A DNA stretch of 64,000 bases from an uncultured Clostridium sp. (GTDB lineage: Bacteria; Bacillota; Clostridia; TANB77; CAG-508): the NCBI GenBank assembly GCA_947368535.1, contig CANBHY010000002.1, positions 95,536-159,535 on the forward strand, given 5' to 3'. How positions within the stretch are numbered: the first letter of the stretch is position 1; the number at the start of each line of letters is the position of its first letter. The notes under the pieces were generated by a model. That model saw nothing but the letters and a program-made list of their open reading frames with translations. It searched no databases and was not told where the DNA came from. The translations under genes were made by a program, and so were the position numbers. Positions 1-64,000 of the stretch are shown here, in pieces.

Positions 1-503
1 TCTTTTCTTATTTCATTATTTGTTCTAAGCTTATACATGTCTGGTTCAAGCATTTCATTTTTTGCATTACTAATTTCTGATAAAACAGCTCTATCTGTAA
101 ACATTTTATCATCTATATTTAATTGTTTAAGACATTGTTTTACTAATGTTCTTTGATCAGATGAATCAAAAATAACAAAAGAAGACGTAAAACCAATTCT
201 ATCAATATATCTTCTTAATATACGAACACATATTGAATGGAAAGTACCTATCCACATATCTTTTGCGACTTCACCAACTAATTTTTCAACTCTTTCTTTC
301 ATTTCATTTGCTGCTTTATTTGTAAATGTAATAGCTAAAATATTCCATGGTTTTACATTTTTTTCTTGCATTAAATAAGCGATTTTATGAGTTAACACCT
401 TTGTTTTTCCTGAACCTGCTCCTGCTATAACTAAGCATGGTCCAGATGTACTCAAAACCGCTTCTTTTTGCTTATCATTTAGTCCTTCTATAATTTCATT
501 CAT
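1..503 (-). CDS. pcrA: ATP-dependent DNA helicase PcrA/UvrD, N-terminal part (gene continues beyond window start)
   Basis: Reverse-strand translation from the ATG at 503 gives [48 protein letters not shown]. This is the UvrD/PcrA N-terminus with its Walker A GAGSGKT motif. The ORF is open to position 1. Confidence 0.8.
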
Positions 504-716
504 TTTTATTTTTCCTTTCGAATGTATCTTTTACGAATTTATGTTTGCATTATATAAAATATAATTTCTTTTGTAAATAGTTTAATTTTCTTTTTCTATT
601 TTTTAATTATTACAATTATTAACTTTTTATTTCATTTTTCTATCGTACTTGACATCATAATATTATTACTTGTACAATATAATCAATTAATAATATTAAA
701 AAACAGGAGGAAAACC

Positions 717-1106
717 ATGAAAAGTTTAAAAAAAGCAGTTGTCCTTGTGTTATCAATATTGATTATCTTAACACTAACAAATTGTTCATTTGCCAGAGTA
801 ATCGGTAATTCATCTAATGATACAAACAATACATCAAATGATACAAATAATACTGATAATAGTACTGATAATGAAATTGGTAACAATACAACTAATAATA
901 CAAGTAGCGGAAATACAGCAGCACCAGTTGTTACAAATAATACATCAAAAACTATTAATAGCTCAAATGTATCAGAAAATCTACCAAATACAGGTCTTAG
1001 TTCTGCAGAATTAAATCTTGCTTTAATTCTTTTACTAGCTTTAGTATTTGGAATGTTCTCATTAGTTCAATATAACAAAATAGTAAAAAAAGACAATGCA
1101 GAATAA
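717..1106 (+). CDS. small LPXTG-anchored surface protein with an N/T-rich low-complexity region
   Basis: N-terminal signal peptide (MKSLKKAVVLVLSILIILTLTNCSFA). An Asn/Thr-rich repeat region follows. The C-terminus has LPNTG, then a hydrophobic segment and a basic tail (KKDNAE), which is the sortase sorting signal. A GGAGG RBS lies upstream. Confidence 0.65.
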   Translation: MKSLKKAVVLVLSILIILTLTNCSFARVIGNSSNDTNNTSNDTNNTDNSTDNEIGNNTTNNTSSGNTAAPVVTNNTSKTINSSNVSENLPNTGLSSAELNLALILLLALVFGMFSLVQYNKIVKKDNAE

Positions 1107-1150
1107 TACAAAAAGGATTGAAAAAAATTTTTTCAATCCTTTTTTATTAT

Positions 1151-2212
1151 CTATTCTTGATCACCTTTTAATTTCTCAGCTCTATCAAATGCTGTCAAAC
1201 TATCTATCATTTCATCTAAATTTCCATTTAAAAAGTCTTCCATTTGATAAATACTTAATCCTATTCTATGGTCTGTTATACGTCCCTGAGGATAATTATA
1301 AGTACGAATTTTTTCACTTCTATCACCTGCACCAACTTGCGATTTTCTTTCACTTGCTAGTTCTGCATCTTGTTTTTGTTTTTCTATTTCATAAATTCTA
1401 GATTTTAAAAGCCTCATAGCATACTCTCTATTTTGAACTTGTGAACGCTCTGTTTGACATTCAGCAACTATACCTGTAGGTTCATGTATCAATCTAACTG
1501 CTGATGAAGTTTTATTAACATGTTGTCCTCCAGCTCCTGATGCTCTAAAAACTTCCATTCTAATATCCGCTGGATTTAATTCTATTTCAACATCCTCAAC
1601 AACTGGCAATACAGCTACTGTTGATGTTGATGTATGAATTCTCCCACTACTTTCTGTATCTGGAACTCTTTGAACTCTATGAACACCACTTTCAAACTTC
1701 AACCTACTATAAACTCCATTTCCAGTAATCATAAAAGAAATTTCTTTATATCCACCAAGCTCAGTAGCATTTTCATTTAAAACTTCTAATTTCCATCCTT
1801 TTCTTTCTGCATACATAGAATACATTCTAAATAATGTACCCGCAAATAAAGCAGCTTCTTCTCCTCCAGCTCCTCCACGGATTTCACAAATAATATTTTT
1901 TTCATCATCCTTGTCTTTAGGAATTAATAATATTTTTAGTTCCTCTTCAATTTTAGCAATATTTTCTTTACATTCTAACATTTGCATTTCTGCTAAATCT
2001 TTTAAATCTTTATCTGAAAGCATTTCTTGGGCTTCATCTAAAGCTTGCTTTACTTTTTTATACTCTCTATATTTCTCAACAATATCTATCATATCGCTGT
2101 GTTCTTTCATTAAGTTTTTCCACTCATTCTGTCTACTAATAACTTCTGGATCACTTATTAATTGATTTAATTCCTCGTATCTTTTTTCAACAGCCTCTAA
2201 CTTATCAAACAT
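1151..2212 (-). CDS. prfA: peptide chain release factor 1
   Basis: GGQ motif ([11 protein letters not shown]). RF1-type RVQRVP...TES tripeptide region. The likely start is the internal M (MFDKLEAVE...), which has a GGAG RBS 8 nt upstream. The track ORF extends to 2239. Confidence 0.9.
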
Positions 2213-2288
2213 AAAATTTCTCCTTTTAAAAATTAACACAATTATTATATACTCAAATCAGCATAATTTCAAGGCAAACTAACAATAT

Positions 2289-3053
2289 CTATTTAATTTT
2301 AAAAATTGTTTTCGCATTCTTCTTAGTCTGGTTTGCCACTTCTTCTAATGAAACGCCCTTAACTTCAGCAATCTTTTGTGCAACATATTTCACAAACAAA
2401 GAAGTATTAGTTTCTCCCCTATGAGGTTCTGGAGCCAAATATGGACTATCAGTTTCAATTAATATTCTATCCCCAGGTACAAGCTCTATACAACCAGCAG
2501 ACTTAGCGTTTTTAAAAGTTACATTTCCACTAAAAGATATATAAAAACCAAGCTTTAATCCTTCTTTAATTAATTCTTGATTTAATGGACAACAATGAAA
2601 TACACCTTTATTAATTACAGGATACTCTTTCAATATCTCAATTGTATCCATAACTGCCTCACGCGTATGAATCACAATAGGTAAATTCAATTTATTAGCC
2701 AATTTTATCTGCTCAATAAATACTTTTTTCTGCAACTCTTTATTTTCTTTATTCCAATAATAATCCAGCCCTATTTCACCTATAGCAACATTTTTTTCAT
2801 ATGTTGCTATTTTCTCAATTTCTACTAACTCTTTATCAACATTTTCAGTTATATCATTAGGTGAAATTCCACATGTTGTAAAAACATGTGGATATTTTTT
2901 TGCTAATTCAATTGCATCTCTTGAAGCTTCTAAATTATAGCCAGCACATACAATGTTAGTTATCTCATTGTTATACATTTTTTCTATCAATTCATCACGT
3001 ATATCTAAAAATCTCTCATCATTATAATGTGCATGTGAATCAAAAAAATTCAT
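2289..3053 (-). CDS. tatD: TatD-family metal-dependent hydrolase/DNase
   Basis: N-terminal FDSHAHY motif and the expected length (254 aa) for the TatD family. Confidence 0.8.
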   Translation of the reverse strand: MNFFDSHAHYNDERFLDIRDELIEKMYNNEITNIVCAGYNLEASRDAIELAKKYPHVFTTCGISPNDITENVDKELVEIEKIATYEKNVAIGEIGLDYYWNKENKELQKKVFIEQIKLANKLNLPIVIHTREAVMDTIEILKEYPVINKGVFHCCPLNQELIKEGLKLGFYISFSGNVTFKNAKSAGCIELVPGDRILIETDSPYLAPEPHRGETNTSLFVKYVAQKIAEVKGVSLEEVANQTKKNAKTIFKIK

Positions 3054-3064
3054 AATATTTCCTC

Positions 3065-6000
3065 TTACTTTTTCAAATCTAATGATAACAACTTTGAAAT
3101 ACCTTTTTCCTCCATTGTTATTCCATAAACTGTATTTGATGCTTCCATAGTACCTTTTCTATGTGTAATAACTAAAAATTGTGAATCACCTGCAAATTTC
3201 TTTAAATATTCTGCAAATCTATAAACATTTACATCATCCAAAGCCGCTTCAATCTCATCTAATACACATAATGGTGCAGGATTTATCTTAAGGATTGCAA
3301 ATAATAAAGCAATAGCAGTAAATGCTCTTTCACCACCAGATAAAAGCATCATATTTTGAAGTTTTTTACCAGGTGGTTGTACTTCTATTTCTATTCCTGA
3401 TTCTAGTAAATTACTTTCATCAGTAAGTTTTAGTTCTGCTTTACCTCCACCAAATAATTCAACAAATATTTCAGAAAAGTTTTTATTAATTATTTTAAAT
3501 CTTTCTGCAAATTGTTCTTTCATTATAATTGTCATGTCACTTATCATTTTTCTTAATTTTGACATAGTAGTTTCTAAATCTAAACGTTGTTCATTCATAA
3601 AGTCATAACGTTCTTTTAATTTTTTATACTCTTCTATTGCATCTATATTAACATTTCCCAATTCTTTCATACTACTACGTAAATTATTTACCTGTTTTTG
3701 AACTTCAACAATATTCTGTGGCTTTTTATATTCACCAGGATCATTTGGAGTAAGTTCATATTCTTCCCACATTTTTGTAACAATCTGTTCTAATTCAAAT
3801 TCAAATTTTGATTTTTTAACATCACATTTACTTACTTGATCTTTCAAATCATCTATTTTGCTCATTTGTGATGTTAAATTTTCTTCTGTCTCTTCAAGTT
3901 TACTGTTTTTAGCAATTCTATCTTTTTTTAATTCATCTATTTTACTTCCACTATTTGAAACATCAATAACAAGGCTTTCTACCTTTTCATTTAATTCTAC
4001 ATTTAGTTTTGCTAGTTTTTCATTATCTATAGACATTTTTTGCTTTTGATTTTCTTTATTTTCAGAAGATTTTTCAAGATTTTCAATATCTTGTTTTATT
4101 CTTTCTAACATTTCTTCTAATGATAATTCGCTCTCATCAAAAGAAGATACTGATATTTTTAAATTAGTAATATCAAAATTTAATTCATCTACAATACTTT
4201 GAGTGTCCTTATTTTTACTATTAAATTCTAATATTTCTCTATTTAATTTGCTATTTTCCTCGTCAATTTCTAACTTTCTATTTTCTAATTGTTCTTGATT
4301 TGTTCTATTTTCATCTACTCTTGTTTCAATTTCTTTTTCTTCTTGCTTTAATTTTTCTAATCTTGCTTCTACTTTTTCTACAGTTTCTTCAATAGCTACA
4401 ACCTTCTGTTTTTCAGTGGCATGAACAATTTCAGTATCTTTCAATTGATTTTCTAACTCAGAAATCTCTTTTTGAATTTTTTCCAATTCTTTCTCTAGTT
4501 TTTCTTTTTCTTTAGTTAAATCTGATCTTGTTTTTTCTAATTCTTTGAGCTCTTTTTTTAATTCTTCTATTTCTCTAGATCTACCTAATATATTAACTGT
4601 TTTCTTTTGAATACTTCCACCACTAATACTTCCAGAAGAATTTAAAACATCTCCTTCTAGAGTAACTATTCTAAAACCATAAGAATTTTTCTTAGCTATT
4701 AAAATTGCATTATCCATATTATCAACAATAACTGTTTGACCTAATAAACTACATACAATTTGCTCATATTTTTTATCAAATTTAACTAAATCTGCTGCAA
4801 TTCCTATTACACCTTTTTCAGCTTTTAGTTTATCTATTTTTTTCCCTTTTACAGAACTTATTGGTAAAAAACTTGCTCTTCCTAAATTATATTTTCTTAA
4901 ATGTTCTACTAATCTTTTAGCATCTTCTTCTGTATCTGTTACAACATTTTGCATAATTGAACCTAGACACATTTCAATAGCAACTTCATATTCTTTAGGT
5001 ACATTAATTAAATTAGCTATTACTCCATGTACACCTTTTTTTAAGCTACCATTTTTTTCACATTCTTTAAGCAATTCTTTAACACTTTTTATATATCCTT
5101 CTTTCTCTTTTTCTGTCTCTTCAAGAAATTTTAATCTAGAATCTTTTATCCTCATGTTAGTCTCATATTGATTAATTTTTGATTTTATATCTTTAACTTT
5201 ATTTTCTATATCATTTTTAGAATCAGTTTGCTTTGATAATTCACTTAAAATTTTACCTCTTTTTCCTTCTATTTCAGTAAATTTTTGTAAAATTTCTGAC
5301 TTAGATAATCTTGATGAATCTAATTCTGAAATATTATTATCTATTTCTTCTTTTATAACTTTTTTTCTCAATTCTGCATTTTCAGAATTAGCAATCAATG
5401 TTGAAATTGTATTAGAAATTTCAAATTTTTCATTAATATTATCATCAAATTTCTTTTTTTTCTTTTCCATTTCTAATTCTTTTTCAGACATTGTTTCAGT
5501 TAATTTTTTTAATTTTTCTTCTTTTTCTTCTAATTCTTTAACAAATTTTTCTTTATTTTGGTTTAGTCCTTCTTTTTTGCCTTTTTTAGTATTTATTTCT
5601 TCTTCTAATATTGCAATTTTCTCTTTATTTTCTGCAATTTCATTTTCCAAACGCTGCATGTTTTCATTATTATTATTTATTTTTTCTATGTTTAAACTAA
5701 TGTCTGACTTTAGTTGAACATTTTTTCTTTCATTTTCAAAACTTAAATTTTGTACTTTTTCAATCTGTTCTGTAATTTTGTCTAAGTTTTCTTTAAGTTC
5801 TTCTTTTAAATCCTGAATATTAGAAAGTCTTTCATTTTCACGTACTAATTGTGTATTAAAAATATCTTCGTTATTAACAACTTCTTCTATCTTCTTTTTA
5901 TATTCATCGATATTATGTATAAAAAGGCCTATTTCAATTGTTTTTAACTCATCTCTCAATTTTAAGTATTCTTTTGCTTTTTCTGATTGTATTCTTGTTG

Positions 6001-6610
6001 GTTCAATATTAACTTCAATTTCTGAAATAATGTCATTAATTCTTAATAAATTTAATTTTGATTGCTCCATTTTCTTTTCGGATTCTTGTTTTCTAACTCT
6101 ATATTTTACAATACCCGCAGCTTCTTCAAAAACATGTCTTCTTTCTTCAGATTTATTGCTTAATATTTCATCAATTTTACCTTGTCCAACTATAGAATAG
6201 CCATCTTTACCTATACCTGTATCCATAAAAAGTTCAAGAACATCTTTTAATCTACATGGTGTCTTATTAATAAAATATCCTGACTCACCGCTTCTATATA
6301 ATCTTCTAGTTACTATTACCTCATTATATTCAATTGGTAACTTTTGGTCTGAATTGTCCATTACTATAGATACTTCAGCAAATCCTAATGATCTTCTGTT
6401 TTGTGTACCAGCAAAAATAACATCTTCAGTCTTAGAACCTCTTAAAGATTTCATACTTTGTTCACCAAGTACCCATCTTATGGCATCAGCTATATTACTT
6501 TTTCCTGAACCATTAGGTCCTATAACCGTAGTAATTCCTGACATAAATTCTAATACTGTTTTATCTGCAAATGATTTAAAACCTTCTAATTCGATTTTCT
6601 TTAAATACAT
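3065..6610 (-). CDS. smc: chromosome segregation protein SMC
   Basis: N-terminal Walker A (GPNGSGKSN). Long coiled-coil regions and a hinge. C-terminal LSGGE signature with Walker B (LCVLDEIEAALD). The start is set at the internal MYLKKIELEGFKSF with an RBS. The track ORF extends to 6655. Confidence 0.9.
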   Translation of the reverse strand: MYLKKIELEGFKSFADKTVLEFMSGITTVIGPNGSGKSNIADAIRWVLGEQSMKSLRGSKTEDVIFAGTQNRRSLGFAEVSIVMDNSDQKLPIEYNEVIVTRRLYRSGESGYFINKTPCRLKDVLELFMDTGIGKDGYSIVGQGKIDEILSNKSEERRHVFEEAAGIVKYRVRKQESEKKMEQSKLNLLRINDIISEIEVNIEPTRIQSEKAKEYLKLRDELKTIEIGLFIHNIDEYKKKIEEVVNNEDIFNTQLVRENERLSNIQDLKEELKENLDKITEQIEKVQNLSFENERKNVQLKSDISLNIEKINNNNENMQRLENEIAENKEKIAILEEEINTKKGKKEGLNQNKEKFVKELEEKEEKLKKLTETMSEKELEMEKKKKKFDDNINEKFEISNTISTLIANSENAELRKKVIKEEIDNNISELDSSRLSKSEILQKFTEIEGKRGKILSELSKQTDSKNDIENKVKDIKSKINQYETNMRIKDSRLKFLEETEKEKEGYIKSVKELLKECEKNGSLKKGVHGVIANLINVPKEYEVAIEMCLGSIMQNVVTDTEEDAKRLVEHLRKYNLGRASFLPISSVKGKKIDKLKAEKGVIGIAADLVKFDKKYEQIVCSLLGQTVIVDNMDNAILIAKKNSYGFRIVTLEGDVLNSSGSISGGSIQKKTVNILGRSREIEELKKELKELEKTRSDLTKEKEKLEKELEKIQKEISELENQLKDTEIVHATEKQKVVAIEETVEKVEARLEKLKQEEKEIETRVDENRTNQEQLENRKLEIDEENSKLNREILEFNSKNKDTQSIVDELNFDITNLKISVSSFDESELSLEEMLERIKQDIENLEKSSENKENQKQKMSIDNEKLAKLNVELNEKVESLVIDVSNSGSKIDELKKDRIAKNSKLEETEENLTSQMSKIDDLKDQVSKCDVKKSKFEFELEQIVTKMWEEYELTPNDPGEYKKPQNIVEVQKQVNNLRSSMKELGNVNIDAIEEYKKLKERYDFMNEQRLDLETTMSKLRKMISDMTIIMKEQFAERFKIINKNFSEIFVELFGGGKAELKLTDESNLLESGIEIEVQPPGKKLQNMMLLSGGERAFTAIALLFAILKINPAPLCVLDEIEAALDDVNVYRFAEYLKKFAGDSQFLVITHRKGTMEASNTVYGITMEEKGISKLLSLDLKK

Positions 6611-6750
6611 GTTCTTTCCTCTTCTTAATTCTTTTAAAATTGCTACACATATCATATCTTAATTTTCCAATTTAATCAAGCTTTTCACTTGACCAAATTG
6701 CTTCTTAGATATATTATAATTACAACTTACTAATAGATTGGAGATATTAA

Positions 6751-7695
6751 ATGAAAGAACCAGAATTCGACTTTTATGACAGAACATCATTAAAGTCATA
6801 TAACTTAGATTCAGCCATGAGATATCAATTAGGCTGTTTAGATAGTTTAGACGCATATACTAGAAAACATTGTGAAAATGTTGCAACTATTACATGTAGA
6901 TTATGTGAGCACTTACATTGTGAAGAAGGTTTTACAATCTATTGTACTATATGCGCTTATTTACACGATTTAGGAAAGCTTTTTATTCCTCCATCTGTTT
7001 TGCAAAAAACATCTAAGCTTACTGATGAAGAATATGAAATTATGAAAACTCATACTACTATTGGTTACAATATGTGTATGAAAGATTTGAAACTTAGGCC
7101 ATATGCTGCTGGTGCTTATTACCATCATGAAGCACTAAATGGATCTGGTTACCCTCAAGGATTAACTAGAAAAGATATTCCTTATGAAGCCCAGATTATA
7201 CGTGTTGCTGACGAATTTGAAGCTATAAGCGCCAAAAGGCAATACAAGACCCATATTGGTATAATTGATACCCTTAACATCTTAATTGAAAATTCGGAGC
7301 CTTTAAAGCCCAAAGAAGGCATAAAAATGATTATCAAAGATACCCATGTTGGAAAAATTGATAAAAAAATTGTAAAAGCATTATTTAAAGTAATTTTAGA
7401 AGATACTGAATACGAAATCACTGTTAGATCTGAATATATACAATTTATTGAAGAAGAAATAAAACGCTTAAATCAAGCAGAAGCTTACTACAAAAAATAC
7501 TTATCAACAAATAACGAAAGCAAAAAGGAATATTATAAACAAGGCGTTGAAATGTACTTAAGAAAAAGTAATGGTGAAACCATTGATAATTTTGAATCTG
7601 CCTTAAATGAATATAAAATTTCTTACAAAGATAGAAAAGAACATATAAATAAATTATATCAGGAAGCTAAACAAATTAAAAAATTAAAAGTATAA
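6751..7695 (+). CDS. HD-GYP domain protein (putative c-di-GMP phosphodiesterase)
   Basis: HD motif (LHDLGKLFIP) and GYP motif (NGSGYPQGL). GGAGA RBS upstream. Confidence 0.7.
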   Translation: MKEPEFDFYDRTSLKSYNLDSAMRYQLGCLDSLDAYTRKHCENVATITCRLCEHLHCEEGFTIYCTICAYLHDLGKLFIPPSVLQKTSKLTDEEYEIMKTHTTIGYNMCMKDLKLRPYAAGAYYHHEALNGSGYPQGLTRKDIPYEAQIIRVADEFEAISAKRQYKTHIGIIDTLNILIENSEPLKPKEGIKMIIKDTHVGKIDKKIVKALFKVILEDTEYEITVRSEYIQFIEEEIKRLNQAEAYYKKYLSTNNESKKEYYKQGVEMYLRKSNGETIDNFESALNEYKISYKDRKEHINKLYQEAKQIKKLKV

Positions 7696-7700
7696 ATAAA

Positions 7701-7729
7701 AGCCAGATATACTATCTCTGGCTTTTTAT
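7701..7729. terminator. bidirectional rho-independent terminator between convergent genes
   Basis: Hairpin AGCCAGA...TCTGGCT, flanked by an A-run on the left and a T-run on the right. Confidence 0.6.
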
Positions 7730-7737
7730 TATCCATT

Positions 7738-8454
7738 CTAATTTGAATTAAAGTAGTTTAATATTCCTGTATAAATTCCCCAAGCTAATTCGTTTTGATA
7801 TTCTTCTGTAACTAATTTCTGTTCCTCTTGTGGATTTGATAAAAAACCACATTCAACAATAGTTATAGGTATTTCTACATGATCTGTTATATATATACCA
7901 CTTATTGCATTTTCAGTTCGTTTATTTTCAATTTTTATTGTACCTTTTAAACCATCTTGCACACATTTAGCCAGCCTTTTTCCATTTTCATCATCTTCCC
8001 TATAAAAAGTTTGCCAACCATTGTACTTAGAACTGTCCCCTTTGTTTAAATGAATGGATACAAAAATATCTGCAGATGATTCATTTCCTATTTTAACACG
8101 ATTTTTGGCATCTGATACTTTTTTATCTTTAAGAGTTTGTTTATCTAGGTCATAAATACCATTTTCATCCGATCGTGTCAGAATAACTGTACTGCCACTC
8201 TCTTCTAAGTATTTTTGTAATTTTAATACTATATCTAAATTAGTTTTTTCCTCTGTAATTCCATTTTTGCTCTCTGCTCCGCCATCAGGTTTGCCATGTC
8301 CTGCATCTAATACAACTACCTTTGAAGAAACAGGAGTAGCTGAAACCATTATAGAATCTCTAGTATTATTAACACTTGTGCATAATATAGCAGAAAAGCA
8401 AAACACTCCTAATAGTGTCATACATATTCTTTTTTTATCTAAAAAAACAACCAT
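7738..8454 (-). CDS. N-acetylmuramoyl-L-alanine amidase (amidase_3, CwlD-like)
   Basis: VVLDAGHGKPDGGA motif, typical of the amidase_3 family. Has an N-terminal signal/TM segment. Confidence 0.75.
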   Translation of the reverse strand: MVVFLDKKRICMTLLGVFCFSAILCTSVNNTRDSIMVSATPVSSKVVVLDAGHGKPDGGAESKNGITEEKTNLDIVLKLQKYLEESGSTVILTRSDENGIYDLDKQTLKDKKVSDAKNRVKIGNESSADIFVSIHLNKGDSSKYNGWQTFYREDDENGKRLAKCVQDGLKGTIKIENKRTENAISGIYITDHVEIPITIVECGFLSNPQEEQKLVTEEYQNELAWGIYTGILNYFNSN

Positions 8455-8494
8455 ACTATAAAGTATGATTGTTTTTCTGAAATATCACTATAAT

Positions 8495-8926
8495 TTATTT
8501 TTTTAGAACCTCTTTCATTTCTTCTGCACCATTTTCTTTTAAAATTTCAATTTGCCTACTATTAAATTCAGAAGGTTTATATTTTAAAACAAGCTTAATA
8601 GAACCATTTTCCTCTCTACATTCTATATCCATAGAACTTTTATTTACATCATATACATTGTATCTTGCACTTAAAATTGCTTGTTTTTCAGAATCAGTAA
8701 GTTCCATATCAGAATTTAACTCTGTCTGTTCCAATTCAAATAATGTTTCTTTTTCATGTAATTGTTCAATTATTTGATTAACTTCAGTTTTGAAACTTCC
8801 ATCAGAAGATTGAGCAATAGCTCCATCATCTCCCATAATATATGATATTGTTACACCTGCAAGTATTAGTAAAATAATAATTGTAAGAATTAGTATTAAC
8901 ATCGTTATACCTTTTTCACTTTTCAT
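8495..8926 (-). CDS. hypothetical membrane-anchored protein
   Basis: N-terminal hydrophobic segment (MLILILTIIILLILAGV). No family recognised. Confidence 0.4.
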   Translation of the reverse strand: MKSEKGITMLILILTIIILLILAGVTISYIMGDDGAIAQSSDGSFKTEVNQIIEQLHEKETLFELEQTELNSDMELTDSEKQAILSARYNVYDVNKSSMDIECREENGSIKLVLKYKPSEFNSRQIEILKENGAEEMKEVLKK

Positions 8927-8939
8927 TTGTACCTCCTAA

Positions 8940-9302
8940 TTACTTATATAAAACCACTACATTAGCTACTGCATATTCTCTACAATGAGAAATTGAAACG
9001 TCCATGCTTTCAATTTTTTCGTCATTAATTTCAATCTTTGGTTTTCCATGTTCACAGTTAATTATTTCAAAATTTTTCCATGTCAACTTATCCTCTTCCA
9101 CTATACCTGATAATGCCTTGTATATAGCTTCTTTAACTGCAAATCGTGCAGCATAATGCTGATATTTATTTTCTTTGTGATTTTCACAATATTCAATTTC
9201 TTTTTTAGTAAAAATAGTTTCGATAAACTTATTTCCTTGTCTGTCAATTGACTTTTTTATTCTATCTATTTCAATAATATCAGTACCACATGAAATTTTC
9301 AA
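8940..9302 (-). CDS. acpS: holo-[acyl-carrier-protein] synthase
   Basis: GTDIIEIDRI N-terminal motif and the ~120 aa size typical of AcpS. Confidence 0.8.
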   Translation of the reverse strand: MKISCGTDIIEIDRIKKSIDRQGNKFIETIFTKKEIEYCENHKENKYQHYAARFAVKEAIYKALSGIVEEDKLTWKNFEIINCEHGKPKIEINDEKIESMDVSISHCREYAVANVVVLYK

Positions 9303-9319
9303 TTTGCCACATTCCTTTT

Positions 9320-10552
9320 CTACATGAACATATATGCTATTATCGTAAATGTATTCAATATTAAAGATAATATCAATAACATAACCATAATACTATAGTT
9401 TCTATTATTTTTTTCTATATCTAAATCTTTATATATAATTTCGTATTTTTTTCTAATTTGTTCAAATAAATCCTCTAATTCAAAAGAAGAACCTAATATT
9501 CTATAATATAAACTTCCTGTATCATCATTAGTAATTTCTTTTGCCCACATAGTTTTTGTAAATTCAATAAATTTTTTACGAATATGAATAATTCTGTCAT
9601 AGCTTCTAAATTCTAAATTTACTTGCTTTAAAAATATTTTTTGATATAGTCTAAGTATATATGTGTAATAAATTACTGTTTCATATTCATAAGGAAGTTT
9701 AGTATAATTATACATATCTACGGTTGAACAAAGTAAATTACAATTTGATTTTGTAATTCCTGTACGTGAATATTTTAATTTAGATATAATACTTAAATTT
9801 TGCTCTTCATTTTCTTTATTCAAGTCAGTAATGTAATTACTTGGAAAAGTATTTACATACTTTAAAAACTCATTTTCAAAGCTTTCAAACTCATTTCTAT
9901 CATTCCAATGTTCTGATGGTATACATGTATATCCAAATGTATAAAATTTATTTTCAATATCTTCAGATTCTTTTTGATTTCCAGTTATATCTTTAATAAT
10001 ATCTGTAATTTGTCTTGCATCTTCTAGCATCTCTGTTTGGATATTAATATTTTCATATTGCTTAAGTCCTACAAATTCAGAATTTATTTCTTTAAATTTA
10101 TAATTGAAATTTAATATATCTGAAAATTTTTCGCTTTGCTCAATTGTTGTTTTTATACTAACAAAACAAATTCCTGTATTAAAGCAAATAATATCTATCT
10201 TAGGAATATTAAAAAATACCCCATTTTCTTGTTCATTTCCTTCTACTGTTTGTCCTAGCATATATTCAAAACAAACACATCCATGTTTAGATAATATTTT
10301 TGCTTTTTTCTCATTATTTAACTCTTTAAAATTCCTTAAATCATTATCTCTTATTTCAAATGTTGGAAATAAGTTTTGCCTAATGTTTGAACTAAAATAG
10401 TTGTATATGTCTAAATCTTTCTCTTTTTCAAAAATTCTAAGAGTTACTTTTTTATCTTTTAGCAATCTAAGCAAATATTTTTCATATTTTTCACTTTCAA
10501 TAATATACGGATATAAAAAATACGTATATTGATACTTAAATGATAATTCCAA
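9320..10552 (-). CDS. hypothetical protein with C-terminal TM helix
   Basis: Long ORF (410 aa), codon usage consistent with neighbouring genes. No recognisable domain. Confidence 0.4.
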   Translation of the reverse strand: MELSFKYQYTYFLYPYIIESEKYEKYLLRLLKDKKVTLRIFEKEKDLDIYNYFSSNIRQNLFPTFEIRDNDLRNFKELNNEKKAKILSKHGCVCFEYMLGQTVEGNEQENGVFFNIPKIDIICFNTGICFVSIKTTIEQSEKFSDILNFNYKFKEINSEFVGLKQYENINIQTEMLEDARQITDIIKDITGNQKESEDIENKFYTFGYTCIPSEHWNDRNEFESFENEFLKYVNTFPSNYITDLNKENEEQNLSIISKLKYSRTGITKSNCNLLCSTVDMYNYTKLPYEYETVIYYTYILRLYQKIFLKQVNLEFRSYDRIIHIRKKFIEFTKTMWAKEITNDDTGSLYYRILGSSFELEDLFEQIRKKYEIIYKDLDIEKNNRNYSIMVMLLILSLILNTFTIIAYMFM

Positions 10553-10581
10553 AATTACTCTCCTCTTTTGTATACTATATT

Positions 10582-12108
10582 TTATTTTGTATAAGTATTA
10601 AGTTCTACATTTTCATTCAAATGCCATGTTCCTATAAAATCAATATTTATACTATTATCTAATACAACTGATGGTTCAAGTAGTACTGCACCATTGCTTT
10701 GTAGTGCTCCCCATTTTCCATCCTTATTCACTGCTGCAAATCCAAATTCATTTTGTTCTCTAGCATCATCATAAATACATTCAACAACTTTTTCATTATT
10801 GCTATTTACATAACCATATTTACCATTTTCTTTTACTAAGAATAATGTATTTCCTTTAAGAGCATCTCTGTTGCTTATTTCTTGATATTGTAAATTATAG
10901 TACTTATATTCATCACCAACTCTTGCTCTTATATATCCCTTATCTGCATTAGCTTGACTAATTGTTCCTGTAAATACTAGTTTCAAATCACGTGTATATA
11001 CATCAGTTGTAAAATCATCGTTTTCACATACAAGTGAAGCAATATCACTTCTATATTCAATATTATTATATTTTACTTCTACTTTTATATTTTTTGCTAA
11101 ATCAATAACTCCATATTTTCCTGCTGTACTAACAATATAGTGCCCTGAAAAGCAACTCTTCATTGAATCAAAAGCTGCATCTATTATAACTGTTCCAGAT
11201 TTATCAATAACTCCATATTTTCCTATATTCTTGATAAGTAAATATTCACCATCAATAGATGTAATTTCTTCAAAGCCAGCATTTAATATTACTGTTCCGT
11301 CTTTAGAAATTAATTCTTTTCTTCCACCCTCTAATACTACATACATATCAGAACCAGAAACTTTATCAATTCCATCATATTTATTTTCTAAAATTACTTT
11401 ACCTTCAGATCCTACAAGCCCTATTTTTCCATTTACATCTGTAGTTATATACCCTTCATTATAAGTATCTCCAAAAGCCTCAATTGAAATATAGTTCTCA
11501 TCTAAAAATTTGGTTTTAGAAACACTATTAAATAATCCATATTTTCCATCTTTTTTTATAACCACTGTTTTAGTAATTCCCTGTAATGCTGTAATATTTT
11601 CATATTCAGGTGGTAATACTTGTTTACCAGCAAAATCAATTAATCCATATTTTCCATCTTTTTCAAAAGTTAATACTTCATTATCATACCAAACATCGTC
11701 TAAAGACTTATAATTTACAACAGCAGCTACATTATTATATTGTGAAAATAATTGTTCATTTTTTTCGTTAATTGCTTTTGTTTTAAAAGTTCCATTTGTA
11801 TAATCTACATCATATGTAGCTATAAATATATTTTTAGCCTCATCTGGAATTATAAGCATCTCATCATATACTATGTCAGTAAGTTGCTCTCCCTTACTAT
11901 TAATTACACTCCATTTTGAATCAATATAAGCTGAAAAATATTTAGTTACTCCATCATTAACAACTTGTTGATTACTTTTTTTGCGTATTATCATTATTAT
12001 TGAAGCAATAACCATAACTAAGACAATTATTGCTAATATTGTTGCTATAACTTTTTTTATATTTAACTTAGGTTCAGCATCAAACCTTCTTCCTCGATTA
12101 TTTCTCAT
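10582..12108 (-). CDS. WG-repeat (KWG-type) containing membrane-anchored protein
   Basis: N-terminal TM helix. At least 7 repeats of the DGKYGLI / NGKYGYV / DGKWGAL type. Confidence 0.6.
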   Translation of the reverse strand: MRNNRGRRFDAEPKLNIKKVIATILAIIVLVMVIASIIMIIRKKSNQQVVNDGVTKYFSAYIDSKWSVINSKGEQLTDIVYDEMLIIPDEAKNIFIATYDVDYTNGTFKTKAINEKNEQLFSQYNNVAAVVNYKSLDDVWYDNEVLTFEKDGKYGLIDFAGKQVLPPEYENITALQGITKTVVIKKDGKYGLFNSVSKTKFLDENYISIEAFGDTYNEGYITTDVNGKIGLVGSEGKVILENKYDGIDKVSGSDMYVVLEGGRKELISKDGTVILNAGFEEITSIDGEYLLIKNIGKYGVIDKSGTVIIDAAFDSMKSCFSGHYIVSTAGKYGVIDLAKNIKVEVKYNNIEYRSDIASLVCENDDFTTDVYTRDLKLVFTGTISQANADKGYIRARVGDEYKYYNLQYQEISNRDALKGNTLFLVKENGKYGYVNSNNEKVVECIYDDAREQNEFGFAAVNKDGKWGALQSNGAVLLEPSVVLDNSINIDFIGTWHLNENVELNTYTK

Positions 12109-12209
12109 TACGTCCTCCGATTAAACATTAATTCATGGTTAATATATCACAACTTTACCTTTAAATTCAATACTATTACTATATTTTCTAAATAAACTTA
12201 AACTATAAC

Positions 12210-12238
12210 AAAAGACCTATTAATAATAGGTCTCTTTA
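12210..12238 (-). terminator. rho-independent terminator downstream of spoIIE
   Basis: Hairpin AGACCTATTA..TAATAGGTCT followed by a T-run. Confidence 0.6.
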
Positions 12239-12240
12239 TT

Positions 12241-14682
12241 TTAAATTTTATTAACTTTAGCCACTATAACTGTCATGTCGTCTTTTAAAACTCCATATCC
12301 ATTATCAATAGCTTCATTTATTATAATATCTGCCATTTTTTTAACATTATTTGTATTAATTTCTTTTATCATTTTTATAAGCCAACTATCATCTTGTTGC
12401 TCTGGATTAGACTCTACAATACCATCACTGCACATAATATAAATGTCTCCATCTTTCATATCTCTATCATAAACCGTAAAATCAACATCATTTAATATTC
12501 CTAACGGTAATGAATTAGAATCAATTGTCTCTAACGCTTGCTTATTTTTTATATATGTTTTACAAGCACCATTCTTAATAAATTCAGCTACACCATTATA
12601 AAGATCAAATATCGCAACATCCATAGTAGCATAAATCTCTTCTGTAGAAACTTTAACTGTAGAATTTATCAATTCCATAGAATCTTCCTTTTCAAATCCT
12701 GCAGTTAATGTTTGTCGAAGCATTTTTGCAACTATTTGACTAGATTTTTTAGCTTCTGCACCAGCTCCCATTCCATCACTTAATGCCACTAAATGCTTAT
12801 TATCATCTAATTTAAATTGTATACAACTATCACCAGAAATATCATTTCCTGATTTAGGCAGCCTAGCTAACCCAAGTTGTACAGTATACTTGTCCTCCGA
12901 AATATATTTTTGCAAATATAAATTAGAATCTAAATGAGCTGTATCTTTTTGAAAAACAATTTTTTCTTTACATATCTTAGTTAAAATTGATTCTATGCAT
13001 TTTATCTTATCTTTTTCTTTTATTTGCTTTTCAAATAAAATATCTATAAAATACTTTTTACTTTTATTTTGCTTAACACGGACTTCCTTTACTAAAATAC
13101 TTTTCTGTTTCATCAATTCTTTAATTTCTATTTCTTGTTTTTCAAATATATTATCTTTATTTTTTGATAAATCAACTGCTATATCTGAAATTGCTTTTGA
13201 AACACCTTTTAATTGTTTAGAAATTGATTTTTTATTTTCGTTTAAACGTTGTTTCCATTGAAAGTTCATTTCGTTAATTCTATATGTTCTATTAACTATT
13301 CTTACGACTTGATTTACATCTTCCCTAATAGCCTGATTTGCATAAATATCAAGAATTTCATTTTTTTCTTCATATAGACTAACCATATCTCTTTCTGAAA
13401 TTTCTTCTTTTTCTGCAAGTATCATATATATTTTTTCAATAATATCATTATTAGTATCAATTAAATCTTCATACAAAATATTATTCGGAAAACTATCTAA
13501 GTTATTTAATAAGTCTTCAACAAAAGCCTCTTTACTCCTATTAATATTTTCTATCTCGAGAGCTATTTCTTCATCTTTTAATCCATATGTTTTAGCTATT
13601 TCTTTAACTGTTTTTGAAAGATGTTTCAATTTAGCACCTGCATCTTCACTTTCAGCTAATCTATGTTCTTCTCTTGCTTCAAAAAATTTATTTTTTCCTA
13701 TTAAACCTTCAATATCAATTTGGATATACTTAGGAACAAAAAATATAGCAATTCCTGCAATTAACAATTCCTTATATAACAATACTTGTATAGTATTTCC
13801 GGTTGTTAAATATGATATTAGTGCATTTCCTACTAAAAATCCTGCAACAACACCAATTCGTCCTAATCTATTTACTGCACCTGCTAATAAACCTGATATT
13901 GCAAATGCTAAAACTTGTATAGGTGTAGCAGAACCAATTATTCCTAATATTAAGCCAATAGAAACACCTATAGTACTTCCGACAAGCAATCCATTTTTCC
14001 ATGCTAAAATTAAAATCAAAAAAACAGAAAGTACATTTGAAAGTGAAATTCCATATATTCTATAGCTATTTACACTTACAGCAGCAATTGCTGTAAGCAT
14101 TGTAGCCCCAATAATTTCTTCTATTGTAAAAGCTGATTTTAATCCAAAATTCTCTAACACACCTATGCTATTAACAAAAATTTTATAAAAAACATATGTA
14201 AAAACAATATTTAAAACTGCTACTACTACATCATAAACAAGTAGCACATCTGTTGACAATTTTATAGCATGTACTACTATACAAGCAATAATTAAATTTT
14301 TACCTAATTTAGCAATTTCATTTCTATCATCTTGAATATATGGCTTAAAAAACACTATCGTAAATAAAAAGATTAATACTTTCAAAAAATACATTAAAAA
14401 ACCAGGTATTCCTTGTGAAATAAAAACTCCTAATGCAGTAGCTACTAAAACTGGACCTGCTGGTATAACACTACTACACGCAGCTACAAAAAAAGCAAAT
14501 GCAAATGGTGCTATTCCTTCTCTTAATACTACAGTAGAAACTAAAAAAGATAAAATATAAATAATAATATTTTGAATACTAATTAAATCTTTTATTTTTT
14601 CTAAATTATATTTTTTATTTTCTTTAACATCCTTATTATTTATAGCAATATTATCTGTCAAATTTTGAAACATCCTTACCAC
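12241..14682 (-). CDS. spoIIE: stage II sporulation protein E (membrane PP2C phosphatase)
   Basis: About 10 N-terminal TM helices. C-terminal PP2C domain (SGDSCIQ...ALSDGMGAGAEA). Length 813 aa. Confidence 0.85.
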   Translation of the reverse strand: MVRMFQNLTDNIAINNKDVKENKKYNLEKIKDLISIQNIIIYILSFLVSTVVLREGIAPFAFAFFVAACSSVIPAGPVLVATALGVFISQGIPGFLMYFLKVLIFLFTIVFFKPYIQDDRNEIAKLGKNLIIACIVVHAIKLSTDVLLVYDVVVAVLNIVFTYVFYKIFVNSIGVLENFGLKSAFTIEEIIGATMLTAIAAVSVNSYRIYGISLSNVLSVFLILILAWKNGLLVGSTIGVSIGLILGIIGSATPIQVLAFAISGLLAGAVNRLGRIGVVAGFLVGNALISYLTTGNTIQVLLYKELLIAGIAIFFVPKYIQIDIEGLIGKNKFFEAREEHRLAESEDAGAKLKHLSKTVKEIAKTYGLKDEEIALEIENINRSKEAFVEDLLNNLDSFPNNILYEDLIDTNNDIIEKIYMILAEKEEISERDMVSLYEEKNEILDIYANQAIREDVNQVVRIVNRTYRINEMNFQWKQRLNENKKSISKQLKGVSKAISDIAVDLSKNKDNIFEKQEIEIKELMKQKSILVKEVRVKQNKSKKYFIDILFEKQIKEKDKIKCIESILTKICKEKIVFQKDTAHLDSNLYLQKYISEDKYTVQLGLARLPKSGNDISGDSCIQFKLDDNKHLVALSDGMGAGAEAKKSSQIVAKMLRQTLTAGFEKEDSMELINSTVKVSTEEIYATMDVAIFDLYNGVAEFIKNGACKTYIKNKQALETIDSNSLPLGILNDVDFTVYDRDMKDGDIYIMCSDGIVESNPEQQDDSWLIKMIKEINTNNVKKMADIIINEAIDNGYGVLKDDMTVIVAKVNKI

Positions 14683-14880
14683 CTCATACCTTTTTTAATA
14701 TTTAACAATATGCAAACTAAAAAAGATGTCGTATATCATTATAAAATTAAAAAAGTTATTTACTTTTTGTGATATTTTTCATCAAGTTTTGTCAAGTAGT
14801 GTTCCCATTCTATTACACTTTACAAAAAAAATCAATGATTTAACAACAAATCTGAAAAATCAAAGATTTTTATACAATAA

Positions 14881-14914
14881 AAAACTCAAGTTATTTATAA
14901 TAACTTGAGTTTTA
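14881..14914. terminator. bidirectional terminator hairpin
   Basis: AACTCAAGTTA..TAACTTGAGTT stem with flanking A- and T-runs. Confidence 0.55.
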
Positions 14915-14928
14915 GCTATGTTATGATT

Positions 14929-17889
14929 TTATTCAACTACATGTAACAATTCTGATTTTAACTCTTCTAATCTCTTTTCTGCCTCTTTCATTGTTTTTGC
15001 TTTTACACCCATATAGAACTTCACTTTTGGTTCAGTTCCAGATGGTCTAGCACAACACCATTCATTATTAGCAAGTTCATAATATAAAACATTAGATTTT
15101 GGTAAGTCAATTTTTTCTTCTTTACCTGTATTCATATCTTTTCTAATACTTGTAGTATAATCTCTAATAGCTTCAACTTTATATTTTCCAAAAGTCTTAG
15201 GCTGATTTTTTCTTAAATTGTCCATCAATTCTTTTATTTTTTCTGCACCCTCAGCACCTTTTAAAACAATTGAAACTTGAGCTTCACGATAATATCCATA
15301 TTTTTCATAAATATTAATCATTTGATCCCATAAAGTTAAACCTTGTTTTTTATAATATGCAGCAACCTCGCAAAGCATCATAACTGCAACAATACCATCT
15401 TTATCTCTAGCATGTGTTCCTACTAAACAACCATAACTTTCTTCAAATCCAAATACATATTCATAATCGTGATTTTGTTCAAATCCCCTAATTTGTTCTC
15501 CTATGTACTTAAATCCAGTTAAAGTTTCTATTAAATGCATTTTGTAATGTTCAGCTATAGCATCTGTCAAGTTAGAAGAAACTATAGTTTTTATAATTGC
15601 TCCATTTTTAGGTAACATCTTTTTATTTTTTCTTTGATCTAAAATATATTCAGCTATTAGTAAAGCTGTCATATTTCCTGTATAGAATATATATTCATCA
15701 GTTTTTGTATCTTTAACATATATTCCTAATCTATCAGAGTCAGGATCTGTTGCTAAAATAATATCAGCATCCACCTTTTCAGCTAATTTTAAAGCTAATT
15801 TATATGCCTTTGGATCTTCAGGATTTGGATAATCAACTGTTGGGAAATTTCCATCAGGTAATTCTTGTTCTGGAACAACATATACATGTTTAAATCCAAG
15901 TTCTGCTAGAACTCTTTGAACAGCTTTGTTTCCAGCTCCATGTAAAGGTGTATATACTATTTTTATATCATTACCCATTTCATGAGTAACTTCTGGATTT
16001 ATTGACAAAGACTTTAATTCTTGATTGTATCTTTCATCAATTGATTTTCCAACAGTAACATATAACTTCTTTTCTCCCGCTTCTTCTCTTGAAATTGTTT
16101 TTACCATTGAATAATCAGTAACTTTATTTACTTCTTCAATAATTTCCTTATCTCTAGGTGCTACTATTTGAGCTCCATCATCCCAATATACTTTGTAACC
16201 ATTATACTGAGGTGGATTATGGCTTGCTGTAATCATTACACCAGCTGTAGCTCCTAATTCTCTAACTGCAAATGATAGTTCTGGAACTGGTCTTAATTCG
16301 TCCATAACATATGTTTTTATTCCATTTGCATTTAAAACTAATGCTGTATATTCACTAAATTCTTTTGACATTCTACGAGAATCGTATGAAATTACTACTC
16401 CCTTATCCTCTGTTCCTTGTTTTAATATATAATTTGCCAATCCCTGTGTTGCCTTAGAAACAATATATTTATTCATTCTATTAGTTCCAGCACCAATAAC
16501 TCCTCTAAGTCCAGCTGTTCCAAAATCTAAGCTCTTATAGAAACGATCTTTTATTTCTTCATCATTTCCTCTAATTTTCAATAATTCATTTTTAGTTTCA
16601 TCGTCAATTGCTGGATTTTTGCACCAAGCATCATATTCTTTCATATATTTAACTTTATTCCAGTAATCTGTATAAAGTTTTCTAGCAGTTTCTGGACTAT
16701 CCGCACCCTCAGCATTTTTAATAGGTGCAAATTCTTCTTCTCTTTTTACTCTTAATACTACTACGTCATCAAGCATCTCATATGAGTCAAATATAAATAA
16801 TTCAAATTTATAAGCATTTGGTTTTTTAGGATCAATTTTATTTCCTAATTTATCTGTTTTAGCCTTTTTATGTGCAATATGATAAGGTAATTTTAAATCG
16901 CTAACTCTCTCTAAACCTTTTATGTTATATAAATGGAATATTGCATTAGCATCTCCATAAACTAACGAACCATATTTATCTCTTTGCTCTGCTAATTCTT
17001 CTGAAATTTCAGTGTATTCTATAACTCCAACTTTTTTATTTTTTCTACAAAATACACCAACGTTTTCTTTTGGATCTGTTTTTTCAATTGTCTTAACTGC
17101 TCCTAAAACTTTATTTTCAATAGACATACCAATTAATAATGGATCCACAGATTTAACTAATACATTGTCTACTCCACTAACAAAAATCCATTCAATTCCG
17201 TCTTTTTTCATTTGTGCAATAATTTTTTCTTTTCCCATCGCTTTCAAAGTTCCGCCATGACCATCAGCAGCTTTTTTTACCATTTTATTTTCATCTAATA
17301 AAATTTTTCCTTCTTCATCAAGCATTGGTAGTTCACCTTGAATAAAGAATTGTATTTTTTCTTTAGGGTATCCGAAATATTTGTTTTTCTTGAAGAAATC
17401 AATTGTTGCTGGATTATTTTCCATGCTAGTCATAATATACCAAGGAATAATAACACCATATTCATCATTAGCTCTCTTTAAAGTATCACATAATAACTCA
17501 AATAAAGATTTATGAGAAGGTAATCCCATATCAAAAGTTCCTTTAGGTCCACTATGACCTAACCTAGTTCCTTGACCTCCTGCCATTGTAACTACAGCAA
17601 ACTTATTATCTTTAATAGCATTTATTCCTTTTTCCTCATATTCCTTAGTTTCTGTAGCTGTTAATTTAGATTTATCTACATAATCAATTGGTTCTATAAC
17701 AACATCTTCTAAATCTGGCGGAACTATTACTTTTTCATAAAGTTTATTCATTAAGTCAAAATCTATAGTAAGAATTTGATCTAATAATTTATCTTTATCT
17801 TCATTAGATTTCTCATCATAAAACTTTAATAAGTGTTCTTGGTTGTATTTTTTTACAAGTTTTTGCGCTTTTTCAAATTTTTCGTTCAT
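14929..17889 (-). CDS. bifunctional UDP-sugar pyrophosphorylase (UDPGP/UAP1 family) and phosphohexomutase fusion
   Basis: The N-terminal half has the UDPGP signature (VTMAGGQGTRLG). The C-terminal half has phosphoglucomutase/phosphomannomutase signatures (GTAGLRGVIGAGTNRMN, TASHNPPQYNGYKVY, GFEESYGCLVG, GTEPKVKFY). The start is set at MNEKFEKAQ with a GGAAGGAG RBS. Confidence 0.75.
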   Translation of the reverse strand: MNEKFEKAQKLVKKYNQEHLLKFYDEKSNEDKDKLLDQILTIDFDLMNKLYEKVIVPPDLEDVVIEPIDYVDKSKLTATETKEYEEKGINAIKDNKFAVVTMAGGQGTRLGHSGPKGTFDMGLPSHKSLFELLCDTLKRANDEYGVIIPWYIMTSMENNPATIDFFKKNKYFGYPKEKIQFFIQGELPMLDEEGKILLDENKMVKKAADGHGGTLKAMGKEKIIAQMKKDGIEWIFVSGVDNVLVKSVDPLLIGMSIENKVLGAVKTIEKTDPKENVGVFCRKNKKVGVIEYTEISEELAEQRDKYGSLVYGDANAIFHLYNIKGLERVSDLKLPYHIAHKKAKTDKLGNKIDPKKPNAYKFELFIFDSYEMLDDVVVLRVKREEEFAPIKNAEGADSPETARKLYTDYWNKVKYMKEYDAWCKNPAIDDETKNELLKIRGNDEEIKDRFYKSLDFGTAGLRGVIGAGTNRMNKYIVSKATQGLANYILKQGTEDKGVVISYDSRRMSKEFSEYTALVLNANGIKTYVMDELRPVPELSFAVRELGATAGVMITASHNPPQYNGYKVYWDDGAQIVAPRDKEIIEEVNKVTDYSMVKTISREEAGEKKLYVTVGKSIDERYNQELKSLSINPEVTHEMGNDIKIVYTPLHGAGNKAVQRVLAELGFKHVYVVPEQELPDGNFPTVDYPNPEDPKAYKLALKLAEKVDADIILATDPDSDRLGIYVKDTKTDEYIFYTGNMTALLIAEYILDQRKNKKMLPKNGAIIKTIVSSNLTDAIAEHYKMHLIETLTGFKYIGEQIRGFEQNHDYEYVFGFEESYGCLVGTHARDKDGIVAVMMLCEVAAYYKKQGLTLWDQMINIYEKYGYYREAQVSIVLKGAEGAEKIKELMDNLRKNQPKTFGKYKVEAIRDYTTSIRKDMNTGKEEKIDLPKSNVLYYELANNEWCCARPSGTEPKVKFYMGVKAKTMKEAEKRLEELKSELLHVVE

Positions 17890-17963
17890 TAATATTTTTA
17901 GACTCCTTCCTTTATTACAAATATTACAAATCAAATCAAACATATCTTATACTATTACATTTA

Positions 17964-18437
17964 TTAAGTCAATATACTATTTTTATACCATTTTGCATGA
18001 AACATATCAGATATTTTTTTTACACCTAATGTATTTAAAATGTAATCATGACACTTTAAAATTTCTCTAGAATTTTTTTCAAAAATATCTAATTCAAAAC
18101 AATTAATAACCTTATTTACTTTATCATTCAAACACATATTCATTTTATTAATATACTCATAACTTCCTTTTACTAAAACAATTTTATTCTTCATATTAAA
18201 AATTTCTTCTTCTGATGCTGTATTTTCTGTCCATTCAATCTTTTTCAATTTTGTTTTTTTAGAATTTTCTAAATTAACTTTTGTATAAAATAAATCAACT
18301 TCTTCTTTTAAACTATCTTCAAATATAGTAACGATTTTTTCTCCTTTTTCTAGCTCCTTTTCAATATATGGCATAAGCATCACCACCAGATGCATATCAT
18401 TCACACAAACAGCACAATATCTGTTGTTTTCTACCAT
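17964..18437 (-). CDS. hypothetical protein
   Basis: 157-aa ORF, no recognisable motif. Confidence 0.4.
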   Translation of the reverse strand: MVENNRYCAVCVNDMHLVVMLMPYIEKELEKGEKIVTIFEDSLKEEVDLFYTKVNLENSKKTKLKKIEWTENTASEEEIFNMKNKIVLVKGSYEYINKMNMCLNDKVNKVINCFELDIFEKNSREILKCHDYILNTLGVKKISDMFHAKWYKNSILT

Positions 18438-18596
18438 AAATCATCCCTCCTAGGTATCTCGTTTGGTAAATTTTACCATGTATAATATTATTCGTCAATC
18501 TGTTTCGTATGCCGATTTTCGACATAAAACTAACCTGAATATTATTTGTAAAAATGTTAATACTTTTACAAAATCAATAAACCAAAGGAGACTATT

Positions 18597-19202
18597 ATGA
18601 AATTTAAATCAATACTTTTAATCTTTTTATTATTTATTATTTATTTCACTTTTAATTCATTTTCATATTCTCGCTCAATATCAAACAATCTTGAAGAAAA
18701 CTTATTTAGATTACGTGTTGTAGCAAATAGTGATTCAGAAATAGATCAAAATTTAAAAATACAAGTACGTAATAATATCTTAAATTACTTATCACAATTT
18801 AACTTTTCTAATAAAACAGAAACTATTTCACATCTACAAAATCATAAATCTGACATAGAAAATATAATATCAAGAACCATTACAGACAATGGGTTCGACT
18901 ACACTTTTGAATATGAAATATCTAATTCTTTTTATCCTACTAAAAAATATCATACAGTAACTTTACCTTCTGGAAATTATGATGGTTTACAAATAAAACT
19001 TGGAAAAGCTACTGGTCAAAACTGGTGGTGCATATTATTCCCGCCAATGTGTCTTATAGATTCGTCAACTTGTAAGCTTGAAGAAGATTCAAACGCTTTA
19101 TTATCTAGTAATCTAAATAATGAATCTAATAATGTTATTCAATCTTCTGAATTTAATTACAAATTTAAATTTAAAATCATTGATTTTTTTAATAATTTAT
19201 AA
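18597..19202 (+). CDS. spoIIR: stage II sporulation protein R
   Basis: Signal peptide, conserved RLRVVANSDS and QNWWCILFPPMC motifs. GGAG RBS. Confidence 0.8.
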   Translation: MKFKSILLIFLLFIIYFTFNSFSYSRSISNNLEENLFRLRVVANSDSEIDQNLKIQVRNNILNYLSQFNFSNKTETISHLQNHKSDIENIISRTITDNGFDYTFEYEISNSFYPTKKYHTVTLPSGNYDGLQIKLGKATGQNWWCILFPPMCLIDSSTCKLEEDSNALLSSNLNNESNNVIQSSEFNYKFKFKIIDFFNNL

Positions 19203-19224
19203 TTTAGATATTTTATCTATTCCC

Positions 19225-19253
19225 TTGTCAACATATTTTTTTTATGTTATAAA
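19225..19253 (+). promoter_or_regulatory. putative sigma-A promoter upstream of murA
   Basis: TTGTCA, 17-nt spacer, then TATAAA, located about 100 nt upstream of the murA start. Confidence 0.3.
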
Positions 19254-19361
19254 ATGATATATTAGAATAATTATGTCTAGCTTACTAGATTTTTATAAAT
19301 ATCAAAGATATTGGCTTTTCAAGTATTACAGTATTTTAGAGGTCCATATCAAATTGGGGGT

Positions 19362-20636
19362 ATGTATATGGAAAAATTAGTTATAACGGGACCTACTCCA
19401 CTACGTGGAGATGTAAAAATTAGTGGTGCAAAAAACGCTGCAGTTGCAATAATTCCAGCTACAATATTAATAAATGGTATTTGTACAATAGAAAATTTAC
19501 CTAATATCAGTGACGTTAAAACGTATTGTGAAATACTAGAAAGCTTAGGAGTAAAAGTAACTTGGATAAATAGACACACTGTACAAATTGACTCAAGAAA
19601 AATTACTTCTTCTACTGCTTCATTAGAACTTACTAGAAAGTTTAGAGCATCTTATTATTTAATTGGTTCTTTATTAGGTAGATGCGGAAGAGCAGAAGTT
19701 GGTCTTCCAGGAGGATGTAATTTAGGTCCTAGACCTATTGACCAACATATAAAAGGTTTTGAATCTTTAGGTGCTCATGTTGATGTTTCTAGTGGAAATA
19801 TTACAGCTACATGTGAAAAATTAAAAGCAAATTCAATATATATGGATATAGTATCAGTTGGTGCAACTATGAATGTAATGTTAGCAAGCGTTTTAGCAGA
19901 AGGTACTACTACTATCGATAATGCCGCTAAAGAACCTCATATAGTTGATTTGGCTAACTTTTTAAATACAATGGGAGCAGACATTAGAGGTGCTGGAACT
20001 GATGTGATAAAAGTAAACGGTGTAAAAGAATTAAAAGGAAATGCAACATATTCTATAGTTCCAGATCAAATTGAAGCAGGAACATTTATGCTAGCTGCTA
20101 TTGCTTCTAAAGGAGATATAACCATTCATAACTGTATAACAAAACACTTAGAACCAATAATAGCCAAAATATTAGAAATGGGTGGAAATGTTGATGCTAA
20201 CGGAGATCATGTACGTGTTTGGTGGTCAAAAAGAACTACAAAAGCAAATGTAAAAACACTTCCTTATCCTGGATTTCCTACAGATTTACAATCTCAAATG
20301 GGAGTATGTTTAGCAATGTCTTCCGGAACAAGTATAATTAACGAAAGTATCTGGGAATCACGCTTCCAATATACTCAAGAACTAAACAAGATGGGTGCAA
20401 AAATAACTACATCTGGCAAAACAGCCGTATTCGAAGGTGTTGAATACTTATATGGTGCTCCAGTTAATGCTACAGATTTACGTGCTGGTGCAGCATTGAT
20501 TATTGCTGGAACAAGTGCTAGTGGAAAAACAGAAGTATTTAACTTACATCATATTGATAGAGGATACGAAAACATAGAAGAAAAATTTAGAAAATTAGGT
20601 GCAAAAATAGAAAGAGTAAAATACACTGAAGAATAA
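19362..20636 (+). CDS. murA: UDP-N-acetylglucosamine 1-carboxyvinyltransferase
   Basis: MEKLVITGPTPLRGDVKISGAKNAAVAIIPA N-terminus and strongly conserved MurA motifs throughout. A GGGGG RBS precedes the ATG at 19362 or 19368. The track ORF starts at 19311. Confidence 0.9.
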   Translation: MYMEKLVITGPTPLRGDVKISGAKNAAVAIIPATILINGICTIENLPNISDVKTYCEILESLGVKVTWINRHTVQIDSRKITSSTASLELTRKFRASYYLIGSLLGRCGRAEVGLPGGCNLGPRPIDQHIKGFESLGAHVDVSSGNITATCEKLKANSIYMDIVSVGATMNVMLASVLAEGTTTIDNAAKEPHIVDLANFLNTMGADIRGAGTDVIKVNGVKELKGNATYSIVPDQIEAGTFMLAAIASKGDITIHNCITKHLEPIIAKILEMGGNVDANGDHVRVWWSKRTTKANVKTLPYPGFPTDLQSQMGVCLAMSSGTSIINESIWESRFQYTQELNKMGAKITTSGKTAVFEGVEYLYGAPVNATDLRAGAALIIAGTSASGKTEVFNLHHIDRGYENIEEKFRKLGAKIERVKYTEE

Positions 20637-20647
20637 TGGAGAAAAAG

Positions 20648-21442
20648 ATGTTTAATTTTTGTAGTTTATATAGTGGCAGCACAGGAAATTGTTTATTTGT
20701 AGAAACAAATGAAACTAAAATATTAATAGATGCAGGAGTAAGTCAAAAAAAAATAGAGACTGCTCTTGCGTCTTTTAATGTTACTTTTAATGATATTGAT
20801 GCAATTCTTATAACTCACGAACATTCAGATCATGTAAAAAATGTTGGAAGTATATCAAAAAAATATAATATTCCTGTATATTGTAATATAGAAACATTAA
20901 ATAACATGCCAGCACAAAAAGAAAAAATATCTGATGATAATCAAAATATATTTAAAGAAAATAAAAAATTTAAGATACAAGATTTAGAAATAGTACCATT
21001 TAATATTCCTCATGATGCAGCTAATCCATGTGGTTTCAATATCTTTCATGATAATAAAAAAATCAGCATTGCTACAGATATAGGTCATATGGATAACACT
21101 TTAATATCTAAATTAAAAGACTCATCTTTCCTATTATTAGAGGCAAATTATGATCCAGACATTTTAAAATATAGTAGATACCCATTTCAGCTAAAACAAC
21201 GTATATTAAGTCCAATCGGTCATCTTTCAAACGAAACTTCTGGAAAAACAATAACAGAGCTTAGAATTAAATATGGACTTAAAAATGCTATGTTAGGTCA
21301 CTTAAGTAAAGAAAATAATTTTCCTGAATTAGCATTAAAAACGGTAACGAACGAATTAGAAAATAACAATGTTTCTCTTAAAGATATATCTATAAATGTA
21401 GCTTCTAGAGATTTTCCTAGTAAACTAATAAAAATACAATAA
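20648..21442 (+). CDS. MBL-fold metallo-hydrolase (YycJ/WalJ-like)
   Basis: HEHSDH metal-binding motif and an N-terminal SLYSGSTGNC region like YycJ. The start is set at MFNFC with a GGAG RBS. An alternative ATG overlaps the murA stop at 20636. Confidence 0.7.
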   Translation: MFNFCSLYSGSTGNCLFVETNETKILIDAGVSQKKIETALASFNVTFNDIDAILITHEHSDHVKNVGSISKKYNIPVYCNIETLNNMPAQKEKISDDNQNIFKENKKFKIQDLEIVPFNIPHDAANPCGFNIFHDNKKISIATDIGHMDNTLISKLKDSSFLLLEANYDPDILKYSRYPFQLKQRILSPIGHLSNETSGKTITELRIKYGLKNAMLGHLSKENNFPELALKTVTNELENNNVSLKDISINVASRDFPSKLIKIQ

Positions 21443-21471
21443 AAAGTGGATTATTTTTCATAATCCACTTT

Positions 21472-21987
21472 TTATATATTAAAAAATATTTTTGCAAAAA
21501 AAGTTCCCAAAATAATTGAAAAAATATTGCCCAAGATAGCTAAAATAATAACTTTATATGACATTTTTTTGTTGACACATCCACTGTATACTGCTATAGC
21601 ATACATTAAAGTTTCTATAGTACCCATTATTATTGCTGCATTAAAGCTAATATAAGACATTGCCCCATATTCTTGCACCATCTCAGAAAATAGAGCTAAA
21701 CTTGCACTTCCAGACACTGGTTTTAACATAACTAATCCAACTAGCTCTGTAGGAACTTTAAAAAAGCTCAAAATTGGCTCAAAAATACTCGAAAATACAG
21801 AAATTAAGCTAGATGCTCTAAATATACTTACTGCTAAAAAAAGTCCTAAAAAAACAGGAAATAAATTGAAGATCGTATATAGTCCTTCTTTCACTCCTTC
21901 AGCAAATAATTCAAAAACCTTAACTTTATTTAATACCCCAATAACGATAATACCTAGAAGCATAATTGGAATAACCGCACTACTCAT
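21472..21987 (-). CDS. spmB: spore maturation protein B
   Basis: Polytopic membrane protein immediately downstream of spmA, forming an overlapping operon. Nucleoside-transporter-like SpmA/SpmB family. Confidence 0.7.
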   Translation of the reverse strand: MSSAVIPIMLLGIIVIGVLNKVKVFELFAEGVKEGLYTIFNLFPVFLGLFLAVSIFRASSLISVFSSIFEPILSFFKVPTELVGLVMLKPVSGSASLALFSEMVQEYGAMSYISFNAAIIMGTIETLMYAIAVYSGCVNKKMSYKVIILAILGNIFSIILGTFFAKIFFNI

Positions 21988-22562
21988 TAAATTTCCTCTT
22001 CTTCACTTAAAATACACTTTCCTAAAAACATTACAACAGTAAAAGTAATTATACTAGTAAGTAAAATTGGCATTATAATTTTACCTACATTAACATTTCC
22101 ATAAGAAATCATTATACTCATTACAGTTGTAGGAATAATTTGAACTGATAATGTATTCATAAGAATAAATAAGTTCATTTCTGGAGACATTTTTTCAGAT
22201 TTTAATTCTTTATCCATCTCTTTCATAGCTTCTATTCCAGCAGGTGTTGCTGCATTTCCAATTCCAATCATATTTGAAAAAACATTTATTACTATAAAAT
22301 CTTTAGAATTTTGACTAGTCTTTTTATAAAAATAATTAATAAAAGGTCTCAAAATTTTATCAAAAAAGCCCAGAATTTTCGTGTTTTTTACTATTTTTAT
22401 TACACCACACCAAAAGCACATTATACTTGTTATAGAAATTATCATTTCAGTTGTATTTTCAAAACTTAAAAAAATTGCACTATTAATTTCATCCATTCTT
22501 CCAACAAAAACTCCAAAAATAATTGAAACTATTAACATACCAGCCCACAATTTATTAATCAT
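21987..22562 (-). CDS. spmA: spore maturation protein A
   Basis: MINKLWAGMLIVSIIFG N-terminus typical of SpmA. Membrane protein. Confidence 0.7.
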   Translation of the reverse strand: MINKLWAGMLIVSIIFGVFVGRMDEINSAIFLSFENTTEMIISITSIMCFWCGVIKIVKNTKILGFFDKILRPFINYFYKKTSQNSKDFIVINVFSNMIGIGNAATPAGIEAMKEMDKELKSEKMSPEMNLFILMNTLSVQIIPTTVMSIMISYGNVNVGKIIMPILLTSIITFTVVMFLGKCILSEEEEI

Positions 22563-22681
22563 ATTAACCTCTTTATAAATAAATATTCGTATTTATTTAT
22601 TTTTATTCTAAAATAGTTGTTTTTTTTTATCAGGTATGTTATATTATGTCTATAGGACAAAAAGTAGCTTGGAGGTAATTT

Positions 22682-22936
22682 ATGAAACTTTCTACAGGAA
22701 TCATTAGACGTGTAGACGAATTAGGTAGAATTGTTATCCCTAAAGAAATGCGTCGAGAACTTAATATTGATCAAAAAGACCCAATAGAAATATCTATTGA
22801 GGGTCAATCAATTGTATTAAGAAAATATCAAAATAAATGTGTTTTTTGCGGAGCATTAAAACCTACTATTCGTTACAATGGTAAGCTAATATGTACACAT
22901 TGTTTAAAAGAGATTAACAAATCTCTAGAAACTTAA
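22682..22936 (+). CDS. AbrB/SpoVT-family DNA-binding protein with C-terminal Cys4 zinc-ribbon
   Basis: N-terminus MKLSTGIIRRVDELGRIVIPKEMRRELNI is the AbrB swapped-hairpin domain. C-terminus has CVFCG...CTHC (CxxC-x16-CxxC). GGAGG RBS. Confidence 0.7.
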   Translation: MKLSTGIIRRVDELGRIVIPKEMRRELNIDQKDPIEISIEGQSIVLRKYQNKCVFCGALKPTIRYNGKLICTHCLKEINKSLET

Positions 22937-22966
22937 AAAGTCACCCAGTCATGGGTGACTTTTTAA
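22935..22966. terminator. bidirectional terminator hairpin
   Basis: AGTCACCCA gtcat TGGGTGACT followed by TTTTT. Confidence 0.65.
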
Positions 22967-22967
22967 G

Positions 22968-23798
22968 TTATTTATTTATAAACTCCTTATAAATTTCATT
23001 TTTAGGTATATTTCTATCTTTTGCTATTTTTTTTATAATTTCTTTTTTATCACATCCCTGTTTTTCATAAAATTTATAATGTTCTTCTAAAGACATCTCA
23101 TTTCTACTTTCTTTTTCCATATCTTCTTCCGATTTTTTAGAACCTTCAACAATAATAACCATTTCTCCTCTAGATTCTATTTGTTCTATAATCTTTGAAA
23201 TTTTTCCTCTAATAAATTCCTCATGTATTTTTGTTATTTCTCTACCTATTGAAATCTCTCTATCTCCTAATATTTCTAACATACTTCTTAAAGTGTCTTC
23301 TATTTTGTGTGGCGCTTCATAAAAAATCATAGTATATATATTATTTTTTAAACTCTCTAATTTCTCTCTTTTTTCCTTCTTTTTTGTAGACAAAAATCCA
23401 ACAAACAAAAACTGCTTTGTATCTAAACCTGAACATATTAACGAATTAATAGCTGCACAAGCTCCTGGAATCGGAATAATACAAATATTTTCATTTATAG
23501 CCTCTTTAATAACTTCCTCACCAGGATCAGAAATTCCTGGTGTTCCAGCATCTGAAACTACTGCAACATCTTTTCCATCTTTTATTTTATTAATAATCAT
23601 TTTCGCTTTTGTCTTTTCTGTTTCTTTATAATAACTTATTAGTGGTTTAGAAATATTTAAATGATTTAGTAATTTTAAAGTATGTCTAGTATCTTCAGCA
23701 GCTATTATATCAACAGTATTTAAAACTTTAACCGCTCTATATGTTATATCATCCAAATTTCCTATTGGTGTAGCAACTATATACAATTTTCCTTCCAT
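22968..23798 (-). CDS. rsmI: 16S rRNA (cytidine1402-2'-O)-methyltransferase
   Basis: Tetrapyrrole-methylase fold N-terminus (LYIVATPIGNLDDIT). Confidence 0.8.
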   Translation of the reverse strand: MEGKLYIVATPIGNLDDITYRAVKVLNTVDIIAAEDTRHTLKLLNHLNISKPLISYYKETEKTKAKMIINKIKDGKDVAVVSDAGTPGISDPGEEVIKEAINENICIIPIPGACAAINSLICSGLDTKQFLFVGFLSTKKKEKREKLESLKNNIYTMIFYEAPHKIEDTLRSMLEILGDREISIGREITKIHEEFIRGKISKIIEQIESRGEMVIIVEGSKKSEEDMEKESRNEMSLEEHYKFYEKQGCDKKEIIKKIAKDRNIPKNEIYKEFINK

Positions 23799-23811
23799 AT
23801 CTTTTCTCCAT

Positions 23812-24564
23812 TTAACTTTCTTTATTATACATTTTTAAAATTTCATCTGTATATTCATTTTTTTCATTATACACAATTAATGGTTCTAATATTTCTAATT
23901 GTGGCTTTCCGCATTTTACGCCCTTAACTAACACTAAATTAGCCTTATCATTAATGTGAGGATATACTAATTGTATCTCTTTAGGTTCTATTTTATTTTT
24001 TCTCATAAGTTCTATAATAGACACTAATCTTTCTGGTCTATGAACCATATAAAAAACAGCGTTATCCTTTAAAATCTTAGAACTTTCATAAATTATATCC
24101 TCTAAAGTACATTTTACTTCATGTCTCGAAATTAGTTTCTTTTCATTATCATTTACAAGTCCAGTTGAAATTTTTTTATATGGTGGATTAGTCACTATCA
24201 CATCAAAAAATTTTTTATACTTTTTTGAACTCATTCCAACAATATCAAGATTTTCAAGAATTACTTTGTCATCTAGTTCATTCATTTGGACACTTCGACT
24301 AGCCATTTCTATCATATCTGGTTGTATATCAAAGCCATAAATCTTATCTACTTTTTCATTTTTAGCAGCCATTAAAATACTAATAATTCCTGTTCCAGTA
24401 CCTAAATCAGCAATTATAGAATCTTTTTTCAGCACTTTTGCAAAATTTGCAATTAAAACACTATCCATTCCAAAGCAAAAACCGTCATTTTTTTGAATTA
24501 TTTTCATTCCTTTGTAATCTAAATCATCAATTCGTTCATTTTCTAAGCACTTTACGTTCTTCAT
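23812..24564 (-). CDS. tRNA1(Val) (adenine37-N6)-methyltransferase family (YfiC/YabB-like SAM MTase)
   Basis: SAM-binding DLGTGTG motif and N6-adenine MTase NPPY motif (VTNPPY). Confidence 0.7.
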   Translation of the reverse strand: MKNVKCLENERIDDLDYKGMKIIQKNDGFCFGMDSVLIANFAKVLKKDSIIADLGTGTGIISILMAAKNEKVDKIYGFDIQPDMIEMASRSVQMNELDDKVILENLDIVGMSSKKYKKFFDVIVTNPPYKKISTGLVNDNEKKLISRHEVKCTLEDIIYESSKILKDNAVFYMVHRPERLVSIIELMRKNKIEPKEIQLVYPHINDKANLVLVKGVKCGKPQLEILEPLIVYNEKNEYTDEILKMYNKES

Positions 24565-24644
24565 TTATATCTAATTCCTTCACACTCATATACAATTTTG
24601 CATATTATATAATAAAAAAATAAAACATGCAAAAAGGTGAGAAT

Positions 24645-24800
24645 ATGAACAAAAAATCAAAAAATTTTTCAATTAAAAATACAATTTCATCATTATACGA
24701 AGTTGAACATTTTTTAAACAGTTATAATACATTTTCTGATGCTGTTTCAATACTAAAAATATTAAAACACAGAAAAAATAAAAAAACTAAACAAAATTAA
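24645..24800 (+). CDS. small hypothetical basic protein (51 aa), below the ORF-track cutoff
   Basis: ATG preceded by AAAGGTGA RBS at ideal spacing. Translation is MNKKSKNFSIKNTISSLYEVEHFLNSYNTFSDAVSILKILKHRKNKKTKQN. It overlaps the stop of the convergent gene by 4 nt. Confidence 0.3.
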   Translation: MNKKSKNFSIKNTISSLYEVEHFLNSYNTFSDAVSILKILKHRKNKKTKQN

Positions 24801-25345
24801 TTATCTCTTTTGGTAAAGCTATCTTTTAATGCTTCTATTTGCTCACCATTAATAAGAATTTTAACACTTGAAATATCTTTGAATTCTAAAAGAGTATCAA
24901 CTACAGAATAAACTCTATTTTTAAACATTTCTGGATTTTCATCACAATCTTTTGCAAAATTCTCATTAAAGTCAATCTCTATCTCTTCTCCATTTAGAGT
25001 TGTAAGATTTAAAACTGTTCCTTCCGGAATAGTATTTTTTAAATTTTCATCTTCTGATCCTTCGATTAAAAAATTAATTACTTTCTCATATGGGTTTTCA
25101 ATTAATTCTTTTGCATCAATATTTCTTGCTTCAGGTACTATTTCTCCAGTTTTATTATTAACAAAATATAATGTAACTATTGTCATTCTATTCTGCTCAT
25201 CACTAATTTCCTGCTCAGGAACATACTCTAATACGGTGTTTGCCTCGTTATTATCTTTAATTTCAATATTATTAAATATAGCTATCCCTACTAATACTAC
25301 AAATAAAATCAATACAACAATATAAACAATCTTTTTCTTGCTCAT
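24797..25345 (-). CDS. GerMN-domain-like membrane-anchored protein
   Basis: N-terminal TM anchor. TLYFVNNKTGEIVPE...LIEG region resembles the GerMN (germane) domain. Confidence 0.45.
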   Translation of the reverse strand: MSKKKIVYIVVLILFVVLVGIAIFNNIEIKDNNEANTVLEYVPEQEISDEQNRMTIVTLYFVNNKTGEIVPEARNIDAKELIENPYEKVINFLIEGSEDENLKNTIPEGTVLNLTTLNGEEIEIDFNENFAKDCDENPEMFKNRVYSVVDTLLEFKDISSVKILINGEQIEALKDSFTKRDN

Positions 25346-25536
25346 AAGTTCTCCTTTCTATTTAATTATTAAGTAATATAGTTAAAAACTAATAATTCTA
25401 AAATCATTTTATTTTAGAAAGCAAAAAATATGCCATATATATGTCAAAAACGGCATTTTAGCCATTTTTATACATTGACAAATACAGTTTTTCATTATAA
25501 GATAAGCGTGATTTATTATAAGCAAGGAGAAAAATA

Positions 25537-28500
25537 ATGTCAGAATTATTACATGTAGGATTAGATGTAGGTTCAACAACAGTAAAAATCGTTGTAATGA
25601 ATGATAAACAAGAAACAATATATACAAACTATACTAGACACTTTTCAGATACAAAAAATACAATATGTAATGTCTTAGAACAACTATCAAAAGATTATCC
25701 AGATGCTACATATACAATGGCTCTTACTGGTTCTGGAGCCATGTCAGCAGCTAATTTTTTAAAAATACCATTTATACAAGAAGTTATATCTTGTAAACGA
25801 GCTGTTGAAAAATATTTGCCAGAAACTGATATCGTTATTGAATTAGGTGGCGAAGACGCTAAAATCATATATTTTGATAAATTTATTGAGCAAAGAATGA
25901 ACGGAACTTGCGCTGGTGGAACAGGTGCATTTTTAGATCAAATGGCATCATTATTAAATACCGATACAGCAGGACTTAACGAATTAGCAAAAAGCTATAA
26001 AGTTATTTATCCAATTGCATCAAGATGCGGTGTATTTGCTAAAACTGATGTACAACCACTTTTAAACGAAGGTTCTAGAAAAGAAGATATTGCTGCATCA
26101 ATTTTTCAAGCAGTTGTTAATCAAACTATCAGTGGTTTAGCTTGTGGCAGACCAATTAGAGGAAAGGTTGCTTTTCTTGGAGGACCACTTAGTTACCTTC
26201 CAGAGCTTAGAAAACGTTTTATAGAAACACTTGAATTAAAAGATAATGAAATTCTTATTCCTGAAAATGCTCATCTTTTAGTAGCTAAAGGAGCAGCTCT
26301 AGATTCATTAAATTCACCAGAATTTTCAAATTCTCAATTAAAAGAAAAAATTAAAGATTTAAAAGTTGCTAAAGATACGACTACTAAGCCATTAGATCCT
26401 CTTTTTTCTAACGAAGAAGAATATAAAAAATTCAAAAAAAGACATGACAAAGCAAAAATTAAAACAAAATCCCTAGAAAAATATACTGGTGACTGTTTTG
26501 TTGGAATTGATGCTGGTTCAACTACTACAAAATTAGTATTAATAGATACTGATAAAAATTTACTTTATTCTGACTATAAAAGCAACGAAGGCAATCCACT
26601 AAATAGCGTTATAAAAATGCTAAAATCTATGTATGAAAAATTACCTGAAACTGCTAGAATTAGATTTGCTGGAGTAACTGGCTATGGTGAAAAATTAATT
26701 CAAACAGCTTTAAATGTTGATTTAAATGAAATTGAAACAATAGCTCATTACACAGCAGCAAAAGAATTTATGCCAAATGTTACTAGTATCATTGATATTG
26801 GTGGACAAGATATGAAATACATAAAAATGAAAGAAGACGTTATAGACAATATAATGCTAAATGAAGCATGTTCTTCTGGATGTGGATCTTTCATTGAAAC
26901 TTTTGCTAAAAGTTTAGGTTTAACCATCGAAGAATTCGTAAAATCTGCTATTGATTCAAAGGCTCCTGTAGACTTAGGCTCAAGATGTACAGTATTTATG
27001 AACTCAAAAATAAAGCAAGCACAAAAAGAAGGTTACAGTGTTGGCGATATTTCTGCTGGTCTTTCTTTTTCAGTAGTAAAAAATGCTATTCAAAAAGTTA
27101 TGAAAGTCCGTGATATGAAAACTCTTGGAAAACACATTGTTGTACAAGGTGGAACATTCTACAATGATGCTGTTTTAAGAAGTTTTGAAATATTAGTAGG
27201 ACAAAATGTAATTAGACCAAATATATCTGGATTAATGGGTGCATACGGTGTTGCACTACTTTCTAAAGAACAATTTGAAGCAAATTTAGATATGGAATAT
27301 ACTTCAACATTACTAAAAACAGAAGAATTAGATAATCTAAACATAAAAACAACACAAGTACGTTGTGGAAAATGTGAAAATAATTGTCTATTAACCATAA
27401 ATAAATTTAATGATAGTAAATCATTTATATCTGGAAATCGCTGTGAAAAAGGAAGCGGTGGAATTACTGAAAACAAAAATCTACCAAACATGTATAAATA
27501 TAAATTTGAAAGATTATTTGGATATGAGCCATTATCTGAAGAAAAAGCCTTCAGAGGAACAATTGGAATACCTAGAGTTCTAAATATGTATGAAGATTAT
27601 CCATTTTGGTTTACCTTCCTAACAAACTTAGGATTTAGAGTAATTCTTTCAGAAAAAAGTACTAGAAAAACATATGAAAAAGGTATGGAATCAATGCCTT
27701 CGGAATCAGTATGTTACCCTGCTAAATTAAGTCATGGACATATAATGGATCTTCTAGAAAAAGGTATTAAAACAATATTCTATCCTTGTATTCCTTATTC
27801 AAGAAAAGAATATCAAAAAGCAAATAACCATTATAATTGTCCAATCGTAATATCATATTCAGAAGTACTTAAAAACAACGTAGAAGACCTTAAATCTGAA
27901 AATATTAAATTCATTAATACATTTTTACCTTTCGAGATAAAAAACCTCGTAAAAGTCATTTTAGAGCGTGATGAATTTAAAGAATATAATTTTACTAAAA
28001 AAGAATTAACTGAAGCAGCAAAAAAAGCAGAAGAAGAGTATCAAAATTTCAAAAATGATGTCGATAAAAAAGGTCAAGAAATACTAGATTATATGAACAA
28101 AAATGATTTACGAGGAATTGTTCTTGCAGGAAGACCATATCACGTAGATCCAGAAGTAAATCATGGAATTGATACATTAATAACTAGTTTAGGTCTATGT
28201 GTTCTTTCAGAAGACAGTATATCTAAAAAAACTGAAGCAAAAAGACCTATCAGAGTAGTTGATCAATGGGTATATCATGCCAGACTATATGCTGCAGCAG
28301 AATTTACAGGTCAACATGATAACTTAGAACTAATACAATTAAACTCTTTTGGATGTGGCGTTGATGCTGTAACAACAGACCAAGTAGAAGAAATATTAAA
28401 AAGTTATGAAAATATGTACACTCTAATCAAAATAGATGAAGTTAATAACTTAGGAGCAGTCAGAATACGTATTCGTTCACTACTAGCTAGTATGAATAAG

Positions 28501-29820
28501 AAAATAAAAGAAAAGTCAGAAAGACAAACTTGTGAAGATTGTAAGTCCGTAGGAGATTATGAACTTCACCCTATAGAGTTTACTAAAGAGATGAAAAAAG
28601 ACTATACTATTTTAATTCCTCAAATGGCCCCAATCCATTTTGAATTAATAGAAACAGCCGTTAAATCTTGTGGATATAATGTAGAGTTATTAAGAAATTG
28701 CACACCAAATACAGTTGAAACAGGATTGAAATATGTAAATAATGATGCATGCTATCCTTCAATTTTAACTACGGGTCAAATGATTGAAGCCTTAGAGTCA
28801 GGTAAATATGATCCAAATAAAACAGCCTTAATAATGTCTCAAACTGGTGGAGGTTGTAGAGCAACTAACTATATTGGATTTATAAGAAAAGCTCTAAAAG
28901 ACGCCGGTTTCTCACAAGTACCAGTTATATCATTTAATGTGGTTGGTATGGAAAAAATGTCTGGATTTAAAATTACAATTGGCTTAGCAGAAAGACTACT
29001 AAAAAGTGTTACCTATGGTGATTTACTTCAAAAATTATTAATGAAAAATCGCGCATACGAAATAAACAAAGGTGAAACAGAAAAATTATATGAAAAATGG
29101 TTACAAAAATGTAAACAATTAGTTAAAAAATCAAATAGTAAACAATTTAAACAAAGCATTTATGATATTGTAGAAGATTTTGAAAAAATAGAATTAGACA
29201 CAAGTATACCAAAACCTAAAGTTGGTATAGTTGGAGAAGTCTTAATAAAATATCATCCTTTTGGAAACAACTTTGTAGCCAACGTTTTAGAAAAAGAAGG
29301 TGCTGAAGTAATATTACCAGACTTTATGGGATTTATAAAATTTATAGCAACTCATAAAATAACATTTAATAAACTATTAAAAATAGATAAAACAAAAGCA
29401 ACCATCTTTAGAGCAGCTATAAAATTAATAGATATTTTTGAAAAAGATTTAAAAATTGCCTTATCAAAATCTAATAAAAACTACCTGCCACCTTGCGATA
29501 TCTGGCATTTAGAAAATAAAGTAAAAGATATTCTATCTATTGGAAATCAAACTGGTGAAGGTTGGTTCCTAACAGCAGAAATGGTAGAATATATAGAACA
29601 TGACATTCCTAATATCGTTTGTGTTCAACCATTTGCATGTCTTCCTAACCATATTGTTGGAAAAGGTGTAATAAAAACTATTAGAGAAACTTATCCAAAT
29701 GCTAATATTACACCAGTTGATTATGATCCTGGAGCAAGCGAATCAAACCAAACTAATCGATTAAAATTATTAATGACAGTTGCAAAAGATAATTTAAAAA
29801 CAGAACAAAATAAAAAATAA
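25537..29820 (+). CDS. acyl-CoA dehydratase activase-related protein (two BadF/BadG/BcrA/BcrD-type ATPase domains fused to an HgdB-like domain)
   Basis: Two ASKHA-type ATPase N-termini (LHVGLDVGSTTVKIV and CFVGIDAGSTTTKLVL), two Cys-rich segments, and a long C-terminal dehydratase-subunit-like region. 1427 aa. GGAG RBS. Confidence 0.75.
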   Translation: MSELLHVGLDVGSTTVKIVVMNDKQETIYTNYTRHFSDTKNTICNVLEQLSKDYPDATYTMALTGSGAMSAANFLKIPFIQEVISCKRAVEKYLPETDIVIELGGEDAKIIYFDKFIEQRMNGTCAGGTGAFLDQMASLLNTDTAGLNELAKSYKVIYPIASRCGVFAKTDVQPLLNEGSRKEDIAASIFQAVVNQTISGLACGRPIRGKVAFLGGPLSYLPELRKRFIETLELKDNEILIPENAHLLVAKGAALDSLNSPEFSNSQLKEKIKDLKVAKDTTTKPLDPLFSNEEEYKKFKKRHDKAKIKTKSLEKYTGDCFVGIDAGSTTTKLVLIDTDKNLLYSDYKSNEGNPLNSVIKMLKSMYEKLPETARIRFAGVTGYGEKLIQTALNVDLNEIETIAHYTAAKEFMPNVTSIIDIGGQDMKYIKMKEDVIDNIMLNEACSSGCGSFIETFAKSLGLTIEEFVKSAIDSKAPVDLGSRCTVFMNSKIKQAQKEGYSVGDISAGLSFSVVKNAIQKVMKVRDMKTLGKHIVVQGGTFYNDAVLRSFEILVGQNVIRPNISGLMGAYGVALLSKEQFEANLDMEYTSTLLKTEELDNLNIKTTQVRCGKCENNCLLTINKFNDSKSFISGNRCEKGSGGITENKNLPNMYKYKFERLFGYEPLSEEKAFRGTIGIPRVLNMYEDYPFWFTFLTNLGFRVILSEKSTRKTYEKGMESMPSESVCYPAKLSHGHIMDLLEKGIKTIFYPCIPYSRKEYQKANNHYNCPIVISYSEVLKNNVEDLKSENIKFINTFLPFEIKNLVKVILERDEFKEYNFTKKELTEAAKKAEEEYQNFKNDVDKKGQEILDYMNKNDLRGIVLAGRPYHVDPEVNHGIDTLITSLGLCVLSEDSISKKTEAKRPIRVVDQWVYHARLYAAAEFTGQHDNLELIQLNSFGCGVDAVTTDQVEEILKSYENMYTLIKIDEVNNLGAVRIRIRSLLASMNKKIKEKSERQTCEDCKSVGDYELHPIEFTKEMKKDYTILIPQMAPIHFELIETAVKSCGYNVELLRNCTPNTVETGLKYVNNDACYPSILTTGQMIEALESGKYDPNKTALIMSQTGGGCRATNYIGFIRKALKDAGFSQVPVISFNVVGMEKMSGFKITIGLAERLLKSVTYGDLLQKLLMKNRAYEINKGETEKLYEKWLQKCKQLVKKSNSKQFKQSIYDIVEDFEKIELDTSIPKPKVGIVGEVLIKYHPFGNNFVANVLEKEGAEVILPDFMGFIKFIATHKITFNKLLKIDKTKATIFRAAIKLIDIFEKDLKIALSKSNKNYLPPCDIWHLENKVKDILSIGNQTGEGWFLTAEMVEYIEHDIPNIVCVQPFACLPNHIVGKGVIKTIRETYPNANITPVDYDPGASESNQTNRLKLLMTVAKDNLKTEQNKK

Positions 29821-29825
29821 AAAAA

Positions 29826-29856
29826 ATGGATAACTTAGGTTATCCATTTTTTTTCG
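29826..29856 (+). terminator. rho-independent terminator of the activase gene
   Basis: TGGATAAC ttag GTTATCCA followed by TTTTTTTT. Confidence 0.75.
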
Positions 29857-31039
29857 CATTCTAGATAAAAATTTTTGTTTTCAAAATTATAAATATAAAT
29901 TTTATATAAATATCTTTAAAACATCAAGCATTTTTATAGAAAATCCCCTAAATATTTAAATATTACATCCACTTTTTCTATCCTATTTAACTCTTAATTT
30001 TATATATATAACAATTTTATCTTCAATCATTATATCATCTTTGTCTTTCACGTACTGTTTTTGTTTTGTTACATAAAAAATTGGCATCTAAAAAAAATTT
30101 TTCATTTTTCTTTTCAACATAAGTATTATTTTTAAAAGTTTAAAATAATTAATTTTTATCAGTGACTTTATATTAAAAAAAATAAAAAGCAAAATGTTTT
30201 AAAAAAAATACCCTAAATAATTCAATTTAAGAACATTCTTTTAATCTTTAAAAGCTAGTAAACATGGGAAATTTGTGCTAAAAAGATTATTTCAAAAATA
30301 TTTAAAATGTTGCAAACAAAAATCCTTGCAAAAATCGAATATTATATTTTAATGATAATTAACATTAACCTTTTGACAAAAATCAATTAAAACGGAAAAT
30401 AAAAGGTCAAATAATTTTATCTCAAAAAAATTTATGGACAACTCATCAAATCATAAAAATAGTGTAGCTTATATTTTTTTATCCTCTAAAATTTTTTCTC
30501 TATCATTTTTTATTAGTAATTATTTTCTTCAAAATTGCTTTTACTCTAAAAAATTTAATAAAAATAGCAATTATTACATAAAAAATATAAAATAATTATT
30601 ATAAAAATAATTAAATAATAAAAAATAATAATTATTCTTACTTTTTCGCATAAAAATACGATTTTTAAAGCATTTATTACAGTTAAATTCGAACATCTAT
30701 CAATATCAAATTTTCACTCTTTTAAAAACAAATTTCAGTAAAAAATAATTTTTTTCCTTAAATAGCAAAAAAAATTTTTTTCTCGATCAAAAATCCGAAA
30801 TTTTTTTAGTCAATATGATTTTCCCATATATCTCATCTAAATTACTAATTTAAAAAAAGCTATTATTCTAATCATTCATTTTAAAATTTATAAAATCTCA
30901 TCAAAAATATAAAAATATCACCATATACAAAATAGAAAAACTAAAATAATGCTTAATAAAATATAATCGCTATATTATAGGAAATAAGCAAACTAGCAGA
31001 TTTTATATAATTATGGATATGCTTCAAAAATAATATTAA

Positions 31040-31054
31040 TTGCCAAAAAAGTAG
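31040..31054 (-). repeat. 15-nt motif copy (reverse complement CTACTTTTTTGGCAA)
   Basis: Read directly from the sequence: TTGCCAAAAAAGTAG. Confidence 0.6.
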
Positions 31055-32458
31055 TTGTGCTCCTTTCTCTACATTCAGCATAGAAATGACAATTTAAAAT
31101 AGATAAATAAGTCATCTACTTTTTTAGAAATCTTGTTATTAAAATGAAATGACAAATCAAAAATGCACATTTTATAAAAATTTTATTGCTCTTATAAAAC
31201 AAATAGCATATTTTTATTTTTTAAAATAAAAACTCTACTTTTCATGAATTTTAAATTACAATAAAATAATATTTATAAAAAACGTATGTTTGTTTTTGAA
31301 TATTTTTTAAAAATATAGCCTTAAATTCTTCATTTATGTTATGTATACTTATTATTTTTTAAAAAATATCTAAAAATTCAACCTTAGTTATACCAAGCAT
31401 TTCAAATTTTATATACTTTAATATTCTTTCATCTACATTTATATTTACATAATTCTTAATAATATCAAATTACATCAATTTTTTTGATTACCCGATCTTC
31501 TCTATCATATACATATATTAAGTCAAAATATATTTTAAAAAAGACTAAAAATTAAAATTTTTATTTTTCTCTATGCATTTTTAAAAAATTTTAATTTTTA
31601 GACATACTTACTATTTTTTTAAATTATCCTACAAATTTAAAAATATTATAAAAAAGATAATTCTTAAAAAAATCACGTCAAAATTATCCATTTTTTAAAT
31701 TTATTCATTTTTATAATATTCAATCAAATATAGGATTTACAAGCTGTATACGTTTTTTATATAAATGTAATAATGAACTTTTCAAAATTGTTTGCAAAAA
31801 ATAAAATGAAAATCAGAGAAATATTTTTAGTTATTTTTGAGTCAATCAATAATAAAATTTTTTAATTAATTGGCAATTATTTTTATTTAAAATACATACC
31901 TATGACAAAAATAACTTAAAATATAATCCAATTAAAAAATACTTTAACTTTTTACCTTATTTTTAATTTTTATATCTATTTATTCAAAAATACTAAATAT
32001 TACACTAATATAGCATAATATTCAATTAATAATTTATTTATTTATTTTTTTAATGTAAACTTACTAAAAAAAGCTGCTTTTTTTGGTAAAAATCTATAAA
32101 ATTCATATATAGTATTACACTAAATATGATAATTTTTAAAAATTTTTCTAAAAATATACAAATAACACTACTCATTAATATATAAACCTACATTAAATTT
32201 TTTATATACCAAAACAATATATTTTTTAGTCATACGTTAATCAATCCTCTTTTTATGCTTCAAAAAATATTTTTTAATATTTTTTTCTCGTTTTCATTTT
32301 TAAAAATGCAAAATACATATTTTATTTATAAAAAAAAGTTTTAAAAAAATTATGCTTTTTTTCACTTTTAATGTCCAACTTCAATTCATTAAATATGCGG
32401 AAATAAAGATAATTCAAAAAACAGTATATTTTTATTATATATATTTTTTTTAATTTTA

Positions 32459-32473
32459 TTGTCAAAAAAGAAG
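32459..32473 (-). repeat. 15-nt motif copy (reverse complement CTTCTTTTTTGACAA)
   Basis: TTGTCAAAAAAGAAG. Confidence 0.6.
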
Positions 32474-34053
32474 TTTCAAATTATAACTGAATTAAAACTT
32501 TAATAGACAAAAAAAGAAGCATCTCATTTCAGTTACAAAACTAATTTCTATTCTTATTAAAGTAAATGACAAATAAAAACTGTAAAAAAGCAGTAATATT
32601 TTTTAATATATCTTTTTATCATTTTAAGAATGAAAATCGAAATTTGAAGCATAATTTAAAAATTACAAATTTTTTTCCAAAAAATAAATATAAAAAAATA
32701 AAATTTATTTTTTTATATTTATTTTTATTAAAATCTATTTTCCTCATTTTTGCTCTATTTTTTTATTTTTGAAAAATAATATCTTTAAGCTATCTATTAT
32801 TTTTAATTTGTTTCGCTTACCGCTCTAAGAGATAGTTAGCTAATCTTCAATTTTTAATCTCTCATGCAAATATATTTTTTAGACTAATTGCCAATATTTC
32901 CTTAAAATACTCTTTTTATAAAATATTACACTCTATTTTGACCAATTTATTTTCTTTTTATTATATAAAGATTTATAAAAATTTATAAAAATTTATTTAT
33001 ACAAAATCACCAATTTTTATAAACTAATTATTATTATTTAGGCAAAATATATTTTTTATCAATTTTTATTCTTTATTCTATAAATTTTATATATTTATAA
33101 ATTTGATAAAAATTTTTTATAATTCTTTACATAAAAATAATAATTTAAATTTTAATAAATCAAAGGAAAAAAAGATCAAAAATTAATTATTTTAAATTTT
33201 TTTAAGCTTAGGGTAAAACCGCAAAATCTTCGGAATATCAACCAAAAGAGCTATTTAATATATTTGTAAAAATTCTCCAAAAAAAATTCTTTGCAAAAAA
33301 ATAAAAATAAAAATAAAGCTAAAAAATATAAAACATAGTGACAATTAATTTATATTCCTCTCATATAAGATGTCAAACATTTTTATAAATTATAATTAAT
33401 GTAGACAAAGTATTTATATTTATTTATTAATAAAATCATCTTAGCTAAAAATTTTAACCCTATTTCATTTTTATAATTCAGATCATATAATTTCATATCT
33501 AACATAAATTTAATGGTAATAAAATGAAATATTACAAAAAAAAACTATTAAAATTATATTTTCAATTTAATTTGAATTAAAATATATACAAAAAGTCAAA
33601 AAATGATATTTTCAAAAAAATATAAAAAATAAAATTAATTAAATATTACAAAAAAAATATTATTTTTAAATAAATATTACCATTTTTTTAGTATCAAAAA
33701 GATGTTTAAATATACTACTTAAAAATTTATAAATTATATACAAATCATCACCTATTTTATGTAACCTAAAATTAATATTATTAGCAAAACATTTTAATAA
33801 ATTTTTATTTAATTTTTTTGTGTCCAAATAATCAACACAAATTTTTAAATATAGTTTTAAAAATTTTAAAAATAACTTTTTTTAATATTACAATTAGATT
33901 TAAAAAATGTACACATTTAAAAAAAATTTATTGAAAGACAAAAAATAGTAAAAATCAGTAATATTATTTTTTTTTGTTTTCTGTGAAAGTTGGGATATAA
34001 GTGATAAAGCCGTTTTAATAAATAAAATGAAAAATTTACTTTATTTTATAGCT

Positions 34054-34068
34054 TGTCAAAAAAGGAGA
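34054..34068 (-). repeat. 15-nt motif copy (reverse complement CTCCTTTTTTGACAA)
   Basis: TTGTCAAAAAAGGAG. Confidence 0.6.
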
Positions 34069-35129
34069 TTACTAATATAAGAAAAATGTATACTAATTGG
34101 ACAAAAAAACATTTAAAAATTTAAAAGAAAATATATTAATTAAAATAATTATTCAATTGAACAGACAAAATCTTTCTAAAAAAAGATTAAATATTCCCCA
34201 AAATGCTTTTCAGTATCGAATATATGTTCTCCACTCTTTAAAGTTAAATAAAATAGTAGTTTTATTTAACTTTAAATCAAAAAAAATTAATAATTCTAAT
34301 GTTACAATACACAGTTTTTTAAAAAATATTTTTTTCTATTTTTTTAATTATTTATCTATTTTTTTTAATTTTTTTTAATTATTTTTAATTATTTTTAATT
34401 ATTTAATTTATTATTATAAATAATTATTAATTTATAATAAAATATCTAATAATTATTTATTTAAATATAAAAAAAATCATAGCTAGATATCCTAAATAAA
34501 TTTTTTAAACTATATGCATGAAACGCATGTGAAAATTTTTAGCCCTTATTTTCGTTTTTAATCAATTTTATTAAAAAAAAGTACCAATAATATTAATATT
34601 ATTAATAGATATTTACGTATTATAATGAAAAATTGATAAAAAAAAGAACCCAAATCATAAATTAATTGGATTCTACAATAAAATAAAGCTCATTTATGTG
34701 TAAATACATAAATCATCTCTCATAATTATCAATACTTTAATTATATTTTATAAATTAACTGTATAACAATTGCTTATTAAAATATAATTATGTAAAAATA
34801 ATTATTGATTAATAATCATTTTTTAAACTATGAAAAATAATTAAATAATTAAAATAAAATATTATTGATTAATTTAATAAATATTTAACATTTAATTCTA
34901 TAAAAATTAAATCATATTTATTAAATTTTTATAGAATTATTCTAAAATTATTAGTCAATAATAATGTTTTATTTGTATCCATTTTCCTGTTTCAACACAC
35001 TATACATATTTCACATTTTTTGTCTATATAATATAAACTTATGCAAAAAGTATTGTTTTTTAAGAAAATTTTATATGAATTTGATCATTTTTTTGTCTGA
35101 TATTAAAATTTTTTTATTAATTATTATCT

Positions 35130-35144
35130 CTACTTTTTTGACAA
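35130..35144 (+). repeat. 15-nt motif copy CTACTTTTTTGACAA
   Basis: Exact. Preceded 38 nt upstream by TTTTTTTGTCTGA. Confidence 0.65.
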
Positions 35145-36139
35145 ATATTAAAAGTTCAGCTTTGTGATTATTATCTATATTTATTAATATATCTGCATTA
35201 TATAATATTCGTACAAATTTATTGTTATAGATTTTTAAATTTAAAACTACATTTTCTTTTAATTATTTTCCACTATTTTATAAAATTTCCTAAAAATGAA
35301 TTTTTTTTCTTATAATCTTATATAAATTTGTATTCAAAAAACAATATTTTTTATTATCATCATTTAGTATTAATAACTTAGTAAATAATTGTATTTTTTT
35401 TACAAAAATTATAATAAATTATCCACAGATAATATCAAACAAGTTTTCTCTTATCAAAAATATTTTTTCTAATTATTTCAAATATATTTTTATTTTTTTA
35501 TATTTTTTATTAATTATTTTTAATTTATTTTTATTTTTTATTTATTTATTTTTATTTATTTATTTTTATTTATTTATTCCATGCACAAATTTATATATTT
35601 TTTACTTCAAAAATTAAAACCCTGGTTCCAAATTAATTCCAATTTATATATATTAATCTTTCTAAAATTTTTTTACATTATATCTCTTTTTATAGTCCGG
35701 ATAAAAAATAAAATTCCAAATTTAAATATTATTTTTTTCATACCTCTCTCTTACTATAGTATCACATACAAATTTTAATTCATATATTACTAATCATTTT
35801 AAATATTTTAATCTCTCAATTTATATATTTTTAAATTAATTATTTATATTTTTTCAATAATTATTAAAAAAATAATTAAAAATAATAAAAAAATAAAAAT
35901 AATTATTTTATTTATGAAAATTTTTCGTAATATTAAATTTTATATTATCAAAATATGTTTTTATTGATTTTATTGATCAGATCTATAAATTTTAAAATTA
36001 TGTACTAAATTATTATTTTATATAGTTTTTTTGTCTAGTTGGCAGCTGAATAAACATTTTGAGCATACAATTAATCATTTAATGTCAAAAAATGCTGTTT
36101 TTTTGTCTAGCTACGAAATAATTTTAATATTTCACAATT

Positions 36140-36154
36140 CTACTTTTTTGACAA
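36140..36154 (+). repeat. 15-nt motif copy CTACTTTTTTGACAA
   Basis: Exact. Preceded by TTTTTTTGTCTAG at 36095 and 36026, and by an inverted TGTCAAAAAAT at 36074. Confidence 0.65.
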
Positions 36155-37083
36155 AAGTTTTTACTGTTTTTTTATTATTGATGCATGTATTCATTGATAT
36201 ATAGATGTTTGACGTCATATATGTTTAAAATAGATTTTGTTTTTTGTAAAATTTTCAAATTTTCCTTCCTAATATATTTTATATTAAAAAATTTTTTTCA
36301 CTTTTATAGCTTTTAATCCTAAAAAAAAGAAAATTTTTTGAAAATTCCTTCCAAAAAATTCAATTTCATATTTTCACAAATTTCTTTACTTTCGCCATTA
36401 AAAAAACTATTATTCTAACCTTTAAGAATAATCAAATAATTAATAAAAGTATTACAAAAATAAAAAGATATTTTTACTAATTATTTTTATTTTTTTATTA
36501 TTTTTCTAAAATAAATTAATTAATTCTATTTTTTTATTTAATTTTTTTATTTAATTAAAATATATTTTCACTCATTTAATAAATTGCACTTTGATTTAAT
36601 ACCTTTTAAAAATTTTTTTATAAATAAGTTTCATAATTATAGAAATAGTAGATCAAGTTGAACTATACTTTATCAATATTTATATTTTTCTATATATTTT
36701 TCCATTTCTTTAAAACATTGAACTTATTTTTATTATAATATTTTTTATATAATTATAAAATTAAACTTATATAATAAAATATTTAATATTATTTTTCCAT
36801 AATTAATTAAAATATTATTTAAAAATAAAATAATAAAATAAAATTATTAATCTTTTATTTTATATTTATATAATATTTATTTATTATTTATGATACTGTA
36901 ATTTTCTCACTTCTTTTCAATAAAAATACACTATTTATTATCTATAACATTTCGGTTTAAAAAACTAGTATTTTTGTCTTTTAAATTATATATTGTTCTC
37001 ATTGTAACTTTTTTATATTATATTTCAATAAAAATATAATATTTTCTTGTCTTATATTTATTTTTTTTAACCATATTTGTTAT

Positions 37084-37098
37084 CTACTTTTTTGACAA
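37084..37098 (+). repeat. 15-nt motif copy CTACTTTTTTGACAA
   Basis: Exact. Confidence 0.65.
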
Positions 37099-38099
37099 TT
37101 TTTATTCACATCACATTAAGTGTTCACCATATTTCCTTTGAAATTTGTGAGTTTCATGAATTTTATCTTAGAAAATTTATATATTTTTCAAATTCTATTA
37201 TTATATTCATCATATTTTAATTTATAAAAATTCTTAAAAACTTAATATTCCGTTTTAAAAAACAATTTTTAGAAAATTTACTAAGAATTTTTTAATAAAA
37301 TTTTACTATCTAAATTTCTCCAATTTTAAGGCCTTTTTTATATCAAAATTTATAACAATATAAATTATCTTTTTACTATATTAATATTTCATTTTTTTAA
37401 ATTTAATATTTTTATTTTTCATATTTTTTTAATATTTTTCTATTTATTATTTATATTTATTCTTTATTTTATAATTAATTTAAATTAATTATTTATTTAT
37501 TAAAAATTGTATATACTTTTGTATACATAATTATTTTTAAGATCAAAAATTGATCTTTTTTTTAATATTTTCTTATATGAAAATTTATAAAAGAAGATTT
37601 ATTTATACTTTTTTTATAATATTGGAATAAAACTTCTAAAATTTTAAAAATATCTTTTTATTTTTAAACTAAATTTTTATAAAAAAAGCAAAATTATATT
37701 TAGATTTTTAATAATACAAAATAAATTTTACTATTAATAAAAAAAATATCTAAAAAAATAATAATAAATTATAAAAAATTAAAATATTTTTTGTAATAAA
37801 TTTTAATTTTTATTTTCATCAATAAATTAAATTTTGAATATATTTTTATAATATTATTGGAATAAATTTCATAATTTTATGCAACTTTGAATACTCAATA
37901 ACATAACTTTTTTTACTTTAGAAGTTTTCTTCTGGCTAAATTTTCATTCACACTTTTTCACAATTCTTTCTACAATACTTCAGAGTATTTTGTCTTATGT
38001 ATATTTATTCTTCTATAACAGAACTTATATAATTCAATTTTTTATATTTTTTAGTTCATTTTTTGTCTAATATAAAATATTTTTGTTTATTTCTTAAAT

Positions 38100-38114
38100 C
38101 TACTTTTTTGACAA
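38100..38114 (+). repeat. 15-nt motif copy CTACTTTTTTGACAA
   Basis: Exact. Preceded 36 nt upstream by TTTTTTGTCTAA. A possible -10 TATTAT lies 17 nt after the embedded TTGACA. Confidence 0.65.
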
Positions 38115-39273
38115 ATATTTTTTAATATCCTATTATATATATTCGATATAAGTCCCATATTTAAAGTATTTTGAACTATTACTATACTTTTTAATTACTA
38201 CCTTTTCTTAATTTTTATTAAATAATTTATAATTTTTAAAATTATAAATTATACACTTAATCAAATTCGATTTATTTTTAAAGAAATTTAAAACACATTA
38301 TTCAAATTTTCTAAAAACTTTCTATCTTTTATTAAAAATCTCATATGTATATGTTTTCAAAACACATTCGTACATATGTTCTTAATATTTTTTAGTCAAA
38401 TTGATATGTTATAGTATATTCTTATTAATTACTTTTTTTAATTAAATATAACAACATATTTTGATATTTATTTTAATACATAAAAACTAATAGATTATAT
38501 TTTTATTTTTCTATATTTTATTATTTATTTATTATTATTTTTTTTATATTTATCTTTATTTTAAATATATTTTTTATTTTTTAAAAAAATATATTTTTTT
38601 ATTCCCTCAACTAATATAAAATTTTTCATTTTTTCCATATTATTCTTTATTTTAAATTTATAAATCAAAACTTTAAAATTTTTTCCTAAAATTTTTAAAT
38701 AAAGATACTTATTTCTTACAAATTTAATTTGATATTTTCTAATCTTTTTTCATAATCAGCAATTTTAAAAAAATAATTAAAGAATTTTTTTTTATTTTTT
38801 TAATAAATCCATTTTTTTATATTAACATTCAATTCATTTTTTATAAAATATAAATAATTATTCCTAATTTTTAATATATTTTTTTGTTTTTTTATTTTTA
38901 TATCAATTTATAAAATATTTATTAATTTAAATACTTTTTAAAAAATTAATTACTACGCATTTATTTTCTTAGTTTCAAATTTTGTACTACTCATTCTTCT
39001 TAAATTTGACCAGTTATATATATATGAATTTATATAAGATTTACTTGTCATTCTGTCAATATTTCTCTAACTATAATTAATACTTTATTTATGTTAGTCG
39101 ACAAATACCAAACATATTTTCTTAACTACTTCTATAAAATTTATTTACCCTCATTCTATTTTTATACTTATTTCCCTTTTAAATATATTACTTTTTCTTA
39201 CTTTAGCCATTTTATTAGTTACTTACTCTAATTTTCTTGACTAAAAAATTTATATTTTTTAATTTTCTCTAAA

Positions 39274-39288
39274 CTACTTTTTTGTCAA
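39274..39288 (+). repeat. 15-nt motif copy CTACTTTTTTGTCAA (variant)
   Basis: One mismatch. Preceded by TTCTTGACTAAAAAA. Confidence 0.55.
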
Positions 39289-41080
39289 ACATTTTTTAAA
39301 TAGTATCTTTAATAATATTCTATAACTCCCTATTTATAAAGATTTCATAAGTATACTCAATATAATCATGATCCATTTTTTCTATTTTAAGCATGCTTTT
39401 ACATTAATTTTAAAATTATAAATTATAAAAACTCTCTTTTTAAAAAAAATCTACTAATACAACTGCAAAGAAATTTCTAATCTAACTTTAAACATATTTC
39501 TAATCTCAAATTTTTTTTTGTCGTTTTTTCATTTATTCGAATTAAAAACGCAACCTAGTCAAATTGATAATAATTTATTCTTATCTTATTCATTTTTTAT
39601 TTCATTACTGCGAACAAATGTATTCGCATACATCTTTGATTAAAAATTTTTTTCTTCAGATAAAACTATTCTCTTTTATAAATATTCTGTATAGTTTTTA
39701 TTTAAAAACATTTTTTATTATTTATTTTATTTTTTGATATTTATTTCCTTATTTAAGTTTTTCAACGCATTATTTTCGTTTTTTTTTTGATTTTTATAAA
39801 AATTTCAAGTAATTATATTCCAAATTTCTATCAGTAAATAGTCTAAAATAATAATTTATTATATTTTTTACTGTTTATTTTATTATTTGATTATAAAAAC
39901 ATTTATAAATAAAAAATAAAAATATTTATTTTTTATTTTTTTAAATGTAATATTAAATGTATTTCATTTATTATTTATATTTTATATTAATAAATATCAT
40001 ATTGATCTATTTAATATGTTTTTTTATATTAATAAAAAAACATTGTCTAAAACATTAAAAATATCTTTTTTTAATGCTCATTTTTTATATTTTATTGTCT
40101 ATTATCTTAATATTTTTCCATTTTTTTCTTTCTACTTATTTGTCAATGAATTTTTGCCATTAAAAAACGCATTTAATATAAATCCTCTAATATCAACACT
40201 TTAATACTTATTTATATATTTTTTCTTAATATTTTTATACCAAACTTATTTATTCATTTAATCTTTCATTAATTTTATTAAAAATTTTCTTTTTTAAGCC
40301 TCTAAAAAAATATAAAAAAATTTACTAATCTACTTCTCAAATTAATCAATTTTTTTTATGCTATTTTTCACATACTATTATTTAATTATTCTTTTTTGAT
40401 ATTATAATTTCTAATTTTCATGTAATATTTTCCATATCTTTTATCTTTATTTTTTAATTAAATTTTATAATTACAAAATAAATTTCATTTATTTATTTTA
40501 TTTTTTTATATTTTTTAAATATTGATATATCAGCAAAAAATTAATTTAAAATTATTTATTAATTATTTTTTCGATATTTTTTTAATTAATTAATATTATT
40601 AAAATATTTACTTTTCAATATGTAATATACCTCTTATTTTCCTTTATTTAAAAGCATTCTACGATGTAACAATTAACATTTAAAAATTTATTTTAATTTT
40701 ATTTTTTTAATTATTCATGAAATTATTAAAAAATATTTTTTAATAATTTTTAAAATTAACTTTTCTATTTTTAAAATTCACATTTTATACACAAAAAAAT
40801 ATAAAATAATTTTAAATAAAAAATTTATTTTATATTTTAATATTATTTCCTATTTTTTTTATATTTAGTTTTTTAATATCAATTTACGATAAATATATAT
40901 CATTTTCCAAGCCTCTAAAATCGTCATATTTTGATTTTCAATATAAACAAATAATATATGTCATATTAGTATATATTTATATTATTTTTGGATTCTCGTA
41001 GCTTCTATATTATTTTTTAAAATTAATACATAATAAACAAAATATATAAAAAAAAAGATAGTACATTCTTGTACTATCTT

Positions 41081-41172
41081 TGGCGGAGATTGAGGGATTT
41101 GAACCCTCGCGGCCCTAAACGAACCCTAACAGTTTAGCAAACTGTCCCCTTCAGCCACTTGGGTAAATCTCC
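41081..41172 (-). tRNA. tRNA-Ser (anticodon GCU)
   Basis: The reverse complement reads GGAGATTTACCCAAGTGGCTGAAGGGGACAGTTTGCTAAACTGTTAGGG...GGGTTCAAATCCCTCAATCTCCGCCA. Anticodon loop is TT-GCT-AA. Long variable arm, T-loop GGTTCAAATCC, encoded CCA. Confidence 0.85.
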
Positions 41173-41211
41173 GTATAATTATAAAGCTAGATAGTATTTC
41201 ATATCTAGCAT

Positions 41212-41303
<92 letters not shown>

Positions 41304-41356
41304 GTGAAGAACATTAATAATTTAACACATTAAACTATAAATGTCAATATACTTTT

Positions 41357-41836
41357 TTATATTTTTTTCAACTCTTTTGCTTTATTTAAGGCACTTATCT
41401 CTTCCTCTGATAAAGTTTGTAAAGAATTACCATTCTCTATTCTTTTAGCATATACATTACTAGAAGATCTGCCATATACAGAGTTTATAATAAACCCATT
41501 ATCTTTATTATCTAATAAAGCAATTGCAAAACTCAACTTACTTCCAACATCATCAAAAGCATCATATTTTACTATTCCAATATTTTGAAAGCATTCATTT
41601 AACTGTTTTTCAAGGCTTTTGTAATTTGATTTTATAATTTTGTTTTCCTCATTTACATTATTTACCATTTTTTCTATTTCTTTAAACGTATTCTCTATAT
41701 TTTCGTCAGAATTAAATTTGGATATAAATTCAGAATAATGTTTTTCTATATTTTTTAGCTTAAAAATAAATAATAATATAATAGCAGTTAACACTACATT
41801 AACTGCTATTGATCCTATTAAAATAGCACTTTCCAT
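41357..41836 (-). CDS. DUF4446-like membrane-anchored protein (conserved neighbour of parB in Clostridia)
   Basis: N-terminal TM helix and a coiled-coil segment. C-terminal region has a VKYDAFDDVGSKLSFAIALLD...NGFIINSV pattern. Confidence 0.5.
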   Translation of the reverse strand: MESAILIGSIAVNVVLTAIILLFIFKLKNIEKHYSEFISKFNSDENIENTFKEIEKMVNNVNEENKIIKSNYKSLEKQLNECFQNIGIVKYDAFDDVGSKLSFAIALLDNKDNGFIINSVYGRSSSNVYAKRIENGNSLQTLSEEEISALNKAKELKKI

Positions 41837-41848
41837 TCAAATGTCTCC

Positions 41849-42688
41849 TTATTTAATTAAATCTAGTATGCGCTCTAAATCATCATTTGATGCATATTCT
41901 ATGATAATTTTTCCTTTTCTCTGTCCTGCATTTAATTTAACTTTTGTACCAAAGAAACTTTGAAAGCTACTCTCTATGTCTCTATAAATTGGTTCATATT
42001 TTTCGTTCTTTTTTGGCATTGTTTTTCTTGATTTTGTTTTCTTTTCTGCTTCCCTTACACTATCTCCAGATTGTATCATATAAATAGCCATATCATATTG
42101 TTTGTCCGGATTTTCAAAACCTAGTAATGCTTTACAGTGCCCTTCTGTCAACTTTCCTTGTAATGCTAAATCAATAACTCTTGGATCTAAATTTAATATT
42201 CTCAAAGTGTTTGTAATTGTACTTCTACCTTTTCCAATCACTTCTGCAACCTGAGCTTGAGTTAAATTATATTGATCCATTAATAACTTGATTCCTCTAG
42301 CCTTTTCTATAGGATTTAAATCTTCTCTTTGTATATTTTCTATAAGTGCAATCTCTCTATTTTTCTTTTCGTCATTTTCTCTAACAATTACAGGAATTTC
42401 CTCTAAACCTGCTTTTTTAGAAGCTCTCCATCTTCTTTCTCCTGCCACTATTTGATAAAAATCATCTTTTTTAGAAACTATTATAGGTTGAATAACACCA
42501 TAATTTTTAATAGATTCTGCTAATTCATTTAAGGATTCTTCATCAAATATCCTTCTTGGTTGATCTCTATTTGGTTCTATTTCTGAAATTTTTAAATTTT
42601 GTACAACCTCATTCTCTTGCGGTTCTTCTACAATAGATGTTGAAAAAAGAGCATCTAAACCTTTTCCTAAACCTGTTTTTTTAGCCAT
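41849..42688 (-). CDS. parB: chromosome partitioning protein ParB/Spo0J
   Basis: ParB box (IVAGERRWRASK) and an HTH region. Position immediately downstream of parA. Confidence 0.9.
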   Translation of the reverse strand: MAKKTGLGKGLDALFSTSIVEEPQENEVVQNLKISEIEPNRDQPRRIFDEESLNELAESIKNYGVIQPIIVSKKDDFYQIVAGERRWRASKKAGLEEIPVIVRENDEKKNREIALIENIQREDLNPIEKARGIKLLMDQYNLTQAQVAEVIGKGRSTITNTLRILNLDPRVIDLALQGKLTEGHCKALLGFENPDKQYDMAIYMIQSGDSVREAEKKTKSRKTMPKKNEKYEPIYRDIESSFQSFFGTKVKLNAGQRKGKIIIEYASNDDLERILDLIK

Positions 42689-42699
42689 TTTTATTCCTC

Positions 42700-43488
42700 C
42701 TATTTCATATGTTTTGGTTTATCTTTTGACTCTTGCATTTTTAAAAACTCTTTTGCCAATCTCTCATAACTCTTAGCTCCTTTAGACTTTGGATCATATG
42801 TAGTTATTGGCATTCCATAACTTGGTGCTTCACTAAGTCTTACGTTTCTTGGTATAACAGTTTTATAAACTTTATTATCAAAATACTTTTTAACTTCCTT
42901 TACAACTTGATTAGATAAATTTGTTCTTATATCATACATTGTTAGTATAGCACCTTCAATTTCTAATGTTTTATTTAAATGTTTTTTAACTAAATTTATC
43001 GTATTAATAAGTTGTCCTAATCCTTCTAATGCATAATATTCACATTGTACAGGTATTAAAACAGAATCAGCAGCAGTAAATGAATTTAAAGTTATTAAAC
43101 CAAGTGAAGGTGGACAATCTATAAATATATAATCAAATTTATTTTTAATTGTATCCAATTGTTCCTTCAATCTATGTTCTCTAGACATCTGTGATACTAA
43201 CTCTACCTCTGCACCAGCTAAATTTACATTTGAAGGGCATATTTTTAAATTTTTTTCTACAGTATTTTGTAATGTATCTTCTACGGAGTCCTCATTTATT
43301 AATACATCATATAATGATTTTTCGAAATTTTTTTCTACTCCTAAACCACTTGTAGCATTTCCTTGAGGATCTGCATCTAATAAAAGAACTTTTTTGCCTT
43401 TTTTAGCAAGTAAAGCACTTAAATTAACTGATGTTGTAGTCTTTCCGACTCCTCCTTTTTGATTAGCAATTGCTATAATTTTTCCCAA
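42700..43488 (-). CDS. parA: chromosome partitioning ATPase ParA/Soj
   Basis: Deviant Walker A KGGVGKTT. Length 262 aa. Confidence 0.9.
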   Translation of the reverse strand: MGKIIAIANQKGGVGKTTTSVNLSALLAKKGKKVLLLDADPQGNATSGLGVEKNFEKSLYDVLINEDSVEDTLQNTVEKNLKICPSNVNLAGAEVELVSQMSREHRLKEQLDTIKNKFDYIFIDCPPSLGLITLNSFTAADSVLIPVQCEYYALEGLGQLINTINLVKKHLNKTLEIEGAILTMYDIRTNLSNQVVKEVKKYFDNKVYKTVIPRNVRLSEAPSYGMPITTYDPKSKGAKSYERLAKEFLKMQESKDKPKHMK

Positions 43489-43639
43489 AATAATCCCTCC
43501 AATCTTTCTTTATTATAATATAAAAATTATAATCCTCTGTCAATAAAATTTATAATTATTTTACCCATATTTTTATTTTTTTAATATTTTTATCCTCAGA
43601 TTTTTAAATTTTTTAAAATATTTATACACAAAAATGTGA

Positions 43640-43700
43640 AAATGATAAAAAATTATCCACAGATTATCAACATTTTATCAACAGGTTATCTGTGGAACAT
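43640..43700. promoter_or_regulatory. DnaA-box cluster between parA and rsmG
   Basis: Perfect TTATCCACA at 43653-43661. Two TTATCAACA boxes (one mismatch each) at 43664 and 43675. TTATCTGTGGA at 43686. Confidence 0.55.
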
Positions 43701-43714
43701 TATTTTTTTCATTT

Positions 43715-44434
43715 TCATTTTAATGGTTCTTTAATAGGTTTTCCTTGTTTTCTTGGGTATATTTGTTCGGTATGTTTTTCCTTTAAAATAACTATTATAC
43801 TGCGTCCATTCCCATTTAATTCATATTGTATTTTCTTCTCTATTTTGCCTCCTAAAATCCTAATTGCATTTTTCGATTCTTCTAATTCTTTATCCACATC
43901 TGGTCCTTTTAAACATATACATTTTCCACCTTTTTTTAAAAATGGTAACATATATTCCACTAAAGTTGTCATATTTGAAACAGCTCTAGAAACTACAATG
44001 TCATATTTTTCTCTATATTTTTCATCATGTGCCAAATCTTCTGCTCTACTATGAATAGCAATAATATTATTTAAATTTAATTTTTCAATTGTGTCATTCA
44101 TAAAATTTACTTTTTTATTAACCGCATCCAATAAAGTAATATCCATGTCATTGTTAACAATTTTTATAGGAATTCCTGGGAATCCTGCTCCCGAACCTAA
44201 ATCTAACATTTTATTTCCTACAATTTCATCTTTTATAACTATTGAATCAATAAAATGTTTTATAACAATGTCTTTTTTCTCTTTTATTGCAGTTAAATTT
44301 ATTTTTTCATTCCATTCTATCAAATTATTCATATATAAATAAAATAATTCAATTTGTTTTTCTGAAAGATTTATATTATTTTTCTTTGCTTCATTTTTAA
44401 TAAAATCTTTAATATCTTCCATATTACTCTCCAT
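43715..44434 (-). CDS. rsmG: 16S rRNA (guanine527-N7)-methyltransferase
   Basis: SAM-binding [12 protein letters not shown] motif. Position immediately downstream of mnmG. Confidence 0.85.
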
Positions 44435-46310
44435 CTTTTTTGTATTTTCTTTGCTCCAAGTATACTAACAAAACAGATATATCAGCTGGTGAAACGCCTG
44501 ATATTCTAGAAGCTTGTCCAATTGAATATGGACGTATTTTGTTTAATTTTTGTCTTCCTTCTATACGAATACCCTTTATATCATTATAATCAATATCTTT
44601 TGGTAAAATTTTTCTTTCTAGTTTTTTAAAACTTTCTACTTGTGCTTCTTGCATTTTGATATATCCTTCATATTTCACCATAATTTCAACTTCCTCAACC
44701 ACTTCATCTGATAAAAGAGGTCTTTCTGAATCTATATCTTTTAATATTTCATATGTCAATTCTGTTCTCTTAAGTAATTCTGATAATTTAATACCTCCAT
44801 TTAATGCAGATGTTCCATTTTTTTCTAATAATTCATTTACTTTTTTAGTTGGCTTAATTATAGTGTTTTGAAGTCTTTCAATTTCTTTATATATTTCTTC
44901 TTTTTTCTTTAAAAACTTTTTATATCTTTCTTCTGAAATAAGTCCTACTCTGTGTCCTATCTCTGTTAATCTCATATCTGCATTATCTTGTCTTAATAAA
45001 AGCCTATATTCTGCCCTTGATGTCATCATTCTATATGGTTCATTAGTACTTTTAGTAACTATATCATCAATTAAAACACCAATATATGCATCTGATCTAT
45101 CTAATATTACAGGTTCTTCCTCTCTTAATTTTAAAGATGCATTTATTCCTGCAATAATACCTTGTGCAGCAGCTTCTTCATAACCAGATGTACCATTAAT
45201 TTGTCCAGCAAAAAACATTCCATCAATATTCTTAATTTCTAAAGAACTTTTTAATTGAGAAGGTTCTATACAATCATATTCTATAGCATATGCTGGTCTC
45301 GTAAATTCACAATTCTCTAGTCCTGGTAAAGTTCTATACATTGCTATTTGTACATCTTCTGGTAATGATGAACTCATTCCTTGAATATACATTTCATCTG
45401 TATCTAGTCCTAATGGTTCTACAAAAATTTGATGTCTTTCTTTATCAGCAAATCTAACTACTTTATCTTCTATGGATGGACAATATCTTGGTCCTGTTCC
45501 CTCTATTTTTCCAGCATATAAAGGTGACCTATGTAAATTTTCTTTAATTATTTCATGTGTCTTAGAGTTAGTATATGTTAAGTAACAAGGTTCTTGTTCC
45601 CTCTTCTCTAATGTGTCTTCGAAAGAAAAAGCTGGAACATTCTCATCTCCTTCTTGTAATTCCATTTTAGAAAAATCAATACTTTTTTTATTTATTCTAG
45701 CAGGTGTTCCTGTTTTAAATCTAACAATATTAATTCCTAATTTTTTTAGGCATTCTGAGAGCTTATTTGCCGGAAAAACTCCATCCGGTCCACTTTCACA
45801 TGAATATTCACCTACAAATATTTTTCCCTTTAAATACGTTCCTGTAGCTAAAATAACACTATCTACTTCATATATTGCTCCCATATCTGTTTCAACAGCC
45901 TTAATTTTTCCATTTTCTACTTTTATATCAACAATTTCGCCCTGCTTTAAATACAAATTATCTTGCTTTTCTAAAGTATGCTTCATTTCCATTTGATATC
46001 TTTTTCTATCTGCTTGTGCTCTTAAAGAATGTACTGCTGGTCCTTTTGAAGTATTTAACATTTTTATTTGTATTAATGTTTTGTCTATATTTTTCCCCAT
46101 TTCTCCACCTAAAGCATCTATTTCTCTTACTAGATGTCCTTTTGATGATCCGCCTATATGTGGATTACATGGCATATTAGCAACACATTCAAGAGTAATT
46201 GAAAATATTAATGTTTTAAATCCCATTCTAGCTGCTGCCAATGCTGCTTCGCACCCAGCATGTCCTGCTCCTATAACTGCTATATCATATTTTCCTGCAT
46301 TATAACTCAT
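44424..46310 (-). CDS. mnmG: tRNA uridine 5-carboxymethylaminomethyl modification enzyme MnmG
   Basis: FAD-binding N-terminus ([20 protein letters not shown]). 628 aa. Confidence 0.9.
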
Positions 46311-46337
46311 TTTATTTCCCCTCTTAAATTAAATATT

Positions 46338-47696
46338 TTATTTTCCTAAACAGAATTTAGAAAAAATCTCAGAAATCACATCGTCTGTAACACTCTCTCC
46401 TGTAATCTTTCCTAACTCTTCTAATATTTCTTTTATATAAATTGAAATAACATCAATTGGCATCCCATTTTCTAAAGTTTCTTTTGCTTTTTTTAATGAT
46501 TCTTCTGCTCTAACTATTAAAGCTCTATGTCTAGAATTTATTATAATATTTTCCCCATCAATATTAATTTCTTCCATCTCTGTTAATTTTTGCATAATTT
46601 TAATTAAATCCTCAAATCCATCTTGCGTCTTTGTAGATATTTTTACTATATTTTTACTATATTCATAAAATATTTTATCTTCAACTTTTTGATCATTTAA
46701 ATCAATTTTATTTAAAAGAATTATAGAATTTTTATTTTTTAATATTTGTAAAATATTTCTATCTTCGTCATTAATTTCTCTAGTAATATCAAAAATAGCA
46801 ATAATTAAATCACTTTTATTAGCAATGTCTATCGCCTTTTTAACACCTATTTTTTCTACAGTATCATTTGTATCTCTTATTCCTGCTGTATCTATTATTT
46901 TAAAAGGAACTCCTCCTATTGTCATATACTCTTCAATAGTATCACGAGTTGTTCCCTCAATATCAGTTACAATAGCCCTTTCTTCATTTAAGAATAAATT
47001 TAGCAAAGAAGATTTCCCCGCATTAGGTCTGCCAATTATTGCTGTCTTTACTCCCTCTCTTAAAATTTTTCCATTTATAAAAGATTTTTCTAATTTAATT
47101 AATTTTTTTTCATTTTTTTCTAATATATCTATTATTTTTTTATTTGTTATTTCTACCTCATCATATTCTGGATAATCTATAGAAACTTCAATATCTGCTA
47201 ATCCTGAAATTAAATCTTCTCTAATTTCTTTTATCTTTTTGGATAAATTTCCTTCTAGTTGATTTATTGATGCTTCTGCTTCTTTATCACTTTTACTATT
47301 AATTACATCTATAACAGCCTCTGCCTGTGTTAAATCAATTCTTCCATTTAAGAAAGCTCTTTTGGTAAATTCTCCTGGCTCTGCTAATTCTGCCCCGTTT
47401 TTCAAACATAAATCTAAAATTTTTCTCATTATTATATTTCCACCATGAGAATTTATTTCACACATATTTTCGGTAGTATAACTTCTAGGTTCTAAAAAAT
47501 ATGAAACAAGTACTTCATCTATTGTTTCTTCACCATCTAAAATTTTTCCATATTTAATAGTATATCCTTTTTCAACAGACTTATTGATAGGTTTAAATAT
47601 TTTATCTAATACTTTAAAACAATCTTTTCCACTCATCCTTATAATTCCAATTCCGCCAATTCCTGGTGCTGTTGATATAGCAACAATTGTAGACAT
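46338..47696 (-). CDS. mnmE: tRNA modification GTPase MnmE
   Basis: TIVAISTAPG N-terminus, G-domain (GRPNAGKSSLLN, DTAGIR) and C-terminal CLGK. Confidence 0.9.
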   Translation of the reverse strand: MSTIVAISTAPGIGGIGIIRMSGKDCFKVLDKIFKPINKSVEKGYTIKYGKILDGEETIDEVLVSYFLEPRSYTTENMCEINSHGGNIIMRKILDLCLKNGAELAEPGEFTKRAFLNGRIDLTQAEAVIDVINSKSDKEAEASINQLEGNLSKKIKEIREDLISGLADIEVSIDYPEYDEVEITNKKIIDILEKNEKKLIKLEKSFINGKILREGVKTAIIGRPNAGKSSLLNLFLNEERAIVTDIEGTTRDTIEEYMTIGGVPFKIIDTAGIRDTNDTVEKIGVKKAIDIANKSDLIIAIFDITREINDEDRNILQILKNKNSIILLNKIDLNDQKVEDKIFYEYSKNIVKISTKTQDGFEDLIKIMQKLTEMEEINIDGENIIINSRHRALIVRAEESLKKAKETLENGMPIDVISIYIKEILEELGKITGESVTDDVISEIFSKFCLGK

Positions 47697-47911
47697 ATTT
47701 TTCTCCTTTTTAAAAATCTTATTTAATAAAATTAATTCATTTTCTATTAAATAAAATCATTTTTATTCGTTTTAGCTTATTTTTTAAGTTTTTCGCTATT
47801 TTTCCTCTTTTTTTCTATTTTTAGCTATTTTTAATTATTTTTTATATTTTAAAAATAAATAATATTAAAATTGGGATGCACTTATTATATTAGCACACCC
47901 CACATTAATAT

Positions 47912-48601
47912 CTATTTTTTTAATGAAACTACTATTTTTCTATTAGGCTCTTCTCCAATACTATGTGTCTCCACTTTTGAATTTTCTTGTAATTTAGAAT
48001 GTATTATCTTTCTTTCATATGATGTCATTGGTTCAAGTGTAATAGATTTTCTTTTCTTTATAACTGTTCCTGCAATTTTATCTGCGAGGTCTTTCAAATC
48101 TTTTTCTCTTTTTTCTTTGTATCCTCCTATATTAAGTAAAACTCTTGCTCTCTCGTTTAATTCATTATTAGCTATATTATTTAAAATAACTTGCAATGAA
48201 TTTAAAACATTTCCTCTATATCCAATTAAATATCCTGTATCTTCTCCTTTTACATCAACAAATATATCATTTTTTTCATTTTTTATTTCATATTTTAAAT
48301 CATTCGTTGGTAATTTAGAAATAAATTCATCTAAAAATTTTCTAATATTTTCTTCTGCTTTTATCTCTGATTCTGCTGAAATATCTATTTTTTCTTTTTT
48401 TATACTTTTTTCAATGCCCTCTTTTACAATTAATTCCACTTTTACTACTCTAGGTGTTAATATATTAAAAAAGCTTCTTTTATCTTCAGATTCTAATATC
48501 TTTACATCAACTTGCTTTCTAGAAACATTTAACTCTTTTAATCCTTTTTCTATTGCTTCATTTGTTGTTCTTCCCTCATATATATTACTCATTTTCTCCA
48601 T
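47912..48601 (-). CDS. jag: Jag/KhpB RNA-binding protein (Jag_N, KH, R3H domains)
   Basis: N-terminus matches Jag_N (YEGRTTNEAIEKGLKELNVS). C-terminal R3H-like region. Conserved position after yidC. Confidence 0.8.
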   Translation of the reverse strand: MEKMSNIYEGRTTNEAIEKGLKELNVSRKQVDVKILESEDKRSFFNILTPRVVKVELIVKEGIEKSIKKEKIDISAESEIKAEENIRKFLDEFISKLPTNDLKYEIKNEKNDIFVDVKGEDTGYLIGYRGNVLNSLQVILNNIANNELNERARVLLNIGGYKEKREKDLKDLADKIAGTVIKKRKSITLEPMTSYERKIIHSKLQENSKVETHSIGEEPNRKIVVSLKK

Positions 48602-49478
48602 CCTCCTTAGATTTCATCACTTTTGTTAATATTATTCTTTGAATAGTAGTTGTAATATTATTAACAAGCCAATATAGTGCCAATCCTAAAGGAGCTATTG
48701 CTGCAACTGAAACTGCCATAATAGGCATCATTATCATCATCTGCTTATTCATAGCTTCAGCTGTATCAAAATCATCTTCTTCCTCACCAGCTTTGATAAG
48801 AGCTTTTTTCTCCCTTTTCTTTCTTTCTTCCTCTTCTTTTTCTTCTTTCGATAATTTTTTCTTACCTGCAGAAGTAGTAATTTTCATTGAAATTATAGAA
48901 GAAATAACATATAAACCAGGAATTATATATACTGTTGGATTTCCCCAATTTCTTGATGGAATATTACTTAAATCAATTCCTAAAAAATCCATTTCTATTG
49001 AAATAGTATTATCATTTGCTTTTCTAGCTTCTCTAATAATATCAATTTCTTTATAATTAGACTGCTGACTTATTTCATACTTGTTAATATACTCATCTAT
49101 TTTTGCTTTATCCATATTCTCCATATATGTAAGAGGTTGTCTTACTAGGTAAAATATAGAAATAAATAAAATTAATTGAATAATTGACTCAAAACATCCT
49201 GAACATGGACTCATTTTTTCTCTTTTATATAAATCCATTGTTTCCTGTCCAAGTCTAACTTGATCATTTTTATATTTTTCTTGTAATTCTTTTACTTTTG
49301 CCTGAATTTTATTATTTTTTATCATTGTTTTTTGTTGTCTAATTGTAAATGGTAATAAAATTATTTGTACAGCAATCGTAAATAAAATAATAGCAATTCC
49401 ATAATTGTTTACATATGAATAAATAAAATTTAACAAATATCCAAAAATACCTGCTAAAAAACTAATAATTGTTCCCAT
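48585..49478 (-). CDS. yidC: membrane protein insertase YidC/SpoIIIJ
   Basis: Polytopic membrane protein with a conserved PLGLALYWLVNN region and a basic C-terminal tail. Conserved position. Confidence 0.85.
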   Translation of the reverse strand: MGTIISFLAGIFGYLLNFIYSYVNNYGIAIILFTIAVQIILLPFTIRQQKTMIKNNKIQAKVKELQEKYKNDQVRLGQETMDLYKREKMSPCSGCFESIIQLILFISIFYLVRQPLTYMENMDKAKIDEYINKYEISQQSNYKEIDIIREARKANDNTISIEMDFLGIDLSNIPSRNWGNPTVYIIPGLYVISSIISMKITTSAGKKKLSKEEKEEEERKKREKKALIKAGEEEDDFDTAEAMNKQMMIMMPIMAVSVAAIAPLGLALYWLVNNITTTIQRIILTKVMKSKEDGENE

Positions 49479-49488
49479 AAAACCTCCA

Positions 49489-49707
49489 TTATTTTAGCGG
49501 ATCATATCCTCCCTTAGAAAAAGGATTACACCTCAAAAATCTCCAAACGCCTAAAAGAAAGCCTTTTAAAAATCCATATTTTTCGATTGCTTGTTTCATA
49601 TATTCAGAACATGTTGGGTAATATTTACAATGTATTCCTCTAAAACTAAATATTGGAGATATTCTCTTCTTATAAAAATTTAATAAAAAAATAGAAATTT
49701 TTTTCAT
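49489..49707 (-). CDS. yidD: membrane protein insertion efficiency factor YidD
   Basis: 72 aa, with a conserved YKKRISP...CKYYPTCSEY motif. Confidence 0.8.
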   Translation of the reverse strand: MKKISIFLLNFYKKRISPIFSFRGIHCKYYPTCSEYMKQAIEKYGFLKGFLLGVWRFLRCNPFSKGGYDPLK

Positions 49708-50054
49708 TTAATTTCCTTTATTTTTCCGGCTTTTTTTAAAATATTAGTTAAATCATTTTTTGTCTCAAAAAAAGTTGCAAGTTCAGGATTAACTTTTTTA
49801 TTCCATATAATAAGAATATTTAAGTTCGAATCTACTTCATTTTCTATTGATGTATATGCTTCTCTTATATATCTTTTTATATGATTTCTTGTTACGCTCC
49901 CCCCTACTTTTTTACTTACAACAATTCCTAACTTATTTTTTATATTATTATTTTCAAATACAAATACTTCTAAAAACTTACCAGAAAAAAACTTACCTTT
50001 TTTAAAAAAATATTTAAATTCATAATTTTTTTTAATTATTTCTGTTTTTTTCAT
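49704..50054 (-). CDS. rnpA: ribonuclease P protein component
   Basis: 116 aa basic protein with the RNR-type motif (VTRNHIKRYIRE). Lies between rpmH and yidD. Confidence 0.85.
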   Translation of the reverse strand: MKKTEIIKKNYEFKYFFKKGKFFSGKFLEVFVFENNNIKNKLGIVVSKKVGGSVTRNHIKRYIREAYTSIENEVDSNLNILIIWNKKVNPELATFFETKNDLTNILKKAGKIKEIK

Positions 50055-50075
50055 TTTTCCTACTTACCATAATTG

Positions 50076-50100
50076 CAAAAAAGGGCGCATCTTCGCCCCT
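50076..50100 (-). terminator. rho-independent terminator after rpmH
   Basis: On the minus strand, AGGGGCGAAGATGCGCCCTTTTTTGCAATT. This is a GC stem followed by a T-run. Confidence 0.6.
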
Positions 50101-50107
50101 ACTTCAA

Positions 50108-50242
50108 TTATGCACTTATTACTTTTCTTCCTTTTGCTCTTCTTGCTTTTAAAATATTTCTTCCTGATCTAGTTTTCATTCTTTTCATAAAACCATGTTC
50201 TTTTTGTCTTTGTCTCTTTTTTGGTTGTAATGTTCTCTTCAT
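50108..50242 (-). CDS. rpmH: 50S ribosomal protein L34
   Basis: Minus-strand translation is [44 protein letters not shown]. Not in the ORF track because it is under 60 aa. The track's plus-strand ORF 50073..50294 is its shadow. Confidence 0.9.
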
Positions 50243-50500
50243 ATTGCACCTCCTATATCTATTATATAATTTTTCATTTCTCAAAAGTAATTAAAATTAT
50301 ACAACAAAACCTTCAAAAATGTCAATACTAAAGCTTTATTTATATTTTGTTTAAACATCTTATTGACTATTGAAAGATAAATTGATATTATAAAGCCGAT
50401 AAAACAATAGGGATATTATGCTACGCAAATAATAATTAGAAGTATTTCATCAACCCTAATTTTGAATTATCTACTTATATAATTAAGGAGGTTATTTATT

Positions 50501-51856
50501 TTGTTAGATAAAAACGAACTTTTAAATCAAGCAAAAGAGCTTTTAAAAAATGAGATGACAAATATATCATATGCAACATGGATTAAAACTTTAGAAATAG
50601 GAAACATATATGATAATAAAATTGAACTAATAACAACAAATGCAATGCAAACAGATGCAATTAAATCTAGATATTGTGATTTAATTGTTAATACTTTCAA
50701 TTTTCTAACAAATAAATCTTGGCAATTAGAAATTATCGATTCATCTGATAGTTCTAATATAACAAGTGCTCAAGAAGCTTTAGATAATTCATTTGATTCT
50801 TTAACTTCTAGTCCAGAATATAGTAAAACTTCCTTAAATCCAAAATATACTTTTGATACCTTTGTAGTAGGAAATAATAACCGATTTGCTCATGCCGCAG
50901 CATTAGCAGTTTCTGAAGCACCATCATCTATGTATAATCCATTATTTATATATGGGGGAGTTGGTTTAGGAAAAACTCACTTAATGCAAGCAATCGGAAA
51001 TGAAATACTAAAAAGGGATTCTTCTAAAAAGGTATTATACGTAACATCCGAAGCATTTACAAATGAATTAGTAAATGCCATTAAAGATGCTAATTATAAA
51101 AACGAATTATTTAGAAATAAATATAGAAATATAGATATTTTATTAATTGATGATATACAATTTTTTGCTGGAAAAAATACAGCTCAAGAAGAATTTTTCC
51201 ATACTTTTAATACATTACATCAAAATGGTAAACAAATAATTCTTTCTAGTGATAAACCACCAAGAGATATTGCTTTATTAGAAGATAGATTAAAATCTCG
51301 TTTTGAATGGGGATTAATAGCAGATATATCAATGCCAGATTATGAAATGAGATTAGCAATATTAAGAAAGAAAACTCAAATGGAAGGCATTTTAATAGAT
51401 GACGATATTCTTTCATTAATTGCCACAAAAATAGATTCAAATATTAGAGAATTAGAAGGAGTATTAAACAAAATACTAGCCTATACATCATTAACTCATA
51501 GTCCAATAACAATCGAAGTAGTAGAAAAAGCAATAAATGATGTTACTTTACAAAAAGAAAATATTATTTCTGCAGACTATATTCAAGATGTAGTAGCAAA
51601 TTATTTTAAAATAGATAAAAAAGACATGGTATCAGCAAAAAAATCAAATGACATCGCATATCCAAGACAAATAGCTATGTACCTTTGTAGAACAGTGGGA
51701 CAAATGTCTTTCCCTAGAATAGGAAACGACTTTGGGGGAAGAGATCATACAACGGTAATGCATGCTTTCAAAAAAATAGAAAAAGAAATAAAAGAAAACA
51801 CAAATACAAAATTAATTGTGGAAAGTGTTAAAACAATAATTACAAACAAAAAATAA
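50501..51856 (+). CDS. dnaA: chromosomal replication initiator protein DnaA
   Basis: AAA+ Walker A (GGVGLGKTHL) and Walker B (LLIDDIQF). C-terminal DNA-binding domain (YPRQIAMYLCR...TVGQ...IGNDFGGRDHTTVMHA). TTG start 11 nt after an AGGAGG RBS. Confidence 0.9.
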   Translation: MLDKNELLNQAKELLKNEMTNISYATWIKTLEIGNIYDNKIELITTNAMQTDAIKSRYCDLIVNTFNFLTNKSWQLEIIDSSDSSNITSAQEALDNSFDSLTSSPEYSKTSLNPKYTFDTFVVGNNNRFAHAAALAVSEAPSSMYNPLFIYGGVGLGKTHLMQAIGNEILKRDSSKKVLYVTSEAFTNELVNAIKDANYKNELFRNKYRNIDILLIDDIQFFAGKNTAQEEFFHTFNTLHQNGKQIILSSDKPPRDIALLEDRLKSRFEWGLIADISMPDYEMRLAILRKKTQMEGILIDDDILSLIATKIDSNIRELEGVLNKILAYTSLTHSPITIEVVEKAINDVTLQKENIISADYIQDVVANYFKIDKKDMVSAKKSNDIAYPRQIAMYLCRTVGQMSFPRIGNDFGGRDHTTVMHAFKKIEKEIKENTNTKLIVESVKTIITNKK

Positions 51857-52198
51857 ATTTGATAAAACTTATATATCAATTTTATCGAATTTTTTATAAA
51901 AAAAGGTGTTTTACGAACAAAAGTATTATCAAAAAAATTCAATTTGTTCCTACGGAAGAGCAAGAAAAGATATCAACAGATTAGTGTTTAAAACGTGTTA
52001 AATTTCTGTTTATAATCAACATATGCACATAAAAAGTTTAATAATGTGGATAAATTTATTTTTTATTCACAGGTTTATAAACATCAAATTTTCTGCGGAT
52101 ATAAACAATAAACAGACTTTTCCACAGAATCCACACCACCTAATACTAATACTACTATATATATTTATATTATTTTATAAAAAAAGGAGTTTGAAAAA
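51857..52198. promoter_or_regulatory. oriC: dnaA-dnaN intergenic DnaA-box cluster plus AT-rich DNA-unwinding element
   Basis: TGTGGATAA (perfect box, reverse orientation) at 52045-52053. TTATTCACA at 52063. TTTTCCACA at 52117. AATCCACAC at 52128. Then a pure A/T tract (CTATATATATTTATATTATTTTATAAAAAAA) immediately before dnaN. Confidence 0.7.
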
Positions 52199-53314
52199 AT
52201 GAAAATAGTATGCGAAAAAGAAAAACTTCTAAAAGGTATTAATTCCGTAATAAATGGAGTTGCATCTAAAACAACAATGCCTGTATTAGAAGGTATACTT
52301 ATTCAAACAAAAGATAAAGAAGTAAAATTAACAAGTTATGATTTAGAAATAGGAATCGAATACATTATTGAATGTAATGTAAAAGAAGAAGGAAGTACAG
52401 TAGTAAATGCAACAATGTTTACTGAAATAATAAGAAAACTTCCTGATACAGAAATAACTATTTCTATAAATGAAAAAAATTTATTAGAAATAGAATGTGA
52501 AGGATCATTATATAAATTAGCAACAATGGATCCTAATGAATTTCCAGAATTACCTAAAATAAATATAGATAATTCAATAGAAATAGAACAAAATTTACTT
52601 AAAAATATGATAAGAAAAACAATTTTCGCTGTAAGTAATGAAGAAAATAGACCAATATTTACAGGATGTTTATTTGAAGTAGTAGATAATAAATTAAACG
52701 TAGTTGCTGTTGATGGATATAGACTAGCATTAAAAACTAATATACTAAACAATAATACAAATAGTTTTCATGCAGTAATTCCAGGAAAAACACTAAATGA
52801 AATAAATAAAATAATAGTAGATTCTTTTGATACAATAAAAATAGGTATTTCAAAAAACCAAGCTTTATTTGAAATGGAAAACTGTAAAATTGTAACAAGA
52901 TTATTAGATGGAGAATTCTTAAATTATAATAATGCAATTCCAGCAAATTGGGAAACAAGAATAAGAGTAAATAAAAATAATATTCAAAATTGTTTTGAAA
53001 GAATAATATTAATATCTTCATCATCAATAGAAAAAGAGAAAAAATATCCAGTAAAAATATCAATAGAAATAGGAAAAGTAATAATTTCTTGTACAAATCA
53101 AACAGGTGATGCTAAAGAAGAAATTATAGTATCAACTGAAGGAAAGAACTTAGAAGTAGGGTTTAATCCAAGATATTTCTTAGATGCATTAAAAGTAATA
53201 GAAGATGAGGAAGTTTATATTGAATTTGGTACAAACATTTCACCATGTATAATAAGTCCAGTAGAAAGTGACGAATATAAATATATGATTTTACCTATAA
53301 GAATGAAGGAATAA
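52199..53314 (+). CDS. dnaN: DNA polymerase III beta sliding clamp
   Basis: 371 aa. MKIVCEKEKLLKGINSV N-terminus. Conserved position after dnaA. Confidence 0.9.
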   Translation: MKIVCEKEKLLKGINSVINGVASKTTMPVLEGILIQTKDKEVKLTSYDLEIGIEYIIECNVKEEGSTVVNATMFTEIIRKLPDTEITISINEKNLLEIECEGSLYKLATMDPNEFPELPKINIDNSIEIEQNLLKNMIRKTIFAVSNEENRPIFTGCLFEVVDNKLNVVAVDGYRLALKTNILNNNTNSFHAVIPGKTLNEINKIIVDSFDTIKIGISKNQALFEMENCKIVTRLLDGEFLNYNNAIPANWETRIRVNKNNIQNCFERIILISSSSIEKEKKYPVKISIEIGKVIISCTNQTGDAKEEIIVSTEGKNLEVGFNPRYFLDALKVIEDEEVYIEFGTNISPCIISPVESDEYKYMILPIRMKE

Positions 53315-53315
53315 T

Positions 53316-64000: not shown

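What the first reader, a model, noticed from the sequence alone, without database searches (positions are those of the whole stretch)
14929..17889. Single-polypeptide fusion of a UDPGP/UAP1-type UDP-sugar pyrophosphorylase with a phosphohexomutase
The N-terminal ~480 aa carry the eukaryotic-type UDPGP signature (MAGGQGTRLG), like UDP-GlcNAc/UDP-Glc pyrophosphorylase. The C-terminal ~520 aa carry all four alpha-D-phosphohexomutase motifs, including the TASHNP active-site serine loop. The two consecutive steps (hexose-6-P to hexose-1-P to UDP-hexose) are normally separate bacterial enzymes (PgcA/GlmM plus GtaB/GlmU). A covalent fusion implies substrate channelling toward a UDP-sugar, possibly for spore cortex, coat or cell-wall polysaccharide given the sporulation-gene neighbourhood. 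The gene sits between the spoIIE and spoIIR loci.
Basis: partly seen in the sequence, partly recalled or inferred. Interest (0 to 1): 0.5.

Follow-up and report, generated by a model that had tools for sequence, protein, structure and literature searches.

The report
Fused UDP-sugar pyrophosphorylase and phosphohexomutase gene
An uncultured gut Clostridia lineage has joined two neighbouring sugar-activation genes, a eukaryote-like UDP-sugar pyrophosphorylase and a PgcA-type phosphosugar mutase, into one conserved 986-residue protein; this is a real but fairly ordinary gene fusion, and which sugar it acts on is still unknown.

Summary
Window 14929-17889 (minus strand) is one uninterrupted 986-codon ORF.

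- **N-terminal part (residues 1-412):** a UAP1/AGX1-type UDPGP domain. E is 1e-81 to eukaryotic UDP-GlcNAc pyrophosphorylases but only 1e-12 to UDP-glucose pyrophosphorylases.
- **C-terminal part (residues 413-986):** a full-length phosphohexomutase, 49% identical end to end to B. subtilis PgcA. All four catalytic loops are present.
- **Not an artefact:** the same architecture occurs in more than 120 protein clusters. It is also found in 63 of the 80 best-matching species genomes. All are gut MAGs of uncultured Clostridia, some named Candidatus Scatovivens.
- **Origin:** in 17 more distant relatives the two halves are separate, adjacent, same-strand genes. The fusion therefore arose by loss of the stop codon and spacer between operon neighbours. 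There is no linker.

The sugar is unresolved. The N half keeps 5 of 6 GlcNAc-1-P contact residues, with Asn replaced by an invariant His, which favours UDP-GlcNAc. The C half looks like a phosphoglucomutase, which favours UDP-Glc.

The proposed sporulation link is weak. spoIIE adjacency is not conserved, and a terminator separates the genes. The only constant same-strand partner is an upstream MEDS-like 157-aa ORF.

I found no publication on this bacterial fusion. Diatoms have an analogous UGP/PGM fusion.

The parts
14929..17889 (-). Complete CDS of the 986-aa bifunctional protein, including the stop codon at 14929-14931
   Evidence: ORF listing. Identical 986-aa protein P0001 in the database. 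Pfam architecture.
16654..17889 (-). N-terminal UAP1/AGX1-type UDP-sugar pyrophosphorylase domain, residues 1-412
   Evidence: Pfam UDPGP E 1.4e-46. PDB best hits are all eukaryotic UDP-GlcNAc pyrophosphorylases at E about 1e-81, against 4e-12 for UGPase. The standalone relative P0259 (417 aa) aligns to residues 10-413.
17557..17586 (-). Nucleotide-binding loop MAGGQGTRLG, residues 102-111
   Evidence: Translation. Invariant in 77 fused or split relatives and in alignments A1 and A4.
17257..17259 (-). His211, at the position of the hexosamine-contacting Asn of UAP1 enzymes (AfUAP1 Asn249, AGX1 Asn223)
   Evidence: Alignment to AfUAP1 and mouse UAP1 shows DGHGG against DGNGG. His is invariant in all fused and split relatives. 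The role of the Asn is taken from PMC8386105 and PMC3888555.
16717..16719 (-). Lys391, equivalent to the sugar-1-P-contacting Lys of UAP1 (AfUAP1 Lys437)
   Evidence: Alignment. Invariant. FAP[IVL]KN is present in 82 relatives.
14932..16653 (-). C-terminal PgcA-type alpha-D-phosphohexomutase, residues 413-986
   Evidence: Pfam PGM_PMM_I to III. 49% identity over 575 aa to B. subtilis PgcA (P0410). The standalone relative P0122 (573 aa, 61% identity) aligns to residues 414-981.
16213..16230 (-). Phosphoserine loop TASHNP, with catalytic Ser556
   Evidence: Translation. TASHN is present in 83 relatives.
15730..15747 (-). Metal-binding loop DPDSDR, residues 715-720
15430..15450 (-). Sugar-binding loop GFEESYG, residues 814-820; GYEESYG in B. 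subtilis PgcA
15025..15048 (-). Phosphate-binding loop RPSGTEPK, residues 948-955, in domain IV
   Evidence: 83 of 83 relatives.
16618..16695 (-). Fusion junction (residues about 399-424). There is no linker. Val413 occupies the place of the former initiator Met of the mutase gene.
   Evidence: Comparison with split relatives, the PgcA alignment and translation. AlphaFold predicts one continuous helix over 399-424 at moderate confidence, pLDDT about 67-77.
14881..14913 (-). Intrinsic-terminator-like hairpin (15-bp stem, then a T run) starting 16 nt after the stop codon
17964..18437 (-). 157-aa ORF directly upstream on the same strand. It is MEDS-like with a RecA/KaiC-like fold and no Walker A motif. 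It is a probable operon partner of unknown role.
18470..18498 (-). Sigma-70-like promoter match (TTGACG, 17 nt, TG-TAAAAT) upstream of the 157-aa ORF
   Evidence: This is a consensus match only; the number of matches in the region was not above the shuffled expectation.

Best explanation
This is a genuine bifunctional enzyme created when two neighbouring genes of one operon were joined in frame.

- **Mutase step.** The C-terminal PgcA-type phosphohexomutase moves the phosphate of a hexose-type sugar from C6 to C1. It uses phospho-Ser556 and Mg2+ held by Asp715/717/719.
- **Uridylyl transfer step.** The N-terminal UAP1-type uridylyltransferase then condenses that sugar-1-phosphate with UTP to give the UDP-sugar and pyrophosphate. 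It uses the MAGGQGTRLG loop and Lys391.
- **Order.** The order on the polypeptide (second step first) simply reflects the ancestral gene order, UAP-like gene then mutase gene.
- **Effect of fusion.** It fixes a 1:1 ratio and co-expression of the two steps. Direct channelling is possible but not shown.
- **Which sugar.** My preferred reading is GlcNAc-6-P to GlcNAc-1-P to UDP-GlcNAc (about 45%). This would be a eukaryote-like short cut that bypasses NagA/GlmM/GlmU. Glc-6-P to UDP-Glc is the main alternative (about 35%).
- **Shown:** the domains, the intact catalytic motifs, conservation, and origin from adjacent genes.
- **Inferred:** both activities, the direction of flux and the sugar.
For: - **Single ORF.** It has a UDPGP domain plus PGM_PMM_I to III domains.
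- **N half.** It matches eukaryotic UAP1/AGX1 at E about 1e-81 over about 400 aa, against 4e-12 for UGPase. Five of the six residues that hydrogen-bond GlcNAc-1-P in AfUAP1 are conserved: Gly278, Glu291, Tyr292, Asn315 and Lys391. The KFExFIFD motif is also kept.
- **C half.** It is 49% identical over 575 aa to B. subtilis PgcA, with all four catalytic loops invariant.
- **Recurrence.** The fusion is found in at least 120 clusters at 67-100% identity. It is fused in 63 of the 80 loci kept from the genome-collection scan (66 of 83 loci when three metagenome contigs are added). One further deep-branching representative is 52% identical (P0121).
- **Unfused state.** Seventeen relatives keep the two halves as adjacent same-strand genes 12-126 nt apart. 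The pair also persists in a different genomic context (L085; L084).
- **Junction.** It has no linker, and a continuous helix is predicted across it.
- **Single origin.** A neighbour-joining tree of the N half needs only one fused/split change.
Against: - No enzyme assay exists. I found no characterised bacterial member of this UAP1-like clade.
- The two halves point to different sugars. The mutase is closest to a phosphoglucomutase. The uridylyltransferase is closest to UDP-GlcNAc pyrophosphorylases, yet it has replaced the conserved hexosamine-contacting Asn by His in every member.
- The whole-protein AlphaFold model is only moderate (pLDDT 76.8, pTM 0.59). It gives no reliable inter-domain geometry, so nothing can be said about channelling.
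- I could not check whether these genomes also carry glmM, glmU or gtaB.
Confidence: 0.7

Rival explanations
1. The same two-step enzyme, but dedicated to glucose: Glc-6-P to Glc-1-P to UDP-Glc. It would replace or supplement the usual PgcA plus GtaB/GalU pair and supply glycolipid, teichoic-acid or polysaccharide synthesis.
For: The C half is 49% identical end to end to the characterised phosphoglucomutase PgcA and has the same sugar loop. The one sugar-contact residue that differs from UAP1 enzymes is His211. From my own knowledge (not tested here), UGPases and USPases carry GHGD at that position. Arabidopsis GlcNAc1pUT-2, a UAP1-type enzyme, also uses Glc-1-P (PMC3888555). A GT2 glycosyltransferase lies downstream in some relatives.
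Against: The N half is far closer to UAP1 than to UGPase (1e-81 against 4e-12). It keeps the UAP1-type nucleotide loop and the FxFD motif. From my own knowledge, that motif lines the acetamido pocket. UAP1 enzymes have a larger sugar pocket than UGPase or USPase (PMC3888555).
Confidence: 0.35
2. The fusion is an artefact: two genes joined by a sequencing or assembly error, or a recent non-functional read-through.
For: Seventeen relatives have separate genes, three of them with only a single in-frame stop between the halves (L069, L075, L083). A single base change could therefore toggle the state.
Against: The fused ORF is found in 63 different species-level genomes and in more than 120 protein clusters from independent assemblies. 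One of these, P0045, is indexed in 72 blocks of the contig collection. Fused members span 50-92% identity, with all catalytic residues and the junction conserved.
Confidence: 0.02
3. The protein is a sporulation-specific supplier of UDP-sugar for cortex, coat or forespore envelope synthesis, as the reader suggested from its position between spoIIE and spoIIR.
For: spoIIR and murA lie divergently upstream in 79 and 73 of 84 loci. spoIIE follows the gene in the window and its closest relatives.
Against: spoIIE is immediately downstream in only 7 loci and lies beyond a terminator-like hairpin. In relatives at 71% identity the downstream genes are GT2 and SDR genes. spoIIR and murA are on the other strand, and all these loci come from one family, so the synteny may be simple inheritance. 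The unfused pair sits next to dnaJ and conjugation-like genes in L085. The only promoter-like match is sigma-70-type.
Confidence: 0.1
4. The enzyme works mainly in the catabolic direction. It would break down UDP-HexNAc or UDP-hexose with pyrophosphate to the sugar-1-P and then to the sugar-6-P for glycolysis, as part of host-glycan sugar use in the gut.
For: Both reactions are freely reversible (established enzymology). The hosts are gut anaerobes (record titles).
Against: No neighbouring glycan-utilisation, kinase, phosphorylase or epimerase genes are conserved. Nothing here bears on the direction of flux.
Confidence: 0.08

Closest known systems
Eukaryotic UDP-N-acetylglucosamine pyrophosphorylase (UAP1/AGX1; PDB 1jv1, 1vm8, 4bma, 9g53)
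   Same: The N half aligns over about 400 residues at E about 1e-81. It shares the LxxGGQGTRLG nucleotide loop and the contact residues Gly, Glu-Tyr, Asn and Lys for GlcNAc-1-P. It also shares the FxFD motif.
   Different: The conserved hexosamine-contacting Asn (AGX1 Asn223, AfUAP1 Asn249) is His in every member. The domain is shorter (about 412 aa against about 500) and is bacterial. It is covalently attached to a mutase.
Bacillus subtilis PgcA (alpha-phosphoglucomutase, PGCA_BACSU)
   Same: The C half is 49% identical over the full length. It has the same N-terminal helical extension and the same four catalytic loops.
   Different: PgcA is a free-standing 581-aa protein encoded away from its partner GtaB. 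Here the former start codon is now Val413, inside a longer polypeptide.
Diatom cytosolic UGP/PGM fusion protein (Phaeodactylum tricornutum 50444, also called UGP1)
   Same: It is a natural single polypeptide combining a UDP-sugar pyrophosphorylase with a phosphoglucomutase, two consecutive steps. It is named in the same order (PMC2173943; PMC10356853).
   Different: It is eukaryotic, annotated as UDP-glucose pyrophosphorylase, and used for chrysolaminarin synthesis. Sequence relationship to the Clostridia fusion was not tested, and an independent origin is presumed.
Unfused adjacent gene pair in related gut Clostridia: a 'UDPGP type 1 family protein' of about 413 aa followed by a phospho-sugar mutase of about 575 aa
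   Same: The halves are 53-59% and 63-69% identical to the query halves. The upstream synteny is the same: MEDS-like ORF, spoIIR, murA.
   Different: The two genes are separated by a stop codon and 12-126 nt, and several spacers contain a terminator-like hairpin.
GlmU (bacterial bifunctional GlcN-1-P acetyltransferase / GlcNAc-1-P uridylyltransferase)
   Same: It is another bacterial bifunctional enzyme that ends in a UDP-sugar, and it is the canonical bacterial route to UDP-GlcNAc.
   Different: It has an unrelated fold family (NTP_transferase plus hexapeptide repeats). No Pfam match to it was found here. It couples acetylation to uridylylation, not a mutase to uridylylation.

Membership tests
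UDPGP family (Pfam PF01704) | Profile match above the curated gathering score | tested here: met
   159.5 bits against a cut-off of 22, E 1.4e-46, residues 66-394.
UAP1/AGX1 subfamily (UDP-HexNAc pyrophosphorylase) | Closer to UAP1 than to UGPase or USPase | tested here: met
   The top 11 PDB hits are all UDP-GlcNAc pyrophosphorylases (E 8e-81 to 8e-47). The best UGPase hit is 3.7e-12.
UAP1/AGX1 subfamily (UDP-HexNAc pyrophosphorylase) | Nucleotide-binding loop L-x2-G-x-G-T-x-(L/M)-x4-P-K | tested here: met
   TMAGGQGTRLGHSGPK, residues 101-116, invariant in A1 and A4.
UAP1/AGX1 subfamily (UDP-HexNAc pyrophosphorylase) | All six residues that hydrogen-bond GlcNAc-1-P in AfUAP1 (Asn249, Gly316, Glu329, Tyr330, Asn355, Lys437; PMC8386105) | tested here: not met
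   Five are kept: Gly278, Glu291, Tyr292, Asn315 and Lys391. Asn249 is replaced by His211, which is invariant in all fused and split relatives.
UAP1/AGX1 subfamily (UDP-HexNAc pyrophosphorylase) | Uridylyltransferase activity with GlcNAc-1-P or GalNAc-1-P | not testable with these tools
   This needs an enzyme assay.
alpha-D-phosphohexomutase superfamily | Domains I-III above the Pfam gathering scores | tested here: met
   148.1, 87.9 and 82.8 bits against cut-offs of 22.5, 29.3 and 20.7.
alpha-D-phosphohexomutase superfamily | Domain IV with the phosphate-binding loop | tested here: met
   Pfam PF00408 was not reported for the query at E<=0.01. However, RPSGTEPK is present and invariant, and PF00408 is detected in the homologues P0121 and P0036.
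alpha-D-phosphohexomutase superfamily | Catalytic phosphoserine loop TASHNP, metal loop DxDxDR and a sugar-binding loop | tested here: met
   TASHNP at 554-559, DPDSDR at 715-720 and GFEESYG at 814-820.
PgcA / PGM2-type phosphoglucomutase | Full-length similarity to a characterised member | tested here: met
   49% identity and 69% positives over 575 aa to PGCA_BACSU. That sequence was confirmed by exact look-up.
PgcA / PGM2-type phosphoglucomutase | Glc-6-P to Glc-1-P activity | not testable with these tools
   This needs an enzyme assay.
GlmM (phosphoglucosamine mutase), NCBIfam TIGR01455 / TIGR03990 | Score at or above the equivalog cut-off | tested here: not met
   99.7 bits against 447.55, and 183.9 bits against 439.
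Eukaryotic AGM1/PGM3 (GlcNAc-phosphate mutase) | Closest solved relatives are AGM1 | tested here: not met
   No N-acetylglucosamine-phosphate mutase chain appears among the 60 PDB matches listed (65 matched at E<=1e-5). The best are archaeal phospho-sugar mutases and PGMs.
GalU/GtaB/GlmU-type nucleotidyltransferase (PF00483) | Pfam NTP_transferase match | tested here: not met
   No such hit.
Diatom UGP/PGM fusion | Sequence orthology of both halves with the P. tricornutum protein | not tested
   Only the architecture is known, from the literature. No diatom-like fusion was among the best 150 representatives.

The most novel reading that the evidence does not exclude
An uncultured family of gut Clostridia makes UDP-GlcNAc (or UDP-GalNAc) directly from GlcNAc-6-P on one polypeptide. 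It would use a eukaryote-like mutase plus UAP1 route instead of, or alongside, the universal bacterial NagA/GlmM/GlmU route. A PgcA-type mutase would be recruited as the GlcNAc-phosphate mutase, and a MEDS-like sensor protein would control the operon. If so, the widespread but uncharacterised bacterial 'UDPGP type 1' proteins would gain a function, and the fused protein would be a natural model for testing channelling between the two steps.
Probability: 0.3. Interest if true: 0.55.

Novelty: new variant of a known kind. Interest (0 to 1): 0.3.

Why it matters
Both halves belong to well-known enzyme families, and fusions of consecutive sugar-nucleotide steps are known (GlmU, PMI-GMP, the diatom UGP/PGM).

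What is new is this particular combination in bacteria. Together with the conserved unfused gene pair, it gives Rosetta-stone evidence that bacterial UAP1-like 'UDPGP type 1' proteins, which are numerous in gut Clostridia and have no assigned function, work with a PgcA-type mutase.

That makes one concrete question testable: do some Firmicutes have a eukaryote-like, GlmU-independent route to UDP-GlcNAc, or a GtaB-independent route to UDP-Glc?

Public annotation of the protein is incomplete. It is labelled 'hypothetical protein' or only 'UTP--glucose-1-phosphate uridylyltransferase'.

The fused protein could also serve as a compact one-enzyme biocatalyst for making UDP-sugars from sugar-6-phosphates.

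Tried and rejected
- **Mis-assembly or frameshift:** rejected because of recurrence and conservation.
- **Internal translation start for a separate mutase:** the only nearby ATG (Met416) has no Shine-Dalgarno-like sequence upstream. The former start position is now Val413.
- **Regulatory RNA or riboswitch around the gene:** no Rfam match at E<=0.1 in 14400-19400.
- **Literature:** five searches for a described bacterial UAP/UGP-PGM fusion, or a characterised bacterial UAP1 homologue, found nothing relevant. Peneff et al. 2001 (AGX1 structure) is not held.
- **Same-frame pattern in split pairs:** 16 of 17 split gene pairs have both genes in the same reading frame. I do not read this as biology. 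The loci were the top 80 of 503 ranked by tblastn, which may favour same-frame pairs. Of two pairs found independently, one is in frame and one is not.
- **Whole-protein AlphaFold model:** only moderate confidence, and no coordinates or PAE are returned, so it could not address the distance between active sites.
- **Downstream neighbours:** no conserved partner that would identify the sugar.
- **NCBIfam:** no model covers the N half, and the mutase models all score below their cut-offs.
Full report

Yes. The minus strand carries one open reading frame from 17943 (first ATG) to the stop at 14929-14931.
Database homologues are 986-988 aa and start at the same Met, including a 100% identical entry, P0001. 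A GGAAGGAG Shine-Dalgarno-like sequence lies within the 18 extra codons.
- Pfam finds UDPGP (residues 66-394, E 1.4e-46) followed by PGM_PMM_I, II and III (455-592, 624-724, 738-854; E 1.6e-43 to 2.6e-23). All are far above their gathering scores.
- The quoted motifs are present at the translated coordinates: MAGGQGTRLG (102-111), TASHNP (554-559), DPDSDR (715-720), GFEESYG (814-820) and RPSGTEPK (948-955).

**2. Is it an artefact?**

No.
- A search of 5.8 billion proteins returned at least 120 clusters of 984-1001 aa with the same four-domain architecture at 67-100% identity. They come from many independent assemblies. One of them, P0045, is indexed in 72 blocks of the contig collection, and 23 contigs carrying it were read.
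- I scanned one genome per species with an alignment of the junction region. The 80 best loci are all gut metagenome-assembled genomes. They are labelled uncultured Clostridia or Clostridium, and several are named Candidatus Scatovivens, which NCBI places in Clostridiaceae incertae sedis.
- In 63 of these 80 loci a single ORF spans the junction.
- Across fused members the halves range from 56-92% (N) and 50-92% (C) identity to the query. All catalytic residues of both halves are invariant, and the junction itself is conserved.

**3. What are the two halves?**

N half.
- Its best solved relatives are all eukaryotic UDP-GlcNAc pyrophosphorylases: mouse and human AGX1/UAP1, and the Aspergillus, Candida, Entamoeba and Trypanosoma enzymes. 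E-values run from 8e-81 to 8e-47 over about 400 residues. The best UDP-glucose pyrophosphorylase scores 3.7e-12.
- The residues that hydrogen-bond GlcNAc-1-P in A. fumigatus UAP1 are Asn249, Gly316, Glu329, Tyr330, Asn355 and Lys437 (PMC8386105; see also PMC3888555).
- Mapping them through the printed alignment gives His211, Gly278, Glu291, Tyr292, Asn315 and Lys391. Five of six are kept. The Asn is replaced by His in every fused and every split relative.

C half.
- The PDB holds only distant relatives.
- It is 49% identical to residues 414-986 over 575 positions, from the N-terminal helices to the C-terminus, with the same catalytic loops.
- NCBIfam GlmM, Pgm and ManB equivalog models all score far below their cut-offs. 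No AGM1-type mutase appears among the 60 PDB matches listed.

**4. How did the fusion arise?**

- An exhaustive HMMER search of 1.84 billion representatives at 50% identity lists only one other full-length fusion among the 150 best-scoring hits (P0121, 1002 aa, 52% identity). More distant fusions would score below that list.
- The nearest free-standing relatives are a 573-aa mutase (P0122, 61% identity, aligning to 414-981) and a 417-aa UDPGP protein (P0259, 53% identity, aligning to 10-413).
- In 17 of the 80 genome loci the two halves are separate, adjacent, same-strand genes of 411-418 aa (one copy is truncated) and 573-595 aa. The mutase gene is interrupted in L082. They are 53-59% and 63-69% identical to the query halves.
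- Their spacers are 12-126 nt, and several contain a terminator-like hairpin.
- Comparing junctions shows that the fused protein runs from the last residues of the UAP-like protein (...KLYTDYWNK412) straight into the first residue of the mutase. Val413 stands where the split genes have their initiator Met (MDYLKEYERW against VKYMKEYDAW). No linker was added.
- AlphaFold predicts one helix over residues 399-424 across the boundary, at moderate confidence (pLDDT about 67-77; whole model pLDDT 76.8, pTM 0.59).
- A neighbour-joining tree of the N halves separates fused from split forms with one change. The C-half tree needs two. This fits one or very few fusion events. The trees are rough.
- The unfused pair also exists outside the usual synteny (L085, 9-nt spacer, next to dnaJ and conjugation-like genes). 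One standalone UAP-like gene has no mutase next to it (L086).

**5. Genomic context**

- Clustering the flanking ORFs of 84 loci shows a conserved block. MBL-fold hydrolase, murA and spoIIR lie on one strand. Diverging from them are a 145-203-aa ORF and then the UAP/mutase gene or genes.
- The small ORF is present in 71 loci and is the immediate upstream neighbour in 62, for both fused and split forms.
- The downstream side is variable. spoIIE is immediately downstream in 7 loci. In others the neighbour is a PP-loop ATPase-like ORF (ATP_bind_3 in the matching position of L084 and L085), GT2 plus SDR genes, or something else.
- In the window, a 15-bp-stem hairpin followed by a T run starts 16 nt after the stop codon (14881-14913). 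This separates the gene from spoIIE.
- A sigma-70-like match (TTGACG, 17 nt, TG-TAAAAT) precedes the small ORF.
- No Rfam element lies in 14400-19400.
- The small ORF has no Pfam hit at the normal threshold. All 16 homologues give a sub-threshold MEDS match (best E 1.4e-4).

**6. Mechanism**

- By analogy with both families, the C half should interconvert a sugar-6-phosphate and the alpha-1-phosphate through a bisphosphate intermediate, using phospho-Ser556 and Mg2+.
- The N half should then transfer UMP from UTP to the sugar-1-phosphate.
- That these are consecutive steps on the same sugar is supported by three things: the conserved adjacency of the unfused genes, its persistence in different contexts, and the fusion itself.

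Which sugar is not decided.
- For N-acetylhexosamine: the N half is a UAP1-type enzyme by overall similarity, nucleotide loop and five of six sugar contacts. It also keeps FxFD. The role of that motif in the acetamido pocket is my recollection of the AGX1 structure. UAP1 pockets are larger than those of UGPase and USPase (PMC3888555). PgcA-type mutases are the more promiscuous partner, again from my own knowledge: B. subtilis PgcA also acts on glucosamine phosphates, and human PGM2 acts on pentose phosphates.
- For glucose: the mutase is ortholog-like to a phosphoglucomutase. The one altered sugar contact has become His, the residue I recall at this position in UGPases and USPases (GHGD; not tested here). 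At least one plant UAP1-type enzyme also accepts Glc-1-P.
- My estimate is UDP-HexNAc about 45%, UDP-Glc about 35%, and broad or other specificity the remainder.
- Channelling is possible but untested.

**7. Comparison with what is known, and novelty**

- Natural fusion of a UDP-sugar pyrophosphorylase with a phosphoglucomutase is known in diatoms: the cytosolic UGP/PGM protein 50444, also called UGP1 (PMC2173943; PMC10356853).
- Bacteria have other bifunctional sugar-nucleotide enzymes, such as GlmU.
- Five literature searches found no description of a bacterial UAP1-like/PgcA fusion, and no characterised bacterial UAP1 homologue.
- In NCBI the protein is called 'hypothetical protein' or 'UTP--glucose-1-phosphate uridylyltransferase'. 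The unfused N-type proteins are called 'UDPGP type 1 family protein'.
- I class it as a new variant of a known kind. It is a textbook fusion of operon neighbours, confined to one uncultured gut lineage. Its main value is the functional link it gives to an uncharacterised bacterial enzyme family.

**8. Verdict**

The fusion, the domain identities and the consecutive-step logic hold. Channelling is untested and the sporulation role is weakly supported.
- Interest is 0.3.

Noticed in passing
window 29820-41080: About 11.3 kb of 85.5% A+T DNA (GC 12-17% against 25-33% elsewhere). It has no ORF of 120 aa or more on either strand and no Rfam hit apart from two tRNAs at 41084-41303. Reassigning stop codons gives no ORF signal above shuffled sequence.

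It holds 9 copies (0.28 expected) of TCTACTTTTTTGACAA. In the four exact copies this is preceded about 40 nt upstream by TTTTTTGTCT. Spacing is about 0.9-1.6 kb. Three copies are on the minus strand (31040-34068) and six on the plus strand (35129-40146), so orientation flips near 34.3-34.5 kb, where T-rich tandem repeats lie.

A metagenome contig (L088) has four copies with the same spacing. Unexplained.
   Followed up: partly
window 17964-18437 (-): A 157-aa ORF with no Pfam hit at the normal threshold. It is conserved directly upstream of the UAP/mutase gene or genes in 71 of 84 loci. It gives a sub-threshold MEDS match in 16 of 16 homologues and has a RecA/KaiC-like predicted fold without a Walker A motif. 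It may be a sensor or regulator of the operon.
   Followed up: partly
loci L065-L083 (split relatives): In 16 of 17 unfused pairs the two genes are in the same reading frame, despite spacers of 12-126 nt. In L069, L075 and L083 no stop codon other than the first gene's own interrupts the shared frame, and the second gene's ATG follows 12-18 nt later. This is probably a ranking bias of the tblastn-based locus search. Of two pairs found independently, one is in frame (L085) and one is not (L084).
   Followed up: partly
window 44424-63675: The window spans the chromosomal origin region: mnmG, mnmE and yidC on the minus strand, then dnaA (50501-51856), dnaN, recF, gyrB and gyrA on the plus strand. 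The fusion gene lies about 33 kb from dnaA.
   Followed up: no
window 56600-61231: gyrB and gyrA are separated by about 4.6 kb. This stretch carries a 529-aa TraG/AAA_10/HerA-like P-loop ATPase (57902-59491), a 330-aa ORF with no Pfam hit, and a 224-aa ORF. It may be an inserted element or defence-like genes.
   Followed up: no
proteins P0167, P0165, P0204, P0123, P0232: Other multidomain relatives turned up. P0167 is an alpha-amylase domain fused to a PgcA-like mutase (1205 aa). P0165 is a VTT membrane domain fused to the mutase (757 aa). P0204 is a 1030-aa protein with an unassigned 450-aa N-terminus before the mutase. P0123 and P0232 are 1447-1888-aa proteins with two or three UDPGP copies plus an ADH_N domain.
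   Followed up: no
window 25537-29820 (+): A 1427-aa ORF combines two BcrAD/BadFG ATPase domains with DUF2229 (a CoA-enzyme activase type). It directly abuts the AT-rich block.
   Followed up: no

What the first reader, a model, noticed from the sequence alone, without database searches (positions are those of the whole stretch)
29857..41080. 11.2-kb ORF-free, hyper-AT 'desert' next to the chromosomal origin cluster
Bacterial genomes are about 85-90% coding. Elsewhere in this window, intergenic spacers are 20-250 bp. Here 11.2 kb has no credible ORF on any strand. The only ORFs of 60 aa or more are F/I/L/K/N/Y low-complexity strings. Composition is much more AT-rich than the flanking genes. 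The region sits between a normal gene with its terminator (29826-29856) and the 3' end of tRNA-Ser, a classic island integration site. It is not featureless: it carries conserved motifs, half-site pairs, tandem repeats and a perfect DnaA box, described in the separate findings. Candidate explanations are (i) a decayed integrated element, (ii) a locus of long non-coding transcripts, (iii) an origin-proximal structural or protein-binding array, or (iv) an assembly artefact. None of these is a standard annotated feature class.
Basis: seen in the sequence. Interest (0 to 1): 0.85.

Follow-up and report, generated by a model that had tools for sequence, protein, structure and literature searches.

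The report
Gene-free AT-rich repeat array near origin
An 11-kb stretch with no genes in an uncultured mouse-gut Clostridia genome is a real, inherited array of about nine ~1-kb repeat units, each keeping one small conserved cluster of sequence boxes, so it resembles eukaryotic satellite DNA, which is very unusual for a compact bacterial chromosome.

Summary
Window 29857-41080 is 14% GC. It has stops in all six frames, no codon periodicity and no Pfam or Rfam hit. It recurs at 97-99% identity in three independent assemblies.

It is not featureless. Nine diverged units of 0.9-1.6 kb form two inverted arms. Each unit keeps a ~130-bp core of co-oriented boxes: TTTTTGTCT, 73 bp, TTTTTTTGTCT, 45 bp, CTACTTTTTTGACAA. 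There are 7 tripartite matches against 0.002 expected.

Between strains the bulk diverges about 4x faster than the neighbouring genes, with frequent indels. The boxes diverge 3-4x slower than the bulk. A sister species has the same architecture and boxes but is otherwise unalignable.

Every sampled relative has a hyper-AT tandem-repeat tract at the same place, between tRNA-Ser(GCU) and the activase gene (1.2 kb to more than 10 kb). An outgroup has none. The AT-richness matches mutation pressure: four-fold sites are 7% GC.

Foreign island, assembly artefact, CRISPR or integron array, DnaA-box or parS cluster, structured RNA and sigma-70 promoter array were each tested and not supported.

Best reading: a long-lived bacterial satellite locus whose constrained box clusters act on DNA as protein-docking sites. 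That function is inferred, not shown.

The parts
29857..41080 (.). Whole non-coding hyper-AT tandem array (11.2 kb, 14% GC)
   Evidence: composition, stops in all frames, no period-3 signal. (same sequence in three independent assemblies).
35016..41046 (+). tRNA-proximal arm: six units in + orientation. Box III to box III spacing is 1010, 944, 1016, 1174 and 858 bp. The + strand is T-rich and the strand co-oriented with the tRNAs is purine-rich.
   Evidence: HMM hits at 35078-35151, 36091-36163, 37033-37105, 38052-38122, 39227-39297, 40088-40154. (skews).
29857..34171 (-). Distal arm: three units in - orientation. Box III spacing is 1594 and 1419 bp. The last ~1.2 kb is a degenerate tail.
   Evidence: HMM hits at 34117-34048 and 32523-32449.
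34172..35015 (.). Switch region between the two inverted arms. Box orientation and AT skew flip here. It contains period-10 simple repeats at 34327-34444.
35016..35144 (+). Core P35: box I 35016-35025 (TTTTTTGTCT), box II 35088-35098 (TTTTTTTGTCT), box III 35130-35144 (CTACTTTTTTGACAA)
36026..36154 (+). Core P36: box I 36026-36036, box II 36098-36108, box III 36140-36154
36971..37098 (+). Core P37: box I 36971-36979, box II 37043-37052 (TTTCTTGTCT), box III 37084-37098
37988..38114 (+). Core P38: box I 37988-37995, box II 38059-38068, box III 38100-38114
39233..39288 (+). Core P39: box II 39233-39242 (TTTCTTGACT), box III 39274-39288 (CTACTTTTTTGTCAA). Box I is degenerate.
40043..40146 (+). 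Core P40 (most degenerate copy): TTGTCT at 40043-40048, box II 40091-40100, box III 40132-40146 (CTACTTATTTGTCAA)
34053..34171 (-). Core M34: box III 34053-34067 (CTCCTTTTTTGACAA), box II about 34098-34109, box I about 34162-34171
32459..32576 (-). Core M32: box III 32459-32473 (CTTCTTTTTTGACAA), box II about 32504-32515, box I about 32566-32576
31040..31160 (-). Core M31 (degenerate): box III 31040-31054 (CTACTTTTTTGGCAA), a box I-like TTTGTCA near 31151
35460..35578 (.). Example of the simple-sequence (period 10-14) filler inside units. Others lie at 37372-37503 and 38498-38582.
   Evidence: (filler is 8-10% GC, cores are 16-19% GC).
41054..41303 (-). Right boundary: tRNA-Ser(tga) 41212-41303, tRNA-Ser(gct) 41081-41172, and the terminator hairpin 41054-41081. 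This boundary is conserved in all relatives.
29819..29854 (+). Left boundary: terminator hairpin of the 1427-aa activase-type gene (25537-29820)

Best explanation
The tract is a long-lived, vertically inherited, non-coding tandem-repeat locus, in effect a bacterial satellite. It fills the convergent interval between the tRNA-Ser pair and the activase gene, about 9-20 kb from dnaA/oriC.

Shown:
- It consists of about nine units of 0.9-1.6 kb arranged in two inverted arms.
- Most of each unit is simple-sequence-rich filler. The filler evolves at about the neutral rate and sits near the genome's extreme AT mutational equilibrium.
- Each unit keeps a ~130-bp core of three co-oriented boxes (T-tract followed by GTC/GAC, spaced 73 and 45 bp). 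The core changes 3-4 times more slowly than the filler and is shared with a sister species in which the rest cannot be aligned.

Inferred:
- The array grows and turns over by replication slippage and unequal recombination between units.
- The box clusters work at the DNA level as cooperative docking sites for a sequence-specific DNA-binding protein. Together they would form a multi-site nucleoprotein domain beside the origin, serving as an anchoring or organising platform or as a titration sink.
- The AT-rich filler serves as spacer.

The protein is not identified.
For: Real and reproducible.

Non-coding.

Unit and box architecture:
- 15-mer CTACTTTTTTGACAA: all nine matches with 0-2 mismatches lie inside the tract.
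- A 67-nt family recurs at ~1-kb spacing.
- TTTGTC occurs 19 times against 2.5 expected, and TTTGAC 13 times against 1.9.
- Box spacing is 73 and 45 bp in P35, P36, P37 and P38, and 62-64 and 45 bp in M32 and M34.
- Tripartite regex: 7 observed, 0.002 expected in 1000 shuffles, 0 in the other 52.8 kb of the window.

Constraint:
- Between strains the tract shows 3.2-4.3% SNPs and 3-4 indel events per kb. The adjacent genes show 0.9-1.1% SNPs and no indels. The motif windows show 1.1-1.3% SNPs and no indels.
- The divergence minimum lies in the 50 bp between boxes II and III.
- In the sister species the genes are 87-91% identical. Identity decays to background within a few hundred bp of the tRNA, yet seven box clusters in the same two-arm order are retained.

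Persistence of the locus:
- Hyper-AT tandem tracts follow tRNA-Ser(gct) in all eight lineages sampled. These include a fully assembled 5.6-kb tract and an ancestral-looking 1.2-kb tract with two 540-bp repeats.
- An outgroup has an ORF 120 bp after the tRNAs.

DNA-level rather than RNA-level action:
- The boxes are direct repeats with no complementarity.
- Core folding z-scores are about 0 on both strands.
- No Rfam hit.
- No internal terminators, and promoter-like sites occur at the chance rate.
- The -35-like TTGACA of box III has no -10 partner above background.

AT-richness explained by mutation pressure: four-fold sites are 7% GC, other intergenic DNA 22%, and the tract 14%.
Against: - No binding protein is identified, and no expression or binding data exist.
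- The box sequences are lineage-specific. A profile of boxes II-III finds only this species and its sister, weakly a third (E=0.74), and nothing in lineages D-G, which have their own repeated boxes. Whatever is conserved clade-wide is therefore the architecture, not the site. That is also what a selfish or neutral satellite would show.
- The constraint estimate rests on few substitutions (6-7 observed against about 18-23 expected per strain pair).
- I could not search the rest of this genome for the boxes, so a regulon link is untested.
- The 45-bp spacing is not an integral number of helical turns.
- A-tract phasing is no stronger than in the flanks, so a purely structural curved-DNA role is unsupported.
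Confidence: 0.45

Rival explanations
1. Neutral or selfish satellite. The convergent tRNA-Ser/activase interval is a permissive site where AT-rich simple sequence keeps expanding by slippage and unequal crossing-over faster than deletion removes it. On this reading the boxes serve only the array's own propagation (for example as recombination or slippage hot spots), or they are relics. The host gains nothing.
For: - The bulk evolves at about the neutral rate with many indels.
- The composition lies between four-fold sites and ordinary intergenic DNA.
- Unit sequence, satellite period (7, 10 or 11 bp) and boxes differ between lineages. Units are homogenised to different degrees, nearly identical in D and 65-85% identical in E, as in concerted evolution.
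- Tract length ranges from 1.2 kb to more than 11 kb.
- There is no sign of a gene, an RNA or a known binding site.
Against: - Concerted evolution homogenises whole units. Here only ~130 bp per unit is conserved while the rest is beyond detection by nhmmer. The same boxes also survive in a sister species.
- The boxes show fewer SNPs and no indels.
- All eight lineages sampled retain a tract despite the usual bacterial deletion bias (established knowledge).
- The two-arm mirrored polarity recurs in three lineages.
Confidence: 0.3
2. Array of non-coding transcription units. Each unit would make an unstructured AT-rich RNA. Transcription would either run outward from box-associated promoters or run inward as purine-rich read-through from the flanking genes. 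The boxes would be promoter or regulatory elements.
For: - Box III contains a perfect -35 hexamer, TTGACA, preceded by a T-tract. One copy (38108-38136) scores 11 of 12 as a sigma-70 promoter.
- Each arm is purine-rich on the strand that is co-oriented with its flanking gene, like the sense strands of genes here.
Against: - -10 hexamers downstream of box III match no better than background (mean 3.4 against 3.6 of 6).
- There are 152 promoter-like sites against 154.5 expected, and no internal terminator.
- Both flanking transcription units end in strong conserved terminators.
- Folding is no better than shuffles.
- No Rfam family matches.
- There are no conserved small ORFs.
Confidence: 0.12
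3. Remains of mobile DNA integrated next to tRNA-Ser, such as an ICE, an integrative element or repeated Tn7/Mu-type transposon ends. All genes would since have decayed to mutational equilibrium.
For: - The location is next to a tRNA gene.
- In relatives with 80%-identical activase, conjugation-type genes (T4SS pilin-like, VirB4/TraG ATPase, large cell-wall hydrolases) directly follow the activase.
- One lineage has an IS200-type transposase between the two tRNAs.
- The window carries a VirB4-like remnant between gyrB and gyrA.
- Read from the outside inward, both arms show GACAAAAAAGTAG-type direct repeats. From memory, these resemble the multiple subterminal transposase sites of Tn7.
Against: - No ORF or domain remnant is present.
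- No tRNA-derived att repeat of 11 nt or more is present.
- There is no similarity to phage or plasmid records, and no box arrays occur in viral contigs.
- Six consecutive cores share one orientation instead of alternating as left and right ends would.
- The tract is syntenic and present in all lineages, including one with only 1.2 kb.
- In lineage D the array coexists with ordinary island genes rather than replacing them.
- The boxes are under constraint.
Confidence: 0.07
4. Assembly or sequencing artefact: a collapsed or chimeric low-complexity region.
For: Many short-read contigs of relatives break inside this locus, so it is hard to assemble.
Against: - Three independent assemblies give the same 10 kb at 97-99% identity, with ordinary SNP and indel differences.
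- Three further assemblies of the sister species agree with one another.
- Another lineage is assembled right through, from the tRNA to the activase.
Confidence: 0.01

Closest known systems
Eukaryotic satellite DNA with a conserved protein box (for example alpha-satellite monomers carrying the CENP-B box; from general knowledge)
   Same: Head-to-tail AT-rich non-coding units. Very fast, lineage-specific sequence turnover at a fixed chromosomal locus. Variable homogenisation between units. A short conserved box in otherwise diverged units.
   Different: This is a bacterial chromosome. Units are about 1 kb with a tripartite ~130-bp core. The total is only 1-11 kb. The array has two inverted arms. 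There is no evidence of a role in segregation.
Plasmid and phage centromere or iteron arrays (F sopC, R1 parC, tubC, replication iterons; from general knowledge)
   Same: Clusters of co-oriented direct repeats that are read by a DNA-binding protein cooperatively. The position is next to partition genes (parAB) and near an origin.
   Different: Known arrays are contiguous 10-43-bp repeats spanning 0.1-0.5 kb. Here three boxes are spaced 45 and 73 bp apart, and the cluster recurs every ~1 kb over 11 kb. No adaptor-protein gene is linked to it. The chromosomal ParB has a canonical helix-turn-helix.
Origin-proximal titration loci (E. coli datA, B. subtilis DnaA-box clusters; from general knowledge)
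   Same: A non-coding, origin-proximal locus thought to act by binding many copies of one protein.
   Different: DnaA boxes are not enriched: 3 of the 39 near-consensus boxes in the window fall in the tract. The size is about 10 times larger. The boxes are unrelated to the DnaA box.
tRNA-linked genomic islands and ICEs
   Same: The tract abuts tRNA-Ser. The same interval holds conjugative-element genes in some relatives.
   Different: There is no integrase, no att repeat, no ORFs and no foreign similarity. The tract is present in all relatives and is explained by the host's own mutational bias.
CRISPR arrays and integron cassette arrays
   Same: A conserved repeat alternates with variable sequence, and the array has polarity.
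   Different: The repeat is a ~130-bp tripartite direct-repeat cluster, not a 24-48-bp repeat or a palindromic attC site. The 'spacers' are ~0.8-1.4 kb of simple sequence. There is no cas or intI gene in the window.

Membership tests
Genomic island or integrated mobile element at a tRNA gene | Integrase, recombinase or other mobility genes, or their pseudogene remnants | tested here: not met
   No frame longer than 105 codons. Stops are even in all frames. There is no period-3 signal. The ORFs tested have no Pfam hit.
Genomic island or integrated mobile element at a tRNA gene | Direct repeat of the tRNA 3' end (attL/attR) at the far boundary | tested here: not met
   No shared word of 11 nt or more between either tRNA-Ser and 29701-41050, on either strand.
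Genomic island or integrated mobile element at a tRNA gene | Patchy distribution among relatives and composition foreign to the host | tested here: not met
   A tract is present at the same locus in all eight lineages sampled. Its 14% GC lies between host four-fold sites (7%) and ordinary host intergenic DNA (22%).
Satellite or tandem-repeat DNA | Head-to-tail units of similar length | tested here: met
   Box III spacing is 1010, 944, 1016, 1174 and 858 bp on the + strand and 1594 and 1419 bp on the - strand. Relatives have units of about 0.54, 0.82-1.03 and 1.05 kb.
Satellite or tandem-repeat DNA | Non-coding, rapid lineage-specific turnover, partial homogenisation within arrays | tested here: met
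   (non-coding). (units cannot be aligned between units or species except at the boxes). (near-identical or 65-85% identical units in lineages D and E).
Protein-binding repeat array (centromere-, iteron- or operator-like) | Clustered short repeats at fixed spacing and orientation, above chance | tested here: met
Protein-binding repeat array (centromere-, iteron- or operator-like) | Purifying selection on the repeats relative to the surrounding DNA | tested here: met
   Motif windows diverge by 1.1-1.3% against 3.2-4.3% for the tract, with no indels. The divergence minimum is between boxes II and III. The boxes are retained in the sister species. The counts are small.
Protein-binding repeat array (centromere-, iteron- or operator-like) | A cognate protein that binds the repeats | not testable with these tools
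   There are only resemblances. TGTCAAA/TGACAAA matches 6 of 7 positions of the Spo0A 0A box TGTCGAA, but it lacks G5, whose mutation lowers affinity about 10-fold (PMC3485338). The reverse complement TTTGWCAAAAAAG resembles an old AbrB consensus, WAWWTTTWCAAAAAAW, that later work did not uphold (PMC3025583).
parS / ParB centromere | 16-bp palindrome TGTTNCACGTGAAACA | tested here: not met
   No site with 3 or fewer mismatches to the three parS variants scanned (TGTTTCACGTGAAACA, TGTTCCACGTGAAACA, TGTTTCACGTGGAACA) in the tract or anywhere in the window. With N at the fifth position, one 3-mismatch chance-level match lies outside the tract at 48029.
DnaA-box cluster (datA-like) | Enrichment of TTATCCACA-type boxes | tested here: not met
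   There are 3 boxes in 11.2 kb, which is below the window average. The real clusters lie at 43590-43898 and 52045-52126.
Non-coding RNA gene(s) | Match to a known family, or a stable or conserved secondary structure | tested here: not met
   Rfam finds nothing at the gathering threshold or at E<=1. Mean folding z-scores are -0.03 and -0.33 for 16 cores on the two strands.
Non-coding RNA gene(s) | Promoter and terminator bracketing each unit | tested here: not met
   Promoter-like sites occur at the chance rate, and there are no internal terminators. No -10 element partners box III above background. Actual transcription is not testable here.
CRISPR array | 24-48-bp repeats, 26-72-bp spacers, cas genes nearby | tested here: not met
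   The repeat cluster is ~130 bp and the intervals are ~0.8-1.4 kb. The ORFs in the window are housekeeping-type or unrelated.
Tn7/Mu-type transposon ends | Inverted left and right ends, each with several subterminal transposase sites, plus transposase genes | tested here: not met
   Six consecutive cores share one orientation. There is no transposase in the tract. The similarity of the box to TnsB sites is recalled from memory only.

The most novel reading that the evidence does not exclude
The array is a regional, satellite-based chromosomal element beside oriC. It would be a bacterial counterpart of a regional centromere or origin-anchoring domain. Fast-evolving box clusters would co-evolve with a DNA-binding protein to organise, anchor or segregate the origin region, for example during sporulation. 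This would occur in a clade that has no canonical parS anywhere in the dnaA-parAB-tRNA-Ser stretch, although an outgroup has two perfect parS sites there.
Probability: 0.1. Interest if true: 0.9.

Novelty: new variant of a known kind. Interest (0 to 1): 0.66.

Why it matters
Bacterial chromosomes are thought to purge useless DNA quickly. A gene-free block of 1-11 kb is about 0.6% of a genome of roughly 1.8 Mb, judging from a closed relative. It is kept at one locus across a whole clade of gut Clostridia, so it either has a function that current annotation cannot see or shows that satellite-like DNA can persist in bacteria.

If the constrained box clusters dock a protein, the locus would be a new kind of origin-proximal chromosome-organising or titration element.

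There is also a practical point. The locus systematically breaks short-read assemblies of these abundant mouse- and human-gut organisms.

Tried and rejected
- Alternative genetic codes. Reassigning stops gives no frame-specific ORFs.
- Curved-DNA hypothesis. A-tract phasing at 10-11 bp is no stronger than in the flanking genes.
- DnaA titration locus and parS or ParB neocentromere. There is no parS. The ParB helix-turn-helix (GKGRSTITNTLRIL...EGH) looks canonical against solved ParB structures, so a change of specificity is not indicated.
- Sigma-70 promoter array. In one search the first four sister-species copies were mis-registered by 3 nt, so only this species' copies are used.
- Structured RNA.
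- Small conserved ORFs. Visual and alignment checks of the tRNA-proximal 700 bp across seven loci show that only the tRNA terminator and a short GACGATTTTAGAGG-like block are shared, with no conserved reading frame.
- An apparently conserved 570 bp after the tRNA turned out to be a BLAST extension. Identity decays steadily from 77% to about 60%.
- Single-unit nhmmer searches find only themselves.
- A profile of boxes II-III does not reach lineages D-G.
- Plasmid and phage BLAST gave only compositional matches to endosymbiont plasmids.
- tRNA-derived att repeats: none.
- Literature searches found no description of such a locus.
- I could not reach the tRNA side of the closed 1.84-Mb relative, because its DUF4446 protein was not among the retrievable hits.

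Full report
**Observation**

Window 29857-41080 is bounded by two terminators. On the left is the terminator hairpin of a 1427-aa BcrAD/DUF2229 activase-type gene (25537-29820; hairpin 29819-29854). On the right is the terminator that follows two tRNA-Ser genes on the minus strand (tRNA-Ser(gct) 41081-41172, tRNA-Ser(tga) 41212-41303).

GC is 12-18% per kb inside the tract and 25-32% outside it. On the plus strand G is 4.7% and C is 9.7%.

The tract does not code for protein:
- The longest stop-free frame is 105 codons.
- The three stop codons are spread evenly over all six frames, and no reassignment of stops creates frame-specific ORFs.
- The codon-period signal is 0.6-2.2, against 39-81 for neighbouring genes.
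- The ORFs tested have no Pfam hit.
- Rfam finds only the two tRNAs, even at E<=1.

The surrounding genes place the tract about 9-20 kb to the left of oriC. They run DUF4446, parB, parA, rsmG, mnmG, mnmE, jag, yidC, rnpA, rpmH, then dnaA at 50501, dnaN, recF and gyrB. The cumulative GC-skew minimum lies at about 50-51 kb.

**Not an artefact**

The flanking DUF4446 protein led to independent assemblies: two NCBI MAGs and one JGI metagenome. They carry the same 20 kb, including about 10 kb of the tract, at 96.8-99.0% identity. The differences are ordinary SNPs and small indels.

**Anatomy**

The tract is a diverged tandem array.
- The 15-mer CTACTTTTTTGACAA (box III) occurs four times exactly and five more times with 1-2 mismatches. 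All nine copies are inside the tract.
- About 45 bp upstream of each copy lies TTTTTTTGTCT (box II). About 73 bp further upstream lies TTTTTGTCT (box I); this spacing is 62-64 bp in the minus-strand units.
- TTTGTC and TTTGAC are the most over-represented words, at 19 against 2.5 expected and 13 against 1.9 expected.
- A tripartite pattern matches 7 times. The expectation from 1000 composition-preserving shuffles is 0.002, and there are no matches in the remaining 52.8 kb of the window.

Six cores lie on the plus strand between 35.0 and 40.1 kb, spaced 858-1174 bp apart. Three lie on the minus strand at 34.1, 32.5 and 31.0 kb, spaced 1419-1594 bp apart. The array therefore has two inverted arms that meet at about 34.2-35.0 kb, which is also where the AT skew changes sign.

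Between cores the sequence is simple-sequence-rich filler of 8-10% GC, with period-10 to period-14 repeats. Whole units no longer detect one another with nhmmer.

**Evolution within the species**

Against two strains, the tract shows 3.2-4.3% substitutions and 3-4 indel events per kb. The adjacent 9 kb of genes shows 0.9-1.1% substitutions and no indels. That is roughly the ratio expected for unconstrained sites. The 67-nt motif windows show 1.1-1.3% substitutions and no indels. Averaged over units, divergence is lowest in the 50 bp between boxes II and III. The counts are small, but they point to constraint on the cores only.

**Composition**

Four-fold degenerate sites of the flanking genes are 7% GC. 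Ordinary intergenic DNA in the window is 22% GC. A 14% GC tract is therefore what this genome's own mutation pressure produces in weakly constrained DNA. It is not evidence of foreign origin.

**Relatives**

| Lineage (identity to this window) | Loci | What follows tRNA-Ser(gct) |
|---|---|---|
| Sister species: mouse-gut MAG MGBC126950, 'uncultured Clostridia bacterium' (DUF4446 89-90%, genes 87-91% nt) | L005, L015-L017 | At least 9.7 kb at 10-21% GC. Four cores in one orientation next to the tRNAs, then three in the other. Same box sequences. Identity decays from 77% to background within a few hundred bp of the tRNA. |
| DUF4446 75% | L007 | Contig ends 2.4 kb into the hyper-AT tract |
| DUF4446 66% (human gut) | L010-L012, L018-L021 | Contigs of 47-344 kb all end 1-3 kb into the hyper-AT tract |
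| Activase 90% | L155, L156 | Contigs end 217-413 bp past the activase, in a hyper-AT repeat |
| Same 66% lineage, sequence detail | L010 | Nearly identical ~1.05-kb units with period-11 satellites |
| DUF4446 60% | L022 | 0.82-1.03-kb units that are 65-85% identical, with period-7 satellites |
| DUF4446 55% to lineage D | L159 | Fully assembled 5.6-kb tract (~10% GC) from tRNA-Ser to the activase. AT skew flips in the middle. It has its own repeated boxes. |
| DUF4446 47% | L013 | Only 1.2 kb, containing two ~540-bp repeats, then the activase |
| Outgroup (GC 40-50%) | L006 | An ORF starts 120 bp after the tRNAs |

The locus is therefore ancestral to the clade, expanded in place, and turns over rapidly.

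The tRNA-proximal arm is purine-rich (57-70%) on the tRNA strand in every lineage.

A profile of boxes II-III recovers only this species and its sister. It finds a weak hit in a third lineage and nothing further out. The box sequences are therefore lineage-specific, while the architecture is shared across the clade.

**What it is not**

- Island. There are no mobility genes or remnants and no att-type repeat of either tRNA. There is no similarity to phage or plasmid records. The distribution is vertical. The interval can nevertheless host islands. Relatives with 80%-identical activase, including a closed 1.84-Mb long-read contig, have conjugation-type or other accessory genes right after the activase. 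One lineage has an IS200-type transposase between the two tRNAs.
- DnaA-box cluster. Only 3 boxes fall in the tract.
- parS. No site is present.
- Curved DNA. A-tract phasing is no stronger than in the flanks.
- Structured RNA. Folding z-scores are about 0 on both strands.
- Sigma-70 promoter array. Promoter-like sites number 152 against 154.5 expected. There are no internal terminators. The TTGACA of box III has no -10 partner above background.
- Wider occurrence of the boxes. Exact-pattern scans of viral and metagenome contigs returned only single chance matches, apart from the sister species.

**Mechanism**

Shown: the tract is a long-lived tandem array. Its filler evolves neutrally, and its cores, three co-oriented direct repeats at fixed spacing, are conserved.

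Inferred: the array grows and turns over by slippage and unequal recombination. The cores act on DNA as cooperative docking sites for a sequence-specific protein, giving a multi-site nucleoprotein domain beside the origin. I put this at about 0.45.

The main rival, at about 0.3, is a neutral or selfish satellite with no host function. The lineage-specific boxes and the variable length favour it. Three things count against it: conservation is confined to the boxes, the boxes are retained in the sister species, and no lineage has lost the tract. An RNA-producing array (about 0.12) and decayed mobile DNA (about 0.07) remain possible.

**Candidate binders are leads only**

- TGTCAAA/TGACAAA matches 6 of 7 positions of the Spo0A 0A box TGTCGAA. 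It lacks G5, whose mutation lowers affinity about 10-fold (PMC3485338).
- The reverse complement TTTGWCAAAAAAG resembles an early AbrB consensus that later work did not uphold (PMC3025583).
- The organism looks like a spore-former. The window encodes SpoIIR-like, GerM-like and AbrB-like proteins.

**Comparison and novelty**

The closest analogy is eukaryotic satellite DNA with a conserved protein box. The closest bacterial analogies are plasmid centromere or iteron arrays and origin-proximal titration loci such as datA. The tract differs from all of these in unit size, spacing, total length and box sequence. I found no description of such a locus in the literature searched.

I rate it a new variant of a known kind: tandem-repeat, protein-box arrays. 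It is unusual enough in a compact bacterial genome to deserve follow-up, but its function is unproven.

Noticed in passing
window 56601-61230: gyrB (54672-56600) and gyrA (61231-63675) are separated by a 4.6-kb very low-GC insert (16-23% GC per kb). It holds four ORFs: a 529-aa VirB4/TraG-type ATPase (57902-59491) and three ORFs with no Pfam hit. This looks like a decaying fragment of a conjugative element in a normally tight gene pair.
   Followed up: partly
whole window; L001, L005, L007, L010, L013, L022 versus L006: No parS site (3 or fewer mismatches to three TGTT[T/C]CACGTG[A/G]AACA variants) occurs anywhere in the 64-kb origin region, or in the dnaA-parAB-tRNA stretch of any clade member. 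The outgroup L006 has two perfect parS sites flanking parAB (7688, 9833). The ParB helix-turn-helix here looks canonical.
   Followed up: partly
window 43590-43898 and 52045-52126: DnaA boxes cluster between parA and rsmG (six boxes, two of them perfect) and between dnaA and dnaN (three boxes). No box with 1 or fewer mismatches lies upstream of dnaA, in 50054-50500.
   Followed up: no
L151 14459-24320; L152-L154 downstream of the activase: In relatives with 80%-identical activase, the gene is followed directly by accessory or conjugation-type genes: patatin, 1250-1683-aa cell-wall hydrolases, a T4SS pilin-like protein and a VirB4/TraG ATPase. The tRNA-Ser/activase interval is therefore also an island site in the clade.
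   Followed up: partly
L157 10805-11709; L022 10683-11093: Some lineages have genes inserted between the two tRNA-Ser genes: an IS200-type Y1 transposase plus a DUF4190 protein (L157), or DUF4190 alone (L022).
   Followed up: no
L004, L007, L010-L012, L018-L021, L155, L156: Public short-read contigs of these organisms, up to 344 kb long, end within 0.2-3 kb of entering this locus from either side. It is a systematic assembly breakpoint.
   Followed up: yes
window, four-fold sites of 35 genes: Four-fold degenerate sites are only 7% GC (C 5%, G 2%), and the sense strand is A-rich at these sites. This is an extreme AT mutational bias for a free-living gut Clostridia genome.
   Followed up: yes
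window 22682-22936 (+), 18597-19202 (+), 24797-25345 (-): An 84-aa AbrB/SpoVT-type protein lies next to rsmI- and yabB-like genes, as in Bacillus. SpoIIR-like and GerM-like genes are also present. The organism is probably a spore-former.
   Followed up: no
window 40906-40925 (- strand) and the equivalent positions in L005, L007, L010, L018: A short block, GACGATTTTAGAGG, about 170 bp past the tRNA terminator is shared by four lineages, although the surrounding sequence is not. No conserved ORF follows it.
   Followed up: partly

What the first reader, a model, noticed from the sequence alone, without database searches (positions are those of the whole stretch)
31040..39288. Dispersed 15-nt motif CTNCTTTTTTGNCAA: 8 copies at ~1-1.6 kb spacing, orientation flips at ~34.4 kb
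Four exact copies of CTACTTTTTTGACAA occur on the plus strand, at 35130, 36140, 37084 and 38100. A one-mismatch copy is at 39274. Spacings are about 1010, 944, 1016 and 1174 bp. Three reverse-complement copies occur at 31040 (G variant), 32459 and 34054, with spacings of about 1.42 and 1.6 kb. All left-hand copies point left and all right-hand copies point right, so the array diverges from a point between 34069 and 35130. An exact 15-mer four times in 11 kb is far beyond chance, even in AT-rich DNA, because of its G and C positions. The motif contains TTGACA, but a proper -10 at 17 nt follows only the 38100 copy. It is therefore more likely a protein-binding or recombination site than a uniform promoter. 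The pattern resembles origin or centromere-like arrays (archaeal ORB-type or plasmid iteron-type arrangements flanking an unwinding element), or the ends of a repeatedly inserted small element.
Basis: seen in the sequence. Interest (0 to 1): 0.8.

Follow-up and report, generated by a model that had tools for sequence, protein, structure and literature searches.

The report
Gene-free AT-rich module array near oriC
Next to the replication origin of an uncultured gut Clostridia bacterium lies 11 kb with no genes, made of nine 1-1.6 kb units that have drifted apart except for a short promoter-like DNA module kept by selection; its function is unknown and nothing like it appears to be described.

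Summary
CTACTTTTTTGACAA occurs 9 times at up to 2 mismatches (0.78 expected). All copies lie in an ORF-free 11.2 kb block (29,855-41,053; 14.5% GC against about 27% in the flanks) between the convergent tRNA-Ser/parAB operon and an activase gene, about 9 kb from dnaA/oriC.

The 15-mer is the middle box of a tripartite DNA module of about 170 nt: T-tract-TTGTCT, about 45 nt, CTNCTTTTTTGACAA, about 55 nt, TTATTTCC. Everything between modules evolves at a near-neutral rate, at a composition near the genome's mutational equilibrium (four-fold sites 6.8% GC). The boxes are conserved between strains and species.

Relatives carry the same module at the same site in 1, 2, at least 5, 7 or more, or at least 8 copies, in spacers from about 1 kb to 11 kb. 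In the other lineages whose arrays could be read the copies all point one way, so the orientation flip is lineage-specific.

The block is not oriC, parS, an iteron origin, a known or structured RNA, a set of small ORFs, or phage, plasmid or transposon DNA.

Best reading (about 0.4): an amplified array of promoter/operator-like protein-docking modules that drive or regulate non-coding transcription. Rivals are an architectural or titration array, and a selfish macrosatellite.

The parts
29855..41053 (.). Gene-free, ultra-AT-rich block (11.2 kb, 14.5% GC) between two convergent transcription units
   Evidence: No ORF longer than 93 aa. GC is 13-17% against ~27% in the flanks and 14.5% overall. 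Independent assemblies of this species and its sister species call almost no genes there.
35130..35144 (+). Box C (the finding's 15-mer), exact; unit pointing toward tRNA/parB/oriC
36140..36154 (+). Box C, exact
37084..37098 (+). Box C, exact
38100..38114 (+). Box C, exact
39274..39288 (+). Box C variant CTACTTTTTTGTCAA; its box B is TTGAC, so the two cores are swapped
40132..40146 (+). Degenerate ninth box C, CTACTTATTTGTCAA (2 mismatches), nearest the tRNA
34053..34067 (-). Box C (CTCC variant) of a complete tripartite module pointing away from oriC
   Evidence: The profile HMM hits 33977-34119 with E = 1e-13.
32459..32473 (-). Box C (CTTC variant) of a complete module
   Evidence: HMM hit 32384-32522, E = 9e-10.
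31040..31054 (-). Box C (GGCAA variant) of a complete module; the same variant sits at the orthologous position in the sister species
   Evidence: HMM hit 30964-31109, E = 1e-11.
35089..35098 (+). Box B TTTTTTGTCT. It starts 41 nt upstream of each box C; other copies are at 36099, 37043, 38059, 39233 and 40091 (+) and 31087, 32505 and 34099 (-)
   Evidence: (family D1). TTTTTTGTCT occurs 8 times in the window against 1.17 expected, 7 of them in the block.
35016..35025 (+). Box A TTTTTTGTCT, 72-73 nt upstream of box B; other copies at 36027, 36970, 37986 and 40039 (+) and 31150, 32567 and 34163 (-)
32399..32406 (-). Box D TTATTTCC, at +67 to +74 of the three complete modules (also 30980-30987 and 33993-34000). 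This is the element shared by every lineage of the clade.
34068..35015 (.). Centre of the divergent arrangement; contains pure A/T microsatellites and a short island conserved between species (CTGTGKATTGTAACAT, about 34290-34330)
29819..29854 (-). Hairpin terminator with A- and T-runs on both sides at the left edge of the block, just after the activase gene
41054..41081 (-). Terminator of the tRNA-Ser pair; right edge of the block
41081..41303 (-). tRNA-Ser(GCU) and tRNA-Ser(UGA), last genes of the rpmH...parA-parB-DUF4446 gene string; conserved right flank in all relatives
25537..29820 (+). 1,427-aa BcrAD/BadFG + DUF2229 CoA-enzyme activase gene, convergent with the tRNAs; conserved left flank in all relatives

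Best explanation
The 15-mer is the middle box of a tripartite DNA module of about 170 nt: [T-tract-TTGTC(T/A)], about 45 nt, [CTNC-T6-GACAA, core TTGWCAA], about 55-60 nt, [..GCTTATTTCC]. In the window there is often a further TTTTTGTCT box 62-73 nt upstream.

Ancestrally (inferred), one such module sat in the AT-rich spacer between the convergent tRNA-Ser/parAB gene string and the activase gene. In several lineages the module, together with about 1 kb of spacer, was amplified by tandem duplication to 2, at least 5, 7 or more, at least 8, or 9 copies. That history explains why copies within an arm share one orientation. In the common ancestor of the window species and its sister species, the segment holding the three complete modules was inverted, which produced the 'divergent' picture.

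The DNA between modules is unconstrained and has drifted toward the genome's mutational-equilibrium composition. The boxes themselves are held by purifying selection.

Most likely mechanism (inferred, not shown): each module is a promoter/operator-like docking site. The T-tract + TTGTCT/TTGACA boxes resemble sigma-A -35 elements with upstream T-rich tracts. Their fixed spacing suggests a stereospecific complex of RNA polymerase and/or a dedicated DNA-binding protein. That complex would start or control non-coding transcription into the adjacent unconstrained DNA. What matters would then be the act of binding or transcription, or the number of sites, and not any RNA or protein product.
For: Shown:
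- The motif is enriched and confined to the block.
- The composite element is absent elsewhere. The genome-collection scan gave only scattered single hits plus one in the sister species' block. In metagenomes it forms arrays only in these blocks. Viral contigs gave zero hits.
- A profile HMM of the module searched against 538 kb gave every hit with E < 1e-3 inside the blocks of this clade and none in gene-rich flanks or unrelated loci.
- Purifying selection on the boxes: 13 of 480 columns variable with no gaps, against 562 of 8,982 plus 261 gap columns in the rest of the block (p = 8e-4).
- Between species, the block is no more similar than a reversed-sequence control except at the boxes.
- The GGCAA variant is retained at the orthologous distal copy in both species. 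That points to inheritance under selection, not homogenisation.
- Fixed spacings: B-C is 31-32 nt in the window and 32-34 nt in the sister species. Box B to TTATTTCC is about 108-118 nt in L091, L088, L082, L052 and the window.
- The spacers are neutral: GC4 is 6.8%, the spacers 8-12%, other intergenic DNA 22%. They are 4-9% polymorphic with many indels.
- Amplification series at one syntenic site: L091 has 1 module in about 1 kb, L057 has 2 in 1.2 kb, L082 has 2 in 2.7 kb, L088 at least 5, L085 7 or more in 7.1 kb with some units 99% identical, L046 at least 8, the window 9.

Promoter-like character:
- An exact TTGACA or TTGTCT hexamer follows the T-tracts.
- In relative L057, 'TTTTTTATTGTCT-17 nt-TATACT' has the layout of a canonical sigma-A promoter in front of the AbrB-family gene.
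- -10-like hexamers are modestly enriched 17-19 nt after box B (9 of 17 against a mean of 3.9) and 31-34 nt after box C in one arm (6 of 11 against 2.6).
Against: - No transcript has been seen; there are no expression data.
- A -10 at the canonical distance from box C's TTGACA is at background (4 of 17). The other -10 enrichments are weak and were found post hoc.
- No intrinsic terminators lie inside the block.
- No RNA is conserved or stably folded. Shuffle z-scores are about 0, RNAalifold predicts 0 pairs, and Rfam finds nothing.
- Overall promoter-like site density equals that of shuffles (152 against 155).
- The binding protein is unknown.
- L085 keeps only TTATTTCC and has lost the TTGWC boxes, so those boxes are dispensable in at least one lineage.
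- The third base of box C is A in all six window copies of one arm and T in all four sister copies. This indicates some concerted evolution, which could mimic selection in that arm.
Confidence: 0.4

Rival explanations
1. Architectural or titration array. The modules are docking sites for a DNA-binding protein (a nucleoid, segregation or sporulation regulator), and transcription is not the point. The block would organise or anchor the origin-proximal chromosome, buffer supercoiling between two convergent units, or titrate a regulator in step with origin copy number. The block's length and AT content would matter, not its sequence, much as in satellite DNA.
For: - Conservation is limited to short DNA boxes with fixed spacing.
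- The box C core TTGWCAA is a 7-bp palindrome, and the box B core is its half-site.
- The location is constant, about 9 kb from dnaA and directly after parA-parB-DUF4446-tRNA.
- No canonical parS lies anywhere in the 64 kb origin window or in relatives' origin loci.
- An apparently unconstrained block persists and expands independently in genomes of only about 1.8 Mb. This is unexpected under the usual bacterial deletion bias (established knowledge).
- There is no sign of a conserved product.
Against: - No candidate protein is known.
- The motif is unrelated to parS, and ParB is 81-100% identical in lineages with very different box content.
- Copy number ranges from 1 to 9 and the TTGWC boxes are lost in L085, so no fixed architecture is required.
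- Kilobase spacing of sites is not a feature of any known bacterial centromere or titration locus.
Confidence: 0.25
2. A functionless, self-amplifying macrosatellite. Slippage-prone AT-rich spacer DNA expands by unequal crossing-over. The boxes look conserved only because of short-tract gene conversion, mutational coldness, or hitch-hiking with one ancestral functional site.
For: - Units 99% identical in L085 show ongoing duplication.
- Microsatellite tracts and indels are frequent.
- Block composition is near mutational equilibrium.
- The species-specific third base of box C (all A against all T) in one arm suggests concerted evolution.
- Copy number varies freely among lineages.
Against: - Orthologous modules keep their individual variants across species (GGCAA distal copy; CTTC/GTTC middle copy), so they were not homogenised, yet the boxes and their spacings are preserved while the flanks are saturated.
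- The module is conserved as a single copy in L091, where no conversion partner exists.
- G/C-containing boxes should decay fastest under this genome's AT-biased mutation, but they are the least variable part.
Confidence: 0.2
3. An array of small non-coding RNA genes (or type I toxin-antitoxin-like loci), each unit having its own promoter.
For: - There is one promoter-like module per unit.
- GC is higher (16-21%) from -200 to +300 around the motif than further downstream (8-12%).
- Tandem sRNA families with individual promoters exist in Firmicutes (established knowledge, for example Listeria LhrC1-5).
Against: - No sequence is conserved downstream of the modules, between paralogues or between species.
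- The +50 to +250 region is the most polymorphic part of the unit.
- No fold signal, no consensus structure, no Rfam hit even at E <= 5, no conserved small ORF and no internal terminators.
Confidence: 0.05
4. Recombination sites or remnants of mobile DNA: cassette or shufflon sites, ends of a small inserted element, or an island accreted at tRNA-Ser.
For: - The block abuts the 3' end of a tRNA gene, a classic integration site.
- Repeats occur in both orientations.
- An inversion evidently happened once in the ancestry.
Against: - No integrase, transposase or any other ORF.
- No terminal inverted repeats and no stable hairpins.
- No similarity to phages, plasmids or viral contigs.
- Four strains of the window species and four assemblies of its sister are collinear with identical copy numbers.
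- A short version of the spacer carrying the module is present in all relatives, so it was not an insertion.
Confidence: 0.05
5. A second replication origin or an origin-accessory element: iteron- or ORB-like repeats flanking a DNA-unwinding element.
For: - Direct repeats lie next to extremely AT-rich, easily melted tracts.
- The block is close to oriC.
- One perfect DnaA box lies at 35419.
Against: - The GC skew stays negative across the block and switches only at about 50 kb beside dnaA.
- DnaA boxes cluster at 43.6 kb and 52.05 kb, with only 3 of 39 near-matches in the block.
- No initiator gene is present.
- Repeats are 45-73 nt apart within modules and about 1 kb apart between modules, unlike iterons.
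- The divergent layout is not conserved in other lineages.
Confidence: 0.03

Closest known systems
Sigma-A promoters with upstream operator or activator sites (for example Spo0A-dependent sporulation promoters in Firmicutes)
   Same: TTGACA/TTGTCT hexamers preceded by T-rich tracts. Several phased boxes spread over about 170 nt. The organism is a spore-former. Box C read on the other strand (TTTGTCAAA) is one mismatch from the 0A-box core TGTCGAA (comparison from memory).
   Different: No -10 at the canonical distance. No downstream gene or conserved RNA. The boxes are not tandem 0A boxes. The module occurs only in this one locus.
Modular intergenic repeat elements (pneumococcal BOX A-B-C, Neisseria Correia, enterobacterial REP/BIME, ERIC)
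   Same: Short non-coding modules built from sub-boxes, located in intergenic DNA. BIMEs typically lie between convergent genes, and some carry promoters or protein-binding sites (established knowledge).
   Different: Those elements are dispersed genome-wide in tens to hundreds of copies and are usually palindromic. This module is confined to one syntenic locus, is not hairpin-forming, and is amplified together with kilobase-scale neutral spacers.
Plasmid or chromosomal iteron and centromere repeat arrays (F sopC, R1 parC, iteron origins; B. subtilis RacA ram sites)
   Same: Repeated protein-docking sites near replication and segregation genes; adjacent AT-rich DNA.
   Different: No rep or par gene specific to the repeats, no tight 11-43 bp periodicity, no parS-like palindrome, and about 1 kb of unconstrained DNA between sites.
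Tandem sRNA gene families (Listeria LhrC1-5, Vibrio Qrr)
   Same: Several units in a row, each with its own regulated promoter.
   Different: Here nothing downstream of the promoter-like module is conserved or structured.
E. coli 'promoter islands' and xenogeneic AT-rich DNA bound by nucleoid silencers
   Same: Very AT-rich DNA dense in promoter-like hexamers (152 sites in 12 kb).
   Different: That density is exactly what the composition predicts (155 in shuffles). The block is vertically inherited at a fixed site and is not horizontally acquired.
Eukaryotic satellite/centromeric DNA (analogy only)
   Same: Rapidly evolving tandem units with one short conserved protein-binding box per unit, and copy-number turnover between lineages.
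   Different: Bacterial, only 1-9 units, and no evidence of a segregation role.

Membership tests
Chromosomal origin (oriC) / DnaA-box cluster | Cluster of DnaA boxes (TTATCCACA) next to a DNA-unwinding element | tested here: not met
   only 3 of 39 matches with up to 1 mismatch fall in the 11.2 kb block (one exact, at 35419). The real clusters are at 43590-43683 and 52045-52126.
Chromosomal origin (oriC) / DnaA-box cluster | GC-skew polarity switch at the site | tested here: not met
   the skew is negative throughout 30-42 kb and switches at about 50-52 kb beside dnaA (50501-51856).
ParB-parS centromere | 16-bp palindrome TGTTNCACGTGAAACA | tested here: not met
   no match at up to 3 mismatches anywhere in the window; none at up to 3 mismatches in the window or in six of seven related origin loci (L085 has one 3-mismatch match outside its block). 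The only near-match in the window's block is a 4-mismatch hit at 36206.
Iteron-type plasmid or phage origin | Tight tandem 17-22 bp direct repeats bound by a Rep protein encoded next to them | tested here: not met
   The boxes are 45 and 62-73 nt apart and modules about 1 kb apart. No ORF longer than 93 aa in the block. No plasmid or phage similarity.
Canonical sigma-70/sigma-A promoter | -35 hexamer close to TTGACA | tested here: met
   Exact TTGACA in 6 of 9 window copies; TTGTCT in box B.
Canonical sigma-70/sigma-A promoter | -10 hexamer (TAnnnT) 16-18 nt downstream of the -35 | tested here: not met
   4 of 17 units after box C, which is background. After box B the enrichment at 17-19 nt (9 of 17 against 3.9) is weak and inconclusive.
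Canonical sigma-70/sigma-A promoter | Transcription start in vivo | not testable with these tools
   No expression data are available.
Known RNA family (Rfam 15) | Covariance-model match | tested here: not met
   (gathering threshold) finds only the two tRNAs. (E <= 5) finds nothing inside the block. One search finds nothing in the relatives' blocks.
Structured non-coding RNA (novel) | Thermodynamic stability above shuffles and/or covarying base pairs | tested here: not met
   mean z between -0.6 and +0.2 on both strands; 0 consensus pairs in 16 islands from 5 lineages; the B/C pairing has 1 compensatory event, and 26-54 of 500 shuffles do as well.
Small-ORF arrays (type I toxins, leader peptides) | Small ORF conserved between units or species | tested here: not met
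   169 ATG-ORFs of at least 12 aa; the only similarities are low-complexity translations and one recent duplicate inside L055.
Insertion sequence / MITE / genomic island at a tRNA | Terminal inverted repeats or att direct repeats, a recombinase gene, presence/absence polymorphism | tested here: not met
   No ORFs. The inverted repeats found are low-complexity only. Strains are collinear. The spacer with its module is present in all relatives.
CRISPR array | 25-40 nt repeats separated by 25-40 nt unique spacers | tested here: not met
   The repeat period is about 1,000-1,600 nt.
Dispersed intergenic repeat elements (BOX, REP/BIME, Correia) | Many copies dispersed through the genome | tested here: not met
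   Composite and HMM searches find the module only in this syntenic block. Caveat: the complete genome of the window organism itself could not be scanned.

The most novel reading that the evidence does not exclude
The block is a bacterial counterpart of satellite DNA. It would be a positionally conserved, fast-evolving array next to parAB/oriC, selected for its length and AT content. Its one conserved module per unit would dock a protein that organises, anchors or segregates the origin region, or titrates a cell-cycle or sporulation regulator in step with origin copy number. This would occur in a clade that shows no canonical parS near its origin.
Probability: 0.15. Interest if true: 0.85.

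Novelty: new variant of a known kind. Interest (0 to 1): 0.55.

Why it matters
Bacterial genomes, especially small ones of about 1.8 Mb, are thought to purge useless DNA. A gene-free block making up about 0.6% of the genome stands out. It is fixed in position beside the origin and partition genes across a whole clade of gut Clostridia, it has expanded independently from about 1 kb to 11 kb, and it keeps only a module of about 170 nt under selection.

If the modules are promoters, this is a case of selection on non-coding transcription or on site number, not on a product. If they are architectural, it would be a new kind of origin-proximal organising element in spore-formers that lack RacA-type anchors, in a clade where no canonical parS was found in the origin-proximal DNA examined.

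There is also a practical consequence. The block breaks short-read assemblies: many contigs end just after DUF4446. It is therefore under-represented in MAG catalogues.

Tried and rejected
- **Canonical promoter array.** Rejected for box C: the -10 at 16-18 nt is at background.
- **oriC or a second origin.** Rejected.
- **parS centromere.** Rejected.
- **Known RNA or decayed tRNA copies.** I noticed a resemblance of 'AAATCC..' and 'ATTTCCCAAG' to parts of tRNA-Ser, but permissive Rfam scans found nothing.
- **Hairpin between box B (TTGTC) and box C (GACAA).** 92% of cells pair, but the pairs are almost invariant, there is one compensatory event, the result is no better than shuffles, and there is no stability signal. 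Left as inconclusive.
- **Structured RNA in the ancestral island.** Zero consensus pairs.
- **Small peptides or type I toxins.** None conserved.
- **Phage, plasmid or viral origin.** No similarity.
- **Recent tandem duplication in the window.** Units are 43% identical by column and only the boxes align.
- **Gene decay (pseudogene desert).** Relatives with short spacers have no extra genes there, so the block grew by expansion and not by gene loss.
- **Spo0A or AbrB link through the AbrB-family gene leader** (TGTCTATAGGACAAAAAGTAG at about 22,640-22,665). It gives only a weak HMM hit (E = 0.046) and is not conserved in L057. Kept as a lead only.
- **Sigma-H, sigma-F, sigma-B or dif-like readings of TTATTTCC/GGAAATAA.** These were compared from memory with consensus sequences, and none fitted consistently.
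- **Literature.** No paper contains the motif, and none describes such a block.
- **Organism name.** Two protein searches returned no informative names. The only label is 'uncultured Clostridia bacterium' for the sister-species MAG.

Full report
**Observation.**
- CTACTTTTTTGACAA occurs exactly at 35130, 36140, 37084 and 38100 (+ strand).
- One-mismatch copies are at 39274 (+), 31040, 32459 and 34053 (-).
- That is nine matches against 0.78 +/- 0.77 in dinucleotide shuffles.
- The 12-nt core CTTTTTTGACAA at up to 1 mismatch gives 8 copies in the block and one elsewhere (22357, inside a gene).

**Setting.**
- All copies lie in a stretch with no ORF longer than 93 aa. Its GC content is 13-17%, against about 27% on either side.
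- The stretch is bounded by a hairpin terminator at 29819-29854 and by the terminator of two tRNA-Ser genes at 41054-41081.
- On the left is a convergent 1,427-aa BcrAD/BadFG-DUF2229 activase gene.
- On the right, the Pfam-identified genes are DUF4446, parB, parA, rsmG, mnmG and mnmE. Further right, dnaA lies at 50501, where the GC skew changes sign.
- The block is therefore about 9 kb from oriC of a low-GC spore-former (a Germane-domain protein is encoded nearby).
- The six + strand copies point toward oriC, head-on to replication. The three - strand copies point away.

**The block is real and belongs to a clade.**
- The same protein-coding neighbourhood, followed by about 10 kb with almost no called genes, is found in independent NCBI, JGI and ENA assemblies of the same species. 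These are 97-99.8% identical across the whole locus.
- Sister species at 89-90% DUF4446 identity have the same block at 13-18% GC. It carries four CTTCTTTTTTGACAA copies about 0.8-1.15 kb apart pointing to parB, and three more degenerate copies pointing away.
- One of these MAGs is labelled 'uncultured Clostridia bacterium MGBC126950'.
- Many short-read contigs stop just after DUF4446.

**What is conserved.**
- Aligning the nine units end to end gives 43% column identity. Only a segment around the motif aligns.
- That segment is composite:
  - Box B (TTTTTTGTCT) starts 41 nt upstream of the 15-mer (box C) in every copy. The intervening 31-32 nt are fixed in length in the window (32-34 in the sister species).
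  - Box A (TTTTTGTCT) lies a further 72-73 nt upstream in four oriC-pointing copies, and 62-64 nt upstream in the others.
  - In the three away-pointing copies a fourth element, TTATTTCC, sits at exactly +67 to +74.
- Information content peaks only at these boxes.

**Selection.**
- In a four-strain alignment the block has 4-9% variable columns plus many indels. The coding flanks have 0.4-3%.
- The box B to box C segments have 13 of 480 variable columns and no gaps, against 562 of 8,982 plus 261 gap columns elsewhere (Fisher p = 8e-4).
- Between species, BLAST similarity across the blocks is no better than against the reversed sequence (top score 66 bits real against 74 bits control). The box segments are the only exception.
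- Orthologous away-pointing units keep their individual variants in both species. For example the most distal copy is ...TTTTTTGGCAA in both. This argues for inheritance under purifying selection and against homogenisation.
- In contrast, the third base of box C is A in all six oriC-pointing copies here and T in all four in the sister species. Some concerted evolution or independent amplification has therefore acted in that arm.

**The rest is unconstrained.**
- Four-fold degenerate sites of 15 flanking genes are 6.8% GC (GC3 12.8%).
- The inter-module DNA is 8-12% GC, the whole block 14.5%, and other intergenic DNA in the window 22%.
- The C>G skew is the same on the + strand in both arms. 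It follows replication and not module orientation.
- Pure A/T microsatellites recur once per unit and carry most of the indels.
- The +50 to +250 region downstream of the motif is the most polymorphic part of a unit.

**Evolutionary series at one syntenic site (tRNA-Ser end to activase 3' end).**

| Locus | Relatedness to window | Spacer length | Modules |
|---|---|---|---|
| L091 | ParB 84% | about 1 kb | exactly one: TTTTTTGTCT, 108 nt, TCTAAACCGCTTATTTCCTATG |
| L057 | DUF4446 47% | 1.2 kb | two ~0.5 kb repeats |
| L082 | human gut; DUF4446 65% | 2.7 kb | two ~1.07 kb units, same orientation |
| L088-L090 | another mouse-gut species; ParB 91% | at least 5.3 kb | at least 5 units of 0.93-1.0 kb, all pointing to the tRNA |
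| L085 | circular 1.8 Mb long-read contig; ParB 81% | 7.1 kb at 0-12% GC | units of ~900-950 nt, some 99% identical; no TTGWC boxes but TTATTTCC at unit spacing |

- Each L088 unit reads AAAATCGTTTTTAA..TTTTTTGTCAC, about 35 nt, TTTTCYTGACTA, about 55 nt, TCTCTAAAAYGCTTATTTCCTGGG.
- A profile HMM built from modules of five lineages and searched against 538 kb (the window, clade loci with their gene-rich flanks, and 40 unrelated loci) gave every hit with E < 1e-3 inside these blocks.
  - The window's three away-pointing copies are complete modules (E = 1e-9 to 1e-13).
  - The oriC-pointing copies match only the box B to box C half (E = 1e-3 to 0.03).
- Complete modules point to the tRNA in the other lineages but away from it here and in the sister species. 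The 'divergent' layout is therefore best explained by one ancestral inversion and is not a conserved design.

**Specificity.**
- The composite pattern TTGTC-N32-CTNCTTTTTTGACAA, scanned across one genome per species (185,579 species), gave 41 single hits. Forty were scattered and one lay in the sister species' block.
- TTTTTGTC-N31-35-CTNCTTTTTTGACAA in the metagenome collection gave arrays only in these blocks (L061, L064/L073, L067, L070). All other hits were single and lay in 28-65% GC DNA.
- Viral contigs gave zero hits.
- A 281-nt island has no relative in phage or plasmid collections.

**What it is not.**
- *Not oriC.* DnaA boxes cluster at 43590-43683 and 52045-52126, and the skew does not switch in the block.
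- *Not parS.* No match at up to 3 mismatches in 64 kb, and none at up to 3 in six of seven related origin loci.
- *Not a known RNA*.
- *Not a stable or covarying RNA or ssDNA structure.* Shuffle z-scores are about 0 on both strands, and there are 0 consensus pairs in 16 islands. The TTGTC/GACAA complementarity of boxes B and C is nearly invariant, with one compensatory case (copy 39274: TTGAC/GTCAA), and is no better than shuffles.
- *Not small ORFs*.
- *Not an iteron origin, CRISPR array, IS/MITE or island.* There are no ORFs and no terminal repeats, strains are collinear, and the spacer is present in all relatives.

**Promoter question.**
- Box C contains an exact TTGACA, but a TAnnnT hexamer at 16-18 nt follows in only 4 of 17 units, which is background.
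- Enrichments exist 31-34 nt after TTGACA in the oriC-pointing arm (6 of 11 against a mean of 2.6). They also exist 17-19 nt after box B's TTGTCT (9 of 17 against 3.9), which would place a start site at box C. Both were found post hoc and are modest.
- In L057, 'TTTTTTATTGTCT-17 nt-TATACT' has the layout of a canonical sigma-A promoter in front of the AbrB-family gene. A T-tract plus TTGTCT is thus a plausible -35 in this clade (inference from sequence).
- Promoter-like site density in the block equals that of shuffles, and no intrinsic terminators lie inside it.

**Interpretation.**
- *Shown:* a locus-specific tripartite DNA module under purifying selection, amplified from 1 to 9 copies with unconstrained AT-rich DNA in between, at a fixed position beside the origin-proximal parAB/tRNA-Ser gene string.
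- *Inferred:* the module is a protein-docking site. I rank the readings as follows:
  1. Promoter/operator-like modules that recruit RNA polymerase and/or a dedicated regulator and drive or control non-coding transcription (about 0.4).
  2. An architectural or titration array in which transcription is irrelevant (about 0.25).
  3. A functionless self-amplifying macrosatellite whose boxes are kept by conversion or hitch-hiking (about 0.2).
  4. sRNA genes, recombination sites or an accessory origin (0.05 or less each).
The origin/ORB/iteron and inserted-element analogies are not supported.

**Novelty and limits.**
- I found no description of the motif or of such a block.
- It fails the defining tests of every family I considered. 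It most resembles modular intergenic repeat elements and promoter/operator modules, but it is restricted to one locus and amplified with kilobase spacers. Hence the rating 'new variant of a known kind'. A more exotic satellite-like or centromere-like reading is not excluded.
- Limits: no expression or binding data. The complete genome of the window organism could not be scanned. The organism is uncultured and unnamed. The sigma-factor and regulator comparisons rest on consensus sequences recalled from memory.

Noticed in passing
window 1-64000; also L001, L046, L052, L055, L057, L082, L085: There is no canonical parS (TGTTNCACGTGAAACA) at up to 3 mismatches anywhere in 64 kb centred on oriC, including inside parB. 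Related origin loci have none better than 3-4 mismatches. This is unusual for Firmicutes, where parS sites normally cluster near the origin.
   Followed up: partly
window 43590-43683 and 52045-52126: There are two clusters of DnaA boxes. One lies in the rsmG-parA intergenic region (5 boxes in about 95 nt, all on the + strand). The other lies just downstream of dnaA. The rpmH-dnaA side was not examined in detail.
   Followed up: no
window 22576-22670 (leader/promoter of the AbrB-family gene 22682-22936, +): The leader reads TATGTCTATAGGACAAAAAGTAGC. That is a box-B-like TGTCTAT followed by a near match to the reverse complement of box C. It is the only non-block hit of the module HMM in the window (E = 0.046), and it is not conserved in L057. 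It is a possible hint at a shared regulator (Spo0A or AbrB), or it may be chance.
   Followed up: partly
window 38369-38381: CGTACATATGTTC inside the block resembles a Firmicute LexA (Cheo) box, CGAACATATGTTCG, with one half-site mismatch. The comparison is from memory.
   Followed up: no
window 35419-35427: A single perfect DnaA box (TTATCCACA) lies inside the block, about 290 nt downstream of the 35130 copy. It is isolated.
   Followed up: no
window 35130-40146 versus L046 11778-14755: The third base of box C is A in all six oriC-pointing copies of the window species and T in all four copies of the sister species. The away-pointing orthologues keep individual variants. This is a sign of concerted evolution or independent amplification in one arm only.
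   Followed up: partly
window 30254-30389 (-): A weak module-HMM hit (E = 0.026) lies near the left edge. It may be a decayed fourth away-pointing module.
   Followed up: no
L047, L048, L052-L056, L058-L060, L078-L081, L083, L084, L086, L087, L092: Most short-read contigs carrying this neighbourhood end within 0-3 kb after DUF4446. The AT-rich block systematically breaks assemblies and will be missing from many MAGs.
   Followed up: no
L091 8340-9054 and 10856-11336: In this relative, rsmG and DUF4446 are each called as two ORFs. These may be frameshifts or pseudogenes, or assembly errors. L092 shows the same split calls.
   Followed up: no
L057 18967-19078: A hairpin of about 110 nt between the TP_methylase gene and the AbrB-family gene scores 74 bits (E = 6.5e-14, below the gathering score) against a plant microRNA precursor model (MIR9486). 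It is presumably just a long convergent-gene terminator hairpin.
   Followed up: no
window 40905-40940; L052, L055, L082, L088: 'CCTCTAAAATCGTCATATTTTGATTTTC', next to the tRNA terminator, is conserved across lineages. It matches the 'AAAATCGTTTTTAA' that precedes box 1 in L088 units, so the module may extend further upstream than the three boxes.
   Followed up: partly

What the first reader, a model, noticed from the sequence alone, without database searches (positions are those of the whole stretch)
34950..39290. Each ~1-kb unit carries a conserved bipartite core: TTTTTGTCTA, about 36-38 nt, then CTACTTTTTTGACAA
Upstream of the plus-strand 15-mers there is a second conserved element. It is TTTTTTTGTCTGA at 35088, TTTTTTTGTCTAG at 36095, and TTTTTTGTCTAA at about 38060. 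Each lies 36-38 nt before the 15-mer. Related forms occur at 36971 (TTTTTGTCTTTTAAATTATAT), 35018 (TTTTTTGTCTATATAAT) and 37975 (TTTTGTCTTATGTATAT). The two halves are TTTTTGTCTA and TTTTTGACAA. They are near-identical half-sites with a G(T/A)C core in direct-repeat arrangement, about 3.5 helical turns apart. Between units the sequence is not conserved. This points to selection on the sites, not to recent duplication.
Basis: seen in the sequence. Interest (0 to 1): 0.65.

Follow-up and report, generated by a model that had tools for sequence, protein, structure and literature searches.

The report
Conserved three-site DNA modules in AT-rich array
An 11-kb gene-free, 13% GC stretch next to the replication origin of an uncultured gut Clostridia bacterium holds nine copies of a three-site DNA module whose spacing is exact to the base pair and which has survived while all surrounding sequence mutated beyond recognition, so it is a real, selected cis-element of unknown function.

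Summary
All nine copies of the 15-mer have a T-tract+GTC site whose G lies 45 nt (once 46) before the 15-mer's G. Most have a third site 62-73 nt further upstream. Six modules lie on the + strand (35.0-40.1 kb) and three on the - strand (31.0-34.2 kb). They sit in an 11.26-kb ORF-free block between a BcrAD-type gene and tRNA-Ser/DUF4446/parB/parA, about 10 kb from dnaA.

A sister species has the same modules at the same locus. Everything between them there is at background identity (41% ungapped), against 89% for the 15-mer. Within the species, SNPs avoid the sites. This supports selection on the sites rather than recent duplication.

The modules are not ordinary sigma-A promoters, known RNAs, coding sequence, parS, DnaA-box clusters, integron attC sites or dispersed mobile elements. 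Human-gut relatives carry near-identical ~1.1-kb tandem units at the same locus, with variable copy number and different fixed site spacings.

My best reading, at low confidence, is cooperative docking platforms for an unidentified DNA-binding protein, forming an origin-proximal nucleoprotein array. Weak promoter and hairpin readings are not excluded.

The parts
29855..41053 (.). Gene-free ultra-AT-rich array (13-15% GC) that holds all the modules. It lies between the stop of the BcrAD/DUF2229 gene and the tRNA-Ser pair.
   Evidence: GC is 0.134-0.169 here against 0.26-0.29 in the flanks. The longest ORF is 93 aa, and no peptide is conserved with relatives. There are no Rfam matches at E<=1. 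Terminator-like hairpins bound the block at 29819-29854 and 41054-41081.
35016..35144 (+). Module R1: site A TTTTTTGTCTA (G at 35022), site B TTTTTTTGTCTG (G at 35095), site C CTACTTTTTTGACAA (35130-35144, G at 35140).
   Evidence: A at -118, B at -45.
36027..36154 (+). Module R2: A (G at 36033), B (G at 36105), C 36140-36154.
   Evidence: A at -117, B at -45.
36970..37098 (+). Module R3: A (G at 36976), B TTTCTTGTCTT (G at 37049), C 37084-37098.
   Evidence: A at -118, B at -45.
37986..38114 (+). Module R4: A (G at 37992), B (G at 38065), C 38100-38114.
   Evidence: A at -118, B at -45.
39233..39288 (+). Module R5, a variant: B TTTCTTGACTA (G at 39239) and C CTACTTTTTTGTCAA (39274-39288). The central base is swapped in both sites. 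No A site was found.
   Evidence: This is the only copy with a change on both sides of the B:C core.
40039..40146 (+). Module R6, degenerate: A AACATTGTCTA (G at 40045, -97), B TTTATTGTCTA (G at 40097), C CTACTTATTTGTCAA (40132-40146).
34053..34172 (-). Module L1, inverted arm: C CTCCTTTTTTGACAA (34053-34067), B (G at 34102), A (G at 34166).
   Evidence: B at -45, A at -109. Downstream TATATCCCAACTTTCAC and TTTTTACTATTTTTTGTCTTT are shared with its positional counterpart in L005.
32459..32576 (-). Module L2: C CTTCTTTTTTGACAA (32459-32473), B (G at 32508), A TTATTTGTCAT (G at 32570).
   Evidence: B at -45, A at -107.
31040..31159 (-). Module L3: C CTACTTTTTTGGCAA (31040-31054), B AAATTGTCAT (G at 31090), A (G at 31153).
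   Evidence: B at -46, A at -109. The outermost left module of L005 has the same GGCAA and TTGTCAT variants.
41081..41303 (-). Two tRNA-Ser genes (GCT, TGA) that bound the array on the origin side in every relative examined.
   Evidence: loci.
41357..43488 (-). DUF4446, parB and parA genes next to the array. dnaA is at 50501-51856.
25537..29820 (+). The 1427-aa BcrAD_BadFG/DUF2229 gene, whose 3' end bounds the array on the other side. It is convergent with the parB operon.
   Evidence: The same flank is seen in L103, L110-L112 and L116.

Best explanation
**Proposal.** Each module is a DNA-level docking platform for one sequence-specific DNA-binding protein, which I could not identify.

**The recognition unit.** It is C-T6/7-G-(T/A)-C. 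I infer that a T-tract of this kind is read through the minor groove and the GWC core through the major groove.

**Geometry.** Three such sites sit at fixed distances. A to B is 62-64 or 72-74 bp, which is 6 or 7 helical turns. B to C is 45-47 bp. A conserved short T-run lies midway between B and C. I infer that this geometry lets several protomers bind cooperatively to bent DNA.

**The array.** Nine modules are separated by about 1-1.6 kb of unconstrained DNA at mutational-equilibrium AT content. Together they form a multi-site nucleoprotein array 10-20 kb from oriC, next to parAB. The most likely role is one of two: organising or anchoring the origin-proximal chromosome domain, or titrating the binding protein in step with replication.

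**Shown versus inferred.** Shown: the sites, their exact geometry, their restriction to this locus and purifying selection on them. Inferred: protein binding, cooperativity and the cellular role.
For: - **Exact geometry.** It holds in 9 of 9 window modules. The same B-C distance (45-47) is seen in 7 of 7 modules of the sister species and in one module of a third species, L113.
- **Only the sites are conserved.** Across 17 modules the conserved columns are the three sites, a TTT at -28 to -26 and a few spacer positions. No other shared k-mer exceeds the shuffle level in 800 nt of unit body.
- **Divergence around the sites is saturated.** Window and L005 arrays are 54% identical with gaps. Module flanks are 41% identical ungapped, against 89% for the 15-mer.
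- **Within-species constraint.** SNPs are depleted in sites C and B, 1 observed against 9.6 expected.
- **The sites hold rare bases.** G makes up only 4% of the T-rich strand, and Gs are not generally preceded by T-runs (19% against a 16% background), yet each module keeps invariant G and C positions.
- **Helical phasing.** Related lineages have the same kind of T-tract+GWC clusters with their own fixed spacings: 32/62 in H2 and 39/43/32 in H1. Most are near whole helical turns.
- **RNA and coding readings fail.** There is no Rfam hit, no conserved peptide and no significant fold.
- **Locus-specific.** Scans of metagenome and viral collections with the bipartite pattern return multi-copy hits only for this locus.
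Against: - No candidate binding protein was identified, and no known motif fits. None of the 21 TTTTTGWC sites listed in the array has the Spo0A box GTCGAA. The parS consensus and the DnaA box do not fit either.
- The B-C distance of 45 bp is not a whole number of helical turns.
- The sites lack the dyad symmetry usual for dimeric regulators.
- The two most distant relatives with an AT-rich block at this locus (L116, L118) show no enrichment of this motif. The block may therefore have a role independent of the motif.
- Copy number varies from about 1 to at least 7 units among human-gut strains with the same ParB protein sequence. The dose is not tightly constrained.
- A weakly conserved TATwTT lies 19 nt after site B. 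It is compatible with a promoter reading.
Confidence: 0.4

Rival explanations
1. Each module is a weak or activator-dependent promoter. Site B (TTGTCT) acts as the -35 element, a TATwTT box lies 19 nt downstream, and transcription starts at about the CTAC of the 15-mer. The 15-mer would then be the conserved 5' leader of a roughly 1-kb non-coding RNA of otherwise free sequence, transcribed outward from the centre of the array. Site A would be an upstream activator site.
For: - A at -21, T at -20 and T at -18 relative to the G of site C are conserved in at least 75% of 17 modules. Several modules read TATATT, TATAAT or CATATT exactly 19 nt after TTGTCT.
- The strand composition of each arm follows module orientation, with the T-rich strand as the sense strand.
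- Unit length is roughly kept at 0.8-1.6 kb.
Against: - With the normal 16-18 nt spacer there is no enrichment of -10-like hexamers after site B or after the perfect TTGACA of site C. The fraction scoring at least 4 is 0.12 (B) and 0.24 (C), against 0.28 at random positions.
- A 19-nt spacer is poor for sigma-A. In L005 the putative start region is CTTC, which has no purine.
- Nothing downstream is conserved.
- The generic promoter scan finds no more sites than in shuffles, 151 against 152.5.
- No terminator sits at a consistent position in the units.
Confidence: 0.2
2. Sites B and C pair with each other (TTTGTC with GACAAA) in single-stranded DNA or RNA. This would form a short stem that closes a 38-nt loop, recognised as a structure. 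Possible users are a strand-specific recombinase or nuclease, a priming or replication function, or an RNA-binding factor.
For: - The 5-nt cores are exact reverse complements at a fixed distance.
- Module R5 (39274) changed the central base on both sides (TTGAC/GTCAA), which keeps complementarity. Two modules have G-U-compatible GGCAA.
- 84.6% of cells pair, against 35-53% when the 3' partner is slid by 1-3 columns.
- The minimum-free-energy fold pairs B with C in most copies.
Against: - Four of the five core pairs never vary, and there is only one compensatory event. 37 of 500 shuffles reach the observed covariation score.
- Fold energies are -2 to -10 kcal/mol, with mean z about -0.6 on both strands.
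- Module R6 has a central mismatch.
- Site A and the conserved CTWC and T-tracts are not explained by a stem.
- The human-gut lineages keep T-tract+GWC sites but without complementary pairs at a fixed distance.
Confidence: 0.1
3. The modules are cis sites of a recombination or mobility system. They would be cassette-like units (as in integrons) or multi-site transposon ends, and the array was built by repeated site-specific insertion next to the tRNA-Ser gene.
For: - The array has about 1-kb units with unrelated bodies, each carrying one conserved imperfect inverted-repeat site, uniformly oriented within an arm.
- It sits next to tRNA genes, a classic integration target.
- Three direct sites spread over about 130 bp recall the multi-site ends of Tn7 or Mu. 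This resemblance is from my own knowledge.
Against: - No integrase, transposase or recombinase domain is present in any of the ORFs of 120 aa or more scanned across the 64-kb window.
- The module occurs nowhere else in the metagenome or viral collections.
- No tRNA-derived direct repeats were noticed on reading the array; this was not searched for.
- Positional counterparts in two species keep the same site variants, which implies long-term stability rather than turnover.
- Direct repeats of a resolution site would be deleted by its own recombinase.
Confidence: 0.08
4. The modules are polar replication or segregation signals. They would be conditional fork-pausing sites, or a polar anchoring centromere used during sporulation. 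The two opposed arms would act like the two halves of a fork trap.
For: - There are two opposed groups of oriented sites.
- The array lies 10-20 kb from dnaA/oriC, beside parAB.
- The organism has sporulation genes nearby: spoIIE, spoIIR, gerM and spmAB-like genes.
Against: - A trap this close to oriC would block the leftward fork.
- The complete human-gut array L110 has a single orientation, with 14 sites on one strand and none on the other.
- No Tus, RTP or RacA homologue was looked for or seen.
- GC skew passes through the array unchanged.
Confidence: 0.07
5. The shared motifs are merely the slowest-decaying remnants of an old tandem duplication, or they are kept alike by gene conversion. 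They have no function.
For: - The locus does evolve by tandem duplication in relatives.
- Right-arm modules share a species-specific variant, CTAC in the window and CTTC in L005. This suggests some concerted evolution.
Against: - Flanks and spacers are at compositional background while 25-30 scattered positions per module are near-invariant in 17 modules of three species, with base-pair-exact spacing.
- Conversion tracts confined to three separate 10-15-nt patches are implausible.
- SNPs are depleted within the species.
Confidence: 0.03

Closest known systems
Centromere-like repeat arrays of partition systems (F sopC 12 x 43 bp, R1 parC, chromosomal parS, B. subtilis RacA ram sites)
   Same: These are non-coding, repeated, protein-docking cis sites placed beside parAB and the origin region. 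Many copies cooperate to build one nucleoprotein complex.
   Different: - Spacing here is on the kilobase scale, not tens of base pairs.
- The sites are tripartite and asymmetric, not 16-bp palindromes.
- No parS-like sequence is present.
- Nothing links ParB to the motif.
- The properties of these known systems are from my own knowledge.
Origin-proximal titration loci (E. coli datA, B. subtilis DnaA-box clusters)
   Same: These are clusters of binding sites in non-coding DNA near oriC. Their dose doubles right after initiation.
   Different: - The motif is not a DnaA box. There is 1 perfect and 2 near boxes in 11.3 kb. Real DnaA-box clusters lie at 43590-43683 and 52045-52126.
- The array is ten times larger than those loci.
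Integron cassette arrays with attC sites
   Same: Both are arrays of about 0.5-1-kb units with unrelated bodies. Each unit carries one site defined by inverted cores at a set distance, in uniform orientation, and the site is conserved where the bodies are not.
   Different: - No intI or any other recombinase is present in the 64-kb window.
- The units have no ORFs.
- The cores are TTGTC/GACAA, not RYYYAAC/GTTRRRY.
- No extended hairpin forms.
- The array has two opposed arms and is stable across species.
Sigma-A promoters with upstream activating sites (for example rrn P1 with UP element and FIS sites)
   Same: Site C has a perfect TTGACA preceded by an A/T tract. Further sites lie in phase upstream.
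   Different: No -10 element lies at 16-18 nt. There is no downstream gene or conserved RNA.
Replication fork traps (Tus/Ter, RTP/Ter)
   Same: Both have two opposed groups of oriented sites.
   Different: The array lies next to the origin, not the terminus. The motif is unrelated, and in some relatives only one orientation is present.
Half-sites of Hin/Gin-type serine invertases (GGTTTTTGATAA, recalled from memory)
   Same: Both have the same recognition logic: a T/A-tract next to a short G-containing core. TTTTTTGACAA differs from TTTTTGATAA at one core base.
   Different: There is no adjacent inverted partner half-site, no 2-bp crossover core and no recombinase gene. This is a lead about how such a site could be read, not a claim of membership.

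Membership tests
Sigma-A (housekeeping) promoter | A -35 hexamer close to TTGACA | tested here: met
   Site C is a perfect TTGACA in 11 of 17 modules. Site B is TTGTCT.
Sigma-A (housekeeping) promoter | A -10 hexamer (TAnnnT) 16-18 nt downstream of the -35 | tested here: not met
   The best -10 score after C or B is no better than at random positions of the same strand. Means are 1.65 and 1.59 against 1.89. Only a weak TATwTT lies 19 nt after B.
Known structured RNA (Rfam) | A match to a covariance model | tested here: not met
   Only the two tRNAs are found at gathering threshold. The array has no match at E<=1. The L104 array has none apart from the tRNAs.
Protein-coding genes or small ORFs | Open reading frames conserved in relatives | tested here: not met
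   The longest ORF is 93 aa. 294 stop-to-stop frames of at least 20 aa give no tblastn hit better than E=0.005 against six related arrays.
Integron cassette array | An integron integrase gene (tyrosine recombinase) next to the array | tested here: not met
   Pfam and NCBIfam scans of the ORFs of 120 aa or more across the 64-kb window (two short overlapping frames aside) find no recombinase or transposase.
Integron cassette array | An attC site: RYYYAAC ... GTTRRRY cores with an extended imperfect hairpin | tested here: not met
   The cores are TTGTC/GACAA. Only a 5-8 bp stem forms, with energies of -2 to -10 kcal/mol and z about -0.6.
parS / ParB centromere | The 16-bp palindrome TGTTNCACGTGAAACA | tested here: not met
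   There is one 3-mismatch hit in 64 kb, outside the array, against 1.08 expected.
DnaA-box cluster / datA-type locus | A local excess of TTATCCACA-like boxes | tested here: not met
   The 11.3-kb array has 3 boxes with at most 1 mismatch. Clusters lie at 43590-43683 and 52045-52126 instead.
Spo0A-box array | The TGTCGAA core | tested here: not met
   None of the 21 TTTTTGWC sites in the array reads GTCGAA. The positions after GTC are mostly T-A/T. The consensus itself is from my own knowledge.
Recent tandem repeat (satellite) | Units that can be aligned with one another | tested here: not met
   In the window only short low-complexity repeats are found, and module flanks are at background identity. 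The feature is met in human-gut relatives, whose units are 85-93% identical.
Dispersed mobile element (MITE or IS end) | Copies at unrelated genomic places | tested here: not met
   A metagenome-wide scan with the bipartite pattern gives multi-copy hits only at this locus (L014, L040), and the viral scan gives singletons only. The complete genome of this organism was not available, so this is not exhaustive.
Protein-binding site cluster (generic cis-regulatory or architectural module) | Short motif copies at fixed, mostly helically phased distances, conserved against a neutral background | tested here: met
Protein-binding site cluster (generic cis-regulatory or architectural module) | Demonstrated binding by a protein | not testable with these tools
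   This needs EMSA, DAP-seq or a pull-down. The organism is uncultured.

The most novel reading that the evidence does not exclude
The array is a previously undescribed kind of chromosomal cis-element. It would be an origin-proximal, kilobase-spaced series of tripartite docking modules that, with a lineage-specific protein, builds a centromere-like or anchoring nucleoprotein domain. One possible role is origin capture or positioning in these spore-forming, small-genome gut Clostridia, which would parallel RacA/ram in Bacillus. Module number would evolve by tandem amplification.
Probability: 0.2. Interest if true: 0.85.

Novelty: new variant of a known kind. Interest (0 to 1): 0.7.

Why it matters
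- **Scale.** Relatives of this organism have genomes of about 1.4 Mb (one contig is 1,405,955 bp). Keeping 2-11 kb of gene-free DNA beside the origin in such a genome is unusual.
- **Strength of constraint.** Within that DNA, about 130-bp modules have held base-pair-exact geometry through complete sequence turnover of their surroundings. Constraint of this kind on non-coding bacterial DNA usually marks essential cis-elements such as origins, centromeres or recombination sites.
- **No known class fits.** Finding the binding factor could reveal a new way in which Firmicutes organise or regulate the origin region.
- **Natural variation.** Human-gut relatives differ in copy number, which offers a natural dose series.
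- **A clean example.** The locus shows selected sites standing out against DNA at mutational equilibrium.

Tried and rejected
- **Sigma-A promoter.** There is no -10 hexamer at 16-18 nt, and the generic promoter scan equals shuffles.
- **Known RNA.** Rfam finds nothing at gathering or permissive thresholds.
- **Stable hairpin.** Folding both strands of the B-C segments gives weak energies and non-significant z-scores. Counting pairs on the B:C stem gives one compensatory change.
- **Coding potential.** Six-frame ORFs searched by tblastn against six related arrays give nothing.
- **DnaA boxes and parS.** The array is not enriched for either. No repeated GC-containing palindrome was found in the window.
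- **Further shared motifs in unit bodies.** k-mer sharing across 16 units is at the shuffle level. TATTTCC is borderline.
- **Array-wide helical periodicity of A/T tracts.** No clear signal, with z at most 3.
- **AT-only terminator hairpins at a consistent offset.** None was found.
- **Mobile element or phage origin.** Metagenome and viral pattern scans give only this locus or singletons. There are no recombinase genes.
- **Literature.** One search for large AT-rich intergenic tandem repeats near origins in Clostridia found nothing relevant.
- **A technical failure.** A loosely scored blastn between AT-rich arrays produced only low-complexity noise. I replaced it with a global alignment.

Full report
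**Setting**

The window is a bacterial chromosome around its replication origin. The gene order is dnaA (50501-51856, +), dnaN, recF, gyrB on one side. On the other side are rpmH, rnpA, yidD, yidC, jag, mnmE, mnmG, rsmG, parA, parB and DUF4446, all on the - strand, followed by two tRNA-Ser genes at 41081-41303. GC skew changes sign at about 50-52 kb.

Sporulation genes are nearby: spoIIE, spoIIR, gerM-like and spmAB-like. Source records call the organism an uncultured Clostridia bacterium from the mouse gut.

Between the tRNA genes and the stop of a convergent 1427-aa BcrAD/DUF2229 gene (25537-29820) lie 11.26 kb at 13-17% GC. The flanks are at 26-29% GC. This block has no ORF above 93 aa and is bounded by terminator-like hairpins at both ends.

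**Checking the observation**

The 15-mer CTACTTTTTTGACAA has 9 matches at up to 2 mismatches, against 0.78 expected. All nine are inside this block. Six are on the + strand (35130-40146) and three on the - strand (31040-34067). The array therefore has two opposed arms that switch at about 34.5 kb.

I measured distances from the G of each TTG(T/A)C core. The upstream element (site B) lies 45 nt before the 15-mer (site C) in eight copies and 46 nt in one. A third site (A) lies at -117/-118 in the four exact copies, -107 to -109 in the three inverted copies and -97 in the last one.

A window-wide scan for two such cores 44-47 nt apart recovers the nine modules and only two other pairs. Ten pairs lie in the block against 0.06 in shuffles. 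TTTTTGWC occurs 21 times against 1.35 in shuffles, and its strand follows the arm.

The '36-38 nt' gap is really a fixed 45-nt centre-to-centre distance.

**What is conserved and what is not**

I aligned 17 modules from three species on site C. The conserved positions are these:
- site A;
- site B (TTTTtTTGTCt);
- an invariant TTT at -28 to -26;
- A/T/T at -21, -20 and -18;
- site C (CT.CTTTTTTGACAA), followed by a loose T-run.

No other k-mer is shared by the unit bodies above the shuffle level. Each unit also contains T-rich and A-rich low-complexity tracts.

**Relatives**

Same-species contigs (L001-L003, L040) are 95-98% identical across the array. In them the 120 nt of C sites carry 0 SNPs against 5.3 expected. 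The B sites carry 1 against 4.3.

A sister species (L005, and L123 at 97.8% identity to it) has a DUF4446 protein 89% identical to the window's. It has at least 9.7 kb of 13-15% GC DNA at the same place, with modules at about 1-kb spacing and the same arm switch. B-C is 45-47 nt there, and A lies at -98 to -120.

The two arrays cannot be aligned. Identity is 54% with gaps, against near-identity over the tRNA genes. Ungapped identity of module spacers and flanks is 0.41 for every pairing, close to the compositional expectation of about 0.39. The 15-mer is 0.89 identical.

Positional counterparts keep their own peculiarities. Both outermost left modules read GGCAA with TTGTCAT. The innermost left modules share TAT(A/T)TCCCAA..TTTCAC and TTTTTACTATTTTTTGTCTTT downstream. 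Right-arm modules share a species-specific prefix, CTAC here and CTTC in L005. That points to some concerted change, or to co-evolution with a reader protein.

A third species (L113, 75% DUF4446 identity) has an exact B-45-C module.

Scanning the metagenome collection with TTTTGTCT-N33-37-CTTTTTTGACAA gave 96 stretches. Only two had several hits, and both are this locus in the two species. A viral scan gave singletons only.

**The locus across the clade**

Every relative I fetched (DUF4446 identity 47-100%) has a gene-free block of 11-17% GC between tRNA-Ser and the BcrAD gene.

In human-gut relatives the block is a true tandem array of 0.9-1.2-kb units that are 85-93% identical. The block (including the ~0.3 kb of tRNA genes) measures 2.1, 3.0, 3.1, 8.3 and at least 7.6 kb in five contigs. 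L103 and L104 carry one identical ParB protein sequence (P0008), and L110-L112 carry another (P0006).

Those units carry T-tract+GTC/GAC clusters with their own fixed spacings: 39/43/32 in one lineage and 32/62 in another. In the complete array L110 all sites are on one strand.

A GCTTATTTCC element downstream of the cluster is shared clade-wide. TGTAATATT(T) also recurs with arm-specific orientation.

The two most distant relatives (L116, L118) have AT-rich units at this locus but no enrichment of the motif.

The locus therefore evolves by tandem amplification followed by decay. In the window's lineage only the site modules have been held.

**What the modules are not**

- **Ordinary promoters.** -10 hexamers at 16-18 nt after site C (a perfect TTGACA in 11 of 17 modules) or site B are no more frequent than at random positions. 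The generic scan equals shuffles. A weak TATwTT 19 nt after site B leaves room for an unusual promoter.
- **Known RNAs**.
- **Coding sequence**.
- **A stable hairpin.** Sites B and C can pair over 5-8 bp and one module shows a double change. However, energies and z-scores are unremarkable, and 37 of 500 shuffles reach the covariation score.
- **DnaA-box clusters.** Real ones lie at 43590-43683 and 52045-52126.
- **parS**.
- **An integron or transposon.** No recombinase is found among the ORFs of 120 aa or more scanned across the 64 kb, and there are no dispersed copies.

**Most likely mechanism**

The evidence fits DNA-level recognition best. The relevant features are:
- a short asymmetric motif, C-T6/7-G-W-C;
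- three copies at exact distances, with A-B at 6 or 7 helical turns;
- a T-run ladder between and after the sites (module profile);
- strict conservation of the rare G and C bases in DNA that otherwise sits at mutational equilibrium.

I therefore read each module as a cooperative docking platform for an unidentified sequence-specific protein. I read the array as an origin-proximal multi-site nucleoprotein region, used either for domain organisation or anchoring, or for replication-coupled titration.

The binding itself, its cooperativity and the role are inferences, and I put this reading at about 0.4. The rivals are an unusual outward promoter with a conserved 5' leader (0.2), a B:C stem in a single strand (0.1), recombination or mobility sites (0.08), polar replication or segregation signals (0.07) and neutral relics (0.03).

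**Comparison with known systems**

The array works most like centromere-type or titration-type site arrays (sopC, parC, ram sites, datA, DnaA-box clusters). It fails every membership test I could run for those families and for integron attC sites, promoters and Rfam RNAs.

The T-tract-plus-core logic recalls the half-sites of Hin-type recombinases. That is a resemblance from memory only.

I file it as a new variant of the general kind 'arrayed protein-docking cis-elements'. There is a real chance (about 0.2) that it is a new class of origin-region element.

**Verdict**

Function remains open and is experimentally tractable.

Noticed in passing
window 43590-43683: Five DnaA-box-like sequences (one perfect, four with 1 mismatch) lie within 94 bp in the rsmG-parA intergenic region. 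A further perfect box is at 43890. This is a DnaA-box cluster separate from the dnaA-dnaN cluster at 52045-52126.
   Followed up: partly
window 1-64000: No parS-like 16-mer (TGTTNCACGTGAAACA with up to 3 mismatches beyond chance) is found anywhere in 64 kb around oriC, including inside parB. The single ParB homologue scores best against the Noc model but below its cutoff.
   Followed up: partly
L103, L104, L110, L111, L112 (human-gut relatives), downstream of DUF4446: The same locus is a tandem array of 0.9-1.2-kb units that are 85-93% identical. The block measures from 2.1 to at least 7.6 kb; L103/L104 share one ParB protein sequence and L110-L112 another. Many short-read contigs end inside it.
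   Followed up: yes
window 30980, 32399 (-); 39168, 39741, 40843 (+); also L104, L108, L113, L116: A GCTTATTTCC(C) element recurs downstream of the site clusters across the whole clade. It is extended to TTATTTCCTATAnTnTAGC in both window module L3 and the H2 units, and its strand follows the arm.
   Followed up: partly
window 29967-33892 (- strand, 6 copies) and 39946, 40421 (+): TGTAATATT(T), usually preceded by a T-run, is enriched (8 copies against about 1 expected by composition). Its orientation follows the arm. It occurs once or twice per unit in the human-gut arrays.
   Followed up: partly
window 38994-39057 (- strand): A tenth core pair at 45-nt spacing (TATTTGTCGAC ... ATATTGACAGA) lies in the opposite orientation inside the right arm, about 230 nt upstream of module R5. 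It could be a degenerate inverted module or chance.
   Followed up: no
window 35419-35427: A single perfect DnaA box (TTATCCACA) lies inside the array between modules R1 and R2. It is isolated, so probably chance.
   Followed up: no
window 35130-40146 versus L005: All right-arm 15-mers start with CTAC in this species and CTTC in the sister species. This parallel species-specific difference implies gene conversion among modules or co-evolution with whatever reads them.
   Followed up: partly
window 57303-61151: A TraG-like P-loop ATPase gene (57902-59491) and three ORFs with no Pfam match sit between gyrB and gyrA. This may be a small inserted island.
   Followed up: no
L118 10471-11093: In one relative (60% DUF4446 identity) a DUF4190/zinc-ribbon gene lies between the two tRNA-Ser genes. 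The AT-rich array there uses a different ~0.95-kb unit rich in TTTTNATTTC-type short repeats.
   Followed up: no
window 3065-6655: The smc gene lies about 25 kb from the array, on the same side of the origin. No link is shown.
   Followed up: no

What the first reader, a model, noticed from the sequence alone, without database searches (positions are those of the whole stretch)
34340..34470. Short tandem repeats and AT palindromes at the orientation-switch point of the motif array
Between the last leftward (34054) and first rightward (35130) motif copies lies an (AATTATTTTT)n tandem at 34371-34410. A palindromic A/T stretch follows (TTATTATAAATAATTATTAATTTATAATAA). Pure A/T tandem repeats flanked by divergent binding-site arrays are the organisation of DNA-unwinding elements at replication origins. 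This region is separate from the canonical oriC at 51857-52198, so it could be a relic or secondary origin. It could equally be a slippage-prone junction of an old insertion.
Basis: partly seen in the sequence, partly recalled or inferred. Interest (0 to 1): 0.5.

Follow-up and report, generated by a model that had tools for sequence, protein, structure and literature searches.

The report
Variable AT repeat, not an origin
The A/T tandem repeat is real, but it is a length-variable slippage tract rather than a second replication origin, and it sits where two opposed sets of a conserved motif meet inside an unexplained 11-kb gene-free, 14%-GC array beside the parAB genes of an uncultured gut Clostridia bacterium.

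Summary
**Observation: confirmed.** TRF finds a 10-nt-period tandem at 34328-34432. It lies in an 89-nt pure A/T run, which is beyond chance (P=0.0005). This is nominally the least stable duplex in the window.

**Origin reading: fails.**
- GC skew falls straight through the site and turns only at dnaA.
- A-T skew flips with terminus-like sign.
- There is no DnaA-box cluster.
- The palindrome is no better than shuffles.
- Similar tracts recur in each neighbouring ~1-kb unit.

**What is really there.** An ORF-free array of 13-15% GC spans 29.8-41.05 kb, between the 3' ends of tRNA-Ser/DUF4446/parB and a BcrAD-type gene.
- It holds nine copies of a ~60-nt box (TTGNCAAAAAAG-N31-33-AGACAAAAAA). Six point away from oriC and three point back.
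- The boxes are under purifying selection: 1.8% variable against 8.5% for spacers.
- A second species keeps the same position and the same convergent layout.
- The switch interval is orthologous between species. It holds a unique conserved element, ATGTTACAATNCACAGTTTTTT (34299-34320), just before the tract.

The array's function is unknown. Box-bound promoter-like non-coding units are my best guess.

The parts
34328..34432 (.). The finding: a 10-nt-period A/T tandem tract, T-rich on the + strand. It is the A-rich tract module of the innermost '-' unit and lies 712-816 nt downstream of that unit's box at 35147.
   Evidence: TRF. Copy number differs by -10, -19 and -18 nt in strains L001, L002 and L003. 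The orthologous tract in species 2 is also length-variable.
34357..34445 (.). An 89-nt run of pure A/T. It contains the least stable 60-bp and 100-bp duplex windows of the 64 kb.
   Evidence: -87.2 kcal/mol per 100 bp; the next least stable windows, -88.8, -89.2 and -89.8, all lie in the same array. P=0.0005 against shuffles.
34396..34455 (.). Imperfect A/T palindrome with 26-nt arms (85% complementary) and an 8-nt gap.
   Evidence: Not better than shuffles (z=-0.29).
34299..34320 (+). Unique conserved element ATGTTACAAT[A/C]CACAGTTTTTT, single copy per array. It resembles a Gram-positive extended -10 promoter (TRTGnTAcAAT) reading into the tract. It also contains a weak DnaA-box-like 9-mer: cAATCCACA ancestrally, 7/9.
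   Evidence: Identical in all strains and in species 2. One match in the window at up to 3 mismatches, 0 expected.
29855..41053 (.). ORF-free array of roughly 1-1.6-kb units, 13-15% GC, lying between convergent flanking genes.
   Evidence: No ORF of 100 aa or more. GC profile. Only 3 of 20 ATG-ORFs of 25 aa or more are intact in all strains. No Rfam match at E<=1. Same position in species 2.
31037..31056 (+). Distal box copy, box 1 only, TTGCC variant. Orthologous to L016:19360.
32456..32518 (+). Distal box copy. Orthologous to L016:17277.
34053..34113 (+). Orthologous to L016:15741.
35084..35147 (-).
36096..36156 (-). Proximal box copy.
37038..37100 (-). Proximal box copy.
38055..38117 (-). 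Proximal box copy.
39229..39291 (-). Proximal box copy carrying the swap TTGAC...GTCAA.
40088..40149 (-). Proximal box copy, degenerate.
35460..35578 (.). Equivalent A/T tandem tract of the next unit. It includes the longest pure A/T run in the window (99 nt).
   Evidence: (repeat families D2, D8, D13).
41081..41303 (-). tRNA-Ser(gct) and tRNA-Ser(tga). They mark the right boundary of the array.
50501..52198 (+). dnaA plus the dnaA-dnaN spacer with DnaA boxes (52045-52126). This is the real origin region and the GC-skew minimum.

Best explanation
**What the tract is.** The (AATTATTTTT)n tract is a slippage-generated, strain-variable A/T simple-sequence module, not a DNA-unwinding element.

**Where it sits.** It belongs to the innermost unit of an ORF-free array of about 14% GC. 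That array expanded from the intergenic spacer between two convergent transcription units: parB-DUF4446-tRNA-Ser on one side and a BcrAD/DUF2229 gene on the other.

**What each unit contains.**
- A constrained head with three boxes: TTGNCAAAAAAG; then AGACAAAAAA 46-48 nt on; and usually a third AGACAAA 52-76 nt further.
- Roughly 1 kb of unconstrained A-rich spacer, which includes one short-period A/T tract.

**Layout.** Units on each side point the same way as the adjacent flanking genes, so the two sets converge at 34.1-35.1 kb. There a single conserved promoter-like element (34299-34320) sits directly upstream of the tract.

**Shown here.**
- The tract varies by unit multiples.
- It has homologues in every unit.
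- The boxes and the central element are under purifying selection while the spacers are not.
- Position and convergent layout are conserved in a second species.
- The site has no origin signatures.

**Inferred.**
- The boxes are protein-bound, sigma-A-type promoter-like sites driving A-rich non-coding transcription toward the centre.
- The tract itself has no sequence-specific role, being simply the most expandable part of the spacer.
For: **Slippage**
- Length differs by -10, -19 and -18 nt among strains that are 95-98% identical.
- The orthologous tract in species 2 differs by -11 nt.
- The 89-nt A/T run is far beyond composition.
- Tract period differs between lineages: 10 nt here, and 7 nt (AAAAATY)n in L024. 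That argues against a conserved helical-phase function.

**Module of a repeated unit**
- Similar tracts lie 540-800 nt downstream of every '-' box.

**Constraint pattern**
- Boxes are 1.8% variable against 8.5% for the rest of the array (Fisher p=3.5e-9). Neighbouring third codon positions are 3.6% variable.
- Species 1 and 2 differ at 26% of third codon positions. Spacers are nevertheless unalignable, while the three distal boxes are one-to-one orthologous, down to box variants.
- A sequence-only model finds the box nine times in the array and nowhere else in the 64 kb.

**Non-coding**.

**Expansion in place**
- The relative L022 has the same flanking genes with only 1.2 kb between them. That spacer is 10% GC and holds two ~350-nt proto-units containing CTGATCAAAAAAGAAAT.

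**Polarity**
- A-T skew changes sign inside 34.25-35.0 kb, while G-C skew does not.

**Promoter-like reading**
- TTGNCA is invariant except at position 4.
- TAT lies exactly 17 nt later in 8 of 16 copies, against 0.9 expected (P<0.0005).
- The central element matches TRTGnTAcAAT.

**Not an origin**.
Against: **No transcription data.** The -10-like TAT mostly lacks the conserved T at -7. The L024 version of the box has no good -10. The promoter reading is therefore weak, and a purely DNA-level binding-site role fits equally well.

**The tract block is still alignable between species.** It aligns at 73.5% over 181 nt, unlike most spacers. Some constraint on having an A/T tract next to the central element cannot be excluded.

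**The tract is nominally the least stable duplex in the window**.

**Persistence is unexplained.** Keeping more than 10 kb of 'unconstrained' spacer in a small genome (related long-read contigs of 1.4-1.8 Mb), across species, implies that spacer length or composition is itself selected. My explanation does not account for this.
Confidence: 0.65

Rival explanations
1. **Secondary or relic replication origin.** The A/T tract is a DUE, opened with help from the adjacent weak DnaA-box-like site and/or transcription from the adjacent promoter-like element. The opposed motif arrays act as initiator-binding sites.
For: - Least stable 60- and 100-bp duplex in the window.
- A conserved element 8 nt upstream contains cAATCCACA (7/9 of TTATCCACA) and an extended -10-like sequence.
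- Repeats in opposite orientation on both sides.
Against: - No GC-skew inflection, and the A-T skew flips with the sign opposite to that at dnaA.
- One sub-consensus box, against clusters at the true origin and upstream of parA.
- No DnaA-trio or GC-cluster arrangement in the sequence.
- Repeats are about 1 kb apart, not iteron-like.
- No initiator gene.
- Tract length and sequence are not conserved.
- A dozen equally unstable tracts lie nearby.
- The array is nearly absent (1.2 kb, two proto-units) in relative L022, which has the same gene order.
Confidence: 0.04
2. **Chromosome-organisation element.** The three-box heads are binding sites for a DNA-binding protein, for example a nucleoid-associated, SMC/ParB-related or sporulation-specific factor. 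The long A/T spacers and the central A/T tract provide a flexible, gene-free platform next to parAB and oriC. Polarity converging on the central element matters for that function.
For: - Only the boxes and the central element are constrained.
- Fixed position beside parA-parB-DUF4446 in every relative examined.
- The convergent layout is conserved in both species with complete arrays.
- Boxes 1 and 2 form a TTGTC/GACAA inverted pair, with one swap that keeps complementarity.
- No canonical parS within the 64 kb.
Against: - No candidate protein has been identified.
- Box spacing varies (N31-33; third box +52 to +76), which is awkward for a rigid multimer.
- No excess 10-11-bp A-tract phasing compared with the coding flanks.
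- parS is also absent from the array-poor relative L022, so the array is not needed to explain its absence.
- Spo0A-box likeness fails at a contacted base.
Confidence: 0.2
3. **Transcription-convergence buffer.** The T-rich tract, which would be U-rich RNA for rightward transcripts from the 34053 unit or the central promoter, acts as a hairpin-independent pause or termination zone. It stops the two converging sets of units from reading into each other.
For: - The tract lies 270-380 nt downstream of the + box at 34053 and about 10-110 nt downstream of the predicted start of the central promoter-like element.
- No canonical terminators exist inside the array; they occur only at its two borders.
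Against: - Equivalent tracts occur inside the '-' sub-array, where they read as A-rich RNA and so cannot be U-tract terminators.
- No hairpin precedes the T-runs.
- Length is variable.
- Transcription itself is unproven.
Confidence: 0.08

Closest known systems
DNA-unwinding element of a bacterial oriC (DnaA boxes, DnaA-trios and an AT-rich region)
   Same: An extremely A/T-rich, low-stability segment with short tandem repeats, and one DnaA-box-like 9-mer nearby.
   Different: - No box cluster, no trios and no skew inflection.
- Length is polymorphic.
- Many equivalent tracts lie nearby.
- The genuine origin at dnaA, 16 kb away, is intact.
Simple-sequence (microsatellite-like) repeats that change length by replication slippage
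   Same: Head-to-tail short units, with copy number differing by about 1-2 units between near-identical strains, in otherwise unconstrained DNA.
   Different: It is not placed in a promoter spacer or ORF of a gene, so it is not a contingency locus. It recurs as a module of a larger ~1-kb repeat unit.
Opposed arrays of polar sites converging on a point (Ter/Tus or Ter/RTP fork traps; KOPS/SRS converging on dif)
   Same: - Two groups of an oriented motif face each other.
- A unique conserved sequence lies at the convergence point.
- That sequence superficially resembles an XerD arm: TTATGTTAcAA against TTATGTTAAAT (from memory, a lead only).
   Different: - It is located 16 kb from oriC, not at the terminus.
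- The motif is about 60 nt at roughly 1-kb spacing.
- The putative left (XerC) arm is not conserved between species.
- No Tus or RTP has been identified.
Integron cassette arrays and attC clusters without an integrase (CALIN)
   Same: Conserved sites of about 60 nt separate variable segments of about 1 kb, many without ORFs.
   Different: - The sites do not fold as attC-like single-strand hairpins (z from -1.3 to +1.0).
- Two opposed arrays.
- The 'cassettes' are collinear among strains.
- No integrase in the window.
Iteron-flanked plasmid or phage origins and archaeal ORB-flanked DUEs
   Same: Repeats in inverted orientation on both sides of an A/T-rich tract.
   Different: Spacing is about 1 kb instead of tens of bp. 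There is no adjacent initiator gene and no replication signature.

Membership tests
Chromosomal origin / DUE | Cluster of DnaA boxes next to the AT-rich region | tested here: not met
   clusters lie only at 43590-43683 and 52045-52126. Near the tract there is a single 6/9 (window) or 7/9 (other strains, species 2) match.
Chromosomal origin / DUE | GC-skew (leading/lagging strand) inflection at the site | tested here: not met
   G-C skew is negative throughout 29-42 kb, and the cumulative minimum is at about 50-52 kb.
Chromosomal origin / DUE | Lowest duplex stability in the neighbourhood | tested here: inconclusive
   nominally the least stable window (-87.2 kcal/mol per 100 bp). Ten or more windows in the same array fall within 1.6-6 kcal/mol of it.
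Chromosomal origin / DUE | Conserved DUE architecture among strains | tested here: not met
   length varies by 10-19 nt among strains; the repeat period differs between lineages.
Chromosomal origin / DUE | Initiation in vivo (marker frequency, 2D gels) | not testable with these tools
   No read-depth or experimental data are available.
Iteron-type origin | Closely spaced iterons plus an adjacent initiator gene | tested here: not met
   Box spacing is 858-1594 nt. There is no conserved ORF in the 11 kb.
Slippage-prone simple-sequence repeat | Tandem short units with copy-number polymorphism among close relatives | tested here: met
   TRF period 10. Differences of -10, -19 and -18 nt in three strains and -11 nt in species 2.
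Integron attC array | Sites fold as imperfect single-strand hairpins; integrase present; single orientation | tested here: not met
   ssDNA folding z-scores from -1.3 to +1.0. The two orientations are opposed. No integrase appears in the Pfam scans of window ORFs.
Fork trap (Ter sites) | Opposed polar sites located around the terminus, with a Tus or RTP protein | tested here: not met
   The geometry is opposed, but the locus is 16 kb from dnaA and the skew minimum. Whether the genome encodes a terminator protein was not tested, because only the window was scanned.
Spo0A-box cluster | Core TGTCGAA, with specific contacts to G2, C4 and G5 | tested here: not met
   Most box-1 copies read TGTCAAA (the rest TGACAAA, TGCCAAA or TGTCTAA), and none has the G at position 5. 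A G5A change cut C. difficile Spo0A affinity about 10-fold (PMC3485338). There is no perfect core in the array.
Sigma-A-type promoter | -35 TTGACA-like hexamer, 17+/-1 spacer, -10 TATAAT-like hexamer | tested here: inconclusive
   TTGNCA occurs in 16 of 16 copies. TAT lies at exactly 17 nt in 8 of 16, against 0.9 expected, but only 3 of 16 have TAnnnT. The generic promoter scan is at chance level in this DNA.
Sigma-A-type promoter | Mapped transcription start | not testable with these tools
   No transcriptome data.
Known RNA families (Rfam 15) | Covariance-model match | tested here: not met
   no match at E<=1 in 29.7-41.1 kb.
ParB centromere (parS) | 16-bp TGTTNCACGTGAAACA palindrome | tested here: not met
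   nothing within 3 mismatches in the window, and nothing better than 4 mismatches in the relatives' loci.

The most novel reading that the evidence does not exclude
The switch point would be the functional centre of a previously undescribed kind of bacterial cis-element.

**The element.** An origin-proximal array of more than 10 kb, gene-free and about 14% GC. Its polar three-box sites lie on fast-evolving ~1-kb spacers and converge on one conserved 22-28-nt element with an adjoining A/T tract.

**Distribution.** It is kept at the same place beside parAB-DUF4446-tRNA-Ser in two mouse-gut species of an uncultured Clostridia clade. Partial evidence (extremely AT-rich DNA at the same place, with box-like copies or own tandem units) comes from related metagenome lineages, some human-gut.

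**Possible role.** Chromosome organisation or segregation during growth or sporulation, or a set of regulator-titrating or non-coding-RNA units.
Probability: 0.3. Interest if true: 0.75.

Novelty: new variant of a known kind. Interest (0 to 1): 0.4.

Why it matters
**For the finding as posed, the result is deflationary.** This is not a second origin. Methods that look for origins by A/T richness, duplex instability or A/T-skew turns would be misled here. The site is the least stable DNA in the window and shows an A-T skew turn, yet it has no replication signature.

**The context is the interesting part.**
- The genome is small (related long-read contigs are 1.4-1.8 Mb), yet it keeps about 11 kb of non-coding DNA next to its partition genes.
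- Only the ~60-130-nt box clusters and one central element are held constant. The spacers turn over faster than synonymous sites.
- If the array has a function, it is a cis-element with no described counterpart, in a clade common in mouse-gut metagenomes, with related lineages recovered from human-gut samples.

**A practical point.** Short-read assemblies of the related lineages sampled (some human-gut, including Hadza) break 1.6-2.8 kb beyond DUF4446, inside this extremely AT-rich DNA. The locus is therefore systematically missing from MAGs.

Tried and rejected
- **Curved-DNA role.** A-tract autocorrelation and periodogram show no more 10-11-bp phasing in the array than in the coding flanks.
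- **Small proteins.** Only 3 of 20 ATG-ORFs of 25 aa or more stay intact in all four strains.
- **Structured RNA.**
  - No Rfam hit.
  - RNAalifold on 15 box regions gives -1.2 kcal/mol. Its only 'stem' is the 5-bp TTGTC/GACAA pair across about 41 nt.
- **attC-like hairpins.** Not supported.
- **Phage or plasmid origin.**
  - The box pattern is absent from IMG/VR.
  - blastn of 34.0-36.2 kb finds only a low-complexity hit in plasmids and nothing in phages.
- **parS or centromere.** No parS was found.
- **Spo0A boxes.** The core is mismatched at a contacted base.
- **dif or XerD site.** The right arm looks similar, but the left arm is not conserved between species. The locus is also at the wrong pole of the chromosome.
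- **Literature.** Searches for the box sequence, for DUF4446 and for large AT-rich intergenic repeats in Clostridia returned nothing relevant.
- **An error of mine.** My first genome contigs pattern had one N too many. It did still reveal species 2.
- **Complete arrays from human-gut relatives.** These attempts failed. Contigs end inside the AT-rich DNA. In the long-read genomes another element lies next to the BcrAD gene.
- **Organism name.** None obtained beyond 'uncultured Clostridia bacterium' from mouse-gut MAGs.

Full report
**1. Setting**

The window is from a sporulating Clostridia-class bacterium of about 27% GC.
- Its sporulation genes include spoIIE, spoIIR and a Germane-domain protein.
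- The organism is known only from mouse-gut MAGs and metagenomes (GCA_948515225.1, GCA_948771125.1 and JGI/ENA contigs).
- dnaA (50501-51856), dnaN, recF and gyrB follow each other on the + strand.
- rpmH, rnpA, yidC, jag, mnmE, mnmG, rsmG, parA, parB, DUF4446 and two tRNA-Ser genes run leftward on the - strand, down to 41081.
- The cumulative GC-skew minimum is at about 50-52 kb.
- Between the tRNA-Ser terminator (41054-41081) and the terminator of a + strand BcrAD/DUF2229 gene (ending 29820) lie about 11.2 kb with no ORF of 100 aa or more and 13-15% GC.

**2. The observation**

- The flanking motif copies are at 34053 (+) and 35133-35144 (-).
- TRF reports a 10-nt-period array at 34328-34404 and a 20-nt-period array at 34341-34432.
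- The exact unit AATTATTTTT occurs at 34377 and 34387.
- The tract sits in an 89-nt stretch without G or C. That length is reached in 0.05% of shuffles of the region.
- The A/T palindrome is real. As single-stranded DNA, however, the segment folds no better than shuffles (z=-0.29).
- By nearest-neighbour energies, 34369-34468 is the least stable 100-bp window of the 64 kb. The margin is small: -87.2 against -88.8, -89.2 and -89.8 for other windows of the same region, and -104 to -108 at the spacers flanking dnaA.

**3. It is not an origin**

- G-C skew is negative in nearly every 250-nt bin from 29.75 to 42 kb.
- The only turn at the site is in A-T skew, with a cumulative maximum between 34.25 and 35.0 kb. 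That sign change is opposite to the one at dnaA.
- DnaA boxes at one mismatch or fewer cluster at 43590-43683 (upstream of parA) and at 52045-52126 (dnaA-dnaN spacer). None cluster at 34.4 kb.
- No initiator gene, or any conserved ORF, is present.
- The tract is polymorphic.
  - Strain L001 has almost no substitutions in the left half of the array, up to about 36 kb, yet it lacks exactly one 10-nt unit.
  - L002 lacks 19 nt and L003 lacks 18 nt.
  - The orthologous tract in species 2 also varies, by 11 nt.

**4. The tract is a module of a repeated unit**

- The 11 kb contains nine copies of a box.
  - The box is TTGNCAAAAAAG(N)AG, then 31-33 nt, then (T/A)AGACAAAAAA.
  - Most units have a third AGACAAA 52-76 nt further on.
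- A sequence-only covariance model finds the box at 31037 (partial), 32456 and 34053 on the + strand.
- On the - strand it finds the box at 35147, 36156, 37100, 38117, 39291 and 40149. It finds none elsewhere in the window.
- Apart from the box, the units do not align with each other.
- Each - strand unit carries a short-period A/T tract 540-800 nt downstream of its box: 35460-35578, 36471-36557, 37372-37503 and 38494-38597.
- The finding's tract is the corresponding tract of the innermost - unit, at +712 to +816 from 35147.

**5. Evolution**

- A second species (DUF4446 90% identical, third codon positions 26% diverged) has the same arrangement.
  - The gene order is parA-parB-DUF4446-tRNA-Ser-tRNA-Ser.
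  - More than 9.5 kb of 13-15% GC, ORF-free DNA follows.
  - Four boxes point away from oriC, and then at least three point back.
- The three distal boxes are one-to-one orthologues, including the TTGCC variant of the outermost copy.
- Spacers between boxes are not alignable despite the modest synonymous divergence.
- Within the window's species, variable positions are as follows:

| Sequence class | Variable positions |
|---|---|
| Box positions | 1.8% |
| Rest of the array | 8.5% (Fisher p=3.5e-9) |
| Third codon positions of neighbouring genes | 3.6% |

- The boxes are therefore constrained. The spacers are not, or they mutate unusually fast.
- Relatives with 60-75% DUF4446 identity, some from human-gut (including Hadza) samples, also have 6-20% GC DNA after the tRNA genes.
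  - They carry box-like copies (L018:12182, L021:12368).
  - One, L024, has its own 0.82-1.03-kb tandem units with (AAAAATY)n tracts.
  - Their short-read contigs end inside this DNA.
- A more distant relative, L022 (47% identity), has the same flanking genes with only 1.2 kb between them. That spacer is 10% GC and holds two ~350-nt repeats containing CTGATCAAAAAAGAAAT.
- The array is therefore an in-place expansion of the spacer between two convergent transcription units. Units on each side share the orientation of the adjacent genes.

**6. The switch interval**

- The interval is orthologous between the two species. Window 34299-34478 aligns with L016 15368-15536 at 73.5% over 181 nt (E=2e-17), in the interval between the innermost opposed boxes.
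- At its left edge is a sequence found once per array and conserved in every strain and both species: ATGTTACAAT[A/C]CACAGTTTTTT (34299-34320).
- It matches the Gram-positive extended -10 form, TRTGnTAcAAT. It has no conserved -35.
- If active, it would read rightward into the tract.
- It also contains cAATCCACA, 7/9 of a DnaA box. The window and L001 have a derived A at 34309.
- I treat both likenesses as leads only.

**7. Mechanism**

Shown:
- The tract changes length in unit steps.
- It is one of a family of such tracts.
- The site has no origin signature.
- The boxes and the central element are the selected parts.

Inferred:
- The boxes are protein-bound promoter-like sites.
  - TTGNCA is invariant, with only position 4 free.
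  - TAT lies exactly 17 nt downstream in 8 of 16 copies, against 0.9 expected.
  - The -7 T is mostly missing.
- Sense strands are A-rich, following unit orientation. This fits transcription toward the centre.

A DNA-level role, as a binding-site array for chromosome organisation next to parAB, fits the constraint pattern equally well and is my main rival. What my explanation leaves open is why more than 10 kb of spacer is retained at all.

**8. Comparison with known systems**

- Membership was tested and not met for the oriC DUE, iteron origins, attC arrays, terminus fork traps, parS, Spo0A-box clusters and Rfam families. Details are in the membership table.
- The tract itself meets the definition of a slippage-prone simple-sequence repeat.
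- I found no described counterpart for the array in the literature held here.

**9. Verdict**

- The finding as interpreted, a secondary origin, is not supported. The tract is ordinary slippage DNA.
- Its location is not ordinary. It marks the conserved convergence point of an unexplained, selectively maintained non-coding array.
- Overall interest is moderate (0.4), and it rests on the context rather than on the tract.

Noticed in passing
window 43590-43683 (plus 43890-43898): A dense DnaA-box cluster in the rsmG-parA spacer, upstream of parA: five boxes within 94 bp, one of them perfect. A further perfect box lies about 200 bp away. The cluster is stronger than the three boxes in the dnaA-dnaN spacer.
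   Followed up: no
window 1-64000; loci L016, L018, L020, L022, L024, L026 and L028: No canonical parS (TGTTNCACGTGAAACA) within 3 mismatches anywhere in the 64-kb origin region, not even inside parB. The origin-proximal loci of relatives also give nothing better than 4 mismatches.
   Followed up: partly
window 40506-41053: The first ~550 nt of the array beyond the tRNA-Ser terminator are unusually conserved between species: 78.5% over a 908-nt alignment (40506-41398) that also spans the two tRNA genes. Shared islands include AAATATGACGATTTTA and TTTTTGTGTATAAAATGTGAA. This may be a small RNA or a regulatory region.
   Followed up: partly
window 56600-61200: A low-GC segment (17-24%) lies between gyrB and gyrA. 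It holds a TraG/VirB4-like P-loop ATPase (57902-59491) and ORFs with no Pfam match. It looks like a remnant of a conjugative element that splits the usual gyrB-gyrA pair.
   Followed up: no
window 34243-34276: A perfect 14-bp A/T-rich hairpin, AAAGTTAAATAAAA-TAGTAG-TTTTATTTAACTTT. It lies about 190 nt downstream of the + box at 34053 and about 25 nt before the conserved central element. No T-run follows it on either strand, and it is not conserved in species 2.
   Followed up: no
L024 11300-15701: A 60%-identity relative (GCA_947588885.1) has its own array of 0.82-1.03-kb units that are still up to 85% alike. Each unit has a TTTTGCCAAAAAGATAAAAAG box and long (AAAAATY)n 7-nt tracts. This indicates recent amplification and a different tract period.
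   Followed up: partly
L018, L020, L021, L029, L030 and L031 (contig ends): All short-read contigs of these relatives (some from human-gut samples, including Hadza) stop 1.6-2.8 kb after DUF4446, inside 6-20% GC DNA. The locus is an assembly breaker and is probably missing from most MAGs of the clade.
   Followed up: partly
window 39229-39291 (-): This box copy carries TTGAC in box 1 and GTCAA in box 2. The two-sided swap keeps the 5-bp TTGTC/GACAA complementarity. Two other copies (40149 and L016:19360) break it.
   Followed up: partly
window 3065-6655 (-): The smc gene lies about 45 kb from dnaA, on the same replichore as the array. spoIIE (12241-14682) and spoIIR (18597-19202) are also origin-proximal.
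   Followed up: no
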